A stretch of DNA of 64,000 bases, from assembly GCA_944393245.1 (NCBI GenBank), contig CALXZM010000003.1, forward strand, positions 14,151-78,150, read 5' to 3'. The DNA is from an uncultured Alphaproteobacteria bacterium. Its GTDB lineage: Bacteria; Pseudomonadota; Alphaproteobacteria; Rs-D84. Shown in pieces: positions 1 through 64,000 of this stretch. The translations under genes and the position numbers were made by a program. The notes below the pieces were generated by a model. It saw nothing but the letters and a program-made list of their open reading frames with translations. It was not told the DNA's origin and ran no database searches. Numbering within the stretch: the stretch's first letter is position 1; every line of letters starts with the position of its first letter.

Positions 1-111
1 CACTAAATTTTATATTGCGTGTGCAGTGAAATTTAGCGTTTATGTGCGGGTGATTTTTATACTCTGACGCATGTGGACACTCTTTGAGAAGGGAAGGAAA
101 GGAGAAACGAT

Positions 112-1407
112 ATGATGCAGGCAGCGGCGACAAAAACAATGACTAACTTGGACGATATCAAGGGGGCCATCGCCGCAAAAATGGATTCTGCTGCATTTAC
201 TTCCTGGATTGCACCGTTACAGTTTGATGTTTGTGGGGATGCGTTGGTGTTGACGGCGCAAAATCAATTTTCTGCTGATATTATTGGATCCGTTCATAAA
301 AATGTTTTGGCAAATGTTGCGGCTGGTTTTGGTTTGAATTTGAAAATCGTTGTTCGTGGGGCGGGCGTTGTGGATGCGCCAGTTGCAAATGACAACAATG
401 TTCAATCTTTTGCGCCGGTGGCACCGGTTGCAAACAATGCGCGCAATTTGTCATTGGCGGCATTTGATTCATTTGTATGTTGTGATGAAAATGCATTTGT
501 ATTGTCGGCATGCAAAAAAATGGCGGCGGGGACGGTATCTTTTTCCCCGCTGTTTATTTACGGTCCGGCAGGGTGTGGAAAATCATTATTGGCTGATTGT
601 ATTGAAAATGCATCTGCGGGGCGCACAATTAAAATGTCTGGCGGTCAGTTTGTTTCTGAATTTACACGCAGTCTGCATGACAGAACAGTGTTTGCGTTCA
701 AGGATTTTTGCCGTAATTGTGACACATTTATTTTAGATGATGTTCAGTCGTTGGCCGGTAAACGTGCGACATGTGAAGAATTTGCCCAATTAATTATTGA
801 TTTACGTGCGGCGGGTAAAAATGTTGTGTTAACTGCAAATGTCGCACCGGGTAACTTGAATGGATTTGATCGCAGAATGCAGTCACTGATGGCGTCTGGT
901 TTGGTTGCAGACGTTGTTGCACCAACAACAAATGTAAAGCGTGTTATGTTAATGCGTGCAGGCGTGGCGTCCGATGTGGCAGATGAAATTGCAACACGTA
1001 TTGCGGGTGATGGGCATTTGGTTGGCGGGGTTGCAATGAAAATTAAAACGTATGCTGAATTAATGGGCGCAAATGTAACAATGGATGTTGCCCAACATTT
1101 ATTGGCGGATACATTGCAAAAGGCAAAAACCCCAATCGCAATGGTAAAAATGATGTGTGAAAAATTGGGGGTTTCATATGACGTCGTTTGTGGCAAGGGC
1201 CGCAGTCGTGCAATTGTTTTGGCCCGTCAAATGATGATGGCGGTATTGAAAATTGCAACAAATATGTCATTGACAGAAATAGGGCGCGTTTGTGGTGACC
1301 GTGATCATGCCACAGTTGTATATGCGATTGCACAAATTGAAAAATTGAAAAAGTCTGATTTGGTTTTGGCCGCACAAATTAATCAATTGGTTGCCGATTG
1401 CAAATAA
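112..1407 (+). CDS. dnaA: Chromosomal replication initiator DnaA
   Basis: 431 aa. Walker A GPAGCGKSLL, AAA+ core, and C-terminal DnaA-box-binding HTH (VLARQMMMAVLKIATNMSLTEIGRVCG...DHATVVYA). TGTGGACA DnaA-box-like site upstream at ~80-88. Confidence 0.9.
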   Translation: MMQAAATKTMTNLDDIKGAIAAKMDSAAFTSWIAPLQFDVCGDALVLTAQNQFSADIIGSVHKNVLANVAAGFGLNLKIVVRGAGVVDAPVANDNNVQSFAPVAPVANNARNLSLAAFDSFVCCDENAFVLSACKKMAAGTVSFSPLFIYGPAGCGKSLLADCIENASAGRTIKMSGGQFVSEFTRSLHDRTVFAFKDFCRNCDTFILDDVQSLAGKRATCEEFAQLIIDLRAAGKNVVLTANVAPGNLNGFDRRMQSLMASGLVADVVAPTTNVKRVMLMRAGVASDVADEIATRIAGDGHLVGGVAMKIKTYAELMGANVTMDVAQHLLADTLQKAKTPIAMVKMMCEKLGVSYDVVCGKGRSRAIVLARQMMMAVLKIATNMSLTEIGRVCGDRDHATVVYAIAQIEKLKKSDLVLAAQINQLVADCK

Positions 1408-1550
1408 TTAAGCATGATAATTTTGTGGCGGTGGAATTTCGCTGTTGGAATTACGCAGAAAATATGATAAAATACACTTATAAATATAAGATTTCGTGCT
1501 GAATCTAAACCAACCTTTATTTTCGGCATCTGGGACGGAGTAGAGATATT

Positions 1551-2861
1551 ATGAAAAAAGTTTTACTGTTTACAACATTGCTATTTGTATTACATATAGA
1601 AACCGCATTTTCAGCCCGTGGCGGATGCACCCCCATCAGATGTGATGAATCTAAATTTAATACTAAAGAAATGTTGACTCAGGATGGTGTAACAGGCGGT
1701 GTAAATAATAATGATGATGGTCGTTTTTCAAGTAAATTGTGCTATATGTGTGATACTGGTGGCCAAAATTCCCAGTGCAATTACAATGATATAGTCGTTA
1801 TTGCAAATGAAGGTGGACAAGGTATAGCTTTTCAGTGTACAGATACACGTGGTGCAAATGATACATGGATAAAAGTCAATGAATCTAGTTTGGGGGTGTG
1901 CGGTGATTCACCACTAAGCAAAATGGATGGTTATATAGCAAATGCTCTTATCTCAGAGTTAAGAGCGGGGCAAACAACGTCTGGATCTGTGTCTGTTAAT
2001 ATAACACAAACAGGCACTTATGATTCCTTATGTCGATACAGAAGATGCCTGGATGGATACACTGCATTTTCTGGACAGTTTTGTGTTAAGGCTCAATCGA
2101 ACGATCAATCGACACCGCAGCCAACACCAACACAACCCAATCAACAGACAACACCAACCACCACATCTATTTGCGAGGCACGGTGTAAATCTTTGACGGG
2201 GCAACAGTATGTTGAATGTACGACCTGTTGCAAGGTTCCAGAGAGTATTGCTGATTGGGATGGGAAAAATTGTGTCTGTGCTGATAAAAGTACTATATGG
2301 GATACTAACACGCAAACATGTGTTCCCCCCACTGTTTCTGATGAAGAAGAACCAGAAGTCGGATACACGTGTCCAGAATCTATAATAAATACAGTCAACG
2401 AGTGGCGCAGCACTTATCCACAATGTGTGGTACAAATAGACAATTTAATTTCATACTGTAATGCCAGTAATCCGAACGCGTCCCAGGTTAATACGTTGTA
2501 TACCCAAATACAACAATGCATCAGTGGTGTTGATGCAGATGCTGCTGCGGCCGCTGCGGCGGAACTGGCGGCATCCCAGGCTGCATCCCTGCGTCGTATA
2601 GAAAGTGCGGCATCAAAGATGAATGATATAGCATCTGGGTTAAAGTTAACGGTATGGCGCAACGAAGAAGGTAAATTTAATACATCACGTCTGTTATCTG
2701 ATTCCATTGCTGGTGTAGTATTGGGGACAGCGGGTGGATTAATAACCAGTCATGTGGTAAAAAAGAATAATATAGAAAACGGATTTGAAGACATACAATG
2801 CACCATCGGTGGCCAAGTGGTTGCCGGATGGGGTGACGAGTTCCGCGTCGGTATCCAATAG
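1551..2861 (+). CDS. Secreted Cys-rich protein with Pro/Thr-rich linker and C-terminal hydrophobic anchor; function unknown
   Basis: N-terminal signal peptide (MKKVLLFTTLLFVLHIETAFSA). Many Cys in CxxC...GY...C spacing, e.g. CRYRRCLDGYTAFSGQFC. Linker QSTPQPTPTQPNQQTTPTTTS, poly-Ala stretch, and a C-terminal TM-like segment SIAGVVLGTAGGLITSHVV. RBS GGAG upstream. Confidence 0.55.
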   Translation: MKKVLLFTTLLFVLHIETAFSARGGCTPIRCDESKFNTKEMLTQDGVTGGVNNNDDGRFSSKLCYMCDTGGQNSQCNYNDIVVIANEGGQGIAFQCTDTRGANDTWIKVNESSLGVCGDSPLSKMDGYIANALISELRAGQTTSGSVSVNITQTGTYDSLCRYRRCLDGYTAFSGQFCVKAQSNDQSTPQPTPTQPNQQTTPTTTSICEARCKSLTGQQYVECTTCCKVPESIADWDGKNCVCADKSTIWDTNTQTCVPPTVSDEEEPEVGYTCPESIINTVNEWRSTYPQCVVQIDNLISYCNASNPNASQVNTLYTQIQQCISGVDADAAAAAAAELAASQAASLRRIESAASKMNDIASGLKLTVWRNEEGKFNTSRLLSDSIAGVVLGTAGGLITSHVVKKNNIENGFEDIQCTIGGQVVAGWGDEFRVGIQ

Positions 2862-2879
2862 TCAGATGGGGAAAACAAT

Positions 2880-2908
2880 ACACCGGACTTAACGTCCGGT
2901 GTGGTTTT
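2880..2908. terminator. Hairpin ACACCGGAC-TTAAC-GTCCGGTGT between convergent genes; putative bidirectional intrinsic terminator
   Basis: 9-bp perfect stem with T-rich tails on both strands. Lies between the + gene ending at 2861 and the - gene ending at 2919. Confidence 0.45.
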
Positions 2909-2918
2909 ATGTGGGGAA

Positions 2919-3377
2919 TTATTTTTGTAATTCGCGTAACTTATTCATATATTGTTTGCGAATGTTTATTTGCCATTGCAAATCGCGACGTGACGCATGG
3001 TTCAGTCGGTATATAAAATCAGGTCTGCGCCAATCATATACTATTTCACCGGTCGGAAACAGCAGTATTGCAGGTTCAAATGTATCTTTGTCCAAATATT
3101 CGATGATTGTGCTGGCCAACTTTTCGCCCATTGTCGTTTTCAATTGTGCAAATGACGTTACCATATTATGGGTGGCGGGGTTTGGAAAGGGGACGGCACG
3201 CGCCCATGTATCAGAATTTTCAACATTTTGCCCGTTTATTGATACTATTTGTAATGGTGTTGCACCGTATTCACCAAAATAACGCGCACTGCCAGAAAAA
3301 CGTACAGTGTATGTGTTTTTATTTTTTTTGCTGTCGCGTGTATGCGGCGGCGTATAATTTTGTGGTGTTTTGTTCAT
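2919..3377 (-). CDS. Hypothetical protein (152 aa), no recognisable family
   Basis: Clean ORF between a terminator hairpin and parE. No motif recognised. Confidence 0.4.
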   Translation of the reverse strand: MNKTPQNYTPPHTRDSKKNKNTYTVRFSGSARYFGEYGATPLQIVSINGQNVENSDTWARAVPFPNPATHNMVTSFAQLKTTMGEKLASTIIEYLDKDTFEPAILLFPTGEIVYDWRRPDFIYRLNHASRRDLQWQINIRKQYMNKLRELQK

Positions 3378-3399
3378 GAAATTATCCTTAATTGATTAA

Positions 3400-5379
3400 T
3401 TATACAAATAAATCCTTTACAAATTGGGCATGTTCAGTGATGAATTTAAAACGAAATTCAGGTTTTTTGCCCATTAATTCGGATACTATTGTACGGGTTT
3501 TTTCTGTATCTTCGGCACCGTCGTCCGTACGCGGCGGCAGGTCAACGCGTATCAGGCGACGCGTTTTGGGTGACATTGTTGTTTCCTTTAACTGATTCGG
3601 CATCATTTCACCCAAACCTTTGAACCGGGATATTTCGATTTTTTTATTTTTGTATTTCGTATTTTTAAGATTTTCTAGTTCTTCGTCCGTGTCGACATAT
3701 ATCGATTCGGTGCCACATGTTAATTTATACAGTGGTGGACAAGACAGGTACAAGTGCCCGCCGTAAATCAACTGGGGCATAACCTGATAGAAAAACGCCA
3801 TCAGCAATGATGCAATATGACTGCCGTCGACATCGGCATCGGTCATGACAATTATTTTTTCATAGCGCAGTTTGCTGTCGTCCCAATCGCGCACCGTGCC
3901 GGCACCGATAATATCGATTAATTCGTTTAATTCCTTGTTCGCACTGAAACGTTCGTCGGAATTTGAAACAACATTTAATACTTTCCCACGCAGCGGCATT
4001 ATTGCCTGGGTCGCGCGATCGCGTGCCTGTTTCGCAGTGCCACCGGCGGATTCGCCCTCTACTATAAACAACTCAGTTCCGCTGACGCCATGTTTGGAAC
4101 AATCGGCCAATTTTGCAGGCATACGAATTCGCTTCGTTGGGGTTTTGCGGGCGATTTCTTTGACCTGTTTTGTTTTGATGCGCGCGTTTGCCAGGTTTAT
4201 GACAAATTCCAGCAATGCGTTTGCTGTTTTGGGATCTGATGCCAAAAATATTTCCCATGGATCACGCAGGGCGTTTTCTGTAAAACGCGCAATTTCAGGA
4301 TTGGATAATTTTTCCTTGGTCTGGCCCAGAAATTGCGGTGTTTTATAAAATACAGATACAATCGCCGCAACAGAATCAAATACGTCATCACTGATTATTG
4401 ATGCCGCAGATTTATTATTGGTTTTTTCACCATATGCCTTTATCCCGCGGGTAATCGCAGATTTAAAGCCCGTTTCATGCGTTCCGCCGTCAATTGTTGC
4501 AATTGTGTTGCAATATGATGCAAAAAAGCCATCGTCTGATGCCGCACCGTTTTCATCCGTTAAAAATGTTAAAGCCCATTCCACACGACCCGAATCATCG
4601 GGAAAATCAACCGTGCCACTGAAAATTTTGGGTAAAATACGCGGTTTATCACGGGTTTTTTCATCCAGAAAATCTGCCACACCATTTGGATAGTAAAATT
4701 CCGTCTGGGCGGGAATATTCATGTCGTCTGTTAATAATTCTGGATTGCATATCCATTCAACGCGTACACCACGTGACAGAAATGATTTTGCGCGGGCCAT
4801 ACGATAAATCTTGACCGGTTTGAATACCGCGTTTGCGCCAAATATTTCATCGTCAATTGTGAATCTGATTTTTGTGCCATGATTTTTTGTGGCGTCGCCA
4901 CGTGTCATTTTACTGGTCGGTTTGCCACGTGAAAATGTTTGACGCCATTCGTATCCGTCACGGGAAATCGTCACAATCATTTCAGATGACAGGGCGTTGA
5001 CCACTGAACTGCCAACACCGTGCAGACCACCACTGGTTTTATACACATTATTATTGAATTTTCCGCCAGAATGCAGGGTGGTTAAAATAACCTCCAGCGC
5101 GGATTTGCCCGGGAATTTTGGGTGTTCGTCAACTGGAATTCCGCGGCCGTCGTCGGTTATTTCAATCGTTTTGGCGTCTATTAAATTTACAATAATTTTC
5201 TTGGCAAAGCCGGCGACAGCCTCGTCAATAGAGTTGTCCATAATTTCCACCGGCAGATGATGCCATGCCTTTTCATCTGTGCCACCAATATACATGCCGG
5301 GACGCAGGCGCACGGGTTCCAAACCCTCTAATACCTGAATATCCGATGCGTCATAAGAATGTGTGTTTTGTTCAGTCAT
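3400..5379 (-). CDS. parE: Type IIA topoisomerase ATPase subunit; length and N-terminus favour topoisomerase IV subunit B (ParE) over GyrB
   Basis: 659 aa. N-terminus YDASDIQVLEGLEPVRLRPGMY matches the ParE/GyrB GHKL ATPase. TOPRIM (EGESAGG, DxD) and C-terminal region present. Lacks the ~170-aa insertion typical of proteobacterial GyrB. Confidence 0.75.
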   Translation of the reverse strand: MTEQNTHSYDASDIQVLEGLEPVRLRPGMYIGGTDEKAWHHLPVEIMDNSIDEAVAGFAKKIIVNLIDAKTIEITDDGRGIPVDEHPKFPGKSALEVILTTLHSGGKFNNNVYKTSGGLHGVGSSVVNALSSEMIVTISRDGYEWRQTFSRGKPTSKMTRGDATKNHGTKIRFTIDDEIFGANAVFKPVKIYRMARAKSFLSRGVRVEWICNPELLTDDMNIPAQTEFYYPNGVADFLDEKTRDKPRILPKIFSGTVDFPDDSGRVEWALTFLTDENGAASDDGFFASYCNTIATIDGGTHETGFKSAITRGIKAYGEKTNNKSAASIISDDVFDSVAAIVSVFYKTPQFLGQTKEKLSNPEIARFTENALRDPWEIFLASDPKTANALLEFVINLANARIKTKQVKEIARKTPTKRIRMPAKLADCSKHGVSGTELFIVEGESAGGTAKQARDRATQAIMPLRGKVLNVVSNSDERFSANKELNELIDIIGAGTVRDWDDSKLRYEKIIVMTDADVDGSHIASLLMAFFYQVMPQLIYGGHLYLSCPPLYKLTCGTESIYVDTDEELENLKNTKYKNKKIEISRFKGLGEMMPNQLKETTMSPKTRRLIRVDLPPRTDDGAEDTEKTRTIVSELMGKKPEFRFKFITEHAQFVKDLFV

Positions 5380-5540
5380 AGCACAATAGTATTAGTACAT
5401 TTTGCCAAATCTTGCAAGTGAAAGAATTCTGGAACGTGCGTTGTATGGCCCATGAATACAAAGGAAAATATTTTTATAACCTTGATTTTTATATTATTAT
5501 ATCTATATATTTGTGGGCATAAGAATTATGGAATACAAAA

Positions 5541-6671
5541 ATGAATAAAAATCCGTATGAAGTTTTAGGTGTCGCACGTGATGCGTCGGATGCTGATATT
5601 AAAAAAGCATACCATAAATTGGTGATGAAATATCATCCTGACAGAAATCCAGGGGACAAGGCGGCCGAAGAAAAATTCAAGGAAGTCAATAACGCTTTTG
5701 ATATTTTGAAAGATCCGCAAAAGCGTGCTGCATATGACCGGTTTGGTGATGCGGCATTTGCGGGTGGAAATGCGTCTGGGGCAAATCCTTTTGGGGCGGG
5801 TGCCAATCCATTTGGTAATGGGGCGTTCCATTTTAACATGGGCGGTGGTGCCGGTATGGATGACATTTTGCGTGAAGCCATGCGTGGTTTTGGTTTTGAT
5901 ATGGGCGGTGGCGCACGTGGTGAAAATGCACAACGTCGTGGGCGCGATTTGCTGGACGATGTGTCAATTGATTTACGCGATGCGTATTTTGGTACAACGC
6001 ATACGGTAAAATTTACAACAAATGTCGAATGTGACAAGTGTCATGGTTTTGGTACCGCAGATGGGAAAGAGGCACCCACATGTTCGCGCTGTGGCGGGAC
6101 AGGCTATGTTCGTACGGCGCGTGGATTTTTTGCAATGGAAACACCGTGTCCTGACTGTAATGGGTTGGGGCATAAAATTGACAAGAAATGTCCACAATGT
6201 GATGGGGCAGGTATTGTACGCAAGACCAGAACACTGGATGTAAAAATACCCGCGGGGGTCGAAGATGGTGCGCGGTTGCGCTTGGCCGGTCAGGGTGAGG
6301 CCGGACAAAACGGTGCGCCGGCGGGGGATTTTTATCTGGATATACATATTCGTCCGGACAAGCGGTTTGTACGCAATGGGCCTGATTTGATTACACGTGC
6401 GGATATACCGTTTACCACATTGGCATTGGGCGGTGAAATAGAGGTTGACACCATTGATGATAAAAAATTATCTGTAAAGGTTCCGGCCGGTACCCAGGTG
6501 GGGGAAAAGTTGCGTGTACGCGGGCATGGAATGCCGGGGCGTCGTGCCGGGACGTTTGGTGATTTGTATATTGAAATAAATATGCCGGTGCCAACAAAAC
6601 TGACCGAAAAGCAAAAGAAAATTTTGACCGAATTTGCCGAAACAAAGGGCACCAGAAAGGGTTGGTTTTAA
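5541..6671 (+). CDS. dnaJ: Molecular chaperone DnaJ
   Basis: J-domain with HPD (KYHPDRNP), G/F-rich region, four CxxCxG zinc-finger repeats, and C-terminal domains. Confidence 0.9.
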   Translation: MNKNPYEVLGVARDASDADIKKAYHKLVMKYHPDRNPGDKAAEEKFKEVNNAFDILKDPQKRAAYDRFGDAAFAGGNASGANPFGAGANPFGNGAFHFNMGGGAGMDDILREAMRGFGFDMGGGARGENAQRRGRDLLDDVSIDLRDAYFGTTHTVKFTTNVECDKCHGFGTADGKEAPTCSRCGGTGYVRTARGFFAMETPCPDCNGLGHKIDKKCPQCDGAGIVRKTRTLDVKIPAGVEDGARLRLAGQGEAGQNGAPAGDFYLDIHIRPDKRFVRNGPDLITRADIPFTTLALGGEIEVDTIDDKKLSVKVPAGTQVGEKLRVRGHGMPGRRAGTFGDLYIEINMPVPTKLTEKQKKILTEFAETKGTRKGWF

Positions 6672-6682
6672 ACGTACAGAAA

Positions 6683-6724
6683 AACGCGCTGTGTGCATGA
6701 AATAGTGCATGCAGCGCGTTTTAT
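6683..6724 (+). terminator. Intrinsic terminator hairpin after dnaJ (AACGCGCTG...CAGCGCGTT + TTAT)
   Basis: 9-bp stem with an internal TGCATG/CATGCA sub-stem, followed by a T-rich run. Confidence 0.45.
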
Positions 6725-6737
6725 ATGCTTTTAAAAA

Positions 6738-6766
6738 ATCCCGTCATTTTTGACGGGATTTTTTAT
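6738..6766. terminator. Bidirectional intrinsic terminator (ATCCCGTCA-TTTTT-GACGGGAT + T6) between dnaJ and pgsA
   Basis: Perfect 8-9-bp stem flanked by A-run upstream and T-run downstream, so it works on both strands. Confidence 0.6.
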
Positions 6767-7365
6767 TATTTTTTTATTTGTTTTAATTTTTGGGCAAATG
6801 TAAATGTGTATTGTGTTGCCGACCACAATGATGCCAACAGTGCCAACCATGTGCCCCAAATACCGATATATGACAATATGTTCATTGTTGTTAACATTCC
6901 TTCGTTCATGGTGTCTGTGACCAATGTTGCCAATGCAAATAATAACAAGAATGCCGTAATCGCAATCATTTGCAGTGTTGTTTTTATTTTGCCCATTGAA
7001 AAACGCGCCTTTGGTACGGGCATTTCTATCTTTTGTGTACCCAGAAATTCACGCAGGCCACTGATGTATAATTCGCGCGCAATCATTAAAATTACTGGAA
7101 CAACGATAAACCATACCGGCATTAAAACAGTTAACATGATTAACGTATTAACAACCAACAATTTATCGCCAATGTGGTCCATTACGCCGCCCAATTTTGT
7201 GCATACATTATATTTGCGGGCCAAAAATCCATCAAACCAATCTGATATCGCAGCCAGCAAAAACAATATGAACGTTGTCCAATACATGCCGAACATAATT
7301 GTTGGTATAATCGCAAATGCCGCAGCAATGCGAAATGCCGATAAAAAGTTTACGAAAAATTTCAT
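6766..7365 (-). CDS. pgsA: CDP-diacylglycerol--glycerol-3-phosphate 3-phosphatidyltransferase (CDP-alcohol phosphatidyltransferase family)
   Basis: Motif DWFDGFLARK...GDKLLV in a multi-TM protein. Start placed at internal MKFFVNF (RBS AGGAG) to avoid overlap with uvrC. Confidence 0.8.
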   Translation of the reverse strand: MKFFVNFLSAFRIAAAFAIIPTIMFGMYWTTFILFLLAAISDWFDGFLARKYNVCTKLGGVMDHIGDKLLVVNTLIMLTVLMPVWFIVVPVILMIARELYISGLREFLGTQKIEMPVPKARFSMGKIKTTLQMIAITAFLLLFALATLVTDTMNEGMLTTMNILSYIGIWGTWLALLASLWSATQYTFTFAQKLKQIKK

Positions 7366-7402
7366 AATGCAACTCCTTGGGTTTTTTATATCAATGCAAT
7401 TA

Positions 7403-8827
7403 TTATACCACTTCTGAATGAAAATGGGCATATATTTTTTCGGCGGCCGATTTCCCCAGGCCCGGTACGTGCATTAATGCGTCCAGACTGGCATCAGTTA
7501 TTGCACGCACAGAACCAAAATGGTTAAGCAGTGCACGTTTTCTGGTTGGACCTATGCCGTCGATTTCGTCCAATACGGATGATGTCATTTGCTTTGCACG
7601 GGTTGTTCGGTGGTATGTGATTACAAATCGGTGCGCTTCGTCACGGACAGCACGCAGTAATAAAAACAGGCGTGAATCTTTTGGTATGTCGCGACATATT
7701 GTGCCGTCAGGCATTATAAAGTGTTCGTCGCCATCGCGAACAACACCCTTGGTAACACCCAGTATCGGGATGTTAGGGGCCGTTTTATGTGCGATATTCC
7801 ATTGGGCTGGTCCGCCGTCAACAATTATTAAATCTAGATTTGGGCCACGTTCAACCGCACGTGATACAAATTCCGCCATCATGGCAATATCATTGCCGGC
7901 ACGTGCCGCGTCACGCAGTTTGAAATGCCTGTATCCAGCCTTGATAAATCCGTCATGGCCAAATGTTATCATTGCGCCAACTGGATTTTTTCCAAACAGG
8001 TGTGAATTATCAAAAACACCGGCCATGTTTATTTTTAATCCCAACCATTGTTCTAAATCGGTTACAGAATCTGACCAATCAAAATTCGCGCTGTGTGCAT
8101 GATTCCGGCGTATACCGCGTGTTGATGTTTGTGTTAAAGTTGCAATTTTATCACGTATAACGGCAGCAGATTCAAAATCCATCGCGTCTGAATATTTTTT
8201 CATTTGATGGGTTAAATCTGTGATAATTGGTTCGCTGTCCCCGGTCAGAATTCGTCGCGCCAATGCAACATTTTCAGCATAATCTGTTTGGGGAATTGTA
8301 CATGGGGCACTGCATCGGCCAATTTGATACAGCAGGCATGGGCGGGTGCGGTTGCGCATGAACGTATCGGTACAGGTACGAATTTTGCATACCTTTTGAA
8401 TTGTTTTTATCGTTTCGTTTAACGCATTTACCGATGGGTATGGACCATATACGTCACGACGTTGGGATATTTTACCACGAAATTTTAACAGGCGTGGATA
8501 TTCCGATTGGGTTAATGCAATCATTGGATACATTTTCCCGTCGGTCAGCATGATGTTATATTTAGGCTTTTGCGTTTTTATCAGGTGCTGTTCCAACAAT
8601 AATGCGTCTGATTCTGTGGGGACAGTTTCCCAGTCAACACGGGCGACCAGGGTACGCATAACCTGTTTATGGGGTTCCAATTTTGATATATCTGTGTATT
8701 GCTTTAAACGATTGTACAGGTTTTTAGCCTTGCCCACGTACAGTAATGTCCCGTCTGAATCATACATTTTGTATACGCCGGGGGCGTTGGGACTGTTTTC
8801 AATTAAATCAGAAAATTGAATATTCAT
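7403..8827 (-). CDS. uvrC: Excinuclease ABC subunit C (compact 474-aa form)
   Basis: N-terminal GIY-YIG (GVYKMYDSDGTLLYVGKAKNLYNRLKQY), UVR domain (MDFESAAVIRDKI), RNase H-like endonuclease region and C-terminal HhH pair (LDEIDGIGPTRKRAL...VPGLGKSAAEKI). Start taken at MNIQFSD. Confidence 0.85.
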   Translation of the reverse strand: MNIQFSDLIENSPNAPGVYKMYDSDGTLLYVGKAKNLYNRLKQYTDISKLEPHKQVMRTLVARVDWETVPTESDALLLEQHLIKTQKPKYNIMLTDGKMYPMIALTQSEYPRLLKFRGKISQRRDVYGPYPSVNALNETIKTIQKVCKIRTCTDTFMRNRTRPCLLYQIGRCSAPCTIPQTDYAENVALARRILTGDSEPIITDLTHQMKKYSDAMDFESAAVIRDKIATLTQTSTRGIRRNHAHSANFDWSDSVTDLEQWLGLKINMAGVFDNSHLFGKNPVGAMITFGHDGFIKAGYRHFKLRDAARAGNDIAMMAEFVSRAVERGPNLDLIIVDGGPAQWNIAHKTAPNIPILGVTKGVVRDGDEHFIMPDGTICRDIPKDSRLFLLLRAVRDEAHRFVITYHRTTRAKQMTSSVLDEIDGIGPTRKRALLNHFGSVRAITDASLDALMHVPGLGKSAAEKIYAHFHSEVV

Positions 8828-8878
8828 ACCTTTTATGATAGAATATAAAAAACTAAATATCAAATAGAGGTTATATAC

Positions 8879-9343
8879 ATGAAACAAGAATCTGGACGTT
8901 CAATGATTGAAATGATGGGGGTGTTGGCCATTATGGGGGTTATTACCGTGGCGGCAATTGCGGCAATATCCAGTGCGATGAACATGCAAAAACATAACGA
9001 GGTTAATGACCAAGTATTGCAAATGGTGACACAGGTACGTCAAACTTTTACTGAATATGATGATTATTCAAATATCAATAATGCAACAATATTTGGGGCA
9101 ATTGGTATGTCAAATAAAAATCCGTATGGTGGTACATATGAAATCAATGTCAATCCATCAAATACGCGCCAGTTTGTAATATCAATTAATGGTTTGTCGC
9201 AGTCTGATTGTGAATATTTTATAACCAAGGGCTGGGATGGTTCCGTTGGGTATGAGGCATCCGGGCGCACGGAAAGTGGTGCCACAGGAACGTGTACCAA
9301 TCCAAATGGTGAAAATGTTGTCAGAATAACGTACGGCGAATAA
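8879..9343 (+). CDS. Type IV pilin/pseudopilin-like protein with prepilin-type N-terminal cleavage/methylation motif
   Basis: N-terminus MKQESGRSMIEMMGVLAIMGVITVAAIAAI has Gly at -1 and Glu at +5 followed by a hydrophobic helix (class III signal). 154 aa with two Cys near the C-terminus. RBS AGAGG. Confidence 0.55.
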   Translation: MKQESGRSMIEMMGVLAIMGVITVAAIAAISSAMNMQKHNEVNDQVLQMVTQVRQTFTEYDDYSNINNATIFGAIGMSNKNPYGGTYEINVNPSNTRQFVISINGLSQSDCEYFITKGWDGSVGYEASGRTESGATGTCTNPNGENVVRITYGE

Positions 9344-9361
9344 TGCCGTGGGCGGGGTAAA

Positions 9362-10333
9362 ATGGCGGAAATGGTTGAAATTTCCCAGGTCGAAGATGGT
9401 ACGCGGTTATTGCGCTGGTTTTTGCGTCGGTATCCATCAATGCCCCAACGTGAATTTTATAGACTGTGTCGTGGCGGACAAATTCGGGTAAATTCATCGC
9501 GTGCCCGTGGCCAGGAAATTTTACATGCCGGTGATGTGGTGCGTGTTCCACCAACAGTGGCCAGTTATGCCGCCAAACCAACAAAAAAAACAGAAACTGG
9601 GGCAAATTTTTCATTGTCTGATTTGGAAAAATTGCGTCAGTGTATCATTCATGATGATACTGATATTGTTGTGTTTAATAAACCGGCTGGGTTGGCGGTT
9701 CAGGGCGGAACGGGAATCCGAAAATCTGTGGATAAAATGGCGGCCGCATTATTTCCGTATGATAAAATTTCGTTGGTGCATCGTCTGGATCGTGAAACCA
9801 GTGGGATTTTGGTCGTGGCAAAAAATCAGCGTGCCGCCCAGGTGTTGGCCGATGAATTTCAAAATAAATCCGCACATAAAGAATATTTGGCATTGTTAAA
9901 TGGCGATGTTCGCCCGGCGCGTGGGGTTATTGATAATTATATGGTCAAAGGCCAGGTGTTTGACACACCCGCACGTTTGAATGGGGGAACGGGGCAACGG
10001 CCACAACGTGCAATTACTGAATATCAGGTTTTATCCCAGGCCGGTGGACATTTATCGTGGGTTCTGTTTTCACCAAAAACTGGGCGTACGCATCAATTGC
10101 GTGTGCACAGTGCTGTGTGTCTGAATGCGCCGATTGTCGGTGATATGTTGTATGGGGCGGATAAGCAACTGGATGCACCGTTGCGTTCAATGTTGTCAAC
10201 AAATAACTTGTTTTTGTTGGCGTATAAGTTAACATTTCAGCACCCAGGCACCGGAAAAACGATGACTTTGCGTGCACCGATACCTGATTTTATGCAACCG
10301 GTAATAAAATTCCTGGAATTCAAATTGCCGTAA
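9362..10333 (+). CDS. rluC: RluA-family 23S rRNA pseudouridine synthase (RluC/RluD-like)
   Basis: S4-like N-terminal domain. Catalytic motif HRLDRETSGILVVAKN and the conserved RTHQLRVH block. Confidence 0.8.
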   Translation: MAEMVEISQVEDGTRLLRWFLRRYPSMPQREFYRLCRGGQIRVNSSRARGQEILHAGDVVRVPPTVASYAAKPTKKTETGANFSLSDLEKLRQCIIHDDTDIVVFNKPAGLAVQGGTGIRKSVDKMAAALFPYDKISLVHRLDRETSGILVVAKNQRAAQVLADEFQNKSAHKEYLALLNGDVRPARGVIDNYMVKGQVFDTPARLNGGTGQRPQRAITEYQVLSQAGGHLSWVLFSPKTGRTHQLRVHSAVCLNAPIVGDMLYGADKQLDAPLRSMLSTNNLFLLAYKLTFQHPGTGKTMTLRAPIPDFMQPVIKFLEFKLP

Positions 10334-10342
10334 AAGATAGCT

Positions 10343-12442
10343 GTGGAAATGGTGAAAACGAAGAAAAAAAAAGGTACTTTTTTTAAAATTATGCGCGTGT
10401 TGGTCCTGTTTATAATGGGGCTGATTGTGGCGGTTGTAATTGCGTTGTCGCAAATAAATTTGGAAACACTGCGTGGCAGTGTGTTGGCTGTATTACAAGA
10501 TGCAACTGGTTTGCCGGTACAAATAGACGGGGCCGTGTCGTGGAAATTGTCTTTGCGGCCACAAATTGAATTGAATCAGGTGCGGGTACCAAACGCCCAA
10601 TGGGCCACGCATGACAATGCATTCAGTGCTGAAAAAATAGACGTAACGTTGGATTTAATTTCTTTGTTTCAGGACAGGCCCACAATTCAAAGTATCAAAA
10701 TATATGATGCTGATATTTGTATAGAGCAAAATGAAAATGGTGAATTTTCAGTTATGCCCGATGTAGGGGCGGACAATCAAAAATCTGTTGATGCCGGTGG
10801 TGATACTTTGAATGTTGGACCAGACGATTTTCCGTTTACTGATCCGGGACTGGGGGTGTTGGAAATTCAAAATTTAGATGTTGATTTTCTGGGGGCGATG
10901 TATTCGTTGCCAGGGTTTCAAATTCGGTATATTCCACATGGTGATACGCGCGAATACAGCGGATGGATAAAAAATGGCAGAAAGGTATTTCCGTTTATTT
11001 TGGCTTTTTCACAATACAATGCAGAAAGACGGGTGTATCCATTGCGAATCGCATTTGCCACAGGTGGCCAGGCACTGATTGCAAATATAGCACTGGAAGG
11101 TACCAGCAAGGCACCAATTGATTTTATAATCAAGGGCGATATTCCTGATATTGCAGAACTGGGCAAGATTTTTAATTTAAATCTGGAACCGATGCCAACG
11201 GTGAATGTTAATATTGCCGGGGGATATGATTGGCAAAAGTTAACACTGCGAAATTCATCGGTAACGGTACGTGGAAATACATTGGCTTTTTCTGGTAATG
11301 TTGACTGGTCTGGAAAGATGCCGGTGATAAGTGCGACATTGGAATCTGATTCGCTGAATTTGTTGGAATTATTCCCTGATTTATATGATGGGGTATGGGT
11401 GCGGCCAGACAGGGAATTAAATGTTTTTCATGATATTCCACTGTATGGTGCTGAATTTTTGAAATTTAATGCAAATTTGCATGTGATGCTGGATAATTTT
11501 ATAGTCTATCGTGATTTAAATTTACGTGATACAGATGTGACAATCAAATTGGAAAATGGACGGGTGCGTATTGATTCTGCAACGAATATAGCGGATGGTG
11601 ATGTTCGGGTGGCTGCAAATATAAATATTGATTCAGACGGGCGTATGTATGCGCGTGTTGGCGGTGTCGGGCGTAATATCGTAATTGGAAATTTATTGAA
11701 TCAAATTAATGTCAGGGATTTTATATCTGAATTACCAGTAAATTTTGATATGTATACAGAGGTCACCGGCAGTAATCTGTCTGAATGGATGCAGACAATA
11801 ACCGGGCCCGTGAAAATATATTCTGCTGCGCCGGGATATGCGCATTCGGCGTTGGTGTCCAATATATATGGTACGGACTTTTTGACAACTTTGCGTCACA
11901 GTATTCAGGATTTATTTAGTTCAGAAAAAAAGTATAATCAGATAAAAATTTCTTGTGCGACGGTAAATACAATTTTACGCGAAGGATTAATAGAAACACA
12001 AAATGGGGTGGCTGTTGAAACAAATGCGATAAATGTTCGCTTGGCAGGGCGGTTGGATTTGGGTGATGAAAAAATTCAATTGTCGTTAACAACTGTGCCA
12101 GTGCGCGGATTGAAATTGTCGTTAACAGGAAACGTCGTAAATTCAATAGAAATTACCGGCAATTTGGCTGAACCGACAATTCAAATTAGTGGGGCGGCTG
12201 TTGCGGGCAAAGTGGCGTCTGCAACTGGAATTGGATTATTGTTGGCACCGTTTACCGGGGGAATTGGTTTGGTTGCGGGTGCAGGTGTTGGTTTGTTGGC
12301 GGGCGATTTGTTGGAAAATTGGTTGGCTGATGACCATCCATGTGAAACCGCCATGGAACGTGGCGCGCCAGTACGACGTGATGATCCAGAATGGATGAAT
12401 ACGCCGGTTATTGATTTGGCAAATTCAATATTACAGAAATAG
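10343..12442 (+). CDS. asmA: AsmA-family outer-membrane assembly protein
   Basis: 699 aa. N-terminal TM anchor (FKIMRVLVLFIMGLIVAVVIAL) followed by a long beta-rich periplasmic region typical of AsmA/TamB-like proteins. Confidence 0.6.
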   Translation: MEMVKTKKKKGTFFKIMRVLVLFIMGLIVAVVIALSQINLETLRGSVLAVLQDATGLPVQIDGAVSWKLSLRPQIELNQVRVPNAQWATHDNAFSAEKIDVTLDLISLFQDRPTIQSIKIYDADICIEQNENGEFSVMPDVGADNQKSVDAGGDTLNVGPDDFPFTDPGLGVLEIQNLDVDFLGAMYSLPGFQIRYIPHGDTREYSGWIKNGRKVFPFILAFSQYNAERRVYPLRIAFATGGQALIANIALEGTSKAPIDFIIKGDIPDIAELGKIFNLNLEPMPTVNVNIAGGYDWQKLTLRNSSVTVRGNTLAFSGNVDWSGKMPVISATLESDSLNLLELFPDLYDGVWVRPDRELNVFHDIPLYGAEFLKFNANLHVMLDNFIVYRDLNLRDTDVTIKLENGRVRIDSATNIADGDVRVAANINIDSDGRMYARVGGVGRNIVIGNLLNQINVRDFISELPVNFDMYTEVTGSNLSEWMQTITGPVKIYSAAPGYAHSALVSNIYGTDFLTTLRHSIQDLFSSEKKYNQIKISCATVNTILREGLIETQNGVAVETNAINVRLAGRLDLGDEKIQLSLTTVPVRGLKLSLTGNVVNSIEITGNLAEPTIQISGAAVAGKVASATGIGLLLAPFTGGIGLVAGAGVGLLAGDLLENWLADDHPCETAMERGAPVRRDDPEWMNTPVIDLANSILQK

Positions 12443-12583
12443 ATATAAACTGGAATTCTTTTCATGATATGTGTGTTGGGGGTGGGGTATTTTGCCTGGA
12501 ATAACCCTTGCACCGAATCGGGGTTTTTTGATAAACTGATTTAGAAAGAATGTAGGACGAAAATATTTTAACAGGAGCACATT

Positions 12584-13702
12584 ATGGAATTTTCAGTATT
12601 TCGTCAGGTTTTAATTCGTGCGCTGGGGCATATGCAGTCCATTGTTGAAAAACGTGCGACTTTGCCAATATTGATGAATGTTAAAATCGATGTCGCGGAC
12701 GATTTGGTTTTATCTGCAACTAATGTTGATTTGGAATTGGTTGAACATGTGGCCGCAGATATTACATTGGGTGGTAAAACAACCGTTCCGGTTCAAATGT
12801 TGTATGATATTGTTCGTAAATTGCCCGATGATGCGGAAATATCTTTTAAGCAGTCTGGTGATCAATTGGTTGTGTCCAGTGGACGCGCTGTTTTTCATTT
12901 GCCAACGTTGCCGGCGGAAAATTTTCCGGCAATGGCGGGCAGTAATTTGACCACTAAATTCCAGATGACCACCGGGGATTTGGCACACCTGATAAATCAA
13001 ACAAAGTTCGCAATCCCAACTGATGATGTGCGGTATCATTTGGGCGGAATTTATTTCCATATATCAGATGACAGCAAAGAAAAAATGTTAACGGCGGTTG
13101 CAACTGATGCCCAGCGTATGGCATTGTGCGCCATGCCGGCACCTGCGGGCAGTGTGGAAATGCCAGCGGTAATTTTGCCGCGTCGTGTCATTGGCGAATT
13201 GTCCAAGTTATTAGAAGATGCCACCGTTGATGATGTTACGGTTGAATTATCAGATACCAAGGCACGCTTTACAGTTGGTGCGGCGACATTGACCAGCAAA
13301 TTGGTTGATGCGCAGTATCCAAATTATCGCGTCGTTATACCAAAGGGTAACGATAAAATCGCTGTGTTGGACAGAAAGCAGTTCTTGAACGCGGTTGATT
13401 TGGTGTCTGTTGCCAGTGTGGACAAGACTAAATCTGTGCAGTTGACATTTTCAATGAATAAATTGGTTGTTAATGCGTCCAGTCCAGATGCCGGTACCGC
13501 AACCCAGGAATTGGATATAGAATATAATGGCGACAGTTCGTTTACAATTGTATTTAATGTGAAATTCTTGATGGATGTGGCCAGCCAGGTAGAGGGCGAA
13601 AAATTCCAAATGGAAATGCAGGACCCATTATCACCGACTATTATTAAGTCTACGGATAAAAATACGGATGCATTGTTTGTTTTGATGCCAATGCGTATGT
13701 AG
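12584..13702 (+). CDS. dnaN: DNA polymerase III beta sliding clamp
   Basis: 372 aa with three-domain clamp architecture. Conserved N-terminal block LPILMNVKI...LVLSATN. Confidence 0.9.
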   Translation: MEFSVFRQVLIRALGHMQSIVEKRATLPILMNVKIDVADDLVLSATNVDLELVEHVAADITLGGKTTVPVQMLYDIVRKLPDDAEISFKQSGDQLVVSSGRAVFHLPTLPAENFPAMAGSNLTTKFQMTTGDLAHLINQTKFAIPTDDVRYHLGGIYFHISDDSKEKMLTAVATDAQRMALCAMPAPAGSVEMPAVILPRRVIGELSKLLEDATVDDVTVELSDTKARFTVGAATLTSKLVDAQYPNYRVVIPKGNDKIAVLDRKQFLNAVDLVSVASVDKTKSVQLTFSMNKLVVNASSPDAGTATQELDIEYNGDSSFTIVFNVKFLMDVASQVEGEKFQMEMQDPLSPTIIKSTDKNTDALFVLMPMRM

Positions 13703-13722
13703 TTTGGGGTTCGTTCATATTA

Positions 13723-13750
13723 ATCCCGCAAGTGCGGGATTTTTATTTTT
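13723..13750 (+). terminator. Intrinsic terminator after dnaN (ATCCCGCA-AG-TGCGGGAT + T-run)
   Basis: Perfect 8-bp stem followed by TTTTTATTTTT. Confidence 0.65.
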
Positions 13751-13813
13751 AGGCCGATTCGAAATTGCAAATTTGTTTTTTTATGATAACATGGCCCAGC
13801 AAAAAAAGAGTTT

Positions 13814-14362
13814 ATGATTATGAATATAGAAGAAATTATACCCGGCAAAGAACCGCCAAAAAATATGAATGCGATAATAGAGGTTCCAGAAAACGGATAT
13901 GTAAAGTATGAAATAGATAAATTAACCGGTCTGCCACGGGTGGACAGAATTTTACACACGCCGATGGCATATCCGGCAAACTATGGGTATTTCCCGGGAA
14001 CGTTGGGGGATGATGGTGACCCGTTGGATTGTGTGGTGGTGTGTAATGCACCGTTACGGCCCGGCGTATTGATAGAGGTTCGGCCCATTGGGGCATTGTT
14101 GATGGAGGATCAGTCCGGTGGCGATGAAAAAATAATTTGTGTTCCGCGTGATAACATAGATCCGTTTTATACCGCGACGGAATATATTGAACAATTGCCA
14201 GAAATTTTACGGTCCAAAATCGAATACTTTTTCCATCATTACAAAGATTTGCAACCAAATGCATGGTCCAAGGTCAAAGGGTGGGCTGACCGTGCAACGG
14301 CTGATAAATTGATTATGGACAGTATTGATCGTTATTGGGCAAATAAACGGGCGGCACAATAA
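13814..14362 (+). CDS. ppa: Inorganic pyrophosphatase
   Basis: Family I PPase motifs (IIEVPEN..KYE, DGDPLDCVVV, ED..GGDEKIICVP). Confidence 0.9.
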   Translation: MIMNIEEIIPGKEPPKNMNAIIEVPENGYVKYEIDKLTGLPRVDRILHTPMAYPANYGYFPGTLGDDGDPLDCVVVCNAPLRPGVLIEVRPIGALLMEDQSGGDEKIICVPRDNIDPFYTATEYIEQLPEILRSKIEYFFHHYKDLQPNAWSKVKGWADRATADKLIMDSIDRYWANKRAAQ

Positions 14363-14422
14363 ACACTTGCGTTGTGTTGTATTGATTTTATAATATTCAC
14401 AAAAATCAAGGGGGTATTTATT

Positions 14423-14992
14423 ATGGCATCATATATAGCAAATGATATGCGTGTGGGTTGGGTTATTTCACACAATGGTAAACGTTATTCTGTCATGTCT
14501 ATTACCAAGGTTAAACCGGGCAAGGGTGGCGCATTTGTTCAGGCTGACCTGCGCGATATTGATTCTGGGAACAAGGATAATAACCGTTGGCGTGCAGAAG
14601 ACAAGGTTGAAAAATTAATGGTCGAAGACACAGAATGCCAATATCTGTATTCTGATGGTTCAGATGCGTATTTTATGAATTTGTCCAATTATGAACAGTT
14701 TACCGTTTCGGTTGAATCACTGGGTGAACAGATGAAATTTTTGGCCCCAGAAATGATGGTAAAGGTAAACTTTGTCGAAGGACAGCCCGTATCCGTATCT
14801 TTGCCCAAAACAGTTATCGCAACAGTTGCAGAAACTGAACCCGCGTTAAAGGGCCAAACCGTTTCCAACAGCGGTGGTAAACCGGCTATTTTGGATAACG
14901 GTGTACGTGTTCAGGTTCCTTTGTTCATCGAACAGGGTGAAAAAATAGTGGTAAATACTGAAACGTTGGAATACGTTGAACGCGCAAAATAA
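14423..14992 (+). CDS. efp: Elongation factor P
   Basis: MASYIANDMRVGWVISHNGKRYSVMS...KPGKGGAFVQADLRDI includes the KPGKG loop. Start placed at ATG 14423 with RBS AAGGGGG. Confidence 0.9.
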   Translation: MASYIANDMRVGWVISHNGKRYSVMSITKVKPGKGGAFVQADLRDIDSGNKDNNRWRAEDKVEKLMVEDTECQYLYSDGSDAYFMNLSNYEQFTVSVESLGEQMKFLAPEMMVKVNFVEGQPVSVSLPKTVIATVAETEPALKGQTVSNSGGKPAILDNGVRVQVPLFIEQGEKIVVNTETLEYVERAK

Positions 14993-15056
14993 ATAAAAAT
15001 AAATTATAATAACACATCTGGCGACAAAAAATTTGCTTATGTATGTTCAATACACG

Positions 15057-15293
15057 ACGCAAATTTTTTGTCGTCATCTGTATTACTCTAATTCATTTTA
15101 TATAACACCACATCTGTGTGTGGTGACAACCAGCTCGTGTAACATTTGTACACTTCGTGGTTGTCACTGCACGCATCTGTGGCATTCTAATTTATTTTAC
15201 AGTGGCATTTTACGCAAATTTTTTGTCGTCATCTGTATTACTCTAATTCATTTTATATAACACCACATCTGTGTGTGGTGGCATTCTAATTTA
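15057..15293. repeat. Tandemly duplicated ~150-bp intergenic element containing a CACCACA-TCTGTG-TGTGGTG hairpin in each copy
   Basis: A ~70-bp block ACGCAAATTTTTTGTCGTCATCTGTATTACTCTAATTCATTTTATATAACACCACATCTGTGTGTGGTG occurs at 15057-15126 and again at 15211-15280. Each copy is followed by GGCATTCTAATTTATT. The element sits between convergent efp and fba. Confidence 0.7.
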
Positions 15294-15303
15294 TTCTTGT
15301 GGG

Positions 15304-16254
15304 TTACTGTTTTAATTTCCCGTCTGAACCCATAATATTTTTTATTTCGTCAATGCAATTATTGTAAATATTCTGGCGACCGGCGGTTAAATAATCGCGT
15401 GGATTAAAACTGGCCGGGTTTTGTGCCAATGTTTCCCGTACGCCCGCCGTAAATGCCAGGCGCGAATCACTGTCCACGTTGATTTTGCAAATGTTCATTT
15501 GAACAGCACGGCGCAGTTGGTCCGCTGCAATGCCCATCGCGTTTGACATTTTTCCGCCATATTCATTTATAGTTTTGATAAAATTTTGTGGAATACTGGA
15601 CGCGCCATGTAAAACCAATGGAAAATCTGGCAATTGTTTTGCAACCCTGTCCAGAATATCAAAGCGTAATTCTGTGTCGGCCAATTTGCGTTTGTATGCG
15701 CCGTGACTGGTACCGATTGCAATTGCCAATGAATCTATGTTTGTGGCGTTTACAAAATTTACGACGTCGTCGGGATTGGTATAATTTGATGTGGTACTGT
15801 GTGTATTTTCATCTTCGACCCCGGACAGAACGCCCAGTTCCGCTTCGACTGTTACATCATATTTATGTGCGTATTCTGTTACAGTTCGTGCCAAATCAAC
15901 GTTTGCATCAAATGGCAATTTTGACCCATCAATCATCACAGATGAAAAACCAATCTGGATTGCGTGAACGCATGATTCGAACGATGAACCATGATCCAGG
16001 TGCAGTGCGACCCCATTATGTTCGCGCAGGTTTAGTCCCCAAATCATTCCGCGCAATAAATCGTCGCCCATGTATTTTAAGGCTGATTCAGATACCGCCA
16101 AAATTACAGGACTGTGCGTATCGTGTGCTGCATTTATAATTGCGGTCAATGTTTCCATATTGTAAAAATTAAATGCGGGTACAGCATAATGGCGCGCCAA
16201 CGCGTCCATAAACATGTTTGTAGTATTAACCAATCCAAAATCTTTATAGTCCAT
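15304..16254 (-). CDS. fba: Class II fructose-1,6-bisphosphate aldolase
   Basis: 316 aa. Zn-dependent class II aldolase blocks (HLDHG, GTSHGAYK, VLHGASS). Confidence 0.85.
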   Translation of the reverse strand: MDYKDFGLVNTTNMFMDALARHYAVPAFNFYNMETLTAIINAAHDTHSPVILAVSESALKYMGDDLLRGMIWGLNLREHNGVALHLDHGSSFESCVHAIQIGFSSVMIDGSKLPFDANVDLARTVTEYAHKYDVTVEAELGVLSGVEDENTHSTTSNYTNPDDVVNFVNATNIDSLAIAIGTSHGAYKRKLADTELRFDILDRVAKQLPDFPLVLHGASSIPQNFIKTINEYGGKMSNAMGIAADQLRRAVQMNICKINVDSDSRLAFTAGVRETLAQNPASFNPRDYLTAGRQNIYNNCIDEIKNIMGSDGKLKQ

Positions 16255-16356
16255 GTAAATGTTCCTTTGGTTATCTGTTTGTTTTTAAATTATAACATAC
16301 AAAGGCCACTTGGTCCCGATATAATTTTTTTGGGAATTTTTTCCGAACAATAAAAC

Positions 16357-16385
16357 TTGACAATTAAATGATTTTGTCATATATT
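16357..16385 (+). promoter_or_regulatory. Near-consensus sigma70 promoter TTGACA-N17-TATATT overlapped by palindrome TGACAAT-N8-ATTGTCA (candidate operator)
   Basis: -35 TTGACA at 16357-16362, 17-nt spacer, -10 TATATT at 16380-16385. The inverted repeat TGACAATTAAATGATTTTGTCA spans 16358-16379. It lies ~290 nt upstream of the lipoprotein gene at 16677. Confidence 0.45.
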
Positions 16386-16676
16386 TATATGTGAATTAAG
16401 TCGGCACACATGTATATTATGTGGGGTTAACGTAAATGATAATGATGAACAATCTGTATCGTTTTTATTCTGGTGGTTCGCCCGATTGGCCGCCATGCGA
16501 CAAATGTCGTAATGGGGGGGAAACGGGGGATGAAAAATCATCGAAAACGTTGACCGCTGAATATGCTGTTGTGTCAAATGTGGGATAAAGTCTGGGAATT
16601 TTTTCCAGGCTTTTTTTGTATTTGTTAGGAAAAGTCCCAACAGATACATTGCCAAGAAAAAATAAAGGGGGCAACC

Positions 16677-17135
16677 ATGCAATTTAAAAAAACGGTACCG
16701 TATAAACTGAAACGCATAATCCCGATGTTGGGTATTGCGGGCGCATCATTGTTTATGGGCGGCTGCGAGAAAGAAGAACCATTGCGTGATGTAGAATTGC
16801 ATTTTAGTCCCGATAATTATTTTGAGATAAGCTATGAAGACCGTGGTGAATATGGCATTAGTGAATTATCAAAAGCATATGTAAATGAACCGACCGTTGG
16901 TACAATATATCTGGTGCCGGATGGGGATTGGGCAACCTGTAAAACAGATATAATAAATGAAGTACGCAGAAGATATTTAGAGCCATTATTTGACTATTCA
17001 CCAAAGTTTAAGGGCAAAGGCGATTTTAATTTTTATCCTGGTGCCGCATCCCAGGTATCCCAAGACAGTTTATGGTTTGTTAATAAGGGATTCACAATAA
17101 ACAAATATCGTCCATTAAGTGATTATCAACGTTAA
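16677..17135 (+). CDS. Lipoprotein, paralog 1 of a tandem pair (unknown family)
   Basis: Signal peptide with lipobox (ASLFMGG|C). 152 aa. About 65% identical to the next gene. RBS AAGGGGG. Confidence 0.65.
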   Translation: MQFKKTVPYKLKRIIPMLGIAGASLFMGGCEKEEPLRDVELHFSPDNYFEISYEDRGEYGISELSKAYVNEPTVGTIYLVPDGDWATCKTDIINEVRRRYLEPLFDYSPKFKGKGDFNFYPGAASQVSQDSLWFVNKGFTINKYRPLSDYQR

Positions 17136-17163
17136 AAAATCCATTAAGCATAAGGAGTAAAAC

Positions 17164-17622
17164 ATGAAATTCACAAAAACGGTACCGTACAAACTGAAAC
17201 GCATAATCCCGATGTTGGGTATTGCGGGCGCATCATTGTTTATGGGCGGATGTGAAAAGGAAAAGCCATTGCGCGATGTGGAATTGCATTTTAATCGTGA
17301 TGATTTTTCTACAATAGTATATCAAGACCGGGGGGAAATTTTCATTAGTGAATTAGCAAAAGCATATGCAAATGATCCGACGGTTGGTACCATATATCTG
17401 ATACCTGATGGCGAGTGGGGTACCTATGTTGCCATTAGTATAAGTGATATGCGTCAAACTTTTTTGGAGCCAATGTTTAATTATTCGCCAAAATTTAAGG
17501 GCAAAGGCGATTTTAATTTTTATCCTGGTGCCGCATCAAAAATACCACAGGATAGTTTGTGGTTTGTCAGCAAGGGTTTTACAATAAACAAATATCGCCC
17601 ATTAAGTGATTATCAACGTTAA
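17164..17622 (+). CDS. Lipoprotein, paralog 2 of a tandem pair (unknown family)
   Basis: Identical N-terminal 30 aa and lipobox, and conserved C-terminus SPKFKGKGDFNFYPGAAS...GFTINKYRPLSDYQR. RBS AAGGAG. Confidence 0.65.
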   Translation: MKFTKTVPYKLKRIIPMLGIAGASLFMGGCEKEKPLRDVELHFNRDDFSTIVYQDRGEIFISELAKAYANDPTVGTIYLIPDGEWGTYVAISISDMRQTFLEPMFNYSPKFKGKGDFNFYPGAASKIPQDSLWFVSKGFTINKYRPLSDYQR

Positions 17623-17625
17623 AAA

Positions 17626-17650
17626 ATCCGGCATAATGCCGGATTTTTTA
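17626..17650 (+). terminator. Intrinsic terminator after the lipoprotein pair (TCCGGC-ATAAT-GCCGGA + T6)
   Basis: GC-rich stem followed by TTTTTT. Confidence 0.6.
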
Positions 17651-17757
17651 TGCCGAAAACAACCCCCGGTTTGGATTTGGTGGTTTTATTATTTGACAGT
17701 ACGGCGGAAAACGTGCAAAAATTTAATTGTAAAAACGCTATACGGCGGGGGAAATGA

Positions 17758-18957
17758 ATGAGAAAGATTTTTTTCACACTATTATGTATATGTATCTTTA
17801 ACACCGGCGCAATCGCCGAGTTTGTGACCGATTGCACAATGGATGAAAATGGTAACTGTTCCGAGGGATGTGAACCCAATAATAAGGGTACCACCTGCTT
17901 GTTATGCCAACCCGGTTCTTATAAATCGGGTAATAATAAAAATGCGTGTACACAATGTGTTTTCCCAGCTGGTGCAATATACAAGGAAAATAATCAATCC
18001 GGATTGATCACAGCGTGTGAATGGACTGCAACATGTACAGAGGGGCAATATTGGGTTAACGGTAGTTCGGAATCCGGTTCGGATACATTTGGTTGTACCG
18101 CGTGTCCAGGCAATTATGGACCAATGGAGGGGAGTGGGGAATTAAGTGTAAGTGGCAGTGGATACACAGCATCATCTGATATAACAAGTGGTGATGTTAA
18201 TAACAGATGCGATGCCAATGTTATAACATTGCTGTTGCACAAAAATATTGACCTGAGTGACACTATGTATGCAGATCATGATGTGAAGGCCAAATATGGG
18301 GTGGGATTTAAAATCCACGACGATGATGATGATTGGGCTGAAACGATAAATGGGGCAATGCAACCAAATAAGAAAATTATTCAATTTAATGGGTATAACT
18401 CTGCAAGTGCGTGTAATGCTGATATGTATTTTGATACACGTGGGAAATTACAACAAACTTGGGATGCTTTGTTTGGTTTGGGAAATCCTGCAAATTTATA
18501 TGCGTGCTATACAACGTCAGAAGTTACAATAAATTATTTTGACCCAGGTGATGCAACAGAACCATGGCGTACGGATACGGTTGGGATTGATAATGGCTTT
18601 GTGTATAATGTGGTGGATTATGGTGGAACGTATGAAGCTTCTGGACAAGTGTTTTTATCATATACATGCAATACAGGGGATGGGGGATCGTGCGGGAGTG
18701 CGCAACCGGGCAATCCGTTGCGGATTTTAGTGATAGATGCGACAGAAATAAATTTGGTGGCGCAGTTTGGTGCCTGTCCAGCTGGGTCTTATTGTACAGG
18801 TGGTAATAAAAAACCGTGTCCCGCCGGAACAACCAGTGATGCTGGGTCCCAAACGGTTCGTGATTGTTATATGGTTGCTGGGGAAAATGGAACGCAGTTT
18901 TGTGATGTTAATGGATGTTTTACTTTACCGGGTACTGGTAATATTGCATACGAATAA
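17758..18957 (+). CDS. Secreted Cys-rich protein with ephrin-receptor/TNFR-like (GCC2/GCC3-type) CxxCxxGxY repeats
   Basis: Signal peptide MRKIFFTLLCICIFNTGAIA. Repeats CLLCQPGSYKSGNNKNACTQC, CTACPGNYGP and CPAGSYCTGGNKKPCPAGTTS fit the C-x2-C-x2-G-x-Y...C-x2-C pattern of eukaryotic ephrin-receptor-like Cys-rich domains. Also an Asp-rich stretch HDDDDDW. Confidence 0.55.
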   Translation: MRKIFFTLLCICIFNTGAIAEFVTDCTMDENGNCSEGCEPNNKGTTCLLCQPGSYKSGNNKNACTQCVFPAGAIYKENNQSGLITACEWTATCTEGQYWVNGSSESGSDTFGCTACPGNYGPMEGSGELSVSGSGYTASSDITSGDVNNRCDANVITLLLHKNIDLSDTMYADHDVKAKYGVGFKIHDDDDDWAETINGAMQPNKKIIQFNGYNSASACNADMYFDTRGKLQQTWDALFGLGNPANLYACYTTSEVTINYFDPGDATEPWRTDTVGIDNGFVYNVVDYGGTYEASGQVFLSYTCNTGDGGSCGSAQPGNPLRILVIDATEINLVAQFGACPAGSYCTGGNKKPCPAGTTSDAGSQTVRDCYMVAGENGTQFCDVNGCFTLPGTGNIAYE

Positions 18958-19061
18958 AAGCAAAAACCAAACTTGACAATCGTGAATTTTGTGCAACAAT
19001 TAAAGCACGAATCGGGGAGTGTGACAGAGGATAGCAGAATTTGAATCCAAGGATACGAAAT

Positions 19062-19442
19062 ATGAAAAAAGTTCTGGTTTCTGTAATCGCGTTGACATCC
19101 CTGGCGGGCTGTGGCGCATATTATGATTATTACAAGGGTGATATCAGATATACTCAGGATGGCCCAGATTGTATTTATTATGCCAATGAACATGGGCGCA
19201 ATTATTCCCAATATATCGGTGGTTTGGACACGGGTAAAAAAATTGTTTATCGCAATACTCGGTGTGAAGATTTGTATGCGTTGGACAATTTTGGCCAGGA
19301 ACCACGTCGTGATCGTAAAATCATAACACCCGCCGCACAAATTACACCGTGTTCAAAATGCAGTGAACAAGTGTCTTGTAATTCCTGTGCACAGGCACAA
19401 CCGGTTTTGAAGCGCAGATACATTATCGTTCCGGCGATGTAA
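19062..19442 (+). CDS. Small Cys-containing lipoprotein (unknown function)
   Basis: MKKVLVSVIALTSLAG|C lipobox, and a C-terminal CSKCSEQVSCNSC cluster. RBS AAGGA. Start at ATG 19062 rather than the ORF-track start. Confidence 0.5.
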   Translation: MKKVLVSVIALTSLAGCGAYYDYYKGDIRYTQDGPDCIYYANEHGRNYSQYIGGLDTGKKIVYRNTRCEDLYALDNFGQEPRRDRKIITPAAQITPCSKCSEQVSCNSCAQAQPVLKRRYIIVPAM

Positions 19443-19559
19443 TATGAATTGTTGCATAAATGCAGCGGCACATAAATTGTGCCGCTGTTTTTATGTGTTT
19501 ATGTCGTTGCACAGTCGTCAAAATTGTGATAAAATTGTATAAAAAGAAAGGGGTTTTAT

Positions 19560-19940
19560 ATGAAAAAACTGTTACAGAAATTCGGTGTCGCTGGTATCGT
19601 TGTTTTGGCGGGTGGGGCCGCTGCATTGGCGGCCGGTCCCGCTGGTGTTGGGGTAGATCAATCCGGATTATGCGCACTGATTGGACAAATGCAGGGTGTG
19701 TTTAAAATTTTGCGTACATTGGCGTTTGTTGGTGCGGCGTTCATTATCGCTGGATGGGCGTGGGGTTATATTTCCAGTGGCAAGTTTGAAATGGAAGATT
19801 TGCGTAAAAAGGGTACCGGTATGCTGGTCGGGTTCGTTTTGTTATTCGGTATCGGTATAGTGTTACAGTTCTTCCTGTCGTCGGCCGGTTTGGAATTGAT
19901 TGGCTGCCAGGATGTGATTTTGAACTGGGGCAATGTGTAA
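19560..19940 (+). CDS. VirB2/TrbC-like type IV secretion pilin candidate (orphan)
   Basis: 126 aa. Long signal peptide, then two hydrophobic helices separated by a short charged loop (GLCALIGQMQGVFKILRTLAFVGAAFIIAGWAWGY / GMLVGFVLLFGIGIVLQFFL). Size and topology match the VirB2/TrbC family. No other T4SS genes lie nearby. Confidence 0.45.
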   Translation: MKKLLQKFGVAGIVVLAGGAAALAAGPAGVGVDQSGLCALIGQMQGVFKILRTLAFVGAAFIIAGWAWGYISSGKFEMEDLRKKGTGMLVGFVLLFGIGIVLQFFLSSAGLELIGCQDVILNWGNV

Positions 19941-19952
19941 TATAAGATAAAA

Positions 19953-19989
19953 AACGGGGCGACCGTTTGGTCGCCCCGTTTATTTATTT
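19953..19989. terminator. Bidirectional intrinsic terminator (AACGGGGCGACC-GTTT-GGTCGCCCCGTT)
   Basis: 12-bp perfect stem flanked by A-run and T-run. Sits between the convergent genes ending at 19940 and 19996. Confidence 0.7.
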
Positions 19990-19995
19990 GAATTT

Positions 19996-20931
19996 TTATC
20001 TTAAACTTTGTTTTGCAAATTTATTTATAAATTTTCGTTCCATTTTCTTTAATTCACCAGTTAGTTGGGAAATTGACTTTTGGGATATGTCCTGTTCCGG
20101 GGGACGGTTTGTTTGCTGAATCATTTTTACGCGGTTGTTTATTAATTCTGTGTACAGGATTTCTGTGAATTTGTTGAAATTCATGTTCGGGTTTTCGTCC
20201 AGTTTGGATATGGCGCGATTTAACGCATTCCTGCGCGCCAGTAATGAATGAACGCCCATATAATCATATATTTTGCCACGAATGTTATAGTAATCTTTTA
20301 TTGTATTTATGTCCGATGTGTAAAAAAATGCGCGGTGTAACATGTTATTAAATTGGCGCATGTTTGCATTGTTTCTGTGTGCGATGCCGTTTATTATTTT
20401 GTTTGATTGTGTCAGGGCGTTGCGCTGATAAATTCGGGCGAATTTATATGACATGTTATATAATTCTGTGAATTTTATGCCGGGATTCATAAAGTATAAT
20501 TGGGCAAATATCATTCGGCCCCATGGTTGTAATATTTTCCAACATGCATATCTGGTCAATTTGGCGTCTGGGCCATTTTTACGCAATGTGTTGCCAAATA
20601 TGCTGTTGATTATGTAATCATGATTGATTTTTACAGCATGGTCGGTATAGAAAGATTCAAATGTTTTTGGTTGTGCAATGCCGTTTGGTGTTTGGGGATA
20701 AACTGATTTAAAATCTGTTGGATGAATGTTTTCTAAAACAGTATCCATTATATTGTCATGTTTGCCCACATATGATTCACCAAATAAATTATACAAATCC
20801 GAAAACAACCAATATTCTGTATCGTTTAATTCAGTATCGGTTGGAAATAATGTCGGTTGAATATTTTCGTTTACACGATGTTTTGTGCTTTGCAGGATTC
20901 TGTACGTTGATTCATATATTTTTGATGCCAT
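19996..20931 (-). CDS. DinD/Bro-N-like protein (DNA-damage-inducible protein D homolog; phage antirepressor-type N-terminal domain)
   Basis: 311 aa. EYWLFSDLYNLFGESYVG...LTRYACWKILQ resembles the Bro-N core of E. coli DinD (EFWSARDLAPLLDY...SRYACYLVVQ). The C-terminal IYDYMGVHSLLARRNALNRAISKL resembles DinD ILDHMGSTELAANLFRATQTEEKL. The 4-bp gap to the upstream RHH gene indicates an operon. Confidence 0.5.
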   Translation of the reverse strand: MASKIYESTYRILQSTKHRVNENIQPTLFPTDTELNDTEYWLFSDLYNLFGESYVGKHDNIMDTVLENIHPTDFKSVYPQTPNGIAQPKTFESFYTDHAVKINHDYIINSIFGNTLRKNGPDAKLTRYACWKILQPWGRMIFAQLYFMNPGIKFTELYNMSYKFARIYQRNALTQSNKIINGIAHRNNANMRQFNNMLHRAFFYTSDINTIKDYYNIRGKIYDYMGVHSLLARRNALNRAISKLDENPNMNFNKFTEILYTELINNRVKMIQQTNRPPEQDISQKSISQLTGELKKMERKFINKFAKQSLR

Positions 20932-20934
20932 TTT

Positions 20935-21189
20935 TTACACCAATGTTTGTTGTTGCGGGGCAGGTTGGGCGTCAGCACTGACCAATGAATACAGGACAGA
21001 TGATATTAGTAATTGGTATGGAACGTGTTGTTGTTCTGCCAGTTTTTTTATGCGTTCCAATATTTGATGGGGAATTCGCATGTTTATGACACTGTCTGAT
21101 TTGTTAAATGCGCGATATGCTGCGTATTCTTTTAACAGTGCTTCGATATTCATTATGAATAATTGCTGCATTACGTTTGGCATACACAA
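20935..21189 (-). CDS. Ribbon-helix-helix DNA-binding protein, BrnA-antitoxin-like
   Basis: The C-terminal half INMRIPHQILERIKKLAEQQHVPYQLLISSVLYSLV matches the BrnA/CopG-type motif (..itiRld.dvlewfk..a...g.gYQtlIN.vLreyv). TTG/ATG start. No BrnT-like toxin ORF is found upstream. Confidence 0.5.
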   Translation of the reverse strand: MCMPNVMQQLFIMNIEALLKEYAAYRAFNKSDSVINMRIPHQILERIKKLAEQQHVPYQLLISSVLYSLVSADAQPAPQQQTLV

Positions 21190-21459
21190 TCTCCTATACC
21201 GACGACAATACCACAGTACTTACAATTGACTATATCACTGTATTGACGCTTGTCAATACATTTGTAATTATGGGTGTCAACACGGCTGTAATTACGGTTG
21301 TGGGGGCGTTTGTGTTGTTTGGTGTGTTGTGGTACAAAAAACATTTATGTGTTGTAAATTTTTGTCTGGTTTTAGTGCTGTGGTGGGCGCGATTTCTTGC
21401 TTTTTTATGAACATGTGTATAAAATGGTTGTATTCTGATTATGGAAAGGATTTATTGTT

Positions 21460-22779
21460 ATGATTAAAAAGTTTTTTTATGTGTTTATGCTGTGTGCTGT
21501 ATTCAGCGTGCCTGCACGTGCAGAATTAAAGGTTGATATTGTTGCCGGGGCCACTGAACCAGTATCAATCGCGGTTCAAAAATTGGAAACAGTTGGTAAA
21601 GTTAATCCCGATGATGCAAAAATGATACGCGATGTGGTGGATGCTGATTTGAAATCTACGGGATTGTTCAGAATTGTTTCAAGGGATGCGTTGCCTGAAT
21701 TTGTTGAAATGGGAAAAATGCCTGATTTTCAATTATGGTCCGCGGTAAAGGCCCAGGTTTTGGTTCAGGCAAAATTGGCCGCTGAATCCGGGGGACGGTA
21801 TAATTTGGAATTCTATGTTTGGGACGTCAATGGCAAAGAGCAGATAGAGGCACAAAGTTTGGTCGCGTCAAAAAAATCTGCGCGCCGTTTGGCCCATATT
21901 ATGGCAGATGCAATTTATGAACGTTTAACCGGCGAAGTTGGCTATTTTGATACTCAAATTGTTTTTATTGCCGAAAGTGGGCCGGTACAAGATCGCGTAA
22001 AACGTATGGCTATTATGGACCAGGACGGACATGGAATGCGTTATTTGTCAGACGAAGATACTTTCGTTATGTCGCCACATTTTTCGCCGAATATGCAAAC
22101 TGTTGTCTTTCTGTCGTTCAGGGATGATGACCCAATGGTTTGGACGTTGGATTTAGAAACAGGGGAACAGCGTCGTTTGGGACAATTTGGGGGAATGAAC
22201 TTTGCGCCGCGCTTTTCACCAGATGGGACTAAAATCGCATTGTCGTTGGTTAAAAATGGAATTACGCATATATATGAATATGATATTGCGTCAAAAAAAC
22301 TGCGTCAATTGACGTTCGGATATTCTTTGAATACCAGTCCGTCTTATTCCCCAGATGGTAAAAAAATGGCATTTAATTCAGATCGCAGTGGTAATCAGCA
22401 GATTTATATACTGGATTTAGAATCTGGTGATGTTGAACGCATAACGTATGGGGCGGGGCGGTATGCAACACCTGCGTGGTCCCCAGACGGTAATTTTATC
22501 GCGTTTACAAAAATGGCGGATGATACATTCTATATCGGCATTATGGATCCGCGTGGCCGTAATGAAAAAATATTGGCCGGTGGCTGGTATATGGAGGCCC
22601 CATCTTGGGCACCAGGATCACGGCGGTTGGTGTATTATGAAACTGAAAAATCGTTGGACGGTATGGAACGTTTCAGTCATATTCGCAGTGTGGATATAAC
22701 CGGACAAAATATTTATGATATAGAATTGCCTGATGGCGTTTATGGGGTTGAACCGACATGGTCACCAAAATTGCCATAG
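21460..22779 (+). CDS. tolB: Tol-Pal system beta-propeller protein TolB
   Basis: Signal peptide, N-terminal TolB domain, and repeated S(P/W)SPDG beta-propeller blades (FSPDGTKIA, YSPDGKKMAF, WSPDGNFIAF). Confidence 0.85.
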   Translation: MIKKFFYVFMLCAVFSVPARAELKVDIVAGATEPVSIAVQKLETVGKVNPDDAKMIRDVVDADLKSTGLFRIVSRDALPEFVEMGKMPDFQLWSAVKAQVLVQAKLAAESGGRYNLEFYVWDVNGKEQIEAQSLVASKKSARRLAHIMADAIYERLTGEVGYFDTQIVFIAESGPVQDRVKRMAIMDQDGHGMRYLSDEDTFVMSPHFSPNMQTVVFLSFRDDDPMVWTLDLETGEQRRLGQFGGMNFAPRFSPDGTKIALSLVKNGITHIYEYDIASKKLRQLTFGYSLNTSPSYSPDGKKMAFNSDRSGNQQIYILDLESGDVERITYGAGRYATPAWSPDGNFIAFTKMADDTFYIGIMDPRGRNEKILAGGWYMEAPSWAPGSRRLVYYETEKSLDGMERFSHIRSVDITGQNIYDIELPDGVYGVEPTWSPKLP

Positions 22780-23192
22780 GGCGCGTGGTCAAAATACTTT
22801 GTTGGTCTGTGATGTTTGGGGCGGGCGGGGCATGTGCCACGCCCGCAATTGTTGATTATGTTATTGATGGTGATACTTTTGCAGCGCGACTGTTGTTTGA
22901 TGACGGCATAAAAATAAAGGTGCGTGTTCGTGTTGCTGATATAGATACGCCTGAAATAAATGGGATGTGTGAATCTGAAAAAGTTATGGCAAATCGGGCG
23001 CGGGACAGGTTGGTGGAATTAATGCCCGTGGGTACAGTGGTGGAACTGGTTGATATTACAGACGATAAGTATTTGGGACGTATTGATGCAGGCGTCATAT
23101 TGCCTGATGGGCGTAATTTGTCGCGTATAATCACAGACGAAGGACTGGGGCGGTCATATAACGGTGGTAAACGTATGTCGTGGTGTAAATAA
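22758..23192 (+). CDS. Secreted staphylococcal-nuclease (SNase/thermonuclease)-like protein
   Basis: Signal-like N-terminus, then VIDGDTF...VRVADIDTPE...GR motifs of the SNase fold. Overlaps the tolB stop by 22 nt. Start uncertain (alternative ATG at 22812). Confidence 0.6.
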   Translation: MVTKIAIGRVVKILCWSVMFGAGGACATPAIVDYVIDGDTFAARLLFDDGIKIKVRVRVADIDTPEINGMCESEKVMANRARDRLVELMPVGTVVELVDITDDKYLGRIDAGVILPDGRNLSRIITDEGLGRSYNGGKRMSWCK

Positions 23193-23194
23193 AA

Positions 23195-23225
23195 ATCCTG
23201 CACAGGTTGCAGGATTTTTATATTT
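23195..23225. terminator. Bidirectional intrinsic terminator (ATCCTGCA-CAGGT-TGCAGGAT + T-run)
   Basis: 8-bp perfect stem with A5 upstream and T5 downstream. Separates the SNase-like gene (+) from plsC (-). Confidence 0.6.
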
Positions 23226-23228
23226 TTA

Positions 23229-23936
23229 TTATGCGCTGTGGCGATTGATTGCCGCCCCAATTTCATCCAATGATGCGGTGCATGGTAACATTGGTTCAAA
23301 CCACAGGTGGGCCGTGCCAGAATGCATTTTACCATGCTTTGGCCAATATTTACCTGAATCAGTACCAACGGGCAATATCGGCAGTTTTAATTCATGTGCC
23401 AGAAATAATAATCCGCGCTTTATTTTTACCGGATGGCCGGGTTTTGTACGTGTACCTTCGGGAAATATTATCAGGTTTTGGCCGTCCATTATTTTTTTCG
23501 CAACTGCGTGGGTTAATTTTTTCATGTTGGTGGCACCACGTGCGCGATTTACCGGTTGCAGACCCATCCGCCAGAATGCCCAACCGTATACAGGAATCCA
23601 TAATAATTCGCGCTTTATTATGAAAAAGAAATTAGGTACATGAACGGTTAATATGGCAACTTCTAAGATAGACATGTGTTTTGCAGCAATTATGGATTTG
23701 CCGTCAAATCTGATGTTGCCGTTACGCGCAACTGGAATACCGTTTTCTTCGACCGGCGGATAGTGGATTTCATATTTTATGCCCGCTATGTAATGTGACA
23801 GACCCAATACGCCCATGGCACATACGCGAATTAAAAAACGTATTAAGCGTTTTGATATTAGTCCAATTAATAATATCGGCGACCATAAAATAAAATATGT
23901 GTATAATACTACCTTGAAAATAATAGTTCTTAACAT
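23229..23936 (-). CDS. plsC: 1-acyl-sn-glycerol-3-phosphate acyltransferase family protein
   Basis: N-terminal TM helix. Acyltransferase blocks AAKHMSILE (HX4E/D-type) and IFPEGTRT. Confidence 0.7.
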   Translation of the reverse strand: MLRTIIFKVVLYTYFILWSPILLIGLISKRLIRFLIRVCAMGVLGLSHYIAGIKYEIHYPPVEENGIPVARNGNIRFDGKSIIAAKHMSILEVAILTVHVPNFFFIIKRELLWIPVYGWAFWRMGLQPVNRARGATNMKKLTHAVAKKIMDGQNLIIFPEGTRTKPGHPVKIKRGLLFLAHELKLPILPVGTDSGKYWPKHGKMHSGTAHLWFEPMLPCTASLDEIGAAINRHSA

Positions 23937-23959
23937 GCTGTTTTTTTCCTTTTTTAAAA

Positions 23960-24469
23960 TTAACCTTCTTTGATTCCAAACAAAGTTGCGATGTATTTTA
24001 TATATTCAATGGTCCATCTTTCAAGTCTTTTCGTAACGGGCATGTCTGTTAGTGGTACGGGACAGGCAACAATTTCTGAATATGGTAATTCGTGTTCTAT
24101 TAGGTATTTTGCACGGTTCATGTGATCTTCGGTTGTGATGACGACAATTCTGTCCAGACCAGTGCGTTGTGCAATTTCCTTTATCGCCAATGCGTTTTGA
24201 TATGTGGATTTTGAATCTGATTCAATTGTAACGCGGCGGGCCATTTCGTATGAACCATTTGTACCAGCGCCAATTATATATAAATCTGTGCCGGGGTGTT
24301 TGCGCAATTGACGCATGGCAAATGGAATTCGGCGCATGTCACCTGTTAAAACAAATATGGTGTCGTCCGGCAAAATTGTTGCGCATTTACGCGGTGCCAT
24401 CGATTTAAATACCATTCCGCCAATTACAAAACACGTTATTATCAATAAAGATGGGGTTAATAATTTCAT
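23960..24469 (-). CDS. DUF218 (YdcF/SanA/ElyC-family) protein
   Basis: N-terminal TM. The VLTGD..R and IIGAGTNG..E..R pattern matches the YdcF/ElyC periplasmic domain. Confidence 0.55.
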   Translation of the reverse strand: MKLLTPSLLIITCFVIGGMVFKSMAPRKCATILPDDTIFVLTGDMRRIPFAMRQLRKHPGTDLYIIGAGTNGSYEMARRVTIESDSKSTYQNALAIKEIAQRTGLDRIVVITTEDHMNRAKYLIEHELPYSEIVACPVPLTDMPVTKRLERWTIEYIKYIATLFGIKEG

Positions 24470-25311
24470 TAATCATTCTTTAAAATACTGATTGTGGTAC
24501 GACGTGTAATCCATATTGCAAAAATTATTATTGCAATCGGCAATAAAAACAGCGCAAACCATCCCCAGCCAGATATTCCCAACATGGCCATTAATCCAAC
24601 GCGGGCACTGTGTGCCGCGCCCAATATCAGCATCAATACCGGGGCCGCAACCACGAATCCCGCACCGCCGGCAACAATACATATTTTGGCAATAATTATT
24701 TGCATTTGACGGGCAACGTATGCATCTGTTGCGCCGATTTGATTCAATATTTCCAGTTCACGTCTGTGCAGTAATGCGGTGTTGCGGGCAATGTATGAAA
24801 TACACAAACCAATCGCCCCCAGGGTCAGCAATAACACAAACGATGAAATTAAAATCATTTTCCACCCGGCGGATGTTGAACTTTTTAATGCCTGGGCATG
24901 GGTTAGAAAGCGTGCACTGGTCCCGATTTGCTGTTTTACGGATTCTAAATCATCGGTTGAATTAAATTGTAATTCATACATTTTTGGCAGATAGTTTTCC
25001 AATGCGTCACCACCGCCAGACAGCCATGGACGCAGCAAATCATGCATTTGTTCGGTTGTTATTTCCGTTACGGATTCCATTTTGTCTGAATTTTTATCGA
25101 TTATCTGTTTTACGGAATCGATGTTTTTAGGATTCATAACCTGTATCGTGGCAGTTAAATCCCATTGGGCATTCCAACGTACAACGCCGGTGCCAATTGC
25201 CAAAACTATGCCGAATGCCAACACCGCTAAAAATGTTAACAGTGCCATAATTGCCGTCATAAATACGGATTGATCGCGAACCAATGAAAATACAATCGGT
25301 TTTTTTGTCAT
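24469..25311 (-). CDS. ftsX: Cell-division ABC transporter permease FtsX-like
   Basis: 280 aa. TM1, a ~100-aa periplasmic loop, then three C-terminal TMs. Immediately downstream of an FtsE-like ATPase, start adjacent to its stop. Confidence 0.7.
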   Translation of the reverse strand: MTKKPIVFSLVRDQSVFMTAIMALLTFLAVLAFGIVLAIGTGVVRWNAQWDLTATIQVMNPKNIDSVKQIIDKNSDKMESVTEITTEQMHDLLRPWLSGGGDALENYLPKMYELQFNSTDDLESVKQQIGTSARFLTHAQALKSSTSAGWKMILISSFVLLLTLGAIGLCISYIARNTALLHRRELEILNQIGATDAYVARQMQIIIAKICIVAGGAGFVVAAPVLMLILGAAHSARVGLMAMLGISGWGWFALFLLPIAIIIFAIWITRRTTISILKND

Positions 25312-26109
25312 TTATGCATTTCCAATATCTTCGAATTGTTTGGATAATTCCGTGAAGTAGTTTTGTGGCTTGGGTCCCTTCCATATTTTTTTTGTTGCAT
25401 CGGATGGCGCAGTTTTTTGTGTTGTTGTGTTATTAATAAAACTTACCCGATGGTTTTCAACATGTATTACTGGGAATTTGTATGTTTCCATCAGTTTGGT
25501 ACTGTGTGTTGCCAAAATTATTGTTGTGCCGAATGTCTTATTCATTTGCACAAACAATTCCATCAGACGTGATGCGTTTTCATCGTCCAGATTACCCGTC
25601 GGTTCGTCGGCCAATAAAATTGCAGGCTGTATAATAATCGCGCGTGCGACGGATACACGCTGTTGTTGGCCGCCGGATAGTGTTTTTGGATTTGCGTCCG
25701 CATATTTGGCCAGACCAACCCATTCTAAAACCTTTATAACTAATTTTTTTATTTTTGATTCAGATAACCCGCGTACGCGCAGTGGCAACGCAACATTATC
25801 AAATACTGACATGTGCGATAGCAGGGAATATTCCTGAAACACGATGGCCATTTTATGGCGCAATTTTGCGATTTCGTCGCGGGTCATATCGTTTGTTATG
25901 CGTCCGAATAATTTTATTTGCCCGCGACATGGTTTATGTAATTGGTAAATTAATCGCAGTAATGTTGTTTTACCTGCGCCCGATGCACCGGACAGAAAAT
26001 AAAACGCGCCCGCACTGATGTTAAATGACACGTCGGACAGGACTTCGCGTGCATTATCGTCATAGCGCGCGCCAACGTTTGCAAAAGATATTGCGGTGTT
26101 GTCTGACAT
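25312..26109 (-). CDS. ftsE: Cell-division ABC transporter ATP-binding protein FtsE-like (with ~40-aa C-terminal extension)
   Basis: Walker [10 protein letters not shown], signature [15 protein letters not shown], Walker [14 protein letters not shown]-loop ATHS. Confidence 0.8.
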
Positions 26110-26196
26110 ATTAAAAATAATATTAAAAAAAGATTATACGGTCAAGGCATACATAAAAATAAAAATGCGCATACTGCACATTTTTATTTAAATTTA

Positions 26197-26604
26197 TTAT
26201 TCGTTCACTTCAACCGTTTTTGTTGTGGAATTACGGTTCAGTGCCCATACTTCTTCGCCCGTGCCAGGATATTGTGGGCGTTCTTTGCCGTATGATATTG
26301 TTTTTATTCTTTCTGGTTCAATGCCGTCGGCAATTAAAACATGTGCTGCATTACCCGCACGCAATGCCCCCAGTGCCAGATTGTATTCCGTGGAACCACG
26401 TTCGTCACAGTGACCTTCTAGTACGACATTAACATTTGGATTTGTTTTCATATATAATGATTGTTGTTCCAAATTTTCACGTGATTCATCCGTAATAACA
26501 GCAGAATCAAATGCAAAGAAAACTTTGTCGTCATTTATATCGGACGGCACACCACTGCACGCCGCCAACCCCAGCATAACAAAGCATAAAGAAACTTTTT
26601 TCAT
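26197..26604 (-). CDS. pal: Peptidoglycan-associated lipoprotein (OmpA-like domain)
   Basis: Lipobox MLGLAA|C, and OmpA-like C-terminal domain (NPNVNVVLEGHCDERGSTEYNLALGALRA). Confidence 0.8.
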   Translation of the reverse strand: MKKVSLCFVMLGLAACSGVPSDINDDKVFFAFDSAVITDESRENLEQQSLYMKTNPNVNVVLEGHCDERGSTEYNLALGALRAGNAAHVLIADGIEPERIKTISYGKERPQYPGTGEEVWALNRNSTTKTVEVNE

Positions 26605-26711
26605 TGTTTATTCCATCCTTGTTGCAACAGCAATTTTAATTACATATTAAGAATTTAGCAAATTTTATAAAAAGTTGTCAATATGTGATTTTCCACTTTT
26701 TTTACATGGGG

Positions 26712-26726
26712 CGTTTATGGTATAAT
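26712..26726 (+). promoter_or_regulatory. Extended -10 promoter element TGGTATAAT upstream of the outer-membrane protein gene
   Basis: TGnTATAAT at 26718-26726, 28 nt before the start codon. RBS AAGGAAGGA follows. Confidence 0.4.
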
Positions 26727-26753
26727 GGCATTAACATAAAAAGGAAGGAAAAT

Positions 26754-27470
26754 ATGAAAAGATTGGTTTCTTTGGCTGTTTTGTGCGGTTTGACTGTACC
26801 TGCATTTGCCGCGCCCAGTTATTTGACGCGTGATGGTAATGGCGGATACGTCGTTACATATGATTACACGGACAAGGCGAAAACCGGATGGTATGTTGGT
26901 GGGCGTGCCGAATTGGGATTCTGGAACTGGGAAAACAAGTACAGTGTGGACAGTGATTTGGCTGCGGACGAGGCGTTTAATAGCGATAAGTATTCGTTTG
27001 AACCCGCATTTGGTGGCAGTATATTTGGTGGAAAACGCTTTGCGTATTTCTGGCGCGCTGAATTGGAGGCCGGATATCTGGGCTATTTCAAGGATAAAGA
27101 TGCGGCCGCAGAATTTACTATGCAGATTCCGTATGTAATGCTGAACGGATATTATGATTTTACAAACGGTTTGTATCTGGGGGCAGGTGTTGGACTTGCG
27201 ATGCCAATAACGACAATAGATATGGTTTGGGCCGATGGTTCTGATCGTACTGAATACGGTGTTGCACCGATGGCCGGTGTAATGTTGGGATATTCATATA
27301 AATTGGATTATAATCTGGTGTTGGATATTCGTTATCGTTTGGCTGGCATGACCGGAATTGATCAACGTATAAATAATTTGACGACTGGGACAACCAATCA
27401 TTGGTTCCAAAATGACATTGATTTTATCCTGGATAATTCAATATCAATTGGTATCAGATATGAATTTTAA
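26754..27470 (+). CDS. Outer-membrane beta-barrel protein (OmpA-like/Omp25-type small porin family)
   Basis: Signal peptide MKRLVSLAVLCGLTVPAFA, alternating amphipathic beta strands, and a C-terminal aromatic residue (...GIRYEF). Confidence 0.7.
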   Translation: MKRLVSLAVLCGLTVPAFAAPSYLTRDGNGGYVVTYDYTDKAKTGWYVGGRAELGFWNWENKYSVDSDLAADEAFNSDKYSFEPAFGGSIFGGKRFAYFWRAELEAGYLGYFKDKDAAAEFTMQIPYVMLNGYYDFTNGLYLGAGVGLAMPITTIDMVWADGSDRTEYGVAPMAGVMLGYSYKLDYNLVLDIRYRLAGMTGIDQRINNLTTGTTNHWFQNDIDFILDNSISIGIRYEF

Positions 27471-27482
27471 CACAAAATGCTG

Positions 27483-27512
27483 TTGACCCGATTCGTGTAA
27501 TTGTGATATTAT
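27483..27512 (+). promoter_or_regulatory. Candidate sigma70 promoter (TTGACC-N18-TATTAT) for the repeat-protein gene array
   Basis: -35 TTGACC at 27483-27488, -10 TATTAT at 27507-27512, 20 nt upstream of the ATG at 27533. Confidence 0.35.
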
Positions 27513-27532
27513 TGTATAGGTAGAGAGAATTG

Positions 27533-30280
27533 ATGAAAAACGATCTGAAAATTTCGACACTGACAATTATTTGCGTCTTGTGTACGGCGGTATCTGGTGC
27601 ATATGGTGCATCGTCGGTTCGTTCGTTTGGTGGCAGTGGAACGTATGCCAGTGCATCTGACGCGGCGGCGGCCAATACCAGTTCGACAACTTCTGTTCGT
27701 GGTGGGTCTGTGCGTGTAAATCCGGGATCTGGTGTTTCGGGTTCAAGCACGACTATCGATGCCGGTACAACAACAAATGGCCGTGTTGCGACAACACCGC
27801 GTTTGTCAATTGGGCATTATCTGGGTGGCGGAACGTCAATTAGTGGTGGCAGTTCACTGCGTCCGCAAACGCCGGGATCTTCGTCTGGTGGTTCTTCGTC
27901 CGGTGGTGATGGTGGGTTGGATCCAGATGTTGCGGCGGGACTGCGTCAACAGGTTGATCAATTACAGCGTGATGTCGAAGATTTGCGTAATGCTGATGAT
28001 AATATAAATGACCAGTTGTTGGATAAACAGGATGCTTTAATTCCTGGTGATGATGGTTATATCATTATAGATGATGCTACGAACGAAATCTTTGTTGATG
28101 TCGATGCGTTGCAGGGTGCGTTGGAAACCGTTGCGGGCAAAGATGGGCGTGAAGTTGAATTGGGTTCCAATGATACGCATTTGTTGTGGCGTTATGTCGG
28201 TGAAAGTGGTTGGCATGATTTGATTGCGATTGCTGATATTACCGGTCCCCAGGGCCCCCAGGGTGAAAAGGGTGAAAAGGGTGATCCGGGTGATGCGGCC
28301 AATCTGGATGCTTATTCAACAACTGAACAAATGAATCAGGCGATTGGTAATGCGATTGCCGCGCTGGCGGATGTTTATGCGACCAAGGCAGAATTGGCCA
28401 ATTATGCAACGTCTGATGATTTATCGCGTGGTTTGGCGGCCAAGGCAAATGCAGCAGATGTTTACACCAAGGCAGAGGTTTATAACAAGACCGAAGTTGA
28501 TGACAAGGTTGCTGATATTGTTGCCGGTGATATGGACGGGGCATTGGCCAATAAAGCCGATAAAACGTATGTAGATACACAACTGGCGACCAAGGCCGAT
28601 AAAACAGAATTGGCAAATTATGCCACCACGGAATCTGTTACTGCGCTGGATTCCGAAATGGACGAAGTGAACGCCACTGCGACCGAGGCGGCATTAGGTG
28701 CCGCACAGGCGTTGAGTGGCCTGACCGGCAAAGAAGATACATCAAATAAGACACAAACGCTGACAAACAGTGCAACACAGTATCCGTCTGGTGCGGCGGT
28801 AACGACGGCGTTGGAACAAAAGGCTGATAAGTCTGAATTAGAAAATTACGTCACGTCAGATGAATTGGCAGGCAAGGCGGATCAAAGCGCGTTGGATAAT
28901 TTGACTGGACGTGTTTCCGCGAACGAAGCGGGTATATCTGAATTAAATACCACGATGGGGTCGGGTGAATTGACCACGTCTGACAAAACGGTTTTGGGCG
29001 CAATCAATGAATTGAAATCCAAAACGGACGGTATGGCGACCGACGGTAATTTTGAAGAAATGAATAGCAAGATTACCGAAATGGAAGGCAAACTGGATGG
29101 CAAGCAGGATGTTGCCAATATGGCCCAGACCGTGACCGACGATGAAACAAAATATCCGTCGTCTGCGGCGGTTTATGGCGAATTGGAAACCAAGGCAAAT
29201 GCGTCCGATTTGGCGAACTATGCAACCACTGAAACCGTGAACCAGATAACAGAAAATGTCACCAATGTTACGCAAACGGTAACGCAGTTGGGTGATACAA
29301 TTAATAATGCTGAAACGGGACTGAAAAAACAGGTCGAAGATGCCGTTACAGCTGCGAATACCGCCAAAGAGGCGGCCGATGCGGCGACATCTGCGGTTGC
29401 GGGCAAGCAAGATGCATTGGGATTCACCCCGGAAAATGTTGCGAACAAGAGTTCAACTGTTGTTGATGATGAATCAAAATATCCATCATCTGCGGCGGTT
29501 TATGGCGAATTGGAAACCAAGGCAAATGTTTCCGATTTGGCGAACTATGCAACAACTGAAACCGTGAACCAGATTGAACAAAATGTGACCAACGTCACGC
29601 AAAAGGTTAATGAAATCACTAATCCGGATACTGGATTGGCATCCCAGGTTACAAATATCACAAATGTAATTGGCGATGCGGATTCCGGTCTGGTCAAGGA
29701 TGTTGCCGATGCGGCGGCGGCGGCTGATGCGGCACAACAAACCGCAACAGAGGCTAAAAACACCGCTGATGCGGCGCAAACAACTGCTGACGAGGCAAAG
29801 GCCGGTCTGGATGCCAAGGAAGACAAGTCCAACAAGGCCACGTCTATTACGGGGGAAAACCAATCGTCTGCGACGGTGTATCCGTCGGTTGGGGCGATTA
29901 CCCAATGGACGAATGATCGCATAAATGAATTATCGACCGAGGGCCTGCCCGTGAATCCGGATAATATTGGTGCGGGTGCGATTACCACAGAAAAAATAGC
30001 AGATAATGCCGTTACAGAAGATAAATTGAGTGACGAATTAAATACTGAAATTGATGGCAAGGCAAATACGGCCGATTTGGGGGCGTTGGCGACCAAGGAT
30101 CAGATTACAAATGCGGATGTTGCGGATGACGCGGCAATCGCGAAATCAAAGCTGGCATCGGATGTTCAGGCGGCTTTGGACAAGGCTGCTGATGCTGTAA
30201 GTATGGCGGGTGCGTCTGAAAACAGCGTACTGGGTACCGACGACGAAGGTAATCCGGTCTGGTATGAAATAGCAATGTAA
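27533..30280 (+). CDS. Large secreted repetitive fibre-like protein (paralog 1) with collagen-like triplet segment and tail-fibre-like repeat modules
   Basis: Signal peptide, Ser/Gly/Thr-rich low-complexity N-terminal region, THLLWRYVGESGWHDLIAIADITGPQGPQGEKGEKGDPGD (collagen-like G-X-Y preceded by a W..Y.G...W..L motif), and many ELANYATTE / KYPSSAAVYGELETKA / AITTEKIADNAVTEDKL repeats. The C-terminal module YPSVGAITQWTN...LPVNPDNIG is shared with paralog 2. Confidence 0.7.
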   Translation: MKNDLKISTLTIICVLCTAVSGAYGASSVRSFGGSGTYASASDAAAANTSSTTSVRGGSVRVNPGSGVSGSSTTIDAGTTTNGRVATTPRLSIGHYLGGGTSISGGSSLRPQTPGSSSGGSSSGGDGGLDPDVAAGLRQQVDQLQRDVEDLRNADDNINDQLLDKQDALIPGDDGYIIIDDATNEIFVDVDALQGALETVAGKDGREVELGSNDTHLLWRYVGESGWHDLIAIADITGPQGPQGEKGEKGDPGDAANLDAYSTTEQMNQAIGNAIAALADVYATKAELANYATSDDLSRGLAAKANAADVYTKAEVYNKTEVDDKVADIVAGDMDGALANKADKTYVDTQLATKADKTELANYATTESVTALDSEMDEVNATATEAALGAAQALSGLTGKEDTSNKTQTLTNSATQYPSGAAVTTALEQKADKSELENYVTSDELAGKADQSALDNLTGRVSANEAGISELNTTMGSGELTTSDKTVLGAINELKSKTDGMATDGNFEEMNSKITEMEGKLDGKQDVANMAQTVTDDETKYPSSAAVYGELETKANASDLANYATTETVNQITENVTNVTQTVTQLGDTINNAETGLKKQVEDAVTAANTAKEAADAATSAVAGKQDALGFTPENVANKSSTVVDDESKYPSSAAVYGELETKANVSDLANYATTETVNQIEQNVTNVTQKVNEITNPDTGLASQVTNITNVIGDADSGLVKDVADAAAAADAAQQTATEAKNTADAAQTTADEAKAGLDAKEDKSNKATSITGENQSSATVYPSVGAITQWTNDRINELSTEGLPVNPDNIGAGAITTEKIADNAVTEDKLSDELNTEIDGKANTADLGALATKDQITNADVADDAAIAKSKLASDVQAALDKAADAVSMAGASENSVLGTDDEGNPVWYEIAM

Positions 30281-30294
30281 GGGGAATTTGAAAA

Positions 30295-32133
30295 ATGAAA
30301 AAACAAAATATTGTATTTTCTGGATTTATGGCGGCGATACTGTTCAGTGCCGGTGCGGCCAACGCTGCGACCCAAATTGCCAGCAAGCAGTACGTTGATA
30401 ATCGTGAAACGTCAATCCTGCAAACGGTCAGCAATACATATGAAACCAAGGAAAATGTTACAAACCTGACTGAACAGGTAACCCAGTTGGATGATACAAT
30501 CAATAATGAAGATACTGGTCTGGCGGCCAAGGTTGACGATGCTGTCGCTGCCGCGGCCGCAGCGAAACAAACGGCTGATACCGCCAAATCAACTGCAACC
30601 GGCGCACAAAGCGCGGTAGAGGCATTGGGGGCAACCGTTGGTAATGCTGAATCTGGTTTGGTCAAAGATGTAAATGATTTGCAAACAACTGTTGGTCAGT
30701 TGGATACAGAAATGGATTCTAAATTGGATTCTGCAACCGCTGCATCAACATATGAAGTTATATCAAACAAGGCGGCTGAAATCAACGAAGGTAATCAAAC
30801 ATCGCCAACAGCATATCCGTCAGTGGGCGCAATCGTTCAATGGACTAATAAAAAGATTGCGGACTTGTCAGATACTGGATTGCCAGTTAACCCCGGTAAT
30901 ATCAATGATGGAACTATTGCTGGCAGTAAATTGGAAAATGGCGCGGTCACAACTGATAAAATCGCCGATGATGCGGTGACATCTGACAAAATCGCCGATG
31001 ATGCCGTTGGTTCGGGCCAGATTGCAGACGGTGCGGTTGGTACTGATGATATTGCCGATGGTGCCGTGACATCCGATAAATTGGATGGAACATTGGCGGG
31101 ACAAATTGCCGATATTTCTGGCAAGCAGGACATTGCAATGGGTGTCGGTCACGAAAATCATATCGTGACAACTGATGCGTCCGGTAATATTACATCCGCC
31201 GCGACAATCGGCCAGGACAAGGTTACTGGTTTGACCACGGCATTGGCGGGCAAGGCCAGCACAGACGATATTCCGACCGCGGTTTCGGAACTGACAAACG
31301 ACAGCGGTTATTTGACAAATGCCGATATGACCGGCTATGCCAAAACAACTGATTTGGATGCCAAACAGAACAAAAATGTTGGCAGTGAAAATAATGGTAA
31401 AATTTTGACCGTGGGCGCGGATGGTAATATCACAACATCCGCCACAATTGCCCAGTCAAAGGTCGAAGGATTGGAAACCGCATTGGCGGGTAAATTGGAA
31501 TCTGATGATTTGACGGGCTATGTAACCAGTGAATCGTTAACAACCACGTTGGACGATTATGCCACAACAACGGATTTGGGCGCGAAACAAGATAAATTAA
31601 CCGCAACTGGTGCCGCAAATCAACCCGTATATGTTAATGAACAGGGCGTTGTAACGGCCGGTAACACAATTCCGACGGTAACAACAAATATTACCACGGG
31701 CATCACAGATGCGGCCCAGGCGGGCGCAGTGGCCGATAAATTGGCACAAAAGGAAGATGCCGCGAACAAGGTCAAGACGATTAGTGATGGCAATAAATCG
31801 TCTGAAACACTGTTCCCGACAATCGGTGCGATTACCACATGGACTGACCAACAAATTCAAAAATTGTCTGATACTGGTATACCCGTTAATCCGGACAATA
31901 TTGGCAATAGTGCGATAACGACTGATAAAATTGCCAATGGTGCTGTTACAACAGAAAAATTGGCGGACGATTCCGTGACAGAAGACAAACTGAGCAATGA
32001 TGTCGTTGCATCTATTGATGCAAAGTTACCGGCGCCGGATGCGGACTGTGTTGCGGATTCAAATCTGTGCGTATTATCTGTGACACCAGGGGGTGATTTG
32101 GCGTGGGTTGCGGTAACACAACCGGCGGAATAA
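30295..32133 (+). CDS. Secreted repetitive fibre-like protein (paralog 2)
   Basis: Signal peptide ending ANAATQIASKQYVD. Repeats (K/R)IADDAVTSDKIADDAVGSGQIADGAVGTDDIADGAVTSDKL. Two copies of the YPS(V/T)IGAI.(Q/T)WT...LSDTG(L/I)PVNP.NI module. Trp-containing C-terminus (LAWVAVTQPAE). 14-bp gap from paralog 1. Confidence 0.7.
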   Translation: MKKQNIVFSGFMAAILFSAGAANAATQIASKQYVDNRETSILQTVSNTYETKENVTNLTEQVTQLDDTINNEDTGLAAKVDDAVAAAAAAKQTADTAKSTATGAQSAVEALGATVGNAESGLVKDVNDLQTTVGQLDTEMDSKLDSATAASTYEVISNKAAEINEGNQTSPTAYPSVGAIVQWTNKKIADLSDTGLPVNPGNINDGTIAGSKLENGAVTTDKIADDAVTSDKIADDAVGSGQIADGAVGTDDIADGAVTSDKLDGTLAGQIADISGKQDIAMGVGHENHIVTTDASGNITSAATIGQDKVTGLTTALAGKASTDDIPTAVSELTNDSGYLTNADMTGYAKTTDLDAKQNKNVGSENNGKILTVGADGNITTSATIAQSKVEGLETALAGKLESDDLTGYVTSESLTTTLDDYATTTDLGAKQDKLTATGAANQPVYVNEQGVVTAGNTIPTVTTNITTGITDAAQAGAVADKLAQKEDAANKVKTISDGNKSSETLFPTIGAITTWTDQQIQKLSDTGIPVNPDNIGNSAITTDKIANGAVTTEKLADDSVTEDKLSNDVVASIDAKLPAPDADCVADSNLCVLSVTPGGDLAWVAVTQPAE

Positions 32134-32190
32134 CCGAAACAAAGGATTAAAAAAACAACAAATAAAAAAAGAAAGAAAGGAAAGAAAAAA

Positions 32191-33816
32191 ATGAAAAAAT
32201 TAACAGCAGGTATTTTTGCAACATTATTGGCCGTTGTTTCGGTCGATGGGGCATACGCCGCAATCGCATCCAAGGGATACGTTGATGAAAAGGTTGGAAC
32301 AGTTACAACTGCACTTGGAAATAAAGCTGATAAAACAGAATTGGGTAATTATGCAACAACAGCAGCCTTGACTTCCGGTTTGGCGGGTAAGTTAGATACT
32401 GAGGGTACGGCTGCAAAAGCTACAGCAGATGCTTCTGGCAATGTAATCACAACAACATATGCAACAAAAACAGAATTAAACGCAGCTGAAAAGATTGCCA
32501 ATCGTGTGACAACGGTTTCTGATGCTTCTGATGATACACATTATCCAACGGCAAAAGCGGTTTGGGACGTTGTTCAGGCCGAAACATCTGACATTGCGTC
32601 CAGTGGTGATTTGAGTGCGTTGACAACGCGTGTCGGTACATTGGAAAAAGCGTCTGCGACACATGCGACAAAGACAGAATTAACAGATGGTCTGGCCGAA
32701 AAATTGGATACTGCAACCGCGGCAACAACGTATGCAACCAAAACGGAATTGGCTGGAAAGCAAGATAAAATTGCCGGTGCACAGTTAGAGGCATTGAATT
32801 CAGGAATTACCGCGGACAAGGTAGAGGCATATGATGGTTATGCCGCACAGATTTCTGGCAAGTTAGACGCTGCGGGTACGGCTGCAAAAGCTACAGCAGA
32901 TGCTTCTGGCAATGTAATCACAACAACATATGCAACAAAAACAGAATTAGGTGCAAAAGCGAATACCGCTGATTTGGGTGCATTGGCAACAAAAGATACA
33001 GTAAGCGCAACTGAAATTGATGCAGATGCAGTTACAACAGAAAAAATCCTGGATGCTAATGTAACAAAAGCGAAATTGGCATCTGATATACAGACATCTT
33101 TGGGTAAAGCGGATTCTGCTTTACAGCAAGCTGATTTGGCGGATTATGCAAAGACTGCAGAGGTAGCAAGTACATATGAAACCAAAGAAAACGCAGCTTC
33201 AACATATGAAACAAAAGCAAATGCTTCTGCAACATATGAAACAAAAGCAAATGCTTCTGCAACATATGAAACAAAAGCAAATGCTTCTGCAACGTATGCA
33301 ACAAAAGAAGAAATTAAAGGTATGGCAACTGATGCAAACCTGGCACTGAAACAGGATAAAACAGATAATTCATTGGAAACAACAAGCAAGACAGTTGTTG
33401 GGGCTATCAATGAAGTAAAGACAACCGCTGACGGTGCAAGCACTGCTGCAAAAGCAGCACAAACTGCGGCTGATTCAAAATTGCCGACCGCCACATATAA
33501 CACCCAGGTTGGTACTGTTTCAGCAGAAAATATGGGAACAACGGCAAAAACGGTTGTGACCGCTATCAAGGAAGTAGCAGGTGAAGCGGAGGCTGCACAA
33601 TCTGCAGCGTCTGCGGCAGATTCTAAAGCTCAGGCAGCACAAAGTGCAGCAGAAGCCGCTGATTCTAAAGCTCAAGCAGCACAAACAACTGCTAATGCAG
33701 CTATCCCAAAAGTAAATGCGGAAGGTAGTGACGGTAAGTACGTTTTGACTGCAACGGCTGCAAATGGCGTTGCTACATACAAATGGGAACTTATCGAACG
33801 TGGGTCTGCTGAATAA
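32191..33816 (+). CDS. Secreted repetitive fibre-like protein (paralog 3)
   Basis: Signal peptide plus AAIASKGYVDEKV. Internal exact 75-bp duplication (DASGNVITTTYATKTEL module), 30-bp tandem repeats (TYETKANASA x4-5), C-terminus ...ATYKWELIERGSAE. Confidence 0.7.
   Translation: MKKLTAGIFATLLAVVSVDGAYAAIASKGYVDEKVGTVTTALGNKADKTELGNYATTAALTSGLAGKLDTEGTAAKATADASGNVITTTYATKTELNAAEKIANRVTTVSDASDDTHYPTAKAVWDVVQAETSDIASSGDLSALTTRVGTLEKASATHATKTELTDGLAEKLDTATAATTYATKTELAGKQDKIAGAQLEALNSGITADKVEAYDGYAAQISGKLDAAGTAAKATADASGNVITTTYATKTELGAKANTADLGALATKDTVSATEIDADAVTTEKILDANVTKAKLASDIQTSLGKADSALQQADLADYAKTAEVASTYETKENAASTYETKANASATYETKANASATYETKANASATYATKEEIKGMATDANLALKQDKTDNSLETTSKTVVGAINEVKTTADGASTAAKAAQTAADSKLPTATYNTQVGTVSAENMGTTAKTVVTAIKEVAGEAEAAQSAASAADSKAQAAQSAAEAADSKAQAAQTTANAAIPKVNAEGSDGKYVLTATAANGVATYKWELIERGSAE
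33172..33321 (+). repeat. 30-bp tandem repeat (about 5 units, 3 perfect) inside paralog 3, encoding TYETKANASA
   Basis: ACATATGAAACAAAAGCAAATGCTTCTGCA repeated head-to-tail. Flanking units are diverged by 3-6 substitutions. Confidence 0.85.
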
Positions 33817-33927
33817 TGATTTGTAAAAATGTGTGCGGTGTTAAATGTGCACCGCACACAGGTAAAAAAAACAGATTGCGATAAACGAACAGTGGAACGA
33901 AACAGATACTTTGGGTAGAATACGGAT

Positions 33928-34836
33928 ATGATAAAGTCAAAAGGCATTTTCGCAGTTTCATTTATAGCTATGATGGTGGCGGGTGGCGCATATGCAAATA
34001 TTGCGTCACAGGGCTATGTCGATCAGCAGATTGATACCAGACAGGTTGCCGGTGATTATGCGACGAACACCGCATTGGGGACTGTTCGTACAACCGCAAC
34101 AAATGCCCAATCCGCAGCCGCTGCGGCAAAAACCGCGGCAGATGACGCACAAGATGCGGCAGATGCCGCCGCCAGTGCTGCTGCCACTGCACAGCAAACC
34201 GCCAATGCCAAGGTTTCAACCGCACAGGGTAGTTCTGCCGCTAATAAGGCCGTAATTACAAATGCGTCTGGTAATATCACAACGGGGACAATTTCGTCGG
34301 CGATGATTACAGATGGCACGATAACCAACGCTGATATTTCGGCCAGTGCGGCGATTGCCCAATCAAAAATTTCTGGTTTAACGACTGCGTTGGCGGGCAA
34401 GGCAAATACTGCTGATGTTCCGACAAAAACAAGTGATTTAACAAACGACAGCGGGTTTATTACTGCCGAAGAATTGCCCGATGGATATACTTTGCCGGTG
34501 GCGACAGCAGACACTTTGGGTGGTGTGAAATCTGGTGGTGATATTACTGTGGCGACCAGTGGTGCCGTTACCGTGAACAGTGCAACCAAGGCCGACAGTG
34601 CAACAGCCGCCGCAAGTGCCACCAAGGCGACACAGGACGCGTCCGGGAATGTGATTACAACCACATATGCAACCAAGGCACAGTTGACTGCATTAGATAG
34701 TTCAACATCTGGTTCTGGTGCGGTTGTGACAGATGTTTCACAAACAGATGGCAAGGTTACTGTTACCAAGGGCAATGTTCAAATCCCTGTGGGCAGTGCA
34801 ACCGCAACAACATATGCGACCATTTGGGTTGAATAA
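33928..34836 (+). CDS. Secreted repetitive fibre-like protein (paralog 4, shortest)
   Basis: Signal peptide plus ANIASQGYVDQQI. Shares the DASGNVITTTYATKAQL module and the GLTTALAGKA(N/S)T.D(V/I)PT module with paralogs 2 and 3. Trp-containing C-terminus TYATIWVE. Confidence 0.7.
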   Translation: MIKSKGIFAVSFIAMMVAGGAYANIASQGYVDQQIDTRQVAGDYATNTALGTVRTTATNAQSAAAAAKTAADDAQDAADAAASAAATAQQTANAKVSTAQGSSAANKAVITNASGNITTGTISSAMITDGTITNADISASAAIAQSKISGLTTALAGKANTADVPTKTSDLTNDSGFITAEELPDGYTLPVATADTLGGVKSGGDITVATSGAVTVNSATKADSATAAASATKATQDASGNVITTTYATKAQLTALDSSTSGSGAVVTDVSQTDGKVTVTKGNVQIPVGSATATTYATIWVE

Positions 34837-34840
34837 TATT

Positions 34841-34866
34841 TCCCGCCATTGGCGGGATTTTTTGTT
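34841..34866 (+). terminator. Intrinsic terminator after the repeat-protein array (TCCCGCC-ATT-GGCGGGA + T7)
   Basis: Perfect 7-bp GC-rich stem followed by TTTTTTG. Confidence 0.7.
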
Positions 34867-35000
34867 TTTTACTAGTTTTTATAATCTTGATTTATCTATT
34901 ATTGCCAAACTGGGGCAGGTGTAGAAAATTTAATCTTGATTTATTCCAGTGTGTATTTTAGAATTTTTTGCGTGATTTGGCAATGCCGAATTACATTGAA

Positions 35001-35182
35001 CATCAGTGTTAGTAGACGGGTTTAGTCACCCGAATATAACGCAATAACTAACCGATATGTTCCCGACATAATCGTCGGGAAGTCGTTTGCTATACAACAG
35101 CCCACGTGGTAAAGGCAACGAATTCATCGTTATATTTGAATGACTAACTTCCCGACACCTGAACACTGATCAGGTGTTTTTT
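35001..35182 (+). other. Structured ~180-bp element: candidate cis-regulatory leader (attenuator/riboswitch-like) or MITE-like relic, ending in an intrinsic terminator 16 nt before the PAP2 gene
   Basis: 9-bp terminal inverted repeats ATCAGTGTT (35002-35010) and AACACTGAT (35162-35170). Internal hairpins (CGGGT..ACCCG, and TTCCCGAC-ATAATC-GTCGGGAA with a second TTCCCGAC copy at 35149). Terminator CACCTGA-ACACTGA-TCAGGTG + T6 at 35156-35182, partly overlapping the right inverted repeat so the two pairings are mutually exclusive. Confidence 0.3.
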
Positions 35183-35198
35183 AGTTTAGGGATGTGGG

Positions 35199-35759
35199 AT
35201 GTTGCGTTTTTTGTTTGTTGGGGTGCTGGGTATCACTATATCATTGTGCGCGGCGCCGTATGCGTGGGCCGGTGACGTTATTGCCAAAATAGGGGATTTT
35301 ATTTCTTTTAAGATTTTGCCGGTATATTCGTTTGGAACAACAATTTATAATTCTGATTGGGATACGTGGTACGATTATGATTGGAATGGATTAAAGCAGT
35401 TGATTGTTGTGAATATGGTCAAATCAACTGTTGTTGATGGTATAAAAGAAAATGTTTTTGAAATGCGCCCAAACGGCAGTGGGGGTGACAGTTTTCCGTC
35501 TGGGCATACTGCAAATGCGTTTGCTCAGGCAGCTTTTATTCATCGACGTTATGGTATAAAGCAAGCTATTGTGCCGTACGTGTTGGCCACTTTTGTCGGA
35601 TTTTCACGGGTGGAATCACGTATGCATTATACTCACGATGTTTTGGCAGGGGCGACAATCGGATTTTTATCGGCTTGGATTTTTGCAGACGAAAAAAAGT
35701 CCGTCGTTGTCAGTGCTGATACAAACAGTTTTGGGTTACGTTTTAATTTTGTGTTCTAG
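35199..35759 (+). CDS. PAP2-family (acid phosphatase / phosphatidylglycerophosphatase B-like) periplasmic phosphatase
   Basis: Signal peptide. PAP2 signature blocks KENVFEMRP (KX6RP), PSGHT, and SRVESRMHYTHD (SRX5HX3D). Confidence 0.75.
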   Translation: MLRFLFVGVLGITISLCAAPYAWAGDVIAKIGDFISFKILPVYSFGTTIYNSDWDTWYDYDWNGLKQLIVVNMVKSTVVDGIKENVFEMRPNGSGGDSFPSGHTANAFAQAAFIHRRYGIKQAIVPYVLATFVGFSRVESRMHYTHDVLAGATIGFLSAWIFADEKKSVVVSADTNSFGLRFNFVF

Positions 35760-35762
35760 TTA

Positions 35763-36338
35763 TTAAAACAGTGATATTAAGCAAACGCCCAGGCCTGCTG
35801 CAATTATTGCGCCAATTGTCAATGGCCAAAAATATTTTTTTACTATCGCGTTGGCGCGTTCCTGGAAAAAATACAGCAATGTTGCGATGATTGCAAAGCG
35901 ACCCGTGCGGAATATTGCCGATACAGCAATAAATATCCACAGTGGGTATCCGATAAATCCCAACCATATCGCCAGTAATTTATACGGTATCGGTGTTACC
36001 GCCGTCAGTACGATTATCAAAATTCCGTATTTGCTGAACATCGGCTTTATCGCCGTTTCTATTAATTCGGGGTTGGTAAATGTGTTTATTATCCACTGGC
36101 CCAATGAATCCCACAGCCATGCACCAATCAGATATGCAATTGCACCACCGACAATCGAACCCAATGATGCCGCGATTGTAATCGGAACAGCACGTTTTTT
36201 GTTCGCAATAATGGGGGGCGTCATGAATACCTCTGGCGGGACGAAAAGGAATATCGATTCGCATACTGTTAAAATAAATACTATCCATGCATAGGCGCGA
36301 CTTTCTGATTTGCTTAAAATATATTCTGCGAATTTCAT
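35763..36338 (-). CDS. DedA/YqaA-superfamily inner-membrane protein
   Basis: 191 aa, 4-5 TM helices. Motif FLFVPPEVFMTPPII resembles the YqaA/DedA re-entrant loop consensus. Confidence 0.45.
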   Translation of the reverse strand: MKFAEYILSKSESRAYAWIVFILTVCESIFLFVPPEVFMTPPIIANKKRAVPITIAASLGSIVGGAIAYLIGAWLWDSLGQWIINTFTNPELIETAIKPMFSKYGILIIVLTAVTPIPYKLLAIWLGFIGYPLWIFIAVSAIFRTGRFAIIATLLYFFQERANAIVKKYFWPLTIGAIIAAGLGVCLISLF

Positions 36339-36432
36339 AAGTATCCTTTACAATAGGCAAAAAAATTTACTTGATTGTAATTTATCATTTTATAATTTAC
36401 AATCAATATATAAGTTAGCATGGTAAGTAAAA

Positions 36433-36786
36433 ATGAACAGACAAAATAATAATTCTAATCGGGCACAACGTATCGCCAGCAAGGTGCAAACCTTGGTCGC
36501 AGAAATTCTGCGCGATGATTTTGGTGATGACAAGATTATTTCAGGTGTGTCCCTGGTCGGGGCGGTGGCACATGGTGGGTTGCAGTTTGTACGGCTGTTT
36601 TATTATTCGCATAATCCTGATATAAATGCAGTGCAGGACAGATTGAATAAAATTACGCGTACGGTGCGATATGAATTGGCGGCGCGTATGAATCAAAAGT
36701 ATGTGCCTGAAATCCGATTCGAATATGATGATACGTTGGATCGGGCGGAACGAATGGAAAAAATTTTTCAAAATCTGGATAAATAA
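36433..36786 (+). CDS. rbfA: Ribosome-binding factor A
   Basis: 117 aa. Pattern RAQRIASKVQTLVAEILRD...ISGVSLV...VPEIRFEYDDTLDRAERMEKIF typical of the RbfA KH-like fold. Directly upstream of lepA. Confidence 0.65.
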   Translation: MNRQNNNSNRAQRIASKVQTLVAEILRDDFGDDKIISGVSLVGAVAHGGLQFVRLFYYSHNPDINAVQDRLNKITRTVRYELAARMNQKYVPEIRFEYDDTLDRAERMEKIFQNLDK

Positions 36787-36884
36787 AAAATATCTGCTTT
36801 TAGGCGTATTTTATAGTTGCAGATGTTCTTATACTGGTGTATCATTGCCGCATAGATTTGTGATAATGTATCCCAGGATTTTTT

Positions 36885-38684
36885 ATGAAGCAGCAGAATA
36901 TCAGAAACTTTGCAATCGTTGCGCATATTGACCACGGAAAATCAACCCTGTCGGACAGGTTGATTGAATATACCGGCGGTTTGCAATCGCGCGAAATGAA
37001 GGCACAGGTTCTGGATTCTATGGATATTGAACGTGAACGCGGAATCACGATTAAGGCGCAAACCGTTCGTTTGAACTATACCGCCAAAGATGGCCAGGTT
37101 TATCAATTGAATTTAATGGATACGCCGGGGCACGTTGACTTTTCATATGAAGTGTCACGGTCGCTGGCCGCGTGCGAAGGTGCGCTGATTTTGGTTGATG
37201 CAACCCAGGGGGTTCAGGCACAGACATTGGCAAATGCTTATCTGGCGTTGGATAATGATTTGGAAATGTTGCCTGTGCTGAACAAAATTGATTTGCCGTC
37301 CAGTGATGTTGATGGAACGCGTGCACAAATTGCGGATGTTATCGGGCTGGATGCGGGGGATGCGTTGTGTGTGTCCGGCAAAACCGGTGCCGGTGTCCCA
37401 GAATTATTGGAAGAAATTGTTCAGCGTTTACCCGCACCGCGTGGAAATGAAAATGCGCCAGCGCGCGCGTTGTTGGTGGATTCTTGGTATGATTCGTATC
37501 TGGGGGTTGTGGTATTGGTGCGCGTGGTTGATGGACGATTGACGCGTGGCCAGAAAATCAGATTTATGGCAACTGGTGCAGAATATTTAATTGAAAAAAT
37601 TGGATATTTTACACCAAAAATGGTTGATGTCGATTCGTTGGAAACTGGTGAAATCGGATTTATTATCACAGGTATGAAAACCATTCATGATTGCAAGGTT
37701 GGTGATACAATCGTTGATGCGCGCAATGGTGTGAACTGTGAACCGTTACCGGGGTTTAAGCCGTCTGTGCCGGTGGTGTTTGCGTCTTTTTTCCCAGTAG
37801 AGTCTGATGATTATCCAGCGTTACGTGACGGGGCTGAAAAGTTGGCGTTGAATGATGCGTCATTTGTGTTTACGGTGGAAAAATCGTCGGCGTTGGGATT
37901 TGGATTGCGATGCGGTTTTTTGGGACTGCTGCATATGGAAATTATCAGTGAACGGTTGCGTCGCGAATTCAATTTAAATCTGATAAATACTGTACCCAGC
38001 GTATTGTACAAAGTGTATTTGCGTGACGGTTCTGTGATTGATTTGGAAAATCCGGCTGATATGCCCGATCCAACACGAATTGCATCGATAGAAGAACCAT
38101 GGGTTCGGGCGACAATTATGATGCCTGATAAATACATGGGGGGCATTATGTCGCTGTGTTCGGAACGGCGCGGGGTTCAGGAAAATATTTCATATGTCGG
38201 AAATCGTGCGGTACTGGTGTATCAATTGCCGTTGGCGGAAATAGTGTTTGATTTTTATGATCGTGTAAAATCGCTGTCGTCGGGGTATGCGTCGTTTGAC
38301 TATGTGGTGCAGGGATATCGTCCGTCTGATTTGGTAAAGGTTTCCATATTGGTGAACGATGAAAATGTGGAACCGTTGTCGTTTATGTGTCATCGCAGTT
38401 TTGCTGAAAAACGTGGACGTCAGATTGTTGAACGGTTAAAGGATTTAATCCCACGACATCAATTTAAAATTCCATTACAGGCCGCAATCGGGGGCAAAAT
38501 TATCGCGCGTGAAACAATTGCTGCATATCGCAAGGATGTTACCGCAAAATGCTATGGCGGGGACATTACACGTAAAAGAAAGTTATTAGAAAAGCAAAAA
38601 GAAGGAAAGAAAAGAATGCGTACCTTTGGCAATGTAGAAATTCCGCAATCGGCATTTATCAATGCGTTAAAGGTTGGAAATTAA
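36885..38684 (+). CDS. lepA: Translation elongation factor 4 (LepA)
   Basis: N-terminal G domain [29 protein letters not shown]. LepA-specific C-terminal domain. 599 aa. Confidence 0.9.
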
Positions 38685-38728
38685 TACAGATATGGTATGT
38701 ATACAATGATTAAACAAAAGGAAAACAA

Positions 38729-39106
38729 ATGTCAGTATGGACATATATAACCAAAACACCAAAGCATATAATTCGTGCCGATTGGGATGAATATAAGTAT
38801 TTGGGTAAATGTGTGAATAGTGCAAGAAAGAAATGCGATATTGCACGCGCTGGTTTAAACCAGGGGAATAATGGATGCGTGTATGTGCGCTTTTATGATG
38901 TACCGGATTTTGGACGCGATACTGATGGTGGCAGACGGGCTGAACGTGAAACATGCGATAATTTTCAATACTCGGTTCCGTGCCGGAATAAAGATTGCCC
39001 TTACTATGAAAAAAATGTTGAATATTTCAGTGCAATGCATTTGCACAGGGCATTGGCAAAACAACGCAAAATATTCTGGGTACAGAAATTTGCAAATTGC
39101 AGATAA
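38729..39106 (+). CDS. Small Cys-rich protein, paralog A (unknown; mobile-element-associated)
   Basis: 125 aa with 7 Cys including CRNKDC. Basic C-terminus. Shares motifs (W.DE.K...C....R..L; C-x4-C; YF.A....K....FW) with the next ORF. Confidence 0.45.
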   Translation: MSVWTYITKTPKHIIRADWDEYKYLGKCVNSARKKCDIARAGLNQGNNGCVYVRFYDVPDFGRDTDGGRRAERETCDNFQYSVPCRNKDCPYYEKNVEYFSAMHLHRALAKQRKIFWVQKFANCR

Positions 39107-39118
39107 ACGGGGGCCATT

Positions 39119-39493
39119 ATGGTGTGTGCTGTAAAAGAGTGGCGCGATTTAAAACAAAAATGTGATGAAGCGTATAAAAAAGTCGATGCGTGTCGTGATG
39201 CGTTAAAGGGCAGATTTGACAAGCGTTTGTTTTCACCAGAAGCATGTTTTGCATGTATAAAAGTGGCTGTGGATGTTACAGAAACCAAAGATAAAAATTG
39301 GTTCGTTGTTAATTCTGATGTTTCGTTTTGCCCCAAATTTGTTCCTGAAAATTATGACGCAAAATGCACAAATAACGAATGTATGTTTCAACAACGCAAT
39401 CATGCTTATTTTGATGCGCTGAAAAAATATAACAATTTAATTAAGCAGAAAAATACTTTTTGGCGCGATAAATTACGTGTCAGAAAAAAATAA
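39119..39493 (+). CDS. Small Cys-rich protein, paralog B (unknown; mobile-element-associated)
   Basis: 124 aa with 8 Cys (CFAC, CTNNEC). Basic C-terminal tail RDKLRVRKK. 12-bp gap after paralog A. Confidence 0.45.
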   Translation: MVCAVKEWRDLKQKCDEAYKKVDACRDALKGRFDKRLFSPEACFACIKVAVDVTETKDKNWFVVNSDVSFCPKFVPENYDAKCTNNECMFQQRNHAYFDALKKYNNLIKQKNTFWRDKLRVRKK

Positions 39494-39513
39494 AATACAA
39501 TGGGGGACGGGAT

Positions 39514-40512
39514 ATGGCGCATCAATTTTTCTTTAATCCGTTCATATTGGATAATCTGCCTGCGCCGTCCGCCGGGTTTGATGTTGTCCAGGATTTGTCT
39601 GAACCGCGTTTGCGCATGTATGTTACCAGTCGCGGGGTAAAAACTTTTTTCGTGCGCAAACGTGTTCATGGACGTGATAAAAGAATAATTATTGGTAATT
39701 ATCCAGATGTGGATATAGAACAGGCGCGTGGTGCCGTCCCAGGTGTGTTGGCAACCGCCATGGAAAAACCACATGTCCACAGAAAAAAAATAACACTGAA
39801 AAAATTCATGGATTTATATCTGGAAAAACGGGTGCGTCGCAACAGTTATTCGCGATATAAATTGGAACGTGCGATAAAACATCATTTGGGGCCGTTAATG
39901 GATAAAAATATTTCTGATATAACGACCGATGATGTCGCAAATGTAATTGATAATATTGGTGGACGTGCGATTGCTGCGCGTATGCAGGAATTTTTGCAAA
40001 GTGTTTTTAAGTATGCGATTGATTCTGGATATGCAAAACAAAATCCAGTTGCGGTATTACCAAAAATCCAACAAACACGTCGTGTGCGACCACTGAACCG
40101 TGCCGGTTTTCACAGATTGTTGGATGCGATTAATCGTGAACCTGATTTAAATTTGCGTGCGGCGTTTTTAATGTTGGTTTATGCGTTTGCACCAAAAAGC
40201 CAGGTTTTTTCCATGCAGTGGTCTGATTTGGATTTTAATCATGATACATGGGGCGACAGACCCTTGTCTGATATGGCAATTGTTTTGTTACAGGATTTGC
40301 CCCAGGATGGAATATGGGTTTTCCCGGGGCGGGGACGTGGGCATTTGACTGATCCGCGTGTGGCATGGCGACGCGTGGCGAAAAATGCAGGAATTCCAAA
40401 TTTGACCATGGATGATGTGCATAAATTCTTGGTACGACAATTGACTTGGACGTCTGATCGTGAAGATTTTAGGGCCAATATGAATGCGTTGTTGGCTGAT
40501 GTTATGGCGTAA
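39514..40512 (+). pseudogene. Degenerate tyrosine-recombinase (P4-type integrase-like) gene; catalytic residues apparently lost
   Basis: The N-terminal arm-binding-like region (RLRMYVTSRGVKTFFVRKRV) and the integrase SAM-like/core blocks (FMDLYLEKRV...; MQWSDLDF) are recognisable. The box I Arg is replaced (APKSQVF instead of LRRGEL), the box II HxxR is degenerate, and there is no C-terminal Tyr. No downstream continuation in other frames. Confidence 0.5.
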
Positions 40513-40648
40513 GTGCGGTGTTAAACCAACAATATCAATTTTTGTTATCATTTGTTATAATTCCTTGACACCAGGGTTAGAAAATGATAGTTTTAAGTAA
40601 TGACGCCCGAAAGTGGGCCACAAATTTAACTGAAACAAAGGATAAAAA

Positions 40649-40885
40649 ATGACAACTTTTGAAAAAGTAAAAAAAATCGTGTGCGAAAAATTGGGCGTAC
40701 CAGAAGCCAAGGTTAAAGAAGATGCTTCATTTGTAAATGATTTGGGCGCTGATTCTTTGGACGTTGTTGAATTCGTTATGGCTGTTGAACAGGAATTCGG
40801 CATCGAAATCCCAGATGACCAGGCGACAAAATTGTCGACCGTTGGTGAAGCCGTCAAATATATTGACGAACACACTAAAAAATAA
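40649..40885 (+). CDS. acpP: Acyl carrier protein
   Basis: 78 aa with LGADSLD phosphopantetheine-attachment motif. Confidence 0.92.
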
Positions 40886-41022
40886 TCTGGGGTGTTTGCC
40901 AGATTAACAGTTAAATCCGTTGACGAATTTTTTGTCGTTGACGGATTTTTTTCTGTACGTATGACTGGAAACGGGTTATTATATCGGTGTGTTTATACAA
41001 AAACTTATAAAGGATAAAAAGC

Positions 41023-42276
41023 ATGAAAAGAGTTGTTATTACCGGTATGGGGATTGTTTCACCGGTTGGAACAGGAATTGAATACGCATGGAAAAATATT
41101 TTAAATGGCGTTTCCGGTGTGCGTAAAATCGATACGTTCGATGCATCTGATTTGACTTCACAGATTGCAGGGTTGCCAATTATTGGGACTGAACCAGGGC
41201 AATATAATCCTGATTCTGTTGTTGATGCACGTGAACAACGCAAAATGGATAAATCTATTGTATATGGCGTTGTTGCCGCGGATGAAGCAATTCGTGATGC
41301 CGGGCTGATTGAATATGACGGTGATAAAACACGTATCGGTGTTTCAATTGGCGCAGGTATTGGCGGATTGAATACCATTTATGATAACTGTGTGGAATTG
41401 TATGCAAATGGGCCACGCCATATCAGTCCGTTTTTTATTCCAAAGGTTATTATTAACATGACTGCGGGACATGTTTCAATCAGATATGGATTAAAAGGAC
41501 CGAATTTGTCCGTCGTTACAGCGTGCGCGTCGGCGGCACATTCAATTGGCGAAGCGGTACGTTTGATTCAGCATGGTGATGCAGATATTATGGTTGCCGG
41601 CGGGGCCGAGGGCGCAGTCGGTAAAATTGGTGTTGCAGGATTCTGTGCGATGAAGGCTTTGTCCACACGCAATGACGCGCCTGAAAAAGCATCACGCCCA
41701 TGGGACAAGGAACGTGATGGATTTGTCATGGCCGAAGGTGCCGGTATTTTGGTACTGGAAGAATATGAACACGCCGTTGCACGTGGTGCAAAAATTTATG
41801 CAGAGGTTGCAGGATATGGTCTGTCGGGTGATGCGTATCATATTACCGCCCCAGCCCCAGGTGGCGAAGGTGGCATGCGTGCAATGCAGGCCGCGTTAAA
41901 TGATGCCGGTATGCAACCGGGTGATGTTGATTATATTAATGCGCATGGTACATCAACGGGATTGGGTGATTTGGGCGAATTAAATGCCGTTAAAACCCTG
42001 TTCGCGGGTACAGATGTTTGCATGTCTTCGACCAAATCCATGACGGGACATTTGTTGGGTGCCGCGGGTGCCGTTGAATCAATATTCTGTGTTTTGGCGA
42101 TTCGTGACGGTATTGTTCCGCCAACCATCAATTTGGAAAATCCAGAAGATGAAGTCGGTGATTTCAATTTGGTTCCAAATGTTGCACAACAGCGTCCAGT
42201 TAATGTCGCGTTGAGTAACTCTTTTGGATTCGGTGGCACAAATGCCAGTTTGGTAATCAAACGATTCGAAAAGTAA
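41023..42276 (+). CDS. fabF: 3-oxoacyl-[ACP] synthase II
   Basis: 417 aa. Active-site Cys in VVTACASAAHSIGEA, catalytic His blocks (INAHGTST, GHLLGAAG), C-terminal NSFGFGGTNASLV. Confidence 0.9.
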   Translation: MKRVVITGMGIVSPVGTGIEYAWKNILNGVSGVRKIDTFDASDLTSQIAGLPIIGTEPGQYNPDSVVDAREQRKMDKSIVYGVVAADEAIRDAGLIEYDGDKTRIGVSIGAGIGGLNTIYDNCVELYANGPRHISPFFIPKVIINMTAGHVSIRYGLKGPNLSVVTACASAAHSIGEAVRLIQHGDADIMVAGGAEGAVGKIGVAGFCAMKALSTRNDAPEKASRPWDKERDGFVMAEGAGILVLEEYEHAVARGAKIYAEVAGYGLSGDAYHITAPAPGGEGGMRAMQAALNDAGMQPGDVDYINAHGTSTGLGDLGELNAVKTLFAGTDVCMSSTKSMTGHLLGAAGAVESIFCVLAIRDGIVPPTINLENPEDEVGDFNLVPNVAQQRPVNVALSNSFGFGGTNASLVIKRFEK

Positions 42277-42282
42277 TAAAAA

Positions 42283-42310
42283 AACGGGGCGTTGCCCCGT
42301 TTTTTATTTT
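42283..42310. terminator. Bidirectional intrinsic terminator (AACGGGGC-GTT-GCCCCGTT) between fabF and the acyl-CoA synthetase gene
   Basis: A6 upstream and T6 downstream of a GC-rich stem. The same stem motif recurs at 19953 and 46362. Confidence 0.7.
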
Positions 42311-43992
42311 TGTTTTTCTTCGTCTTTGCCCAATCCAATAACGTTTTTGACGGGGTCTATGATAGTATCCTTGGCACTGTCCAGTGTGCGGATTAATGCG
42401 CGACGGATTTTGCCAGATATTGTCATCGGCAGACTGTCGACGAATTCAATTACGCGCGGGTATTTATATGATGCCGTGCGTGCGCGAACGTGGTCCTGTA
42501 ATTGACGGATTAAAACGTCGGTGCCCTGAAAGTATTTGTTCAGAACAATTGTTGCCTTGACCGCCATGCCACGTGTCGGGTCTGGAATTCCAGTGACGGC
42601 AACTTCACGTACAGCGGGATGTTCCAACAGGACGCTTTCAACCTCAAACGGGCTGACGCGATATCCTGATGTTTTTATTAAATCGTCATTGCGGCCGACA
42701 AACCAATAATATCCATCGGCATCACGGTATGCCACGTCACCAGTATGATAATAACCATCGCGGAATACCTTGGACGTTAATTTGTCGTTTTTATGATAAC
42801 CCTGGAACAGGCCAACCGGATGACCGTTTTTTAACGAAACGCATATTTCACCAACTGTGCCGGTCGGAACAGGGCGACCACCTTCGTCCAGTAACTGAAC
42901 ATCCCAACCGGCCGCAGGCATGCCCATGCTGCCTGGTTTGGGTTCTATCCATTGGTTGGTAAACATCATCAGGCATGTTTCTGTTTGGCCGAAACCTTCG
43001 TGTAATTTTATGCCTGTCGATTTTTGAAAACGTTCAAAAACCTCTGGATTTAATGCTTCGCCGGCAACGTCGGCCTTGGCCAGGGCTGATAAATCATATT
43101 TGCTGAAATCGGCATGTATTAACATTTTGTAAACTGTTGGGGGCGCGCAAAATGATGTTATGTGATGTGTTGCCATGGCACTTAACAAATCGTGGGCAGT
43201 GGCGATGCCGGAAAAATCAAATACGAAAACCGTTGCGCCAGCCAACCATTGGCCATACATTTTTCCCCATGAACATTTTGCCCAGCCAGATTCAGATAAT
43301 GTAAAGTGTATATCACCATCGTGCAGACGTTGCCAAAAGACGGCTGTATTTATATGCCCCAATGGATATGTAAAATTATGCGCAACCATTTTTGGCATGG
43401 CGGTTGTGCCACTGGTGAAATATATTACCATCGTATCTGTGTTTTCATTTGGAACGCGTTCCAATGTTGTTGGCATTGTGTTAATGGATTCAGCAATTGC
43501 GTCATTGAATATTAACGGAATGTCCTTGTTTGTGATTGCCTTTTTAATTTCATCAATTATGTGACCGTCATCAAATGCAATAACGGCCTTGGATTCTGCC
43601 TGTTCAATGCGGTATTCGATATCTTCGGCCTTTAATTGATTAGTTGACGGAATGGGAATCACACCGATTTTATGCATTGCCAACATTAAAATCCAATATT
43701 CCCAACGACGGCGCATAAACAGTAATACCGTGTCACCACGTGTCAAGCCGCGCGATAACAAAAAGTTTGCAACTGCATTTGACATACGTGATAAGTCCCG
43801 GAATGTAAATTTCTTTGTTTCGCCCGAATCGTTTGTCCACAGCAATGCAATTGCGTCGGGGGTTTCCTGGGCCAATACATCAATTACATCATATGCAAAA
43901 TTAAAGTGGTCCGGAACAATCGGTGCACCATTTTTAATATAATCATCATAATTTTCAAATTTTTCCTGTTTCAAAAATTTAAGTGCAAACAT
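42304..43992 (-). CDS. AMP-dependent synthetase/ligase (acyl-CoA synthetase family)
   Basis: AMP-binding signature YFTSGTTAMPKMV, and the TGD...GR..D..K C-terminal motif (YHTGDVAYRDADGYYWFVGRNDDLIKTSGYRVSP). 562 aa. Confidence 0.75.
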   Translation of the reverse strand: MFALKFLKQEKFENYDDYIKNGAPIVPDHFNFAYDVIDVLAQETPDAIALLWTNDSGETKKFTFRDLSRMSNAVANFLLSRGLTRGDTVLLFMRRRWEYWILMLAMHKIGVIPIPSTNQLKAEDIEYRIEQAESKAVIAFDDGHIIDEIKKAITNKDIPLIFNDAIAESINTMPTTLERVPNENTDTMVIYFTSGTTAMPKMVAHNFTYPLGHINTAVFWQRLHDGDIHFTLSESGWAKCSWGKMYGQWLAGATVFVFDFSGIATAHDLLSAMATHHITSFCAPPTVYKMLIHADFSKYDLSALAKADVAGEALNPEVFERFQKSTGIKLHEGFGQTETCLMMFTNQWIEPKPGSMGMPAAGWDVQLLDEGGRPVPTGTVGEICVSLKNGHPVGLFQGYHKNDKLTSKVFRDGYYHTGDVAYRDADGYYWFVGRNDDLIKTSGYRVSPFEVESVLLEHPAVREVAVTGIPDPTRGMAVKATIVLNKYFQGTDVLIRQLQDHVRARTASYKYPRVIEFVDSLPMTISGKIRRALIRTLDSAKDTIIDPVKNVIGLGKDEEKQK

Positions 43993-44081
43993 TTTTACTT
44001 TTTCCTTTATGTATGTTTAGTACCTGGAAAGTATTGCAGATATTTTTCACATAGTAAAAGAAAAATAGCAAATAAAAACAG

Positions 44082-44110
44082 TTGATTTTTTATGTGGATG
44101 GGTGCATAAT
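44082..44110 (+). promoter_or_regulatory. Candidate sigma70 promoter TTGATT-N17-CATAAT for tRNA-Pro
   Basis: -35 at 44082-44087, -10 at 44105-44110, ~30 nt upstream of the tRNA 5' end. Confidence 0.4.
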
Positions 44111-44141
44111 CGGCCTGCTTGACTAAATGGATTAGAAGTAG

Positions 44142-44218
<77 letters not shown>

Positions 44219-44287
44219 GGAATTAAAACCACCATTGGTGGTTTTTATTTTTGCAAGTTGGATTTTTATCTGTATAATTGATTAGCA

Positions 44288-45304
44288 ATGAAAATGAAAA
44301 AAATTATTCAATCCAATAAATATGTAACTGTTATATGTATCGCAATAATAATTATTGTTATTGCGCTGGTTTGGGTGTTCGGAATTCATTCAACAGTACG
44401 TCAGGATGCTGTTTTTAATGTGACGCGCGGGGCCAGTGTTTCACATGTTGCCGCGCAATTAGATGCGCGGGGGTTAATCGATTCGCAATTTTTATTTAAG
44501 TTGGCCGTGCGTGGTAATGGCGGGGCCGTACAGTCGGGGCAGTATGATATTCCGCGTGGGGCCAGTGTTTGGCGTATTGCCGGCATGTTTGCGCATGGTG
44601 ATGTTGCCGCCACAACCGTTGTCGTACCCGAAGGATTGACCGTAAAACAAATAAAAGAATTATTAATGAATGATACCACGTTGACTGGCGGGGTTGAATG
44701 TGGCGCAGGTACAGATTTGCCGGTTTGTAATTTGCATGATGGTGATTTGTTCCCGGATACATACCGGGTTGCGCGTGGAACATCGCGTTTGGCATTGTTG
44801 GATTTAATGCGTAAAAAAATGCTGGAAATAGAAAGCAAGTGGGACAGGGCGGGGCGTATCGTGCCAAAGCCACTAAAAACATGGAACGATGTTATTACAT
44901 TGGCATCCATTGTTCAGAAAGAAACACCAAAAAAGTCAGAAATGCCAATTGTGGCCAGTGTTTATTTGAATCGATTGCGTGATGGAATGCGTTTGCAGGC
45001 GGATCCGACGGTTGTGTATGCTTTGACCGATGGGTTGGGGGATATGCGCGGGCGGCCACTGCTGCGTGGGGCACTGAAAATAAACAGTCCATATAATACA
45101 TATACAAATTATGGATTGCCACCCGCGCCAATTGCTAATGTGGGGTTGGATGCGATACGTGCGGTGCTGCAACCGGCCGATACAAATTATTTGTATTTTG
45201 TGGCAGATGGGCGGGGTGGGCATAGGTTTGCCCGTACATATGCCGAACATATGAAAAATCATGCCGACTGGCGTATGATAAAAAAAATTCAAAATGAAAA
45301 TTAA
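44288..45304 (+). CDS. mltG: Endolytic murein transglycosylase MltG (YceG-like)
   Basis: N-terminal TM anchor, then YceG-like domain (SGQYDIPRGASV...; LQADPTVVYAL; catalytic Glu in IVQKETPK). Confidence 0.75.
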   Translation: MKMKKIIQSNKYVTVICIAIIIIVIALVWVFGIHSTVRQDAVFNVTRGASVSHVAAQLDARGLIDSQFLFKLAVRGNGGAVQSGQYDIPRGASVWRIAGMFAHGDVAATTVVVPEGLTVKQIKELLMNDTTLTGGVECGAGTDLPVCNLHDGDLFPDTYRVARGTSRLALLDLMRKKMLEIESKWDRAGRIVPKPLKTWNDVITLASIVQKETPKKSEMPIVASVYLNRLRDGMRLQADPTVVYALTDGLGDMRGRPLLRGALKINSPYNTYTNYGLPPAPIANVGLDAIRAVLQPADTNYLYFVADGRGGHRFARTYAEHMKNHADWRMIKKIQNEN

Positions 45305-45564
45305 AAATCTGCAATTCATTAAAAAGTTTAATAATTTATTTACTGAATAAATTTTGATTAAAAAAATTAAAACGCCCAGGATTTAGGGCGTTTTAATTGA
45401 TTGCTTGTGAATAAAATCCGATTCGCGCACCCGCGTAATATATCATATTTTTGCATAAAATGCAAAAATCTTTAAACTTGCAAAGGGTTTGATTCACAAT
45501 ATACAATTATATTATAACTAGACGTAAAAATCTGGTTCCCGAGAACATAACGAAAGGATACATT

Positions 45565-46341
45565 ATGAAAAAATTAGTTTTAACATCTTTATTGGCAGTT
45601 TTTGCGGCAACTGGTGCAAACGCGGCAATCAACGATAATCCGTTGTATCGTCCGGACCAGGGACGCTTTTACAGTGTGACGGCGTTGGAATCATCGTCAC
45701 GGTCAACCAATACATATACTTTGGGCGAAGCATTTGGTTATGGTATTACAGACAGATTGGCAGTTGGTTTGGAAACAACCGCGTCAACAGCGAATTGGTT
45801 TGACCAAAATTCTTGGGATACATTTGGTGTTGGTTTGAATTACCGCGTATTTGACGGCGCAAATTGGAAGGCTGATGTATTTGGCTCTTATGGGTTCGGC
45901 GGTGTTTGGCCATATGGCGAAACATTCCTGGGCGAAGGAAATACATTGTATGCATGGACGGTTGGCGCCAGTGTTGGTTATGAAACAGCAGAATGGACAG
46001 TTGCGGGGCACATCGCATATGATTATTTAAATTCAGAATCATTCAACTGGGGTGATGATGGCGTTCATTCTTTGCGCGTTGGTGCCGATGCATTATTTGC
46101 AATGAATACGCAATGGTCATTGGTATTGGGTGCTGAATACCAGATTGATGACATGGGTGATTTGACGAACGAAGACAACCGTGGCACATGGTTGGGTAAA
46201 TTGGGTGTAAACTATAACATTGATGACGCCAAATTCATTGGTGCATATGTTGGTAAAGAAATGAGCCATACACCTAATGCTGGTGAATGGAAAATTGAAG
46301 ACGGCTTTGCATATGGTGTAAAGTTTGGTATTGAATTTTAA
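45565..46341 (+). CDS. Outer-membrane beta-barrel protein (porin-like, unknown family)
   Basis: Signal peptide MKKLVLTSLLAVFAATGANA. Alternating amphipathic strands rich in G/Y/W. C-terminal ...GVKFGIEF. Confidence 0.6.
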   Translation: MKKLVLTSLLAVFAATGANAAINDNPLYRPDQGRFYSVTALESSSRSTNTYTLGEAFGYGITDRLAVGLETTASTANWFDQNSWDTFGVGLNYRVFDGANWKADVFGSYGFGGVWPYGETFLGEGNTLYAWTVGASVGYETAEWTVAGHIAYDYLNSESFNWGDDGVHSLRVGADALFAMNTQWSLVLGAEYQIDDMGDLTNEDNRGTWLGKLGVNYNIDDAKFIGAYVGKEMSHTPNAGEWKIEDGFAYGVKFGIEF

Positions 46342-46361
46342 TACCCAACAGACTGAACAAA

Positions 46362-46386
46362 AACGGGGCGTTTGCCCCGTTTTTAT
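46362..46386 (+). terminator. Intrinsic terminator after the OMP gene (ACGGGGC-GTTT-GCCCCGT + T-run)
   Basis: GC-rich 7-bp stem followed by TTTTTATT. Confidence 0.7.
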
Positions 46387-46390
46387 TAGA

Positions 46391-46466
46391 TAACAGAGTA
46401 CAGATAACAGAGAACAGATAACAGAGAACAGATAACAGAGAACAGAGAACAGAGAACAGAGAGCAG
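46391..46466. repeat. Heptanucleotide microsatellite (AACAGAG/AACAGAT, about 11 units)
   Basis: TAACAGAGTACAGATAACAGAGAACAGATAACAGAGAACAGATAACAGAGAACAGAGAACAGAGAACAGAGAGCAG. Lies between the OMP terminator and the str-operon promoter. Confidence 0.85.
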
Positions 46467-46614
46467 GGGGGGATAATTTGTTGTTTAACTTAAAAATTCA
46501 GGCAAAACGCAAACATTGGTACTAATAAAAAAATCGTCATGTTGCGATAAGACAAAGTTCCCAGTTTTTTGGGAATTTCTACCTGTTTTTTTGGTAAAAA
46601 TCCCCAGATTTTCC

Positions 46615-46643
46615 TTGACAATTTACGGGTTCGTGGTTATAGT
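46615..46643 (+). promoter_or_regulatory. Strong sigma70 promoter TTGACA-N17-TATAGT for the str operon (rpsL-rpsG-fusA-tuf)
   Basis: -35 TTGACA at 46615-46620, -10 TATAGT at 46638-46643, followed by a ~145-nt leader containing an imperfect long inverted repeat (CTGCATGTTCTGACAG...CTGTGCAG). Confidence 0.55.
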
Positions 46644-46791
46644 GTATTCACTTTCCGTGTAAACAAGGAAAGAAAAAACACAGAATTCTGCATGTTCTGA
46701 CAGATTTATAATCGCGGGTGTCCCGTTGAAATAAGTCTGAACAGATGTTCTGTGCAGATAAAAAAGAGTACTAATAACAAAGAGATTTTGA

Positions 46792-47163
46792 ATGCCAACA
46801 GTAAATCAACTGATTCGGAAGCCGCGTAAAAAGGTTGTTGTTAAATCAACAGCGCCGGATATGATGGCGGCACCGCAAAAACGTGGTGTTTGTACACGTG
46901 TGTACACAACCACGCCGAAAAAACCTAATTCGGCCCAGCGTAAGGTGGCCCGTGTAAAACTGGCCAATGGTCGTGAAGTTACGGCATATATCCCTGGCGA
47001 AGGGCACAATCTGCAGGAACACAGTGTTGTTATGATTCGTGGCGGCCGTGTAAAGGACTTGCCGGGTGTTAAATATCACATTATCCGCGGTGTTTTGGAT
47101 ACCAAGGGTGTGGAAAGCAGAAAGCAGGGGCGTTCTTTGTATGGTGCAAAGGTCGCTAAATAA
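46792..47163 (+). CDS. rpsL: 30S ribosomal protein S12
   Basis: [12 protein letters not shown]...[11 protein letters not shown] highly conserved. Confidence 0.95.
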
Positions 47164-47234
47164 TTAATACACGCGGGCTGTCCCGTGTGAGTAATTCGGG
47201 GTGGCCCGGATGAAGCAATAAAAGGAAATTTATT

Positions 47235-47708
47235 ATGTCAAGACGTAAAGGTGCAGCAAAGCGTGAAATTTTGCCGGATTCAAAATATAATAATCTGGTT
47301 GTTGCAAAATGTATTAATGTTGTTATGTGGGACGGCAAAAAAGAAGTTGCTGAAAATGTCGTTTATGGTGCGTTGGATAAACTGAAAAAAATTGCAAAAG
47401 ACGGCGATGAATTGACTGCGTTCTTAGAAGCAGTTGATGCATTAAAACCATCAGTTGAGGTTAAGGGTCGTCGTGTTGGCGGTGCAACTTATCAGGTTCC
47501 AGTCGACGTTCGCCCAGCACGTCAGCAGACATTGGCATTACGTTGGTTGGTTACGTTTGCACGCAAGCGTGGTGAACGTTCCATGGAAGACAGATTGTTC
47601 GGTGAATTGCGTGATGCATTAAATGGTCAGGGTGGGGCGTTCAAAAAGAAAATTGATACCCATAAAATGGCCGAAGCGAACAAAGCGTTTGCGCATTTCC
47701 GCTGGTAA
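47235..47708 (+). CDS. rpsG: 30S ribosomal protein S7
   Basis: [15 protein letters not shown]...conserved S7 blocks. Confidence 0.95.
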
Positions 47709-47769
47709 TACTGGGGTTTTATTGGTGGAAAAATAACAGTAACTGACAACAATAAGGGAAAGAATCATT

Positions 47770-49851
47770 ATGTCTATTGGAAAAAAAGCACCTTTGGATA
47801 TGTACCGCAATATCGGTATTATGGCGCATATTGACGCGGGTAAAACCACAACATCAGAACGCATTCTTTTCTATACAGGAAAAACATATAAAATTGGCGA
47901 AGTGCATGATGGCGGCGCCACTATGGACTGGATGGAACAGGAACAGGAACGTGGTATTACAATTACGTCCGCGGCAACAACTTGCTTTTGGCGCGATCAT
48001 CGTATTAATTTGATTGATACTCCGGGGCACGTGGATTTTACCATGGAAGTGGAACGTTCTTTGCGTGTGTTGGACGGTGCGGTCGCGGTGTTTGAATCGG
48101 TTTCCGGTGTTCAGCCACAGACTGAAACTGTTTGGCGTCAGGCTGACCGTTATAATGTGCCACGTATTTGCTTTGTTAATAAAATGGATCGTATCGGTGG
48201 TAATTTCTTTCGCTGTGTTGATATGATTCGTGAACGTTTGGGGGCCAATCCGCTGGTGGTGAATTTCCCAATTGGCGCAGAATCTGATTTCCGTGGCGTT
48301 GTTGACGTTGTCGAAATGCGCGGTATTGTTTGGGAAGATGACCTGGGCAAAGATCCGCATATCATTGACATCCCAGATGATTTAAAGGAAAAAGCCGAAG
48401 AATTACACAACAAATTAATTGAAGAAGTTGTAACACTGGATGATGAAATTATGGAAGCCTATATGGAAGGCAAAGAGCCAGATGTTGCAACAATTAAAAA
48501 ATTAATTCGCAAGGGAACAATCGCACAGAACTTTAACCCTGTGTTGTGTGGTACCGCATTTAAGAACAAGGGTGTTCAGCCATTGTTGGATGCGATTGTT
48601 GATTATTTGCCCAGCCCGTTGGATATTCCGGCCATCAAGGGTACGGCGATGGATAAAAAGACGGTTATTGAACGTCATGCCAATCCGAATGAACCGTTCA
48701 GCGCGTTGGCGTTTAAGGTCGCAAATGATCCATTCGTTGGAAATTTGATGTTTATACGTATTTATTCAGGTAAATTGGTATCTGGGTCATATATTTACAA
48801 TTCCAACCGTGATAAACGTGAACGTGTTGGACGTATGTTATTAATGCATGCCAATCAGCGTGAAGAAATCAAGGAAGCATCCGCAGGTGATATTGTTACA
48901 TTGGTTGGTATGAAGGAAACAATTACCGGTGATACATTGTGCGATGAATCCAATCCAATTATTCTGGAAAACATTCATGTTCCAGACCCGGTTATGAGCA
49001 TCGCAGTTGAACCCAAGACCAAGGCTGATATCGAAAAAATGTCGTTGGGGTTACAGGCATTGGCCAAAGAAGATCCGTCGTTCCATGTGTCTGTGGACGA
49101 AGAATCGGGCCAGACGATTTTGGCGGGTGTTGGTGAATTGCACCTGGAAATTTTGGTTGACCGTTTGTCACGCGAATTCAAGGTTGATGTTAATGTCGGT
49201 GAGCCGCGCATTGCGTATCGCGAAACATTTGGTAAACCAGTAACCGAAGAATACACACATAAGAAACAGTCTGGTGGTTCGGGTCAATATGCCCAGGTTA
49301 AAATTGAATTTGAACCGTTGGAACCTGGTTCTGGATATGAATTCGAAAACAAGATTGTTGGTGGTGCTATTCCAAAAGAATACATCCCCGGTGTCGAAAA
49401 GGGTTTAAAGATAGCGCAACAGACAGGTGTTCTGATTGGCTATCCCACTGTGGATTTCAAAGCTACATTGGTTGATGGTAAATATCACGAAGTCGATTCC
49501 AATGTATTGTGCTTTGAAATTGCGGCGCGTGCATGTTTCCGCGAAGCGATGAAAAAGGCTGCGCCAAAGTTGTTGGAACCGATTATGAAACTTTCGGTCA
49601 CCACACCGGAAGAATACGTCGGTGACATCATCGGGGACCTGAACAGTCGTCGTGGACAAATCAATGGTATCGAAACACAGTTCGGTAATCAGATGATTTC
49701 GGCATACGTTCCATTGGCTAACTTGTTCGGATATGTCAAGACATTGCGTTCTTTGTCACAGGGGCGTGCAAATCCGTATATGGAATTGTCCCACTATGCC
49801 GAAGTGCCGAAAAATGTCGCAGACGAGGTTATAAAAAAGCTGACAAAATAA
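47770..49851 (+). CDS. fusA: Elongation factor G
   Basis: 693 aa. G-domain [25 protein letters not shown] domains III-V. Confidence 0.95.
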
Positions 49852-49960
49852 AAAAAATAAAAAAAGATTGTGATTTTTGATTTCTGGTTTATGATTTATT
49901 CTAATGAATCGGAAATCAGATTTCAGAAATCAAACTTAACAAAGCCCTAAGGAGAAAACT

Positions 49961-51148
49961 ATGGCAAAAGAAAAATATGTAAGAACCAAGCCACACGTTA
50001 ATATTGGTACAATTGGTCACGTTGACCATGGTAAAACAACATTGACGGCTGCTATTGTTCATTATTATGGTGTTGGTGCTGACCAGGCCAAGGGTGTTGA
50101 TCAAATCGATAACGCACCAGAAGAACGCGCACGTGGTATTACAATTAATACAGCACACGTTGAATACGAAACAGAAAATCGTCATTATGCGCACGTTGAC
50201 TGCCCGGGACACGCGGACTATGTTAAAAACATGATTACTGGTGCGGCCCAGATGGACGGTGCTATCTTGGTGGTTGCTGCAACAGACGGTCCGATGCCAC
50301 AGACACGCGAACACATTCTGTTGGCACGCCAGGTTGGTATTCCAAAAATCGTTGTTTATTTGAACAAATGCGATTTGGCAAATGACCCAGAATTGTTGGA
50401 ATTGGTCGAAATGGAAATTCGTGAACTGTTGTCTGCGAACGATTTCGATGGTGAAAATGTGCCAATTATTCGCGGTTCTGCCGTTTCCGCATTGGAAGGT
50501 AAAAACGATGGTTTGGGCAAAGAATCAATTGATGCATTGTTAAAAGCATGTGATGAATACATCCCATTGCCAGAACGTCCAGTTGATAAACCATTCTTGA
50601 TGCCGATTGAAGACGTATTCTCTATTACTGGCCGTGGTACAGTGGTTACAGGTCGTATCGAAGCTGGTACCGTCAAGGTTGGTGATGAATGCGAAATCGT
50701 TGGTTTGCGTCCAACACAGAAAACAACTGTTACCGGTGTTGAAATGTTCCGCAAATTGTTGGATCAGGGTGAAGCCGGTGATAACGTAGGTTTGCTGTTG
50801 CGTGGTACCAAGAAAGAAGATGTTGAACGTGGTCAGATTATCTGCAAACCGGGTTCCATCACACCACATACAGAATTTGAAGCAGAAGTTTATATTCTGA
50901 CCAAAGAAGAAGGTGGACGTCACACTGCATTTTTCAGCAACTATCGTCCGCAGTTCTATTTCAGCACAACAGACGTAACCGGTACAATTACACTGCCGGC
51001 GGATAAAGAAATGGTTCTGCCGGGTGATAACGTTCGTATCACGGTGCAACTGATTGCCCCGATTGCTATGGACGAAGGCCGTCGCTTTGCTATCCGTGAA
51101 GGCGGACGCACAGTTGGCGCGGGCGTTGTATCGAAAATTATTAAATAA
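49961..51148 (+). CDS. tuf: Elongation factor Tu
   Basis: 395 aa. [22 protein letters not shown]. Confidence 0.95.
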
Positions 51149-51232
51149 TAAATAAATGTCGCGGGTCGGTGTAACTGGATAAATAAACGCCAGTGATTAC
51201 CGGCCCGGAATAACGATAAGGAAAACGAGCAA

Positions 51233-51544
51233 ATGGTACCAACATCTAAAATTCGCATCAAATTGACAGCGTTTGACCACAGAGTCTTGATGGAATCTGT
51301 GGATGAAATAGTCAAAACTGCAAAGCGCACTGGCGCGGATGTAGTCGGACCCGTTCGCTTGCCGACATTGATTAAGAAATTTACTGTTAACCGTTCGCCA
51401 CACGTTCATAAAAAGTCGCGCGAACAATTTGAAATTCGCAATCACAAGGCGGTTGTTGATATTGTTAATCCAACCCCGCAAACAGTAGATGCATTGATGA
51501 AGTTGGATTTGGCGTCAGGTGTTGATGTTAAAATTAAATTATAA
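51233..51544 (+). CDS. rpsJ: 30S ribosomal protein S10
   Basis: [21 protein letters not shown]...[16 protein letters not shown]. Confidence 0.95.
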
Positions 51545-51617
51545 AATGTTTGTGTTGGGCGGACGTAATTATGGTGTGTACAACCGGCCAACCTACTAAC
51601 AAATAAAGGCAAAAGAA

Positions 51618-52346
51618 ATGAAACGTAGCGGTTTAATAACAACAAAAATTGGTATGACACGTTTGTATGATGACGGTGGCGTGGCACATCCTGTAACAGT
51701 TTTATCCGTCGGTGATTGCACGGTTATCGGCAATCGTACAGTGGAAAAGAATGGGTATGTCGCAAACATACTGGGCGTGCGTGAAGCCAAGGCAAAGCAT
51801 GTTGCTAAACCGCAGGCTGTGGCAGCGGAAAAAGCCGGTGTAAAACCGTATCGCAAGGTTGTCGAATTCCGTGTGTCTGATGATTGCATTATCCCAGCGG
51901 GAACACAATTGGTGGCTTCGCACTTTATCGCTGGCCAGTTTGTTGATGTTCAGGCAACCAGCAAAGGTAAGGGTTTCCAAGGGGCCATGAAACGTCATAA
52001 CTTTGGCGGTAAAGAGGCATCCCATGGTGTTTTAAAGGCACATCGTTCAATTGGTGGTACAGGTATGCGTGAATGGCCAGGTCGTGTTTTAAAGGGTAAA
52101 AAAATGGCCGGTCAGATGGGAAATGAAATCGTTACTGTCCAGAATTTGAAAGTGTTTGGCGTTGATGATGCGGAAAATTTAATCTTTGTCGAAGGCGCAG
52201 TTCCAGGGGCAAATGGCACATTCGTTTTAATCAGTGATGCCGTTAAAAAGGAACAGAAAGATTTGCCGGTTCCGACAAAAATGAAAGTTGCTGAATCTAA
52301 TGAACAGCAGGCAGCAGAAACCGAAACAGAACCTGTTGCGGAATAA
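51618..52346 (+). CDS. rplC: 50S ribosomal protein L3
   Basis: GLITTKIGMTRLYDDGGVAHPVTVL, FQGAMKRHNFGG. Confidence 0.93.
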   Translation: MKRSGLITTKIGMTRLYDDGGVAHPVTVLSVGDCTVIGNRTVEKNGYVANILGVREAKAKHVAKPQAVAAEKAGVKPYRKVVEFRVSDDCIIPAGTQLVASHFIAGQFVDVQATSKGKGFQGAMKRHNFGGKEASHGVLKAHRSIGGTGMREWPGRVLKGKKMAGQMGNEIVTVQNLKVFGVDDAENLIFVEGAVPGANGTFVLISDAVKKEQKDLPVPTKMKVAESNEQQAAETETEPVAE

Positions 52347-52380
52347 TTAAATGGCAACAGATTAGAGTAAGGTGGAAAAA

Positions 52381-53001
52381 ATGCAAATAGATGTTATAAA
52401 TTTTGATGGCAAAGCGGTCGGCAAAGTTGATTTGGCAGACCAGATTTTTGGTGTTGAACCACGCGCAGATATTCTGCATCGTGTTGTTACATGGCAACGG
52501 GCGAAATCGCGCGCTGGCACACATGCGGTAAAAACTGTTTCTGATGTTGCGGGCAGTGGTAAAAAGGCCTTTAAACAAAAGAAAACAGGTAATGCACGCC
52601 AGGGTGAAAGATACAATGTTCACATGCGTGGCGGTGGCGTTGTTCATGGGCCAGTTGTTCGTGATCATTCAATTGATCTGCCGAAAAAGATTCGTGCATT
52701 GGGACTGAAAATGGCTTTGTCGTCCAAGGTTCGTGATGGAAATCTGGTGGTGATTGATTCAGAAAAATTGGCGGCGGTTAAAACAGGGGCATTGGCAAAG
52801 CAATTGAAAAAGTTGGATTTAAATTCTGCTTTGTTTGTTGGTGCTGCTGATTTGGATGCTAATTTCCAGAAATCCATGGCAAATATTCCGAATATCGATG
52901 CACTGCCGACCATTGGGTTGAATGTGTTGGATATTTTGAATCATGACAAATTGGTTTTGACGGCTGATGCAGTCAAAGCGGTTGAGGCGCGCTTGGCATA
53001 A
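52381..53001 (+). CDS. rplD: 50S ribosomal protein L4
   Basis: Conserved L4 core (QRAKSRAGTHAVKT..GSGKKAFKQKKTGNARQG). Start at ATG 52381 after RBS AAGGTGG; the ORF-track start 52372 is GTG. Confidence 0.9.
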   Translation: MQIDVINFDGKAVGKVDLADQIFGVEPRADILHRVVTWQRAKSRAGTHAVKTVSDVAGSGKKAFKQKKTGNARQGERYNVHMRGGGVVHGPVVRDHSIDLPKKIRALGLKMALSSKVRDGNLVVIDSEKLAAVKTGALAKQLKKLDLNSALFVGAADLDANFQKSMANIPNIDALPTIGLNVLDILNHDKLVLTADAVKAVEARLA

Positions 53002-53039
53002 TTGGTTGCCAATGACGCAAGACGAAAAGGTATAACAAA

Positions 53040-53375
53040 ATGGCAGAAAAAAAAGTTAATTCAGAGAAAAAAGTCGTGCGCACCGCTGGTATTTATGATA
53101 TACTGCGTCGCCCGATAATCTCGGAAAAGACGGCAAAATTGTCTGAAAGCAATGGTGTTGCGTTCGAAGTTGCAGCAGATGCGACCAAGGAAGACGTGGC
53201 ACGCGCTGTTCAGGCGATATACAATGTAAAACCGACCAAGGTTAACATTGTTGTCGTCAAAGGCAAAGAAAAATCATTTCGCGGACGTGGCGTGGGTATG
53301 AAACGGTCTGTTAAAAAGGCGTACGTTTCATTGCCGGCGGATGCGAAGTTGGATTTATCTGCAAACGTACAATAA
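53040..53375 (+). CDS. rplW: 50S ribosomal protein L23
   Basis: DILRRPIISEKT...; conserved operon position. Confidence 0.9.
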   Translation: MAEKKVNSEKKVVRTAGIYDILRRPIISEKTAKLSESNGVAFEVAADATKEDVARAVQAIYNVKPTKVNIVVVKGKEKSFRGRGVGMKRSVKKAYVSLPADAKLDLSANVQ

Positions 53376-53450
53376 TATAAACAGCGCGCCGGCAGAGAAC
53401 CCGATATATAATGGGTGTTAGTGTCGTCGCAAAAACAAAGGTAAGAAAAA

Positions 53451-54284
<834 letters not shown>

Positions 54285-54306
54285 TAAATAAAAAACGGAG
54301 TAATTG

Positions 54307-54588
54307 ATGTCTCGTTCAGTATGGAAAGGTCCGTATGTTCATCCGTCCATCTTGAAAAAGGTTGCGGCGGCAAATGAAAAAAATGACCACAAGCCGATTA
54401 AGACTTGGTCGCGCAGCAGCACTATCATTCCGACGATGGTTGGTTTGACATTCGAAGTGCACAATGGTAACAAATTTATTCCTGTGTCCATTGTCGAAGA
54501 TATGATTGGTCACAAATTGGGTGAATTTGCACCAACACGTACTTTCAAAGGGCATGCGGCCAATAAAAAAGCGGCGGCGGCAAAGTAA
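54307..54588 (+). CDS. rpsS: 30S ribosomal protein S19
   Basis: [11 protein letters not shown]... Start at ATG 54307 (the ORF-track start is TTG at 54304). Confidence 0.93.
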
Positions 54589-54633
54589 TAATTTCTGGCG
54601 ACCGACAGGAATATAAATAATAGGGTAACAGTT

Positions 54634-55047
54634 ATGACAACGACAAGATATGGAATAAAAGATAATCAAGTGCGTGCGTTTAACAGAATGATCCGCATCA
54701 GTCACCAGAAATTAAATCTGGTTTGTGATTTGGTGCGTGGTTTGCCAGTTGAACGTGCAATCGATGTCTTGAAATTTTCTAAGAAGCGTGTTGCCGGTGA
54801 AGTTTTAAAAACTTTGTTGTCGGCCATCGCAAATGCAGAACACAACAAAAAATTACCAGCAGAAAGCCTGTATGTTAAAGAAATTTGGTGTGGTAAAGCG
54901 TTGACGATGAAACGTATATTTCCGGGACCACGTGGCAGTGCACGTCCGATTTTGAAACCTTTTTCTAATTTGACAATCGTTTTGGAATCTGGTGTGGCAC
55001 CAACAAAGAAAACAGCCAAGGCAAAGGCAGACAAAAAAGCTAAATAA
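54634..55047 (+). CDS. rplV: 50S ribosomal protein L22
   Basis: Conserved L22 fold blocks; operon position. Confidence 0.9.
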   Translation: MTTTRYGIKDNQVRAFNRMIRISHQKLNLVCDLVRGLPVERAIDVLKFSKKRVAGEVLKTLLSAIANAEHNKKLPAESLYVKEIWCGKALTMKRIFPGPRGSARPILKPFSNLTIVLESGVAPTKKTAKAKADKKAK

Positions 55048-55141
55048 TTAATCTGGCCGGTGGTATGGAATTTTATTCCTGAATAAAGATTGTTGCCAAA
55101 TCTTCAAGAACACCGGTCAAAAACAGTAAGGAAAAAGTAAA

Positions 55142-55843
55142 ATGGGACAGAAAGTATCACCTATCTCGTTGCGTGAATTTATAAACAAGGTAACAGATTC
55201 GCGCTGGATTGCGGGTAAAAAAGACTATGCAAATTTGCTGGCCGAAGATATTAAAATCCGCAAGTTTATTGAAAAAAAATTGAAAAAGGCTGGTTTGGCC
55301 AAGGTTGTTATTGAACGCTTTGCCAAAAAAGTCGTGGTTACAGTGCACACATCGCGTCCGGGTATGATTATCGGTAAAAACGGTGCCGATATCGAAGCGT
55401 TACGCAACGATATTAAAAAATTGGTTAAAAATGACCAGGTCGTTGTTAATATTTATGAAGTGCGTCGCCCGGATTTGAACGCACAATTGGTCGCGCAGAA
55501 TATTGCGCAACAAATCGAAGGACGTGTGTCCTTTAAACGTGCAATGAAAAAGGCTGTTCAGAATGCGGTAAAGGCTGGGGCCCAGGGGATCAAGGTTATG
55601 TGTTCGGGGCGTCTGAACGGTGCGGAAATCGCCCGCAGTGAACAAATCCGCGAAGGACGTATTCCATTGCACACCTTGCGTGCTGATATTGATTATGCAT
55701 CAATTCAGGCGAAAACAACGTACGGCGTTATCGGGGTAAAGGTTTGGATTTACACTGGCGATGTCGTAAATAAAGAAAAGCTGGCGTCTGAAATGGCGCG
55801 TCCAACAGAATATGCCGGCAGCAGCGAAAGAAAAAGCAAGTAA
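55142..55843 (+). CDS. rpsC: 30S ribosomal protein S3
   Basis: [11 protein letters not shown]..., KH domain, and [12 protein letters not shown] block. Confidence 0.95.
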
Positions 55844-55910
55844 TTTTTGACGGTCATCTATATGGTGCCGGTAAATCAAAAATTAAATAAATAAACAAAG
55901 GGTCGTTATT

Positions 55911-56324
55911 ATGTTAATGCCAAATAAAACAAAGTTTCGCAAGCAGCACAAAGGGCGTATTCACGGTGTTGCCAAAGGTGGCAGTGAATTAGCGTTCGGT
56001 TCTTTTGGGCTGAAGGCGATGACGCCGGAACGTGTTACCGCGCGTCAAATAGAGGCGGCGCGTCGTGCCATTACACGTCATATGCGTCGTATGGGTAAAC
56101 TGTGGATTCGTGTGTTTCCAGATGTGCCTGTTACCAAAAAACCAGCAGAAGTTCGTATGGGTAAAGGTAAGGGGGCCGTTGAATACTGGATTTGTCGCGT
56201 AAAACCAGGACGTATTTTGTTTGAAATTGATGGTGTGAAACCTGAAATTGCATATGAAGCGTTCGCGTTGGCGGCGGCAAAACTGCCGGTCAAAACAAAA
56301 GTTGTTGAACGCAAGGTCAACTAG
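55911..56324 (+). CDS. rplP: 50S ribosomal protein L16
   Basis: [16 protein letters not shown]... Confidence 0.95.
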
Positions 56325-56376
56325 TTACACGTGGGCATGCGATTTTATCGGTGCCTGGCAAAAAAGGTAAGAAAAA

Positions 56377-56571
56377 ATGGCAGAAAAGAAAGTGGAAAAA
56401 GAATCTTTGACGGCAGAGGCGTTGCAAAGCAAATTGGAAAATCTGAAAAAAGATCAGATGAACCAACGTTTTCAGCATGCTGCTGGTCAGATGCCGAAAA
56501 CACATGTTATGCGTCAAACCCGTCGTGAAATCGCACGTGTTAAAACAAAAATAAACGCAGCGAAAAAATAA
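56377..56571 (+). CDS. rpmC: 50S ribosomal protein L29
   Basis: 64 aa; conserved position between L16 and S17. Confidence 0.85.
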   Translation: MAEKKVEKESLTAEALQSKLENLKKDQMNQRFQHAAGQMPKTHVMRQTRREIARVKTKINAAKK

Positions 56572-56696
56572 TAAATAATTGCCGATTTTTGTTGAGATTT
56601 CTAAATTTTTAGTTATCATTATGCGAAATCGGGTAAAAAAAGTGGTTAATTTATGCGGATTTTGCGCATAAATAAAAATGATAAGGGACAAAAGTT

Positions 56697-56966
56697 ATGC
56701 CAAGACGTATACTGCAAGGAACAGTTAAAAGTACAGCAAATGACAAAACAGTCGTTGTAGAAGTTGAACGTCGTTTCCGTCATCCGTTGTATGGCAAGTT
56801 CGTAAAGCAGAATAAAAAGTACAAGGCGCACGATGAAAACAACGAATACAAGGTTGGTGATATCGTCGCAATAGAAGAGCATCGTCCGATTTCCAAGACT
56901 AAATCTTGGGTCGTAAAGGGACGCGTTGGCGTTTCCAAGGATGAATCGGTGGACGTTGCTGAATAG
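56697..56966 (+). CDS. rpsQ: 30S ribosomal protein S17
   Basis: [31 protein letters not shown]. Confidence 0.93.
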
Positions 56967-57065
56967 TAATCACACACAGGTTCTTTGAGGTCGAAAGGCA
57001 GTCGGAACCTGATGAAACAAAGCGCTGGGGGATTGCCCTGGACGCAGGACAAAAGGTGAAGTGGT

Positions 57066-57440
57066 ATGATACAAAATGAAACAGTTATGACGGTCGCCGA
57101 TAATTCTGGTGCACGCAAGGCTATGTGCATCAAGGTTTTGGGTGGTTCACATCGTCGTTATGCAACGGTTGGTGACAAAATTGTTGTTGCCATTAAAGAG
57201 GCTATACCGCGTGGTAAAGTACAAAAGGGTACTGTACAGCGTGCAATAATCGTGCGTACAAAATTTCCGGTAAAACGTCCGGATGGTTCAATTATCCGTT
57301 TTGATGACAATGCGGTTGTGTTGATAAATAAAAACAACTTTGAACCAATTGGTACACGTATTTTTGGACCCATTGCGCGTGAAGTTCGTCGCAAATACGA
57401 TGTTCAGAAAATTGTATCTTTGGCACCAGAAGTTATATAG
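57066..57440 (+). CDS. rplN: 50S ribosomal protein L14
   Basis: [27 protein letters not shown]. Confidence 0.95.
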
Positions 57441-57474
57441 TACCGGGGTAATGTAACAGACAAAAGGTTTTGAA

Positions 57475-57777
57475 ATGAAAATTAAAAAAGGCGATGAAGT
57501 CGTAGTTATTTCGGGAAAGTACAAGGGCGTCAAAGGTAAAGTACTGGAAGCACGTCCGACTGAATCCCGTGTGGTTGTAGAAGGTGTTAACCGCCATAAG
57601 TGGCATGTTAAACCGACACAGGAACAGCCAGGTCACATCGTTGACCGCGAGGCCCCAATCCATGTTTCCAATGTTGCATTGGTTGATCCGAAAACTAAAA
57701 AAGCAACACGTGTTGGATATAAAATGGATGGTGATAAAAAAGTTCGCATTGCAAAAAAATCTGGTGCGGAATTATAA
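57475..57777 (+). CDS. rplX: 50S ribosomal protein L24
   Basis: [20 protein letters not shown] motif. Confidence 0.93.
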
Positions 57778-57824
57778 ATAACTGGTTCCCGCTGTTACGG
57801 GGACGAAACGTTAAGGAATAGAAA

Positions 57825-58370
57825 ATGCAAAGCAGATTGCGTGAAATTTATGAAAAGCAGATTGTTCCTGAATTGATTAAAGAATTCGGGTACAAAAATT
57901 CATTGGAAGTGCCCAAATTAACAAAAATTGTTTTGAATATGGGCGTTGGCGAAGCGGTATCTGATAAAAAGAAATTGGATGCTGCTGTTACGGATTTGAC
58001 GGCAATTGCCGCACAAAAGCCTGTTGTTACATGTGCAAAAAAATCCATCGCAACATACCGTTTACGTGAAGGTCAACCCATCGGATGTAAAGTTACTTTG
58101 CGTGGCAAAAGAATGTATGATTTCCTGGATAAATTGATTACTGTTGCGTTGCCACGTGTAAAAGATTTTCGCGGTTTGTCAAAATCAAAATTTGATGGAC
58201 GTGGAAATTATGCTTTTGGTATCAAAGAACATTTGATTTTCCCTGAAATTTCCGTTGATAAAATTGATGCGATACGTGGGATGGATATTGTCATCGCAAC
58301 AACGGCCAAAACAGATGACGAGGCACGCGCACTGCTGACTAAAATCGGCCTGCCGCTGGTTCTGAAATAA
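57825..58370 (+). CDS. rplE: 50S ribosomal protein L5
   Basis: Conserved L5 blocks ([15 protein letters not shown]...). Confidence 0.95.
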
Positions 58371-58385
58371 TAAAAGGTATATAAT

Positions 58386-58688
58386 ATGGCAAAATTAGCG
58401 TTAATCAATAAACAAAAAAAACGTGAAAAATTGGTCGCCAAATACGCCAAAAAACGCGCCGCGGAAAAGGCAAAAATGTCTGTGAACGCGTCGCCAGATG
58501 AACGTATAGAGGCAATGAAAACATTGGCAAAACTGCCACGTAATGCAAACCCAACGCGTTTACATAATCGCTGTGCAGTGACAGGACGTTCACGCGGTTA
58601 TTTCCGTATGTTCGGTCTGTGCCGCCAACAGTTCCGTACACTGGCATCCGAAGGAAAACTGCCGGGCGTGCGCAAGTCTAGTTGGTAA
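58386..58688 (+). CDS. rpsN: 30S ribosomal protein S14 (long form)
   Basis: 100 aa ending ...[39 protein letters not shown]. Confidence 0.93.
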
Positions 58689-58763
58689 TTTTTAATCCCC
58701 AGTTGTGGACAATGCAGCTGGGTTCCGCGGGGAAACCCAAAGAGTAACAAGGAGTTATACAAG

Positions 58764-59162
58764 ATGTCATTATCACACCCAATCGGAGATATGCTGACCC
58801 GTATTCGTAATGGGCAGAATGCCGGTAAAGAATTTGTAACCGTTCCATGCAGCAAATTGCGCGCGGCGGTTTTGTCCGTCTTGAAAGACGAAGGTTTTAT
58901 TACTGATTTCCGCAAAGAACAAATTGACGAACATCGTGCCAATTTGGTTATTGAATTAAAGTATGTCGGCGGAAATGGTGCTATCCAAGAAATAACAGTT
59001 GTTTCAAAGCCAGGACGCCGTGTATATTCCGGCAGTGCAAAAATGCCAAAGGTTTTGAATGGTTTGGGCATCGCGATTGTTTCTACACCAAACGGGGTTA
59101 TGACCGATCACAAAGCGCGTCTGATGAACGTCGGCGGTGAAGTATTGTGCAAGGTTATTTAA
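58764..59162 (+). CDS. rpsH: 30S ribosomal protein S8
   Basis: MSLSHPIGDMLTRIRNGQ... Confidence 0.95.
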   Translation: MSLSHPIGDMLTRIRNGQNAGKEFVTVPCSKLRAAVLSVLKDEGFITDFRKEQIDEHRANLVIELKYVGGNGAIQEITVVSKPGRRVYSGSAKMPKVLNGLGIAIVSTPNGVMTDHKARLMNVGGEVLCKVI

Positions 59163-59182
59163 TATATAGTGAGGATTGAATT

Positions 59183-59734
59183 ATGTCTCGTGCAGGAAAA
59201 CATCCAGTTAAATTGAAAGAGGGCGTAACGGCGGCAATTGCAGACGACGTCCTGACTGTCAAAGGCCCAAAGGGTGAAATTAAATTGTCTTTGGATACAA
59301 AGCATTCTGGTTTGGTTGATGTCGTTGTAGAAGCGGACCAGGTTGTCGTTACCCCAAAAGATGCAGAGGATAAAACATCACGTGCAATGTGGGGAACAAT
59401 GACACGTAATGTGCGCGCCGCTGTCGAAGGCGTTACCGATGGGTTTAGCAAGGCCATGTATATGAAGGGCGTTGGTTACAAGGCGTCTGTTAGTGGAAAT
59501 AAATTGGTCCTGGTTGCAGGGTATTCACATGATGTTATTATGGAAATACCAGCCGGATTGACCGTTCAAATGGGTGAAACGCCAACAGAATTTATCATTA
59601 ATGGTATTGATAAATGCTTGGTTGGACAGTTCGCTGACAAGGTTCACAAAGTTCGCAAAGCTGACCCGTACAAAGGCAAAGGTATATTCTATAAGGGTGA
59701 AAGAATACGCCGCAAAGAAGGTAAAAAGAAATAA
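59183..59734 (+). CDS. rplF: 50S ribosomal protein L6
   Basis: MSRAGKHPVKLKEGVT...; two-domain L6. Confidence 0.93.
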   Translation: MSRAGKHPVKLKEGVTAAIADDVLTVKGPKGEIKLSLDTKHSGLVDVVVEADQVVVTPKDAEDKTSRAMWGTMTRNVRAAVEGVTDGFSKAMYMKGVGYKASVSGNKLVLVAGYSHDVIMEIPAGLTVQMGETPTEFIINGIDKCLVGQFADKVHKVRKADPYKGKGIFYKGERIRRKEGKKK

Positions 59735-59785
59735 TAGTTAATTAAGAATTCCCGCTGTTACGGGGATTGGAAAAAAGGAAACAAA

Positions 59786-60142
59786 ATGTTGAAACATTTG
59801 TCTACAGAAGAAAGACGCACGTTGGCAAATCGCAGTGCGTTGAAAAGAAAAAATCCGGGAAAAATTCGCCTGTCGGTTTTTCGTTCGGGACGTCATATTG
59901 AAATCCAGGCCATTGATGATGTAAAGGGACATACGGTTTGCGCCGCATCGTCCAAGGAAAAAGGTTTCAAGGGCAAGGGATGGAACGTTGCCGGTGCTGA
60001 ATTGGTTGGCAAGGCATTCGCTGAACGCGCAGTAAAGGCAAATATTGCAGATAACTGCTATTTTGATCGTGGTGGATATCGTTATCACGGCCGTGTAAAG
60101 GCACTGTGTGAGGCAATCCGCGCGGGTGGCGTCAGAATTTAA
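59786..60142 (+). CDS. rplR: 50S ribosomal protein L18
   Basis: Conserved L18 blocks; operon position. Confidence 0.9.
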
Positions 60143-60164
60143 TCGGTAATATACGGAGTTTATA

Positions 60165-60725
60165 ATGGCACGTTTTGATGATAAAAAATTGCAAACGGAT
60201 AATTTGGTAGACAAACTGGTTTCTATCAACCGTGTTTCTAAAACTGTAAAAGGCGGACGCAATATGTCATTCGCGGCACTGGTTGTTGTCGGTGACAAGG
60301 CTGGACGCGTTGGTTTCGGCAAGGGTAAAGCGTTGGAAGTACAAAGCGCAGTTCAAAAAGCAACCAAGGCAGCCAAGGCAAAAATGATTCGTGTACCGTT
60401 AAAAGAAGGGCGCACTTTACATCATGACAGTTCTGCAAAATATGGTGCAAGTAAATTGGTCGTGCGCAGTGCTGTTCCGGGTACTGGAATTATTGCAGGT
60501 GGTGCGTTGCGCGCAGTGTTTGAATGTCTGGGGGTTCAGGACGTTGTTGTTAAGTCCCAGGGGTCAAATAATCCAAATAATATGATTCGTGCGGCTTTTC
60601 TGGCGTTTGCTAAAATGAATTCGCCGAAAACTGTTGCGGCACGTCGTGGTAAAAGCGTTGCTGAAATTATTGCCGGTCGTGACGGTAAAAAATTGGAAAA
60701 CAACGATGCTGCGGAAGCTAAATAA
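60165..60725 (+). CDS. rpsE: 30S ribosomal protein S5
   Basis: [18 protein letters not shown]...; dsRBD plus S5 C-terminal domain. Confidence 0.95.
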
Positions 60726-60756
60726 TTATAAGTATCGATAAAAACGGAGACTAGTT

Positions 60757-60936
60757 ATGGCAAAAATAGTTGTAAAGCAGGTTAGAAGTGTTATCGGTCG
60801 TCCAGCCGCGCAGCGCAAAGTTGTGGCAGCGTTGGGTTTGGGACGTATTGGTAAAATGCACGAGGTCGAAGATACACCGGCTGTTCGTGGTATGGTGGCC
60901 AAAGTTTCACATCTGGTAGAGATTGTTGAAAAATAA
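60757..60936 (+). CDS. rpmD: 50S ribosomal protein L30
   Basis: 59 aa, [59 protein letters not shown]. Below the ORF-track length cutoff; found by reading the gap between rpsE and rplO. Confidence 0.85.
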
Positions 60937-61018
60937 TTTTGATAAACCGAGTACACCAGTGGTGTGCGACAAAGAATCATGATACAATATGGTTCGCAGG
61001 ATAAAAGGAAACAAAAAA

Positions 61019-61476
61019 TGAAATTAAATGCTTTGATGGATAATTTCGGTGCACGCAGTAATGCTAAACGCGTTGGTCGTGGTATCGGTTCTGGGATGGG
61101 TAAAACCGCCGGTCGTGGTAACAAAGGGCAAAAGGCACGCAGTGGTTCACGCAAGCAGGCGACGTTCCAGGGTGGACAAATGCCAATTTTGCGTCGTTTC
61201 CCGAAATTCGGATTTAACAATCCATTTGCCAAAGAATACGTTACTATCAATTTGGGTGATATTGAAAAATTCATTGCGTCGGGCAAAATTGATGCTAAAT
61301 CACCAATCACAATTGATACGTTAATGAATGCCAAAATTATTAATCGCACAAAAGATGGATTAAAGATTTTGGCCAAGGGTGAAATCAAAACATCTGTAAA
61401 CATTGTTGCAGATAAATGGTCCAAGGCGGCCGAAGCTGCAATTGTTAAAGCAGGTGGTTCCATTACAAACAAATAA
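61019..61476 (+). CDS. rplO: 50S ribosomal protein L15
   Basis: MKLNALMDNFGARSNAKRVGRGIGSGMGKTAGRGNKGQ. Start at ATG 61019 after RBS AAAAGGAAA. Confidence 0.93.
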
Positions 61477-61534
61477 CAATAATGTATTGCATCCGGAAAC
61501 CCGGATGCAATACTGATTAATAAAGTTCGTTCGC

Positions 61535-62851
61535 ATGAAATTTTTGAGAGAATTTTTTGGAAGTATGTCCGATTTACAAAAGCGCATATTGTTTACAATA
61601 GGTGCGCTGATTGTATATCGTATCGGTTCGTTTATTCCATTGCCGGGGGTTAATGCGTCCGCGGTATTGCATCTGTTTACGGGTGAAGGCAGCGGAATGA
61701 TGGGAATGTTCGATATGTTTTCAGGCGGATCGTTATCGCGTATGTCTGTGTTGGCATTGAATATTTTCCCGTATATTTCGGCATCAATTGTATTGCAATT
61801 ATTAACCGCCACCAGCAAATCGTTGAACGAACTGCGCAAAGAGGGCGAATCGGGACGTATTAAAATTAATCAGTACACACGTTATTTGGCCGTGTTTTTG
61901 GCCGTTGTCCAGGGATGGGCCGTTGTGCGTGGATTGGAATCCATGGCGCCAGTTAATGGTGTTGCGGCGGTTGTTAATCCTGGATTTGCATTTGAATTAT
62001 CGGCCATTATCGCGTTGGTGGGTGGAACTGTTTTTGTTATGTGGTTGGCCGAACAAATTACTGCGCGTGGTATAGGCCAGGGGGCATCCCTGTTGATTTT
62101 CGCCGGTATTATCGCAGAGGTTCCAGGTGGTATCGCACAGTTGATGTCGTTGGGATCAGTTGGGCAAATTTCACCGGCCATGATTGCACTGATTGTTGTA
62201 TTCGTCGTTGGTATCGTTGCGCTGATTGCTTTCTTTGAACAGGCACAACGTCGTATTCAAATTCTGTATCCGCGCCAGGTTATGTCCAACGGCATTATGA
62301 ATACTAATGCATCTTATTTGCCAATCAAGGTTAACATGTCCGGGGTTATGGGGCCTGTGTTCGCAGCCAGTATTATGATGCTGCCGGCATTTATTCAGCG
62401 TTTCGTTCAAAGTGAAAATCCGATTGTGCAGTCTGTTATGGGATTTTTCACATATGGTACGTGGTCGTATATAATAACGTATACTATATTGATTGCGTTT
62501 TTTGCATATTTCCAGACGGCGGTTATTTTCAATTCAGAAGAAACTGCAAATAATCTGAAAAATGCAGGTGGGTATATTCCGGGGGTACGTCCGGGTGAAC
62601 AGACAATGCATTATTTGGATTCTGTTGTGTCGCGTACAACAGCCATCGGTGTATTGTATTTGATTGTTGTGTGCGTCGTACCTATTATTTTGAATACTCA
62701 TGCGGGTATGCCATTGGCAATCGGTGGAACAAGTGTATTGATTGTGGCCGGTGTGGTTTTGGATACTGTTAATCAGGCGCAGTCATATCTGGTGGCAAAG
62801 CAATATCGCAGTGTTATTAAAAAGGCACAAAAGAAGGGGCGGTTCCGTTAA
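61535..62851 (+). CDS. secY: Preprotein translocase subunit SecY
   Basis: 438 aa, 10 TM helices, conserved GSFIPLPGV and GNGISL-type blocks. Confidence 0.95.
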   Translation: MKFLREFFGSMSDLQKRILFTIGALIVYRIGSFIPLPGVNASAVLHLFTGEGSGMMGMFDMFSGGSLSRMSVLALNIFPYISASIVLQLLTATSKSLNELRKEGESGRIKINQYTRYLAVFLAVVQGWAVVRGLESMAPVNGVAAVVNPGFAFELSAIIALVGGTVFVMWLAEQITARGIGQGASLLIFAGIIAEVPGGIAQLMSLGSVGQISPAMIALIVVFVVGIVALIAFFEQAQRRIQILYPRQVMSNGIMNTNASYLPIKVNMSGVMGPVFAASIMMLPAFIQRFVQSENPIVQSVMGFFTYGTWSYIITYTILIAFFAYFQTAVIFNSEETANNLKNAGGYIPGVRPGEQTMHYLDSVVSRTTAIGVLYLIVVCVVPIILNTHAGMPLAIGGTSVLIVAGVVLDTVNQAQSYLVAKQYRSVIKKAQKKGRFR

Positions 62852-63005
62852 TTGAATTGGCGGAATTGTAATAAAATTTGACTTTTGCGGCATTTTATAT
62901 AAAATAATGCGGCAAAATAAAATACGCGTGTAATTGTTTTTGATTGCATGTGGTTGTATCGGGGCGCGAAAACGCGCACCACAGTAAATAAAAGGAAAAT
63001 GAAAA

Positions 63006-63383
63006 ATGGCACGTATAGCAGGTGTTAACATTCCGACAGACAAGCGCATTGAAATTGCGTTGCAATACATTCATGGTATTGGCCCAGCCAAGGCAGCGCA
63101 AATTTGCAAGGCCCTGAAATTAAAAGACGGGTTGCGCGCCAAAGATTTGACTGATGCGGATATTGTTAAAATTTCTAGTTACATTGAACAAAACTTTAAG
63201 GTCGAAGGTGACGTTCGTCGCGAAGTTGCAATGAACATCAAACGTTTACAGGATTTGAAAACATATCGCGGTATTCGTCATCGTAATCGTTTGCCGGTTC
63301 GCGGCCAGCGTACACGTACAAACGCACGTACCCGCAAGGGCAAGCGTGTCGTTGTCGCAGGGTCTGCGGTCAAGGGTAAATAA
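63006..63383 (+). CDS. rpsM: 30S ribosomal protein S13
   Basis: [26 protein letters not shown]... Follows secY directly, with no adk or rpmJ in between. Confidence 0.95.
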
Positions 63384-63446
63384 TATTAACAGGTAGAGAT
63401 TAACACGATAGTTAATTGAAGACATCTAAATCAAAGGTAAAAAATA

Positions 63447-63830
63447 ATGGCAGTAACAAAAGCTAAAAAGAAAGTCGTAAAAAAGGTATCACATGGCATC
63501 GCCCACGTGGTCGCGACAAATAACAATACACGTATCACAATCACAGATCAATCTGGGGCTGTGTTGGCATGGGCAACCGCGGGTGCAAATAATTTCAAGG
63601 GTGCAAAAAAATCAACACCATATGCCGCAACGGTTGTTGCTGATGCAGTTGGCAAGAAAGTTGCTGAAATGGGTATGAAAACGGTTGACGTTTTGATGCG
63701 TGGTATTGGCCAGGGTCGTGAATCTGCTGTCCGTGGGTTGGCGAATGCGGGATTGATTGTTCAATCCATTACCGATACGACACGTATTCCGCATAATGGT
63801 TGCCGCCCGAAAAAAGTACGTCGCGTCTAA
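63447..63830 (+). CDS. rpsK: 30S ribosomal protein S11
   Basis: GIAHVVATNNNTRITITD..., and the C-terminal PHNGCRPKKVRRV. Confidence 0.95.
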   Translation: MAVTKAKKKVVKKVSHGIAHVVATNNNTRITITDQSGAVLAWATAGANNFKGAKKSTPYAATVVADAVGKKVAEMGMKTVDVLMRGIGQGRESAVRGLANAGLIVQSITDTTRIPHNGCRPKKVRRV

Positions 63831-63835
63831 TTCAA

Positions 63836-63861
63836 AATCCCGCAAAAGCGGGATTTTTTAT
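63836..63861 (+). terminator. Intrinsic terminator after rpsK (ATCCCGC-AAAA-GCGGGAT + T6)
   Basis: Perfect 7-bp stem followed by TTTTTTATT. Confidence 0.7.
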
Positions 63862-64000
63862 TATTATAATTTTTTGTTATTTATTTTAATAAATATTAGT
63901 ATATTATTGTATAAATAATCGTGAGCTATTATGAAAACAGGTATGGAAATACTGAAAGTTTGTCCAAAATATTGTGATATGCTTTACCGTGTTCATTCTA

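Follow-up and report, generated by a model that had tools for sequence, protein, structure and literature searches.

The region between fba and tolB in the 64,000-nt stretch of DNA analysed here (the window) is best read as a composite of three mutually independent parts, i.e., a movable and variable cassette, probably for an adhesin (Unit A, 16357-18957), a core gene pair (Unit B, 19062-19940) and a CopG-regulated DinD-like operon (Unit C, 19996-21183, minus strand), and we place the probability of this reading at about 0.6. Unit A alone is accessory at the fba site, Unit B is a pair of genes belonging to the core of the entire order, and Unit C is a conserved operon lying between Unit B and tolB. 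The first-pass annotation had described five plus-strand genes for exported proteins between fba and tolB. The five ORFs are present as described, and their sequence motifs (signal peptides or lipoboxes) agree that all five proteins look exported; the location is correct on the fba side, but two minus-strand genes (DinD-like and CopG) intervene before tolB. By our own estimate, a run of five exported proteins is not improbable by itself because two of them are duplicates. The features of the region are as follows.

16357-16385, plus strand: promoter P1, TTGACA-17-TATATT, matching 11 of 12 consensus positions
16436-16588, plus strand: probable small ORF of 50 aa without a signal peptide, core PDWPPCDxC..GG, conserved between the promoter and lipoA
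16587-16620, plus strand: hairpin (16587-16613) with U-run, beginning at the small ORF's stop codon, found by scan
16677-17135, plus strand: lipoA, lipoprotein of 152 aa, lipobox LFMGG-C30
17164-17622, plus strand: lipoB, paralog in tandem with lipoA, aa identity 76%, lipobox LFMGG-C30
17620-17650, plus strand: intrinsic terminator after lipoB, -18.4 kcal/mol, z -4.8
17693-17722, plus strand: promoter-like P2, TTGACA-18-AAAAAT with a preceding TG, 5' of the Cys-rich gene
17758-18957, plus strand: Cys-rich secreted protein of 399 aa with 24 Cys and a Sec-type signal peptide ending in AIA
18973-19000, plus strand: promoter-like P3, TTGACA-16-AACAAT with a preceding TG, 5' of the small lipoprotein gene
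19062-19442, plus strand: small lipoprotein of 126 aa, lipobox LAG-C17
19462-19488, plus strand: intrinsic terminator between the small lipoprotein and pilin-like genes, -28.6 kcal/mol, z -6.9, found by scan
19560-19940, plus strand: pilin-like membrane protein, 126 aa, signal peptide followed by two hydrophobic helices
19952-19981, both strands: bidirectional terminator where the pilin-like and DinD-like genes converge, z -7.7, found by scan
19996-20931, minus strand: DinD-like protein of 311 aa, conserved at the site and fast-evolving
20935-21183, minus strand: CopG/ribbon-helix-helix protein of 82 aa, first gene of the minus-strand operon

The DNA comes from an uncultured alphaproteobacterium of the gut that belongs to the Rs-D84 / Candidatus Enterousia lineage, in which genomes are smaller than 1 Mb. 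The window is part of a 380-kb metagenome scaffold (ENA). Bacteria of this lineage have reduced genomes and a predicted dependence on a partner organism (PMC12306168).

A synteny comparison, which the first-pass annotation had proposed, showed the cassette at the fba site in the window and in one relative (L009) only, and the last two genes conserved there; the term accessory island therefore holds for the first three genes at this site and not for the small lipoprotein and pilin-like genes. The gene order of L009 is that of the window, cassette included, and five further relatives (L015, L016, L017, L021 and L023) have fba, small lipoprotein, pilin-like, DinD-like and CopG, and tolB, with the cassette absent. 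In all 80 metagenome loci the gap from fba to the small lipoprotein gene was 200 nt or less, and no homolog of lipoB or of the Cys-rich protein was found at the fba site. Presence/absence polymorphism was thus confined to 16357-18957 and did not extend to 19041-19940, and the gene pair of Unit B keeps its exact position in the relatives examined, down to about 50% identity. Conservation of the same genes at this position under housekeeping annotations would speak against an accessory island; for the last two genes the positional half of this was found, and housekeeping annotation was absent.

The cassette was also found elsewhere, between the gene of a large Cys-rich protein and pth, in eight other loci (among L003-L008 and L024-L026), with 1, 2 or 3 lipoprotein copies per cassette. 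The Cys-rich gene at the pth site is a full-length homolog of that in the window (hhalign probability 100%, about 30% identity), and the promoter, small ORF and hairpin move together with the cassette. No integrase or transposase lies beside the cassette at either site, nor was a recombinase or repeat structure found that could account for the two insertion sites; the sole feature at the boundaries is a direct repeat of 12 nt, AAACTTGACAAT, which coincides with two -35 boxes. Between the window and L009, the flanking genes are 91% (ppa), 95% (efp), 84% (fba) and 92% (tolB) identical, the cassette about 75% (lipoA/B) and 33% (Cys-rich protein), and Unit B 87% (small lipoprotein) and 74% (pilin-like protein). 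The GC content of the region (0.37-0.45) is no different from that of its flanks.

The region consists of several transcription units because it contains additional terminator-like hairpins (16587-16613 and 19462-19488) and promoter-like sites (17693-17722 and 18973-19000). Three to four promoter/terminator pairs were obtained from the promoter/terminator scan, folding and comparison with relatives, and they split what had been regarded as a single co-regulated module. With a promoter and a terminator for each unit, co-regulation of the five genes is not supported. The strong promoter formerly attributed to the island was confirmed, both by its consensus match and by its conservation in the orthologous cassettes of L009, L008, L003 and L005, irrespective of genomic site, and also in L024. 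The palindromic operator proposed at the same coordinates was not: the P1 spacer holds only an inverted repeat with 6-bp arms (TGACAA/TTGTCA), whose dyad symmetry is weak and which is indistinguishable from general promoter conservation. Downstream, the small ORF has exactly 50 codons in three variants, which share 44-64% aa identity and differ by 5-8 synonymous codon changes; it has 48 aa in L024 and is called as a gene in some assemblies. Its coding status is only probable because L026, which carries an in-frame 9-nt deletion, has not kept the stop codon, and the segment could alternatively be a translated leader. The hairpin that follows (-17.6 kcal/mol, z -4.5) shows a compensatory change in relatives (CTGG/CCAG versus CCGG/CCGG) and is a candidate terminator or attenuator.

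The two terminators that had been placed at 17626 and 19953 both correspond to stable folds. The one after lipoB is near-invariant across five cassettes, and the bidirectional one folds stably on either strand (-29.7 and -27.4 kcal/mol). Across cassettes, the intergenic region with P2 reaches 82% column identity, against just 33-46% identity for the Cys-rich proteins encoded after it. P3 is conserved in the empty-site relatives, where it lies directly 3' of fba, and each gene of Unit B has its own promoter and terminator.

The small lipoprotein of Unit B most likely starts at ATG 19062 rather than at TTG 19041. By motif reading its lipobox Cys is invariant in six orthologs, and the mature part has a conserved domain (YYDYYKG...DC...RC), a cluster of Cys at the C-terminus and a basic tail; no family was matched in Pfam, NCBIfam, PHROGs or PADLOC. 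The protein is also present in L009, L015, L016, L017, L021 and L023, and its gene directly precedes the pilin-like gene in 42 of the 61 metagenome loci with sufficient flank. The pilin-like protein shows, by hydropathy and alignment, a VirB2-like topology of a signal peptide and two helices with a short basic loop between them, with Cys38 and Cys116, near both ends of the mature protein, invariant. It may be a very distant relative of TrbC/VirB2. Like A. tumefaciens VirB2, R751 TrbC, R46 TraM and R388 TrwL, it is of similar size with a cleavable signal peptide and has both ends in the periplasm; unlike them, its gene never adjoins virB3/virB4 in the 80 metagenome loci, it is paired with a small lipoprotein, and it has an invariant Cys pair and near-invariant helices.

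The last gene had earlier been called an orphan VirB2/TrbC-like pilin, and of this description the topology and the top Pfam family of the relatives stand, with scores below threshold. There are precedents for virB2 genes that are scattered and for a VirB7 lipoprotein that associates with the pilus. The protein could be a true VirB2/TrbC pilin, scattered as in Rickettsiales, with its type IV secretion system (T4SS) elsewhere and the small lipoprotein as a VirB7-like partner, which we consider unlikely but the most probable of the alternatives. Besides the shared layout, PF04956 was the top Pfam family in 14 of 57 relatives, all below threshold, and the best of them (P0198, profile positions 11-92 of 98) reached E 1.4e-5, with 25.6 bits, short of the gathering score (27.9); the window protein itself had no PF04956 match at E <= 0.1. 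An hhalign comparison of the family with six real pilins (VirB2 twice, Novacetimonas TrbC/VirB2, R751 TrbC, R46 TraM and R388 TrwL) aligned 84 collinear columns (P 0.0055), but the probability was just 6.6%, and 1.2% against VirB2 alone. No pilin was found by profile searches among PDB sequences or by tblastn among plasmids, and the NCBIfam matches resemble transmembrane-segment noise. Near-invariance of the helices across the order is also unusual for pilins. As for the proposed link to type IV secretion, it found no support in the neighbouring genes: phmmer with R751, R46 and R388 query proteins gave no T4SS match in 658 kb around 80 pilin-like homologs, the 10-kb surroundings of the gene in these 80 metagenome loci contain neither a coupling protein nor VirB3/4/6/8/9/10/11, and no T4SS Pfam family occurs among the called genes of the window or of nine other relatives' loci. 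The word 'secretion' is also absent from the text of the comparative paper on the lineage (PMC12306168).

In the cassette, lipoA and lipoB are indeed tandem paralogs, as had been noted, with a common lipobox and 116 of 152 aa (374 of 459 nt) identical. They belong to a family of 39 clusters restricted to this lineage, in which, by motif reading, the lipobox Cys is kept in at least 90% of 28 members; the family had no match in Pfam, NCBIfam, PHROGs or PADLOC and the two proteins no solved structural relative. The Cys-rich protein comprises a signal peptide, N-terminal Cys-rich modules (about 25-135), two beta-grasp domains (about 150-340) and a C-terminal Cys-rich module (340-399). Its signal peptide and C-terminal module are conserved, and the N-terminal and central parts diverge fast and are reshuffled between alleles. 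For example, the window protein is 25% identical to P0001 in the N-terminal module and 90-93% in the remainder, and other alleles change their nearest neighbour from segment to segment.

Ephrin-receptor-like and TNFR-type cysteine-rich domains are best known from eukaryotic surface proteins and receptors. The label eukaryotic-like, which the Cys-rich protein had received, fits only its ends, which resemble receptor-type cysteine-rich modules, because the centre resembles an InlB B-repeat / Flg_new-like (PF09479) repeat typical of bacterial surface proteins, although below the Pfam threshold in the window protein. The motif C..CP.G(T/Y)....G...C is repeated at both ends. PF07699 (Ephrin_rec_like) was matched by 8 of 19 family members or paralogs and not by the window protein; the orthologs stay at 14.6-19 bits, short of the gathering score (23.1), and the L010 paralog reaches 28 bits over a module 54% identical to window residues 340-397. 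Foldseek gave weak matches to the TNFR-type cysteine-rich domains of DR5, OX40, 4-1BB and HVEM. In comparison with the Ephrin_rec_like/TNFR domains, the C-terminal module adds a conserved lineage-specific tail, CY(M/I)V.G.NGT.FCD.NGCF.LPG.GNI. The two beta-grasp domains, themselves sub-threshold, can be likened to the Listeria-Bacteroides repeat of Flg_new (PF09479) proteins, with the InlB B-repeat (PDB 2y5p) as structural example. However, the domains occur here in a diderm alphaproteobacterium and lie between cysteine-rich modules, and the protein lacks LRR, GW, LPXTG or other known anchoring parts.

Judging from sequence, Unit A most likely makes a cell-envelope adhesin or receptor-binding complex. 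The conserved promoter would drive the small ORF or leader, which would end in the hairpin, followed by one to three tandem lipoproteins; a terminator and a separate promoter would then precede the disulfide-rich, Sec-exported protein. The conserved lipoproteins may hold or present the conserved C-terminal module of the Cys-rich protein, a binding suggested by their conserved adjacency only, and the variable part of the latter would contact a changing ligand on the partner or host. Hypervariable, recombining surface-antigen and adhesin loci are a general class in host-associated bacteria. Unit A resembles them in its conserved signal peptide, C-terminus and regulatory DNA and in the segment-wise mosaic with very divergent central and N-terminal parts, but it is a single expressed copy per locus, and silent donor copies, repeats or invertible elements were not seen in the window.

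The Cys-rich protein has no recognisable barrel or autotransporter domain for outer-membrane translocation and could stay in the periplasm. The Cys-rich protein and lipoproteins could then be structural parts of the periplasm or envelope, making no contact with a partner and diverging through relaxed constraint in a small genome, in a lineage in which many envelope proteins are without annotation (PMC12306168). This is rather improbable, since homologs with as little as about 30% identity still keep the reading frame, every Cys position, the signal peptide and the C-terminal module, segment exchange and strongly conserved regulatory DNA favour diversifying selection over decay, and the domains are of the types that surface adhesins have.

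Even less probable is a polymorphic-toxin-type antagonism locus, with the mosaic protein as effector and the tandem lipoproteins as immunity proteins. The fast evolution of the secreted mosaic protein, the varying number (1-3) of adjacent small paralogs and the varying position of the cassette among genomes are in line with such a locus. Nevertheless, the C-terminus, which is variable in polymorphic toxins, is the most conserved part here, the variable parts are binding-type modules, and no toxin or enzyme domain was found by Pfam, PADLOC or fold search. Moreover, the lipoprotein genes precede the Cys-rich gene and have another promoter, and the lipoproteins fail to co-vary with the variable region, as an L003 lipoprotein shares 94% identity with the window lipoA but the Cys-rich proteins that accompany the two share just 46%.

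The least probable reading is that of the first-pass annotation, a single co-regulated accessory island serving as a surface module tied to a T4SS pilus encoded elsewhere, which is consistent with the five export signals, the strong promoter at 16357, the terminators at 17620-17650 and 19952 and the first rank of TrbC/VirB2 among Pfam families in the last gene's relatives but is largely refuted by synteny, as the last two genes are kept at the site with or without the first three, and is further opposed by the internal terminators and separate conserved promoters and by the lack of T4SS genes in the loci searched.

Unit C, which lies beyond the bidirectional terminator, begins with the CopG gene, whose ORF (20935-21189) matched PF12441 with 37.3 bits, above the gathering score (28). 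The DinD-like protein, 51% identical to that of L009, matched NCBIfam DinD at 1.3e-8, under the cut-off of that model, and phrog_8036 and PADLOC PDC-S13 each at 6e-15. The promoter of the operon (21256-21229) overlaps a palindrome at 21239-21260.

The interval between the class II aldolase gene ('fba') and tolB is composite: a variable cassette, confined to 16357-18957, lies beside a small lipoprotein gene and a pilin-like gene whose position is fixed order-wide. The first-pass annotation had described one co-regulated accessory island of five plus-strand genes, possibly linked to a type IV secretion system (T4SS). All five ORFs are present, although two minus-strand genes that it did not count, for a DinD-like and a CopG/ribbon-helix-helix protein, also intervene.

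Features between 'fba' and tolB, in order along the window
15304-16254, minus strand: class II aldolase gene ('fba')
from 16357, plus strand: cassette promoter, CTTGACAAT...GTCATATATTTAT, kept across cassette sites
16436-16620, plus strand: small ORF of 48-50 codons with the core PDWPPCDxC, and a hairpin with U-run that starts at the stop codon
16677-17135, plus strand: first lipoprotein gene (lipoA)
17164-17622, plus strand: second lipoprotein gene (lipoB)
17620-17650: terminator after lipoB, strong and nearly invariant
17693-17722: promoter-like site before the Cys-rich gene, conserved
17758-18957, plus strand: Cys-rich gene
18973-19000: promoter-like site before the small lipoprotein gene, conserved
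19062-19442, plus strand: small lipoprotein gene
19462-19488: terminator after the small lipoprotein gene, strong
19560-19940, plus strand: pilin-like gene, followed by a bidirectional terminator
19996-20931, minus strand: gene for a DinD-like protein
20935-21183, minus strand: gene for a CopG/ribbon-helix-helix protein
21460-22779: tolB

As had been claimed, all five plus-strand proteins are predicted to be exported, their signal peptides or lipoboxes being legible in the sequence, and the tandem lipoproteins are paralogs of 76% identity. LipoA and lipoB share the N-terminus ...IIPMLGIAGASLFMGG-C30. The Cys-rich protein (399 aa, 24 Cys) begins with MRKIFFTLLCICIFNTGAIA, the small lipoprotein has LAG-C17 if the ATG at 19062 is taken as start, and the 126-aa pilin-like protein has a signal peptide and, after it, two hydrophobic helices. 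Searches of Pfam, NCBIfam, PHROGs and PADLOC returned no family for any of these five proteins, which the source annotates only as 'hypothetical protein'. No further copies of these protein families were found within the window, and the base composition of the region is like that of its flanks. An Rfam scan of 14900-21600 gave no match at gathering level; its low-scoring sRNA 'hits' coincide with terminators.

Gene order in relatives separated the two components. The locus L009 has the gene order of the window. In five others (L015, L016, L017, L021 and L023) the order is fba, small lipoprotein, pilin-like, DinD-like, CopG and tolB, and the lipoprotein paralogs and the Cys-rich gene are absent from the site. 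L017 is as close to the window as L009 is (89-96% identity in housekeeping proteins), and L021 and L023 are far more distant, their pilin-like proteins being about 50% identical to that of the window. The comparison also covered 80 metagenome loci centred on pilin-like homologs of 42-78% identity. The small lipoprotein gene was directly 5' of the pilin-like gene in 42 of the 61 loci with sufficient flank; fba was upstream in 31 of 38, and CopG and tolB were downstream in 36 of 42 and 25 of 27, respectively. The gap from fba to the small lipoprotein gene was always ≤200 nt, and no lipoB or Cys-rich homolog occurred in the 80 loci. Based on the synteny of the relatives and the metagenome loci, the fourth and fifth genes are therefore core genes, and the insertion is limited to 16357-18957 rather than spanning a single island.

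The same cassette was found at a second genomic position, between a large Cys-rich protein (859-1097 aa; no homolog within the window) and pth, in L003-L008 and in the more distant L024-L026. The cassettes at the pth site carry one, two or three lipoprotein copies, and their last gene encodes a full-length homolog of the window Cys-rich protein, about 30% identical to it (hhalign probability 100%). No mobility genes lie beside the cassette at either site. The only sequence shared by its two ends in the window is AAACTTGACAAT, which doubles as the -35 region of both the cassette promoter and the small lipoprotein promoter. At whichever site, the cassette travels with its own upstream region, comprising the promoter, the small ORF and the hairpin. 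Three variants of the small ORF, 44-64% identical and with 5-8 synonymous codon changes, are of exactly the same length; in L026 the ORF has an in-frame deletion and its stop is not conserved. From this sequence pattern, it may be a small protein, a translation-coupled attenuator, or both. Pairing between a GGCCRCC stretch within it and the Shine-Dalgarno sequence of lipoA is conceivable, with no covariation. An RNA-only leader was also considered; its covariation support was slight (-1.4 kcal/mol).

A single co-regulated operon finds no support, the region being split by internal terminators and separate promoter-like sites. Promoter-like sites were overall no commoner than in shuffled sequence, and those named here are distinguished by score, intergenic position and conservation. 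The palindromic operator proposed for the cassette promoter was not borne out, since its dyad symmetry is weak and inconsistent between variants.

The Cys-rich protein has diverged to an extreme degree. Its homologs form 13 clusters, all from the Rs-D84/Enterousia lineage; they conserve the signal peptide, the placing of the Cys residues and the last 60 residues, and vary elsewhere. Between the window and L009 it is 33% identical, while the neighbouring proteins are 84-95% identical. Its alleles are mosaics. Compared with the family member P0001, the N-terminal module of the window protein is 25% identical and every later segment 90-93%; the closest relative of the P0001 N-terminal module is P0011. 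In P0009 and P0012 the nearest neighbour changes from segment to segment. An AlphaFold2 model (pLDDT 77; 80-95 in the centre) predicts small disulfide-rich modules at both ends with two beta-grasp domains between them. Foldseek returned no match to the model at E ≤ 0.001; the weaker matches (E > 0.001) were tandem ubiquitin-like domains, InlB and TNF-receptor cysteine-rich domains. Pfam matches in relatives agree with this predicted fold. Ephrin_rec_like was found in 8 of 19 relatives, with orthologs sub-threshold, and in the L010 protein it is above threshold over a module 54% identical to window residues 340-397. For Flg_new, the score of the L010 protein is 71.7 bits, and orthologs reach 16-17 bits at residues ~252-318. 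An LPGTG near the C-terminus was rejected as a sortase signal because there is no hydrophobic tail, the T is not conserved (LPGLG and LPGSG in homologs) and the host is diderm.

Several smaller secreted Cys-rich proteins in these genomes have the same ending, the C-terminal motif CP.G..S......CY..G....D..G.F. An extra secreted Cys-rich protein of 199-202 aa is encoded between efp and fba in L009 (6938-7537) and in L015 and L016 (7708-8313), with the C-terminus CP.G..S...CY..G...D..G.F as in the 399-aa protein; the corresponding window interval (14993-15303) is empty. Judged by this motif, the efp-fba interval is a putative second variable slot of the same Cys-rich superfamily. The window lipoA is 94% identical to an L003 lipoprotein, whereas their Cys-rich partners are only 46% identical; therefore, if lipoprotein and Cys-rich protein interact, the lipoprotein should touch the latter in its conserved part.

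The pilin-like protein is highly conserved, with 556 matches, the best 120 of which are at least 69% identical. The segment ILRTLAFVGAAFIIAGWAW is invariant in an alignment of 20 close relatives (A2), and one Cys close to each terminus of the mature protein is invariant both there and in 14 more diverse members (alignment A11). An exhaustive profile search gave only 75 clusters at 50% identity. Among 57 of these, PF04956 (TrbC/VirB2) is the commonest Pfam family (14 members). The best of these scores, 25.6 bits (E 1.4e-5, over positions 11-92 of the 98 in the profile), falls short of the 27.9-bit threshold, and the window protein itself has no match. NCBIfam matches of the family were only transmembrane-segment noise. 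Profile searches of PDB sequences gave no match for the pilin-like, lipoprotein or Cys-rich families, and no pilin for the first; a tblastn search of 72,556 plasmids, with the window protein and its most TrbC-like relative as queries, found nothing. With hhalign, the probability was 1.2% for VirB2; for a set of six authentic pilins (from PDB 8cue, plasmids R751, R46 and R388, and two alphaproteobacterial plasmids) it was 6.6% (P 0.0055). Moreover, a search of the surrounding 10 kb in the 80 metagenome loci detected no VirB3/4/5/6/8/9/10/11 or coupling protein, and the gene calls of the 64-kb window include no T4SS gene, which speaks against a T4SS link. True membership of the VirB2 family is conceivable at somewhat less than even odds, and a function as T4SS pilin is doubtful.

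What had been noticed in the region is largely real, but the single-island, co-regulated and T4SS-linked reading is unsupported. This leaves a variable surface-protein cassette, specific to the lineage, beside conserved envelope genes, all of them uncharacterised. Enterousia belongs to the uncultured order Rs-D84, is, like its order, widespread in human and animal guts, has a genome of about 0.75-1.0 Mb and neither respiration nor the standard transporters, and is predicted to rely on other cells (PMC12306168). A literature search on Rs-D84 and secretion systems found nothing relevant. The cassette probably builds an envelope adhesin in which the lipoproteins present the variable binding protein, and this adhesin would serve partner or host contact. 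A periplasmic structural role and a toxin/immunity locus are the rival explanations besides the T4SS-linked module. A more speculative reading, to which we give a probability of only about 0.12, treats the two components separately. The cassette would be a partner-attachment device of an obligately partner-dependent gut bacterium: its lipoprotein, which has no relative of solved structure, would hold a recombining adhesin by the conserved C-terminal cysteine-rich module, leaving the outward modules, whose type is common on the surface of eukaryotic cells, to recognise or mimic protist or animal host molecules. The small lipoprotein and the VirB2-like protein would form a minimal envelope filament or channel without a T4SS machine; an N-to-C disulfide would close it, in place of the cyclisation of T-pilin.

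The cassette is a concrete candidate for cell contact in Rs-D84/Enterousia, as well as a strain-typing marker and a target for binding and localisation studies. The order-wide pair illustrates that pilin resemblance alone does not imply a secretion system. The cassette helps in understanding a poorly known gut lineage and is in kind unsurprising; current ideas are not overturned, so the value of these findings is mainly descriptive and hypothesis-generating.

Fibrous proteins and a type IV pilin-like gene elsewhere in the window are likewise contact candidates. Four consecutive secreted Ala/Thr/Ser-rich proteins (27530-34836, plus strand; 915, 612, 541 and 302 aa) have no Pfam family, and three of them carry IAS(K/Q)(Q/G)YVD right after the signal peptide. 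Their L021 homolog matches Collagen and Alanine_zipper, and they are probably fibrous surface proteins. A 154-aa protein (8879-9343, plus strand), with two C-terminal Cys and no Pfam match on record, is encoded upstream of rluD-like and asmA-like genes and conserved in all relatives' loci; its N-terminus MKQESGRSMIEMMGVLAIMGVITVAAIA looks like a type IV pilin/pseudopilin class III signal, with Glu at +5 after Gly.

The 'fba' product is a clear member of the class II F_bP_aldolase family (E 1.6e-90) and falls under every NCBIfam equivalog cut-off (415 vs 511 bits). Rs-D84 genomes were reported to lack fructose-bisphosphate aldolase (PMC12306168); either that annotation is wrong or the gene encodes a different ketose-bisphosphate aldolase. 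The DinD-like protein matches phrog_8036 and, at 6e-15, PDC-S13, a candidate defence family in PADLOC. Although its gene is fixed at the fba-tolB site order-wide, the protein is fast-evolving: identity to L009 is 51%, whereas the CopG partner reaches 96%. The promoter of this operon (21229-21260, minus strand; TTGACA-16-TATAGT) agrees with the consensus at 11 of 12 positions and overlaps with a perfect palindrome of 22 nt, TGTATTGACGCTTGTCAATACA, a likely autoregulation site of the ribbon-helix-helix protein. A secreted staphylococcal-nuclease-like protein (22758-23192, plus strand), the first 22 nt of whose gene are shared with the 3' end of tolB, follows tolB in all relatives, with a weak or full Pfam SNase match in L016, L021 and L023. 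Two small Cys-rich proteins without signal peptide (125 and 124 aa, 7-8 Cys) are encoded within 38729-40512 (plus strand), with a phage-integrase-like gene (39514-40512) directly 3' of them, and this stretch may be the remnant of an integrated element.

Follow-up and report, generated by a model that had tools for sequence, protein, structure and literature searches.

Giardia VSPs and the immobilization antigens of ciliates are Cys-rich variable surface antigens with conserved C-termini, and in bacteria strain-variable surface-protein (antigen) loci with conserved flanks are maintained by homologous recombination. Proteins built of Flg_new repeats are regarded as gut adhesin-like proteins (PMC9723798), and the B-repeat, a beta-grasp domain, mediates protein interactions (PMC8900821). 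For the ephrin-receptor-like module GCC2_GCC3 (PF07699), none of the titles listed in our literature search dealt with bacterial occurrences. Alphaproteobacteria of the Rs-D84 lineage (Ca. Enterousia) are found widely in animal guts. Their genomes, for the most part smaller than 1 Mb, lack most biosynthesis; the bacteria are inferred to be partner-dependent, and no interaction factor has been named for them (PMC12306168). The gene described here on balance probably encodes a lineage-specific, strain-hypervariable secreted adhesin-like binding protein of these reduced-genome gut Alphaproteobacteria (order Rs-D84, Ca. Enterousia group).

The gene occupies positions 17758–18957 (+) of the window, that is, of the whole 64-kb stretch of DNA that was analysed, exactly where an earlier, sequence-only reading had placed it. 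The ORF starts with ATG behind a G-rich RBS and encodes a protein of 399 aa, in which 22 of the 24 Cys belong to the mature part. As read from its sequence, the protein comprises a Sec-type signal peptide of the class A allele type (MRKIFFTLLCICIFNTGAIA|E; aa 1–20, 17758..17817), an N-terminal Cys-rich stalk with 12 Cys and predicted ephrin-receptor-like/TNFR-like hairpin units (aa 21–152, 17818..18213), two beta-grasp B-repeats (aa 153–253, 18214..18516, and aa 254–338, 18517..18771), a C-terminal ephrin-receptor-like unit (aa 339–371, 18772..18870; CPAGSYC-x7-CPAGTTS-x9-C) and a 28-aa tail (aa 372–399 plus the stop codon, 18871..18957; YMVxGxNGTxFCDxNGCFxLPGxGNI), all on the + strand. The signal peptide, which was modelled with low pLDDT and is without a lipobox, makes secretion plausible; surface exposure is putative. 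Searches of Pfam, NCBIfam, PADLOC, PHROGs and PDB sequences gave no direct annotation, and the structure model was built from only 14 sequences (pTM 0.57). The protein and its closest homologues lack Pfam domains and are not named in any source searched; the family is unannotated, while the ephrin-receptor-like and B-repeat module types are already known.

The sequence-only reading had assigned an ephrin-receptor/TNFR-like domain on account of three repeats said to fit the pattern C-x2-C-x2-G-x-Y-x(5-8)-C-x2-C. One of them, CLLCQPGSYKSGNNKNACTQC (aa 47–67), does so, but the other two do not: CTACPGNY has x1 where x2 is required and is without the trailing CxxC, and CPAGSYC...PCPAGTTS is without the leading CxxC. 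Chance levels were obtained from 20,000 composition-preserving shuffles of the protein. The full pattern was observed once against 0.00015 expected, C-x2-C-x(1,2)-G-x-[YFW] twice against 0.03 (P = 1.5e-4), and CPxG[ST][YFWT] twice against 0.004 (P < 5e-5). The motif characteristic of PF07699 (C-x2-C-P-x-G-[ST]-[YF]...C...C-P-x-G-T-x-S...C) is represented by CLLCQPGSY, CTACPGNY, CPAGSYC and CPAGTTS, and C-x(2,5)-C-x(1,4)-G-x(1,2)-Y recurs in the stalk at C47, C64, C87 and C113.

No PF07699 or TNFR match was found in the protein itself at E ≤ 1, the very outcome that the earlier reading had named as telling against its assignment; the domain type holds at the level of the family, in relatives and consensus, and not for the single protein in Pfam. 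PF07699 was matched in 31 of the 75 full-length relatives (E ≤ 0.1, best E 1.3e-6) and the TNFR-like ELAPOR1 model (PF23091) in 12, and the family consensus scored 29.1 bits on PF07699 in two stretches (gathering cutoff 23.1 bits). The PF07699 matches in relatives and consensus fall where the stalk lies. The homologue in L003, whose C-terminal module is 54% identical to that of the protein studied, reached 30.4 bits over the full PF07699 model. When a profile of the C-terminal module was run against a large database, only six short fragments were retrieved; the one useful result was P0204, which carries PF07699 at 36.9 bits. TNFR_c6 (PF00020) had no match in the protein and one in the 75 relatives (E 0.005), the consensus scoring 13.9 bits, below the gathering cutoff of 29.4 bits. 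The modelled stalk could be aligned with the CRD stacks of TNFRs (OX40, DR5, 4-1BB, EDAR) at ∼20% identity and with weak E-values (0.02–0.2). The C-terminal unit aligns with the stalk (hhalign 70–87%, E 4e-5 to 4e-6). Among the 75 family members the Cys of the stalk are conserved at 88–100% and those of the C-terminal unit at 99–100%, so that the 16 Cys of the two modules are kept in 88–100%.

About half of the protein (aa 153–338) consists of two bacterial-type Flg_new/InlB B-repeats, which are absent from the sequence-only reading. The first, a Flg_new or Listeria-Bacteroides repeat, showed full-domain profile homology to Flg_new (hhalign 98.4%, E 9e-15, 74 columns) and the second, divergent and Flg_new-like, matched at 85.6% (E 6e-6, 73 columns), against 0.2–0.3% for the negative controls. 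The protein itself had no match to PF09479 (gathering cutoff 27 bits); the model was matched in 17 of the 75 relatives (best E 1.7e-17; 59.6 bits in L003). Relatives have Flg_new matches at the position of the second repeat. Since the protein does not reach Pfam's curated cutoff for either domain type, its domain assignments are made by remote homology. Structure matches to the modelled central part were to tandem beta-grasp domains, and the modelled fold resembles that of the InlB B-repeat. Every giant protein that the family profile picked up is a Flg_new protein, with up to 20 matches.

Close alleles agree best in the tail, which is also common to proteins with quite different N-terminal parts (in L003, L004 and L005); we propose it as a putative docking element. 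Its LPGTG was considered as a sortase signal and rejected, as the T varies (LPGSG, LPGLG), the protein ends 5–12 residues further on and there is no TM segment. A test for T9SS cargo gave no match to the CTD model PF18962 (Por_Secre_tail). The host is a diderm, with TolB, an OmpA-family protein, AsmA and an OMP beta-barrel protein encoded in the window. The protein carries no lipobox, beta-barrel or known C-terminal sorting domain, and since no anchor, sorting domain or outer-membrane export route was identified it could stay in the periplasm. Searches for a phage or plasmid origin, and against defence and phage protein families, gave no match. A second Cys-rich protein, which the earlier reading had reported at 1551–2861, does exist: it is 436 aa long, 5.3% of them Cys, combines a signal peptide and a linker rich in P and T with a hydrophobic stretch at the C-terminus, and is unrelated to the protein studied here. 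Neither of them showed any relation to the giant Cys-rich proteins encoded nearby in L001 and L005.

The gene is the last of a conserved cassette, set among core genes, that consists of a 50-aa ORF, one or two small lipoprotein genes and the gene for the Cys-rich protein; this order is kept in two different chromosomal contexts. A promoter-like site (TTGACA-17-TATATT, 11/12; 16357..16385, +), in a region conserved with L001, precedes the 50-aa ORF (MIMMNNLYRFYSGGSPDWPPCDKCRNGG...; 16436..16588, +), which is followed directly by a terminator-like hairpin with a T-run (16587..16613, +), also conserved in L001. The 50-aa ORF is conserved and differs from its L001 counterpart by, among other changes, synonymous third-position substitutions; the gene was called in seven further loci (L010, L011, L012, L015, L016, L017 and L019), with 98% identity in L010 and 44–64% in other loci, and has no match in Pfam, PADLOC or PHROG. 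Rfam gave nothing in the conserved intergenic regions, one tRNA being its only match in the window, and the conserved stretch upstream of the lipoprotein genes is better explained as this ORF. Two tandem type I lipoprotein paralogues of 152 aa each follow, lipoprotein A (lipobox ...FMGGC; 16677..17135, +) and lipoprotein B (17164..17622, +), 76% identical to each other, the latter immediately upstream of the Cys-rich protein gene. The lipoprotein A family is lineage-restricted and without a Pfam domain. For lipoprotein B only 39 homologues were found, none annotated, and its confident alpha/beta model (core pLDDT about 95) had no convincing solved relative. A putative terminator of the lipoprotein gene, read from the DNA as the hairpin ATCCGGCA-TAA-TGCCGGAT followed by TTTTT (17626..17649, +), is identical in L001, and a promoter-like site for the Cys-rich protein gene (TTGACA-18-AAAAAT with TG; 17693..17722, +) lies within an intergenic stretch that is 89% identical to L001. 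The type of the upstream lipoprotein matches the N-terminal class of the Cys-rich protein in all ten loci examined, which are not independent, and this association may be plain linkage.

In a core region that is conserved elsewhere, the Cys-rich protein gene evolves fastest: its divergence far exceeds that of the genes around it, its alleles are mosaic with signs of recombination, and its dN/dS is raised. The upstream intergenic identity of 89% to L001 compares with 34% for the protein. L002 shares neighbours that are 84–98% identical (dnaN 98, tolB 92, fba 84) and other locus-specific genes that are 71–85% identical, but a Cys-rich protein of only 30% identity. In L010, where fba is 98.6% identical at the nucleotide level with a dN/dS of 0.05, aa 21–86 are replaced (27% aa and 41% nucleotide identity), a block swapped between alleles; over the rest of the gene dN/dS is about 0.5–4, from one pair with few substitutions per segment. 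Such values do not separate positive selection from relaxed constraint. In a four-gamete test on 13 near-alleles, 967 of the 4,656 informative site pairs failed, with Rm of at least 12. Within A1 the C-tail has a mean pairwise identity of 82% and the signal peptide one of 81%; the C-terminal PF07699 unit reaches 68%, and the stalk and B-repeats lie at 48–56%. Neither paralogues or silent copies (tblastn, blastn) nor a DNA repeat of any part of the gene occur in the 64-kb window; therefore both a diversity-generating retroelement and cassette switching were rejected, and the variation extends across the whole protein rather than over a short C-terminal VR.

One way to account for this divergence is a periplasmic or envelope-structural protein with no outward role, changing fast because a scaffold held by disulfides would be weakly constrained and would drift in the small, bottlenecked populations of a symbiont. 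In line with this, neither a secretion system nor a signal for outer-membrane targeting was identified, the dN/dS values are mostly near or below 1, and accelerated protein evolution is frequent in reduced-genome symbionts. However, adjacent genes of these genomes are highly conserved (84–98% aa identity; fba dN/dS 0.05) and the acceleration is therefore specific to this locus, block replacement and mosaic patches indicate allele exchange and not drift, and the strict conservation of Cys scaffold, C-tail and regulatory flank means that the gene is maintained; we consider this account rather unlikely. It is improbable that the gene forms a toxin-immunity or bacteriocin-like pair, the Cys-rich protein being an antibacterial or anti-partner toxin, the variable lipoprotein or lipoproteins its cognate immunity, and allele diversity a product of inter-strain competition. 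The association of lipoprotein type with N-terminal class, the duplication of the lipoprotein gene in some strains and the variation of both genes between near-identical strains would suit such a pair, but no toxin, enzyme or pore-forming domain was found, and the conserved C-terminus with variable N-terminal and central parts is the reverse of polymorphic toxins. Moreover, the lipoprotein gene lies upstream, set off by its own predicted terminator and promoter, L002 pairs a 76%-identical lipoprotein with a 30%-identical Cys-rich protein, and Flg_new repeats and CRDs are domains that typify binding proteins.

The earlier reading had also called the domain eukaryotic-like and typical of intracellular or amoeba-associated bacteria, which the comparative data do not bear out: L007, an unrelated beta-proteobacterial contig, has strongly scoring PF07699 repeats (67.6 bits, seven repeats), which places the module in other bacteria too; gut Alphaproteobacteria account for all of the closest relatives, and there is no sign of a eukaryotic donor. 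A host-interaction flavour is nevertheless reasonable, if unproven, given the inferred partner dependence of the lineage (PMC12306168). Together with the PF07699/TNFR-like character of the Cys modules at the family level and the presence of TNFR ectodomains among the structural matches, this dependence would be compatible with a mimic whose Cys modules came from a eukaryotic host, an effector or decoy copying ephrin-receptor/TNFR ectodomains and manipulating host signalling. Such an origin is very improbable given that the protein has no direct Pfam match, that the related loci found are all bacterial (six of seven on contigs with Rs-D84-type neighbours) with no eukaryotic sequence among close relatives, that half of the protein is a typical prokaryotic Flg_new repeat, and that the structural E-values to TNFRs are weak; copying a conserved host receptor is also hard to square with hypervariability.

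In the favoured reading, that of an adhesin-like binding protein, the variable stalk and B-repeats would face outward and bind a putative ligand on a partner, be it host mucosa, a protist or another microbe, while the conserved C-terminal module would serve for docking to an envelope component that is itself conserved, possibly the lipoprotein encoded in the cassette. The predicted disulfide scaffold may make the protein resistant to gut proteases. As the promoter, the signal peptide and the C-terminus are conserved, these flanks could serve as recombination arms for the exchange of alleles between strains, with immunity, phage or partner variation exerting diversifying selection. Whether the whole three-gene cassette is the partner-recognition and attachment apparatus of obligately partner-dependent Rs-D84 bacteria, in which the lipoprotein displays or docks the Cys-rich protein through matched allele classes, type I pairing with class A and type II with class B, and allele shuffling at this single locus sets host or partner specificity, is a more doubtful extension that we advance tentatively; if true, the cassette would be a previously undescribed surface-display system in a diderm without known adhesin export routes.

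The locus is a concrete, testable candidate interaction factor for Rs-D84 (Ca. Enterousia), uniting two classes of binding module in an architecture that, among the loci found here, is confined to this lineage, and with a putative co-varying lipoprotein partner. It also shows that secreted proteins of bacteria can contain ephrin-receptor-like modules when they have diverged too far to be annotated routinely, and cautions against taking such motifs as a sign of eukaryotic origin.

Compared with described PF07699 and TNFR-like proteins, the protein has similar short units with C-x2-C-P-x-G-[ST]-[YT]...C spacing, predicted to be disulfide-type hairpins, but its units are degenerate (the first Cys is absent from the C-terminal unit and spacings vary) and flank prokaryotic B-repeats, with no TM or kinase context. 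With the Flg_new/InlB B-repeat (PF09479) proteins it shares two homologous central beta-grasp repeats of probable B-repeat-like fold, predicted secretion, a gut source and rapid evolution (PMC9723798). It differs from them in its repeats, which number only two, have diverged strongly, score below Pfam's cutoff, sit between Cys-rich modules and carry extra Cys, in the lack of LRR, GW, LPXTG or T9SS anchoring parts, and in coming from a diderm alphaproteobacterium. The likeness to Giardia VSPs and ciliate antigens is offered as an analogy: a CxxC-rich, putatively protease-resistant scaffold, a gut setting, many alleles, and a variable, putatively exposed part joined to a conserved C-terminal end. 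In contrast to those antigens, each genome window has a single locus and no silent copies close to it, variation arises between strains by recombination and not by expression switching, and the protein has no TM anchor. Although its protein family has not been described, nor have the 50-aa ORF and the partner lipoprotein, the locus resembles the recombining antigen loci of bacteria in its conserved flanks and signal peptide, its mosaic alleles with four-gamete incompatibilities, and its locus-specific excess of divergence.

The open reading frame at 17758–18957 of the window (forward strand) is real, as the sequence-only reading had claimed: it begins with ATG behind a G-rich ribosome-binding site and encodes a 399-aa protein with a Sec-type signal peptide (MRKIFFTLLCICIFNTGAIA followed by E) and no lipobox. 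Of its 24 cysteines, 22 lie in the mature part. Three repeats fitting C-x2-C-x2-G-x-Y-x(5-8)-C-x2-C had been reported, an observation that we could partly confirm: the one at aa 47–67 matches in full and the other two are sub-motifs only. Such elements occur far above chance, with C-x2-C-x(1,2)-G-x-[YFW] and CPxG[ST][YFWT] each observed twice against 0.03 and 0.004 expected, respectively (20,000 shuffles). Direct reading of the N-terminal region gives four C-x(2,5)-C-x(1,4)-G-x(1,2)-Y units, at C47, C64, C87 and C113. The other Cys-rich secreted protein, at 1551–2861, is indeed unrelated; its 436 aa include a linker rich in Pro and Thr and a hydrophobic segment near the C-terminus, and it showed neither a significant Pfam match nor a homologue in the fetched loci.

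Searches of the 399-aa protein against Pfam (down to E≤1), NCBIfam, PADLOC, PHROGs and PDB sequences returned no matches; taken literally, the lack of a Pfam hit to ephrin-receptor-like or TNFR families speaks against the domain assignment made from sequence. A word-indexed search of 5.8 billion proteins retrieved just 13 homologues, none with a name or a Pfam domain, and no source names any member of the protein's own 90% cluster or of the two related clusters looked up. In the alignment of the 13 homologues ∼25 cysteines are invariant, and the C-terminal block PCPAGTTS..G....CYMVxGxNGTxFCDxNGCFxLPGxGNI is nearly the same throughout. An exhaustive profile search yielded 752 cluster representatives at E≤1e-3 (279 of them at E≤1e-10). 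Among the best 150 of these 752, roughly 80–100 are full-length proteins of ∼400 aa; giant proteins are also present, in which profile positions ∼190–265 are matched up to 20 times, and all eight giants tested contain Flg_new (PF09479, Listeria-Bacteroides repeat; E 1e-20 to 1e-73).

When 75 full-length family members were scanned with Pfam, PF07699 (Ephrin_rec_like) was found in 31 (best E 1.3e-6), PF09479 in 17 (1.7e-17) and PF23091 (TNFR_ELAPOR1_6th) in 12 (2.6e-4). PF07699 matches in single members fall on the N-terminal (∼40–71) or C-terminal (∼317–356) Cys module, and a majority consensus built from the family reaches 29.1 bits in two stretches (curated cutoff, 23.1 bits). Natural sequences also exceed this cutoff: a protein fragment (P0204) scores 36.9 bits, and the protein of an alphaproteobacterial MAG (locus L003), which has Flg_new at 59.6 bits, scores 30.4 bits over the whole PF07699 model, exactly on a C-terminal module 54% identical to that of our protein. 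The ephrin-receptor-like/TNFR-like interpretation is thus partly supported, at the level of the family but not of the individual protein, and it overlooks half of the latter.

That half became apparent in profile comparisons. With hhalign, aa 153–253 matched bona fide Flg_new repeats with a probability of 98.4% (E 9e-15, full length) and aa 254–338 with 85.6% (E 6e-6), and the N- and C-terminal Cys modules matched each other with 70–87% (E 4e-5 to 4e-6); Cys modules against Flg_new, the negative controls, gave 0.2–0.3%. An AlphaFold model based on an alignment of 14 sequences is all-beta (pLDDT 76.4, pTM 0.57). Its Foldseek matches include the InlB B-repeat (2y5p; prob 0.98, TM 0.71), tandem beta-grasp pairs and the TNFR CRD stacks of OX40, DR5 and 4-1BB (∼20% identity over ∼100 columns, E 0.02–0.2). 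The protein is accordingly divided into a signal peptide (aa 1–20), an ephrin-receptor/TNFR-like stalk (21–152), two B-repeats (153–253 and 254–338), an ephrin-receptor-like unit (339–371) and a conserved tail (372–399).

In every locus examined the gene order is a 50-aa ORF, one or two lipoproteins (136–155 aa) and the Cys-rich protein. The window carries two lipoprotein genes (16677–17135 and 17164–17622), preceded at 16357–16613 by the 50-aa ORF (MIMMNNLYRFYSGGSPDWPPCDKCRNGG...) with a strong promoter-like site and a terminator-like hairpin; this ORF, found upstream of the lipoprotein gene wherever upstream DNA was fetched, has no signal peptide, TM segment or family match. For the lipoprotein family just 39 homologues could be detected, and it lacks a Pfam domain; the structure model is a confident alpha/beta one, to which no solved structure is convincingly related. 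Behind the lipoprotein gene stands a terminator hairpin, and the Cys-rich protein gene has a promoter-like site of its own; the stretch between them is 89% identical to that of comparison locus L001, versus only ∼34% for the proteins.

The cassette occupies two chromosomal contexts, one between fba and tolB, the other flanked by a giant Cys-rich protein and pth/OMP/polA. In the latter, the giant secreted protein (CREVYYSCMDEFCANKD..., 863–1097 aa) lies directly upstream (L001, 3810–7103; L005, 3391–6501; also L011, L015 and L019); it has no significant Pfam match and no homologue in the window. Downstream of the cassette in the window, at 19062–19940, are a Cys-containing lipoprotein and a two-TM membrane protein, VirB2/TrbC-like in appearance but without a Pfam match (126 aa each); both are kept only in the fba-tolB context (L002, L013, L017) and are therefore not core parts of the cassette. 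The following DinD-like gene (19996–21183, reverse strand) shows a PADLOC match to PDC-S13, a candidate defence family (E 6e-15), adjoins a CopG-type antitoxin gene and, being only 51% identical in L002, is also fairly variable. A tandem of four genes for secreted Ala/Thr-rich proteins (916, 612, 541 and 302 aa) occupies 27530–34836, a region of unusual composition (GC ∼0.47, AT skew ∼+0.2); none of the proteins has a Pfam match, three share the mature N-terminus IAS[KQ]xYVD, and they may form surface fibrils.

The exact protein is carried on a 380-kb metagenome scaffold, and related loci come from MAGs of gut Alphaproteobacteria, among them Ca. Enterousia intestinigallinarum. Genomes of the Rs-D84/Enterousia order are mostly <1 Mb, lack most biosynthesis and respiration, and are inferred to belong to obligate symbionts or parasites (PMC12306168). 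Core genes surround the cassette (gyrB, dnaJ, uvrC, dnaN, ppa, efp, fba, tolB), and the ORF at 112–1407 is, judging by its translation, probably dnaA. The presence of TolB, AsmA, an OMP beta-barrel protein and a member of the OmpA family points to a diderm envelope. Class II fructose-bisphosphate aldolase is stated to be absent from Rs-D84 genomes (PMC12306168), yet the window encodes one at 15304–16254 (reverse strand; 414 bits to NF005481). A phage-type integrase gene (39514–40512) lies ∼3.6 kb from the only tRNA gene of the window (44142–44215), and the region may be a remnant of an integrated element. L005 (OZ246409.1), a 716,531-bp chromosome titled Muribaculaceae, bears an Rs-D84-type cassette and the giant protein; the title is probably wrong, and the genome a very small alphaproteobacterial one.

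Close relatives reveal how variable the cassette is. Locus L002 has the same gene order, with amino acid identities of 98% for dnaN, 93% for efp, 92% for tolB, 84% for fba and the downstream lipoprotein, 76% for the first cassette lipoprotein, 71% for the membrane protein and 30% for the Cys-rich protein. In the near-identical strain L010 (fba, 98.6% nucleotide identity, dN/dS 0.05) the lipoprotein is only ∼55% identical and aa 21–86 of the Cys-rich protein are replaced (27% aa, 41% nt identity); aa 87–399 are 89–95% identical, with dN/dS of ∼0.5–4, suggestive only because substitutions are few. Across 13 near-alleles, multi-residue patches of difference occur in varying combinations, and all four combinations are present at 967 of 4,656 informative site pairs (Rm at least 12). 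Family-wide, conservation is highest in the last 60 residues (mean pairwise identity 43–47%, versus 22–29% elsewhere), and the tail (82%) and signal peptide (81%) stand out among the close alleles. Variation through a DGR or silent copies was ruled out, such repeats or copies being absent within the window; phage and plasmid matches were likewise not found.

The best-supported reading is that of a secreted or surface binding protein, in which the disulfide-type stalk and B-repeats would form the variable, outward-facing ligand-binding part and the conserved C-terminal module a self-facing docking part, conserved flanks allowing alleles to be exchanged by homologous recombination under diversifying selection. 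Its weakest link is localisation, as no pathway for crossing the outer membrane was found, and a drifting periplasmic protein is a less likely alternative. There are two lipoprotein types and two N-terminal classes of the Cys-rich protein, and the directly upstream lipoprotein fits the class in 10/10 loci (type I with A, type II with B), several of which carry near-identical alleles and are not independent; the pairing may reflect co-adaptation or plain linkage, and a toxin-immunity pair is likewise less likely than a binding protein. So is a eukaryote-derived mimic: an unrelated contig of beta-proteobacterial origin (L007) has strongly scoring PF07699 repeats (67.6 bits, seven repeats) and no eukaryotic relative surfaced, so that the label 'eukaryotic-like' is not justified.

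A binding protein fits the precedents, since Flg_new proteins are viewed as fast-evolving, adhesin-like proteins of the gut (PMC9723798) and the B-repeat is a protein-interaction domain of the beta-grasp type (PMC8900821). The real interest lies in the cassette, which is unannotated, hypervariable and adhesin-like and belongs to a gut lineage with reduced genomes; what is new here is a variant of modules and loci whose kinds are already known.

What the first reader, a model, noticed from the sequence alone, without database searches (positions are those of the whole stretch)
19996..21189. Two-gene operon: RHH (BrnA-antitoxin-like) DNA-binding protein followed by a DinD/Bro-N-like protein. Possible TA-like or mobile-element-derived regulatory module
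The upstream 84-aa ORF ends with a BrnA/CopG-type ribbon-helix-helix motif (MRIPHQILERIKKLAEQQHVPYQLLISSVLYSLV) but lacks the expected BrnT partner. Instead, 4 bp downstream it is coupled to a 311-aa protein. That protein's N-terminal half resembles the Bro-N/KilA-N-type domain of E. coli DinD (EYWLFSDLY...RYACWKILQ) and its C-terminal block (IYDYMGVHSLLARRNALNRAISKL) matches DinD. DinD homologs and Bro-N proteins are typical of prophages or SOS regulons. Pairing with a small RHH protein in a toxin-antitoxin-like arrangement is unusual and could be an uncharacterised addiction or defence module, or the last remnant of a prophage regulatory region.
Basis: partly seen in the sequence, partly recalled or inferred. 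Interest (0 to 1): 0.6.

Follow-up and report, generated by a model that had tools for sequence, protein, structure and literature searches.

The report
RHH regulator operon with DinD-like passenger
The two genes are real and co-transcribed, but they are a fixed chromosomal locus of small-genome gut Alphaproteobacteria, not a mobile toxin-antitoxin pair: the small DNA-binding protein is an ultra-conserved core gene behind an array of 12-bp repeats, and the DinD-like gene is a fast-evolving passenger that is often lost.

Summary
Both ORFs exist on the minus strand and form one operon: a sigma-70 promoter (21256->21229), the RHH gene (21183->20935, 82 aa), a 3-nt gap, the 311-aa gene (20931->19996) and a hairpin terminator. 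The small protein matches Pfam CopG_antitoxin (PF12441) above threshold. The large one is a collinear but very divergent DinD homologue (hhalign 97.3% to E. coli DinD).

The toxin-antitoxin, mobile-element and prophage readings are not supported. The locus sits beside tolB in every relative, all uncultured "Candidatus Enterousia"-like gut Alphaproteobacteria with roughly 1-Mb genomes.

- **RHH gene:** present in essentially all relatives. Mean pairwise identity is 83% and dN/dS is 0.00-0.04. Its sequence is the same with or without the partner.
- **DinD-like gene:** present in only 34 of 77 scorable species, always directly behind the RHH gene. It is vertically inherited, with about 10-fold higher dN than TolB, and shows at least 11 gain/loss events, most simply clean losses.

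New here: the RHH promoter lies inside a phased 12-bp repeat array that spans the -35, the -10 and the 5'UTR. The array varies between species in 12-nt steps.

Best reading: a cooperative RHH autorepressor with a role of its own, which also controls an accessory DinD-family DNA-binding protein. No biochemistry was tested.

The parts
21189..21320 (-). Phased array of 12-bp repeats, the putative RHH operator array. Nine well-formed units lie at 21296->21189 (CGTAATTACAGC, CGTGTTGACACC, CATAATTACAAA, TGTATTGACAAG, CGTCAATACAGT, GATATAGTCAAT, TGTAAGTACTGT, GGTATTGTCGTC, GGTATAGGAGAT). Two or three degenerate ACA-phased units lie upstream. The unit consensus is nGTAnTTACAnn, with a palindromic core GTAATTAC.
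   Evidence: Autocorrelation is 0.50 at lag 12, 0.56 at lag 24 and 0.49 at lag 36, against 0.254 +/- 0.04 in 2000 shuffles. Phased conservation of units -5 to +5 holds across 77 species, and the distance from the -35 unit to the ATG is 65, 77, 89-91 or about 101 nt, i.e. steps of 12. TRF finds period 24 at 21251-21301, and the 24-nt direct repeats D1 appear. That the RHH binds this array is inferred, not shown.
21229..21256 (-). Sigma-70-type promoter TTGACA-16 nt-(TG)TATAGT, built from junctions of the repeat units. The palindrome TGTATTGAC/GTCAATACA (21239-21260) overlaps the -35 hexamer.
   Evidence: The promoter scan scores 11 of 12 with an extended -10. The palindrome is I5. The region is nearly invariant across 78 species.
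21191..21195 (-). Shine-Dalgarno sequence AGGAG, 7 nt upstream of the RHH ATG.
   Evidence: Sequence reading. Conserved as GTATAGGAG in most species.
20935..21183 (-). RHH gene (82 aa): an N-terminal helix (about aa 4-26, lineage-specific and invariant), a C-terminal ribbon-helix-helix (aa about 31-71) and a variable tail.
   Evidence: PF12441 scores 37.3 bits against a threshold of 28 over aa 27-66. The start is conserved. Homologue clusters: 291; the 120 best listed are 68-95% identical over 83-99% of the query. 44 columns are invariant. dN/dS is 0.00-0.04 with dS of about 1 or more. The AF2 monomer model has helices 4-26, 39-52 and 56-71 at low confidence (pLDDT 61), as expected for an obligate dimer.
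19996..20931 (-). 311-aa divergent DinD-family protein. It has an N-terminal extension, a degenerate Bro-N-like alpha/beta domain (about aa 36-135, acidic, pI 5.9) carrying a clade-specific insertion, and a basic helical DinD C-domain (aa 136-311, pI 10.2).
   Evidence: NF008573 E 1.3e-8. phrog_8036 6e-15. PADLOC PDC-S13 5.9e-15. hhalign to E. coli DinD 97.3%. Full-length collinear alignment with DinD and Bro-N-positive homologues; family-wide invariant residues are C130, F147, R170 and R267. Intermediate homologues carry Pfam Bro-N. AF2 model pLDDT 89.8, pTM 0.85. pI values.
19952..19981 (.). Bidirectional intrinsic terminator hairpin (13-bp stem, 9 G-C pairs), shared with the convergent membrane-protein gene at 19560-19940.
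   Evidence: Terminator scan on both strands. The only Rfam near-hits in the region are generic matches to this hairpin.

Best explanation
This is a lineage-specific chromosomal operon of 'Candidatus Enterousia'-like gut Alphaproteobacteria.

- **RHH protein.** The 82-aa CopG/BrnA-class protein most likely binds cooperatively, as a row of dimers, to the phased 12-bp repeat array. The array covers the -35, the -10 and the 5'UTR of its own strong promoter, so binding would tightly autorepress the operon. This step is inferred.
- **A role of its own.** The RHH gene and its array are kept almost unchanged in species that lack the second gene. The RHH therefore has a function independent of its partner. 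The best guess is control of the adjacent tolB/SNase genes, or a structural nucleoprotein role at this site.
- **DinD-like protein.** The 311-aa gene is a vertically inherited, fast-evolving and repeatedly lost accessory gene that rides on this promoter. Translation is probably coupled, given the 3-nt gap and the lack of its own Shine-Dalgarno sequence. By homology it is a DinD-family protein with a degenerate Bro-N domain and a basic helical domain. Its most plausible activity is binding DNA or nucleoprotein filaments, as E. coli DinD does in removing RecA filaments, possibly in a conflict or defence setting.
- **What it is not.** It is not a classical addiction module, and it is not a prophage relic.
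For: Shown:
- Operon anatomy: promoter, RBS, 3-nt gap, single terminator.
- Family assignments.
- Identical synteny in every locus examined.
- 171 GTDB species genomes encode the RHH. All are Enterousia-like or unnamed gut/rumen Alphaproteobacteria, and one has a circular chromosome of 958,618 bp.
- The DinD-like gene is present in 34 of 77 scorable loci. Where it is absent, the RHH stop lies about 70 nt from the convergent neighbour, and no pseudogene remnant is found in 44 of 45 loci.
- On a TolB tree, presence is patchy, with at least 11 state changes.
- DinD-like identity tracks TolB identity (Spearman 0.88). Mean pairwise identity is 32% for the DinD-like protein, 81% for TolB and 83% for the RHH.
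- dN/dS is 0.10-0.25 for the DinD-like gene, 0.015-0.06 for TolB and 0.00-0.04 for the RHH.
- RHH sequences are identical or nearly so between species with and without the partner.
- The 12-bp periodicity, the 12-nt-step length variation and the conservation of the array do not depend on the partner.
- RHH-tolB linkage survives a rearrangement in outgroup lineages, where the order is RHH->SNase->tolB in one direction.

From the literature:
- BrnA has a C-terminal RHH and controls brnTA transcription (PMC11980606).
- RHH proteins such as ParG assemble on roughly 100-bp arrays of degenerate repeats (PMC3130281).
- DinD is listed among the proteins that ensure RecA filament removal (PMC4849656, citing Uranga 2011).
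Against: - No binding, expression or phenotype data exist. That the RHH binds the array is inference from proximity, conservation and precedent.
- The RHH's partner-independent function is unknown. The 24-bp core operator occurs only once in the 64-kb window and once per fetched locus, so no regulon was found.
- The DinD C-domain has no solved structure and no known chemistry.
- The fast evolution, patchy loss and PADLOC PDC-S13 hit would also fit a toxin or defence effector.
- dS is near saturation, so the dN/dS values are approximate.
Confidence: 0.6

Rival explanations
1. A type II toxin-antitoxin or abortive-infection-like defence module. The DinD-like protein would be a toxin or effector, and the RHH its antitoxin, neutralising it by direct binding as well as repressing the operon.
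For: - The arrangement is a small upstream RHH of an antitoxin Pfam family followed by a larger gene 3 nt downstream.
- There is a PADLOC defence-candidate PDC-S13 hit, E 5.9e-15.
- The partner evolves fast and is lost repeatedly, as conflict genes often are.
- Over-expressed Bro-N proteins inhibit growth and cause filamentation (PMC4257102).
Against: - The RHH is retained under very strong purifying selection, and is identical in sequence, in 43 of 77 species that lack the partner.
- There is no antitoxin-toxin co-evolution: RHH identity averages 83% while the partner averages 32%.
- The locus is single, fixed and vertically inherited, in genomes of about 1 Mb, among housekeeping genes.
- The RHH's N-terminal region does not match the family profile's N-terminal part.
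- The experimentally tested Bro-XreB look-alike pair was not a bona fide TA (PMC4257102).
Confidence: 0.2
2. The RHH and its repeat array form a centromere-like or nucleoid-organising complex, comparable to ParG/parH, ParR/parC or omega with its heptads, rather than a simple repressor. The DinD-like gene would be incidental cargo.
For: - Nine to eleven phased repeats over about 110-130 bp enclose the promoter, which is the same layout as RHH centromere-binding proteins and their sites (PMC3130281, PMC3074162).
- The module shows extreme conservation as a core element, independent of the downstream gene.
- The site is single-copy within the sequence available.
Against: - No ParA- or ParM-type NTPase gene is adjacent in any locus.
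- One lineage has an AAA_33 kinase downstream, which is not a partition ATPase.
- PF12441 proteins are not known centromere binders.
Confidence: 0.1
3. The pair is the last remnant of a prophage or other mobile-element regulatory region.
For: - DinD and Bro-N families are common in phages, and phrog_8036 matches at 6e-15.
- The DinD-like gene has lower G+C (34.8%) than the window (42.8%).
Against: - The chromosomal site is the same in all relatives, and the gene's divergence tracks TolB divergence (Spearman 0.88).
- The flanks hold no phage, integrase or transposase genes and no nearby tRNA.
- tblastn finds no hit in phage or plasmid collections.
- The RHH is a core gene of the clade.
Confidence: 0.03

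Closest known systems
BrnT/BrnA toxin-antitoxin system (Brucella abortus); Pfam PF12441 CopG_antitoxin
   Same: A small protein with a C-terminal ribbon-helix-helix of the same Pfam family. BrnA controls transcription of its own operon (PMC11980606). Some orthologues here are auto-annotated as 'BrnA antitoxin family' or 'CopG family antitoxin'.
   Different: - There is no BrnT (BECR-fold) gene.
- In brnTA the toxin gene comes first. Here nothing precedes the RHH, and a DinD-like gene follows it.
- The N-terminal 26 residues do not match the family profile.
- The NCBIfam BrnA model scores 18 bits against a cutoff of 60.
- The RHH is a core, ultra-conserved gene that persists without any partner.
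[quoted passage not shown]
   Same: The two are homologous and collinear over the full length. The Bro-N motif EYW..S/A..L..LLGY, the LSRYAC motif, Q.YF, R...R, D.MG..SL.A and the C-terminal PE..(I)..I..L motif are all shared.
   Different: - Identity is only about 20%.
- The NCBIfam equivalog score is 34.5 bits against a cutoff of 242.
- Pfam Bro-N is not detectable.
- This protein has an extra N-terminal helix and a 25-40-aa insertion.
- There is no LexA box.
- It is expressed from an RHH operon, whereas E. coli dinD is monocistronic between yicC and yicG.
Bro-XreB / XreA-Ant TA-like pairs of pneumococcal prophage MM1 (Chan et al. 2014, PMC4257102)
   Same: A Bro-N-domain protein sits next to a small DNA-binding regulator in a TA-like layout. 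Experiments showed those pairs are not bona fide TA systems, which parallels the evolutionary evidence here.
   Different: - Those pairs lie in a prophage.
- The regulator is an HTH (Xre) protein, not an RHH.
- The gene order is the reverse (bro, then xreB).
- The C-terminal domain is ORF6C rather than the DinD C-domain.
RHH proteins that assemble on repeat arrays: ParG/parH (TP228), ParR/parC, omega of pSM19035
   Same: An RHH protein is encoded next to an array of many short phased repeats, about 100 bp long, that overlaps its own promoter (PMC3130281, PMC3074162; the ParR and omega details are from my own knowledge).
   Different: - The locus is chromosomal.
- The unit is 12 bp, with a GTAATTAC-like core.
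- There is no partition NTPase.
- The RHH belongs to the antitoxin-type PF12441 family.
PADLOC candidate defence system PDC-S13
   Same: The profile matches aa 113-304 with E 5.9e-15.
   Different: - PDC-S13 is a single-gene candidate with no experimental support that I could find. A full-text search returned no papers.
- This locus lies among housekeeping genes, not in a defence island.
DdrC of Deinococcus radiodurans (PDB 7QVB, 8U0G)
   Same: - Both have an alpha/beta N-domain with a beta-hairpin plus a helical C-domain.
- In both, the N-domain is acidic and the rest is basic.
- Both DdrC and E. coli DinD belong to DNA-damage responses.
   Different: - Identity is 7% and the rmsd is 9 Å.
- The Foldseek E-value (0.27) is not significant.
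- No sequence-profile link was found.
- This is a resemblance in fold only, not established homology.

Membership tests
BrnA / CopG_antitoxin (PF12441) | Match to the Pfam PF12441 profile above the gathering score (C-terminal RHH) | tested here: met
   37.3 bits against a threshold of 28, aa 27-66 against profile positions 37-76 of 79.
   PF14384 is not listed even at E up to 10. NF047399 scores 18.2 bits against a cutoff of 60.
BrnTA toxin-antitoxin system | An adjacent BrnT (PF04365, BECR-fold) toxin gene in toxin-then-antitoxin order | tested here: not met
   Upstream is a 276-nt non-coding spacer followed by the divergent tolB gene. Downstream is a DinD-like gene. The T/A order of brnTA is from PMC11980606.
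DinD (NCBIfam NF008573 equivalog) | Score above the curated equivalog cutoff | tested here: not met
   34.5 bits against a cutoff of 242. The protein is a homologue, not an equivalog.
DinD family (homology) | Significant profile-level, collinear similarity to E. coli DinD | tested here: met
   hhalign probability 97.3%, E 1.8e-11. A full-length collinear alignment shares the motifs. The profile search finds 439 relatives, which grade into classical DinD-like proteins.
DinD family | N-terminal Bro-N domain (PF02498) | tested here: inconclusive
   Not detected in the window protein. It is present in E. coli DinD and in 6 of 10 intermediate homologues, and the first Bro-N motif aligns.
DinD family | SOS regulation through a LexA box in the promoter | tested here: not met
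   No GTTC-N7-GTTC (up to 1 mismatch) and no CTGT-N8-ACAG in 21190-21459.
DinD family | Inhibition or removal of RecA filaments | not testable with these tools
   This is a biochemical property of E. coli DinD only (PMC4849656, citing Uranga 2011).
Type II toxin-antitoxin module | Compact bicistronic operon with a small DNA-binding protein | tested here: met
   3-nt gap, one promoter and one terminator.
Type II toxin-antitoxin module | The two genes are inherited and lost together, and the antitoxin co-evolves with the toxin | tested here: not met
   The RHH stands alone in 43 of 77 scorable species, with unchanged sequence. RHH identity averages 83% against 32% for the partner.
Type II toxin-antitoxin module | Mobile or variable genomic location, often in several copies | tested here: not met
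   One fixed syntenic site. No paralogue in the window. No plasmid or phage matches.
Type II toxin-antitoxin module | Toxicity of the large protein and its neutralisation by the small one | not testable with these tools
   This needs expression experiments.
PADLOC PDC-S13 defence candidate | Profile match plus location in a defence island | tested here: inconclusive
   The profile matches at E 5.9e-15, but the neighbours are housekeeping genes. No literature on PDC-S13 was found.
RHH centromere-binding / iteron-binding proteins (ParG, ParR, omega) | An RHH gene next to an array of many phased short repeats that overlaps its promoter | tested here: met
   12-bp periodicity more than 6 SD above shuffles, 9-11 units, and 12-nt-step variation between species.
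RHH centromere-binding / iteron-binding proteins (ParG, ParR, omega) | A partner partition NTPase (ParA/ParF or ParM) in the same cassette | tested here: not met
   None is present in any locus. L052 has an AAA_33 kinase instead.
Prophage remnant | Flanking phage, integrase or att features, or similarity to phage genomes | tested here: not met
   The only phage link is a PHROG profile match.

The most novel reading that the evidence does not exclude
The RHH and its phased repeat array of about 110-130 bp form a conserved higher-order nucleoprotein device with a housekeeping role in these roughly 1-Mb genomes. It could be an 'orphan antitoxin' domesticated as an essential regulator or insulator of the tolB region, or a centromere-like site. 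The slot behind it would then hold conflict genes under very tight repression: the fast-evolving DinD-like protein in many species and an AAA_33 kinase in one. Separately, the DinD family may share the DdrC fold, which would link two enigmatic DNA-damage-response proteins that are thought to be unrelated.
Probability: 0.15. Interest if true: 0.7.

Novelty: new variant of a known kind. Interest (0 to 1): 0.42.

Why it matters
- **Annotation.** Antitoxin-family annotation can mislead. Orthologues are auto-annotated as 'BrnA antitoxin family' or 'CopG family antitoxin'. Here the protein is a vertically inherited core gene, as conserved as TolB, in a whole clade of uncultured gut bacteria with reduced genomes, and it has no toxin.
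- **A testable cis-element.** The locus supplies a clean candidate: an array of 12-bp units that expands and contracts unit by unit. This can be used to study cooperative RHH-DNA assembly.
- **DinD biology.** It offers a natural presence/absence series for a DinD-family gene. The molecular role of that family is poorly understood even in E. coli.
- **DinD-DdrC link.** If the structural resemblance between DinD and DdrC holds, it would give the first structural handle on DinD.

Tried and rejected
- **Sequence search of solved structures.** Neither protein nor the A1 profile gave a meaningful hit.
- **Foldseek against PDB and BFVD.** No match at E of 0.001 or below. The afdb50 library was unavailable.
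- **tblastn against phage and plasmid collections.** No match.
- **LexA-box searches.** Neither the alphaproteobacterial nor the E. coli type occurs in the promoter region.
- **Rfam.** Only sub-threshold generic hits on the terminator hairpin.
- **Search for further operator sites.** The 10-mer is not enriched in the window (104 matches against 99.8 expected). A 24-bp PWM finds only the RHH promoter in the window and in 80 loci. No regulon could therefore be defined.
- **Search for decayed DinD-like remnants** in species lacking the gene. None in 44 of 45 loci.
- **Paralogues in the window.** None.
- **AF2 of the RHH as a monomer.** Low confidence (pLDDT 61), so only the secondary structure was used.
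- **Literature.** Nothing on PDC-S13. The first DinD search was swamped by 'Clavien-Dindo' papers.
- **Context of classical Bro-N/DinD homologues.** The contigs were too short to be informative. One distant family member (P0236) has no RHH upstream and sits next to an SMC_N/AAA_23 ATPase, so the pairing appears to be specific to this clade.
- **Replication origin.** Rejected. GC skew is positive across the whole window, and the repeats do not resemble DnaA boxes (sequence reading).
Full report
**Observation**

The two ORFs are on the minus strand at 20935..21189 (84 aa from a TTG) and 19996..20931 (311 aa). Comparison with relatives shows that the small gene starts at the ATG at 21183 (MPNVMQQLF..., 82 aa). 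An AGGAG at 21195-21191 lies 7 nt upstream of that ATG. Its TAA stop (20937-20935) is separated from the next ATG (20931) by 3 nt, and the second gene has no Shine-Dalgarno sequence of its own.

A near-consensus sigma-70 promoter, TTGACA-16-(TG)TATAGT, lies at 21256->21229. A 13-bp-stem hairpin terminator at 19952-19981 follows the second gene. The two genes therefore form one transcription unit.

**Family assignments**

- **Small protein.** It matches Pfam PF12441 (CopG_antitoxin) at 37.3 bits against a gathering score of 28, through its C-terminal RHH (aa 27-66). PF14384 is not matched, and the NCBIfam BrnA model reaches only 18 bits against a cutoff of 60.
- **Large protein, direct searches.** It has no Pfam match, not even Bro-N. 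It does hit NCBIfam DinD (E 1.3e-8, 34.5 bits against a cutoff of 242), phrog_8036 (6e-15) and the PADLOC candidate PDC-S13 (5.9e-15), all over aa ~113-304.
- **Large protein, profile level.** A profile of 25 orthologues aligns to E. coli DinD with 97.3% probability. A joint alignment is collinear from the first Bro-N motif (EYWLFSDLYNLFG against EQWSARQLGKLLGY) to the C-terminal PE..I..L motif. C130, F147, R170 and R267 are invariant across the family.
- **Bro-N.** E. coli DinD and 6 of 10 intermediate homologues carry Pfam Bro-N. The protein is thus a very divergent full-length DinD-family member with an N-terminal extension and a clade-specific insertion.

**Organism and context**

The best homologues are all from uncultured gut and rumen Alphaproteobacteria. 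Several are named Candidatus Enterousia, and one has a circular chromosome of 958,618 bp.

In every locus fetched through the DinD-like protein, the pair sits at the same site. On one side are ftsE, ftsX, DUF218, an acyltransferase, an SNase-like gene and tolB. On the other are a convergent small membrane protein, FBP aldolase, efp, ppa and dnaN. In the one locus where no RHH gene had been called, the ORF is there. There are no integrases, phage genes or nearby tRNAs. There is no tblastn match in phage or plasmid collections.

**Asymmetric co-conservation**

A scan of GTDB species genomes with the RHH found 171 genomes, and the best 80 loci were analysed.

- **RHH.** It lies next to tolB in nearly all loci.
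- **DinD-like gene.** It follows the RHH in only 34 loci. It is absent in 43, and 3 loci are cut by contig ends.
- **Clean absence.** Where the gene is absent, the RHH stop lies about 70 nt from the convergent neighbour. No decayed remnant is detectable in 44 of 45 loci.
- **Close relatives.** Two very close relatives (L024 and L025; RHH 96-99% and TolB 89-91% identical to the window) lack the gene.
- **Patchiness.** On a TolB tree, presence is patchy and needs at least 11 changes.
- **Vertical inheritance.** DinD-like identity tracks TolB identity (Spearman 0.88), so the gene is inherited vertically and the changes are most simply losses.
- **Rates.** Mean pairwise identity is 32% for the DinD-like protein, 81% for TolB and 83% for the RHH. 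When TolB is at least 90% identical, the DinD-like protein is about 53% identical. dN/dS is 0.10-0.25 for the DinD-like gene, 0.015-0.06 for TolB and 0.00-0.04 for the RHH, with dS near saturation. RHH conservation is therefore at the protein level.
- **No dependence on the partner.** RHH sequences are identical or nearly so in species with and without the partner.

This is not the behaviour of an antitoxin tied to a toxin.

**Repeat array**

The 130 bp upstream of the RHH ATG are strongly conserved across the clade. They are built from 12-bp units.

- **Periodicity.** Autocorrelation is 0.50, 0.56 and 0.49 at lags 12, 24 and 36, against 0.254 +/- 0.04 for shuffles.
- **Units in the window.** Nine well-formed units run from 21296 to 21189, with consensus nGTAnTTACAnn and palindromic core GTAATTAC. 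Two or three degenerate ACA-phased units lie upstream.
- **Overlap with expression signals.** The -35 hexamer is the junction of two units. A 9-bp perfect inverted repeat (21239-21260) overlaps it. The -10, the 5'UTR and the Shine-Dalgarno sequence all lie inside units.
- **Unit-wise variation.** Across 77 species the distance from the -35 unit to the ATG is 65, 77, 89-91 or about 101 nt, so units are gained and lost whole.
- **Independence and uniqueness.** The array is equally conserved where the DinD-like gene is absent. The 24-bp core occurs only once in the window and once per fetched locus.

RHH proteins that coat arrays of short repeats overlapping their own promoters are well known, for example ParG on parH (PMC3130281; ParR and omega from my own knowledge). 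I therefore infer cooperative binding and autorepression, which remains untested.

**Further context**

- In outgroup lineages the order is RHH->SNase->tolB in one direction, so RHH-tolB linkage survived a rearrangement. This hints that tolB/SNase may be an RHH target.
- In one lineage an AAA_33 kinase follows the RHH 19 nt downstream. In another lineage the first sizeable downstream ORF, 136 nt away, is a methyltransferase.
- A distant DinD-like protein from another taxon has no RHH upstream and sits next to an SMC_N/AAA_23 ATPase.
- No LexA box is present, and no Rfam family is found apart from terminator-like noise.

**Structure**

The AF2 model of the 311-aa protein is confident (pLDDT 89.8, pTM 0.85). 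It has an alpha/beta N-domain with a long beta-hairpin (aa 99-126) and a helical C-domain. The N-domain is acidic (pI 5.9) and the C-domain is basic (pI 10.2).

**Interpretation**

The best-supported reading has four parts.

- The RHH is a cooperative autorepressor with a role of its own.
- It also controls a dispensable, fast-evolving DinD-family protein.
- That protein probably binds DNA or nucleoprotein filaments. E. coli DinD is listed among the proteins that remove RecA filaments (PMC4849656).
- Its evolutionary pattern and the PDC-S13 hit are also compatible with a conflict or defence role.

The classical TA reading retains some probability, about 0.2. The layout fits, and Bro-N proteins can be toxic. 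However, the one tested look-alike pair, Bro-XreB, was not a true TA (PMC4257102), and the co-inheritance and co-evolution criteria fail here. A prophage-remnant origin is essentially excluded.

**Novelty and score**

Both protein families are known. The new elements are:

- their pairing;
- the status of a BrnA-class RHH as a toxin-less core gene;
- the unit-wise variable 12-bp array;
- the presence/absence series of the DinD-like gene.

I rate this a new variant of a known kind, of moderate interest (0.42).

Noticed in passing
window 21189-21320 (and the homologous regions of L017-L096): The RHH promoter and 5'UTR form a phased array of 12-bp units. The array changes length between species in exact 12-nt steps (65, 77, 89-91 or 101 nt from the -35 unit to the ATG).
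   Followed up: yes
[not shown]
   Followed up: partly
L052 5245-5718; L079 5362-6036: In two species that lack the DinD-like gene, a different gene lies downstream of the RHH gene. L052 has a 157-aa AAA_33 P-loop kinase 19 nt downstream. L079 has a methyltransferase 136 nt downstream. The position behind the RHH may be a variable cargo slot.
   Followed up: partly
L074 4880-7090, L094 (also L068, L089): In outgroup lineages the gene order is RHH->SNase-like->tolB on one strand, not divergent as in the window. RHH-tolB linkage therefore survives a rearrangement, which hints at a functional link.
   Followed up: partly
window 16676-17629: A tandem duplication with a 487-nt period and 82% identity gives two paralogous 152-aa lipoprotein-like genes (16677-17135 and 17164-17622).
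   Followed up: no
window 17758-18957: A 399-aa cysteine-rich secreted protein. An unverified candidate counterpart near the pair in L007 carries an Ephrin_rec_like Pfam domain. That is a eukaryote-like domain in a gut symbiont with a reduced genome.
   Followed up: no
window 46388-46466: An intergenic tandem repeat of a 7-nt unit (AGAGAAC, about 11 copies; 14-nt super-unit, 96% matches) lies between ORFs 45565-46341 and 46792-47163.
   Followed up: no
window 33172-33307: An in-frame 30-nt repeat (4.5 copies, 92% matches) lies inside the 541-aa ORF at 32191-33816.
   Followed up: no
window 21460-23192: In the window, tolB is followed by a gene for an SNase-like 144-aa protein that overlaps it by 22 nt. 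The gene upstream of tolB is the divergent RHH gene rather than a tol gene.
   Followed up: no
L102 1005-3813: A distant DinD-like protein (340-352 aa) from another taxon has no RHH upstream. It is followed by a 557-aa SMC_N/AAA_23 ATPase, a context that suggests DNA repair or defence.
   Followed up: no
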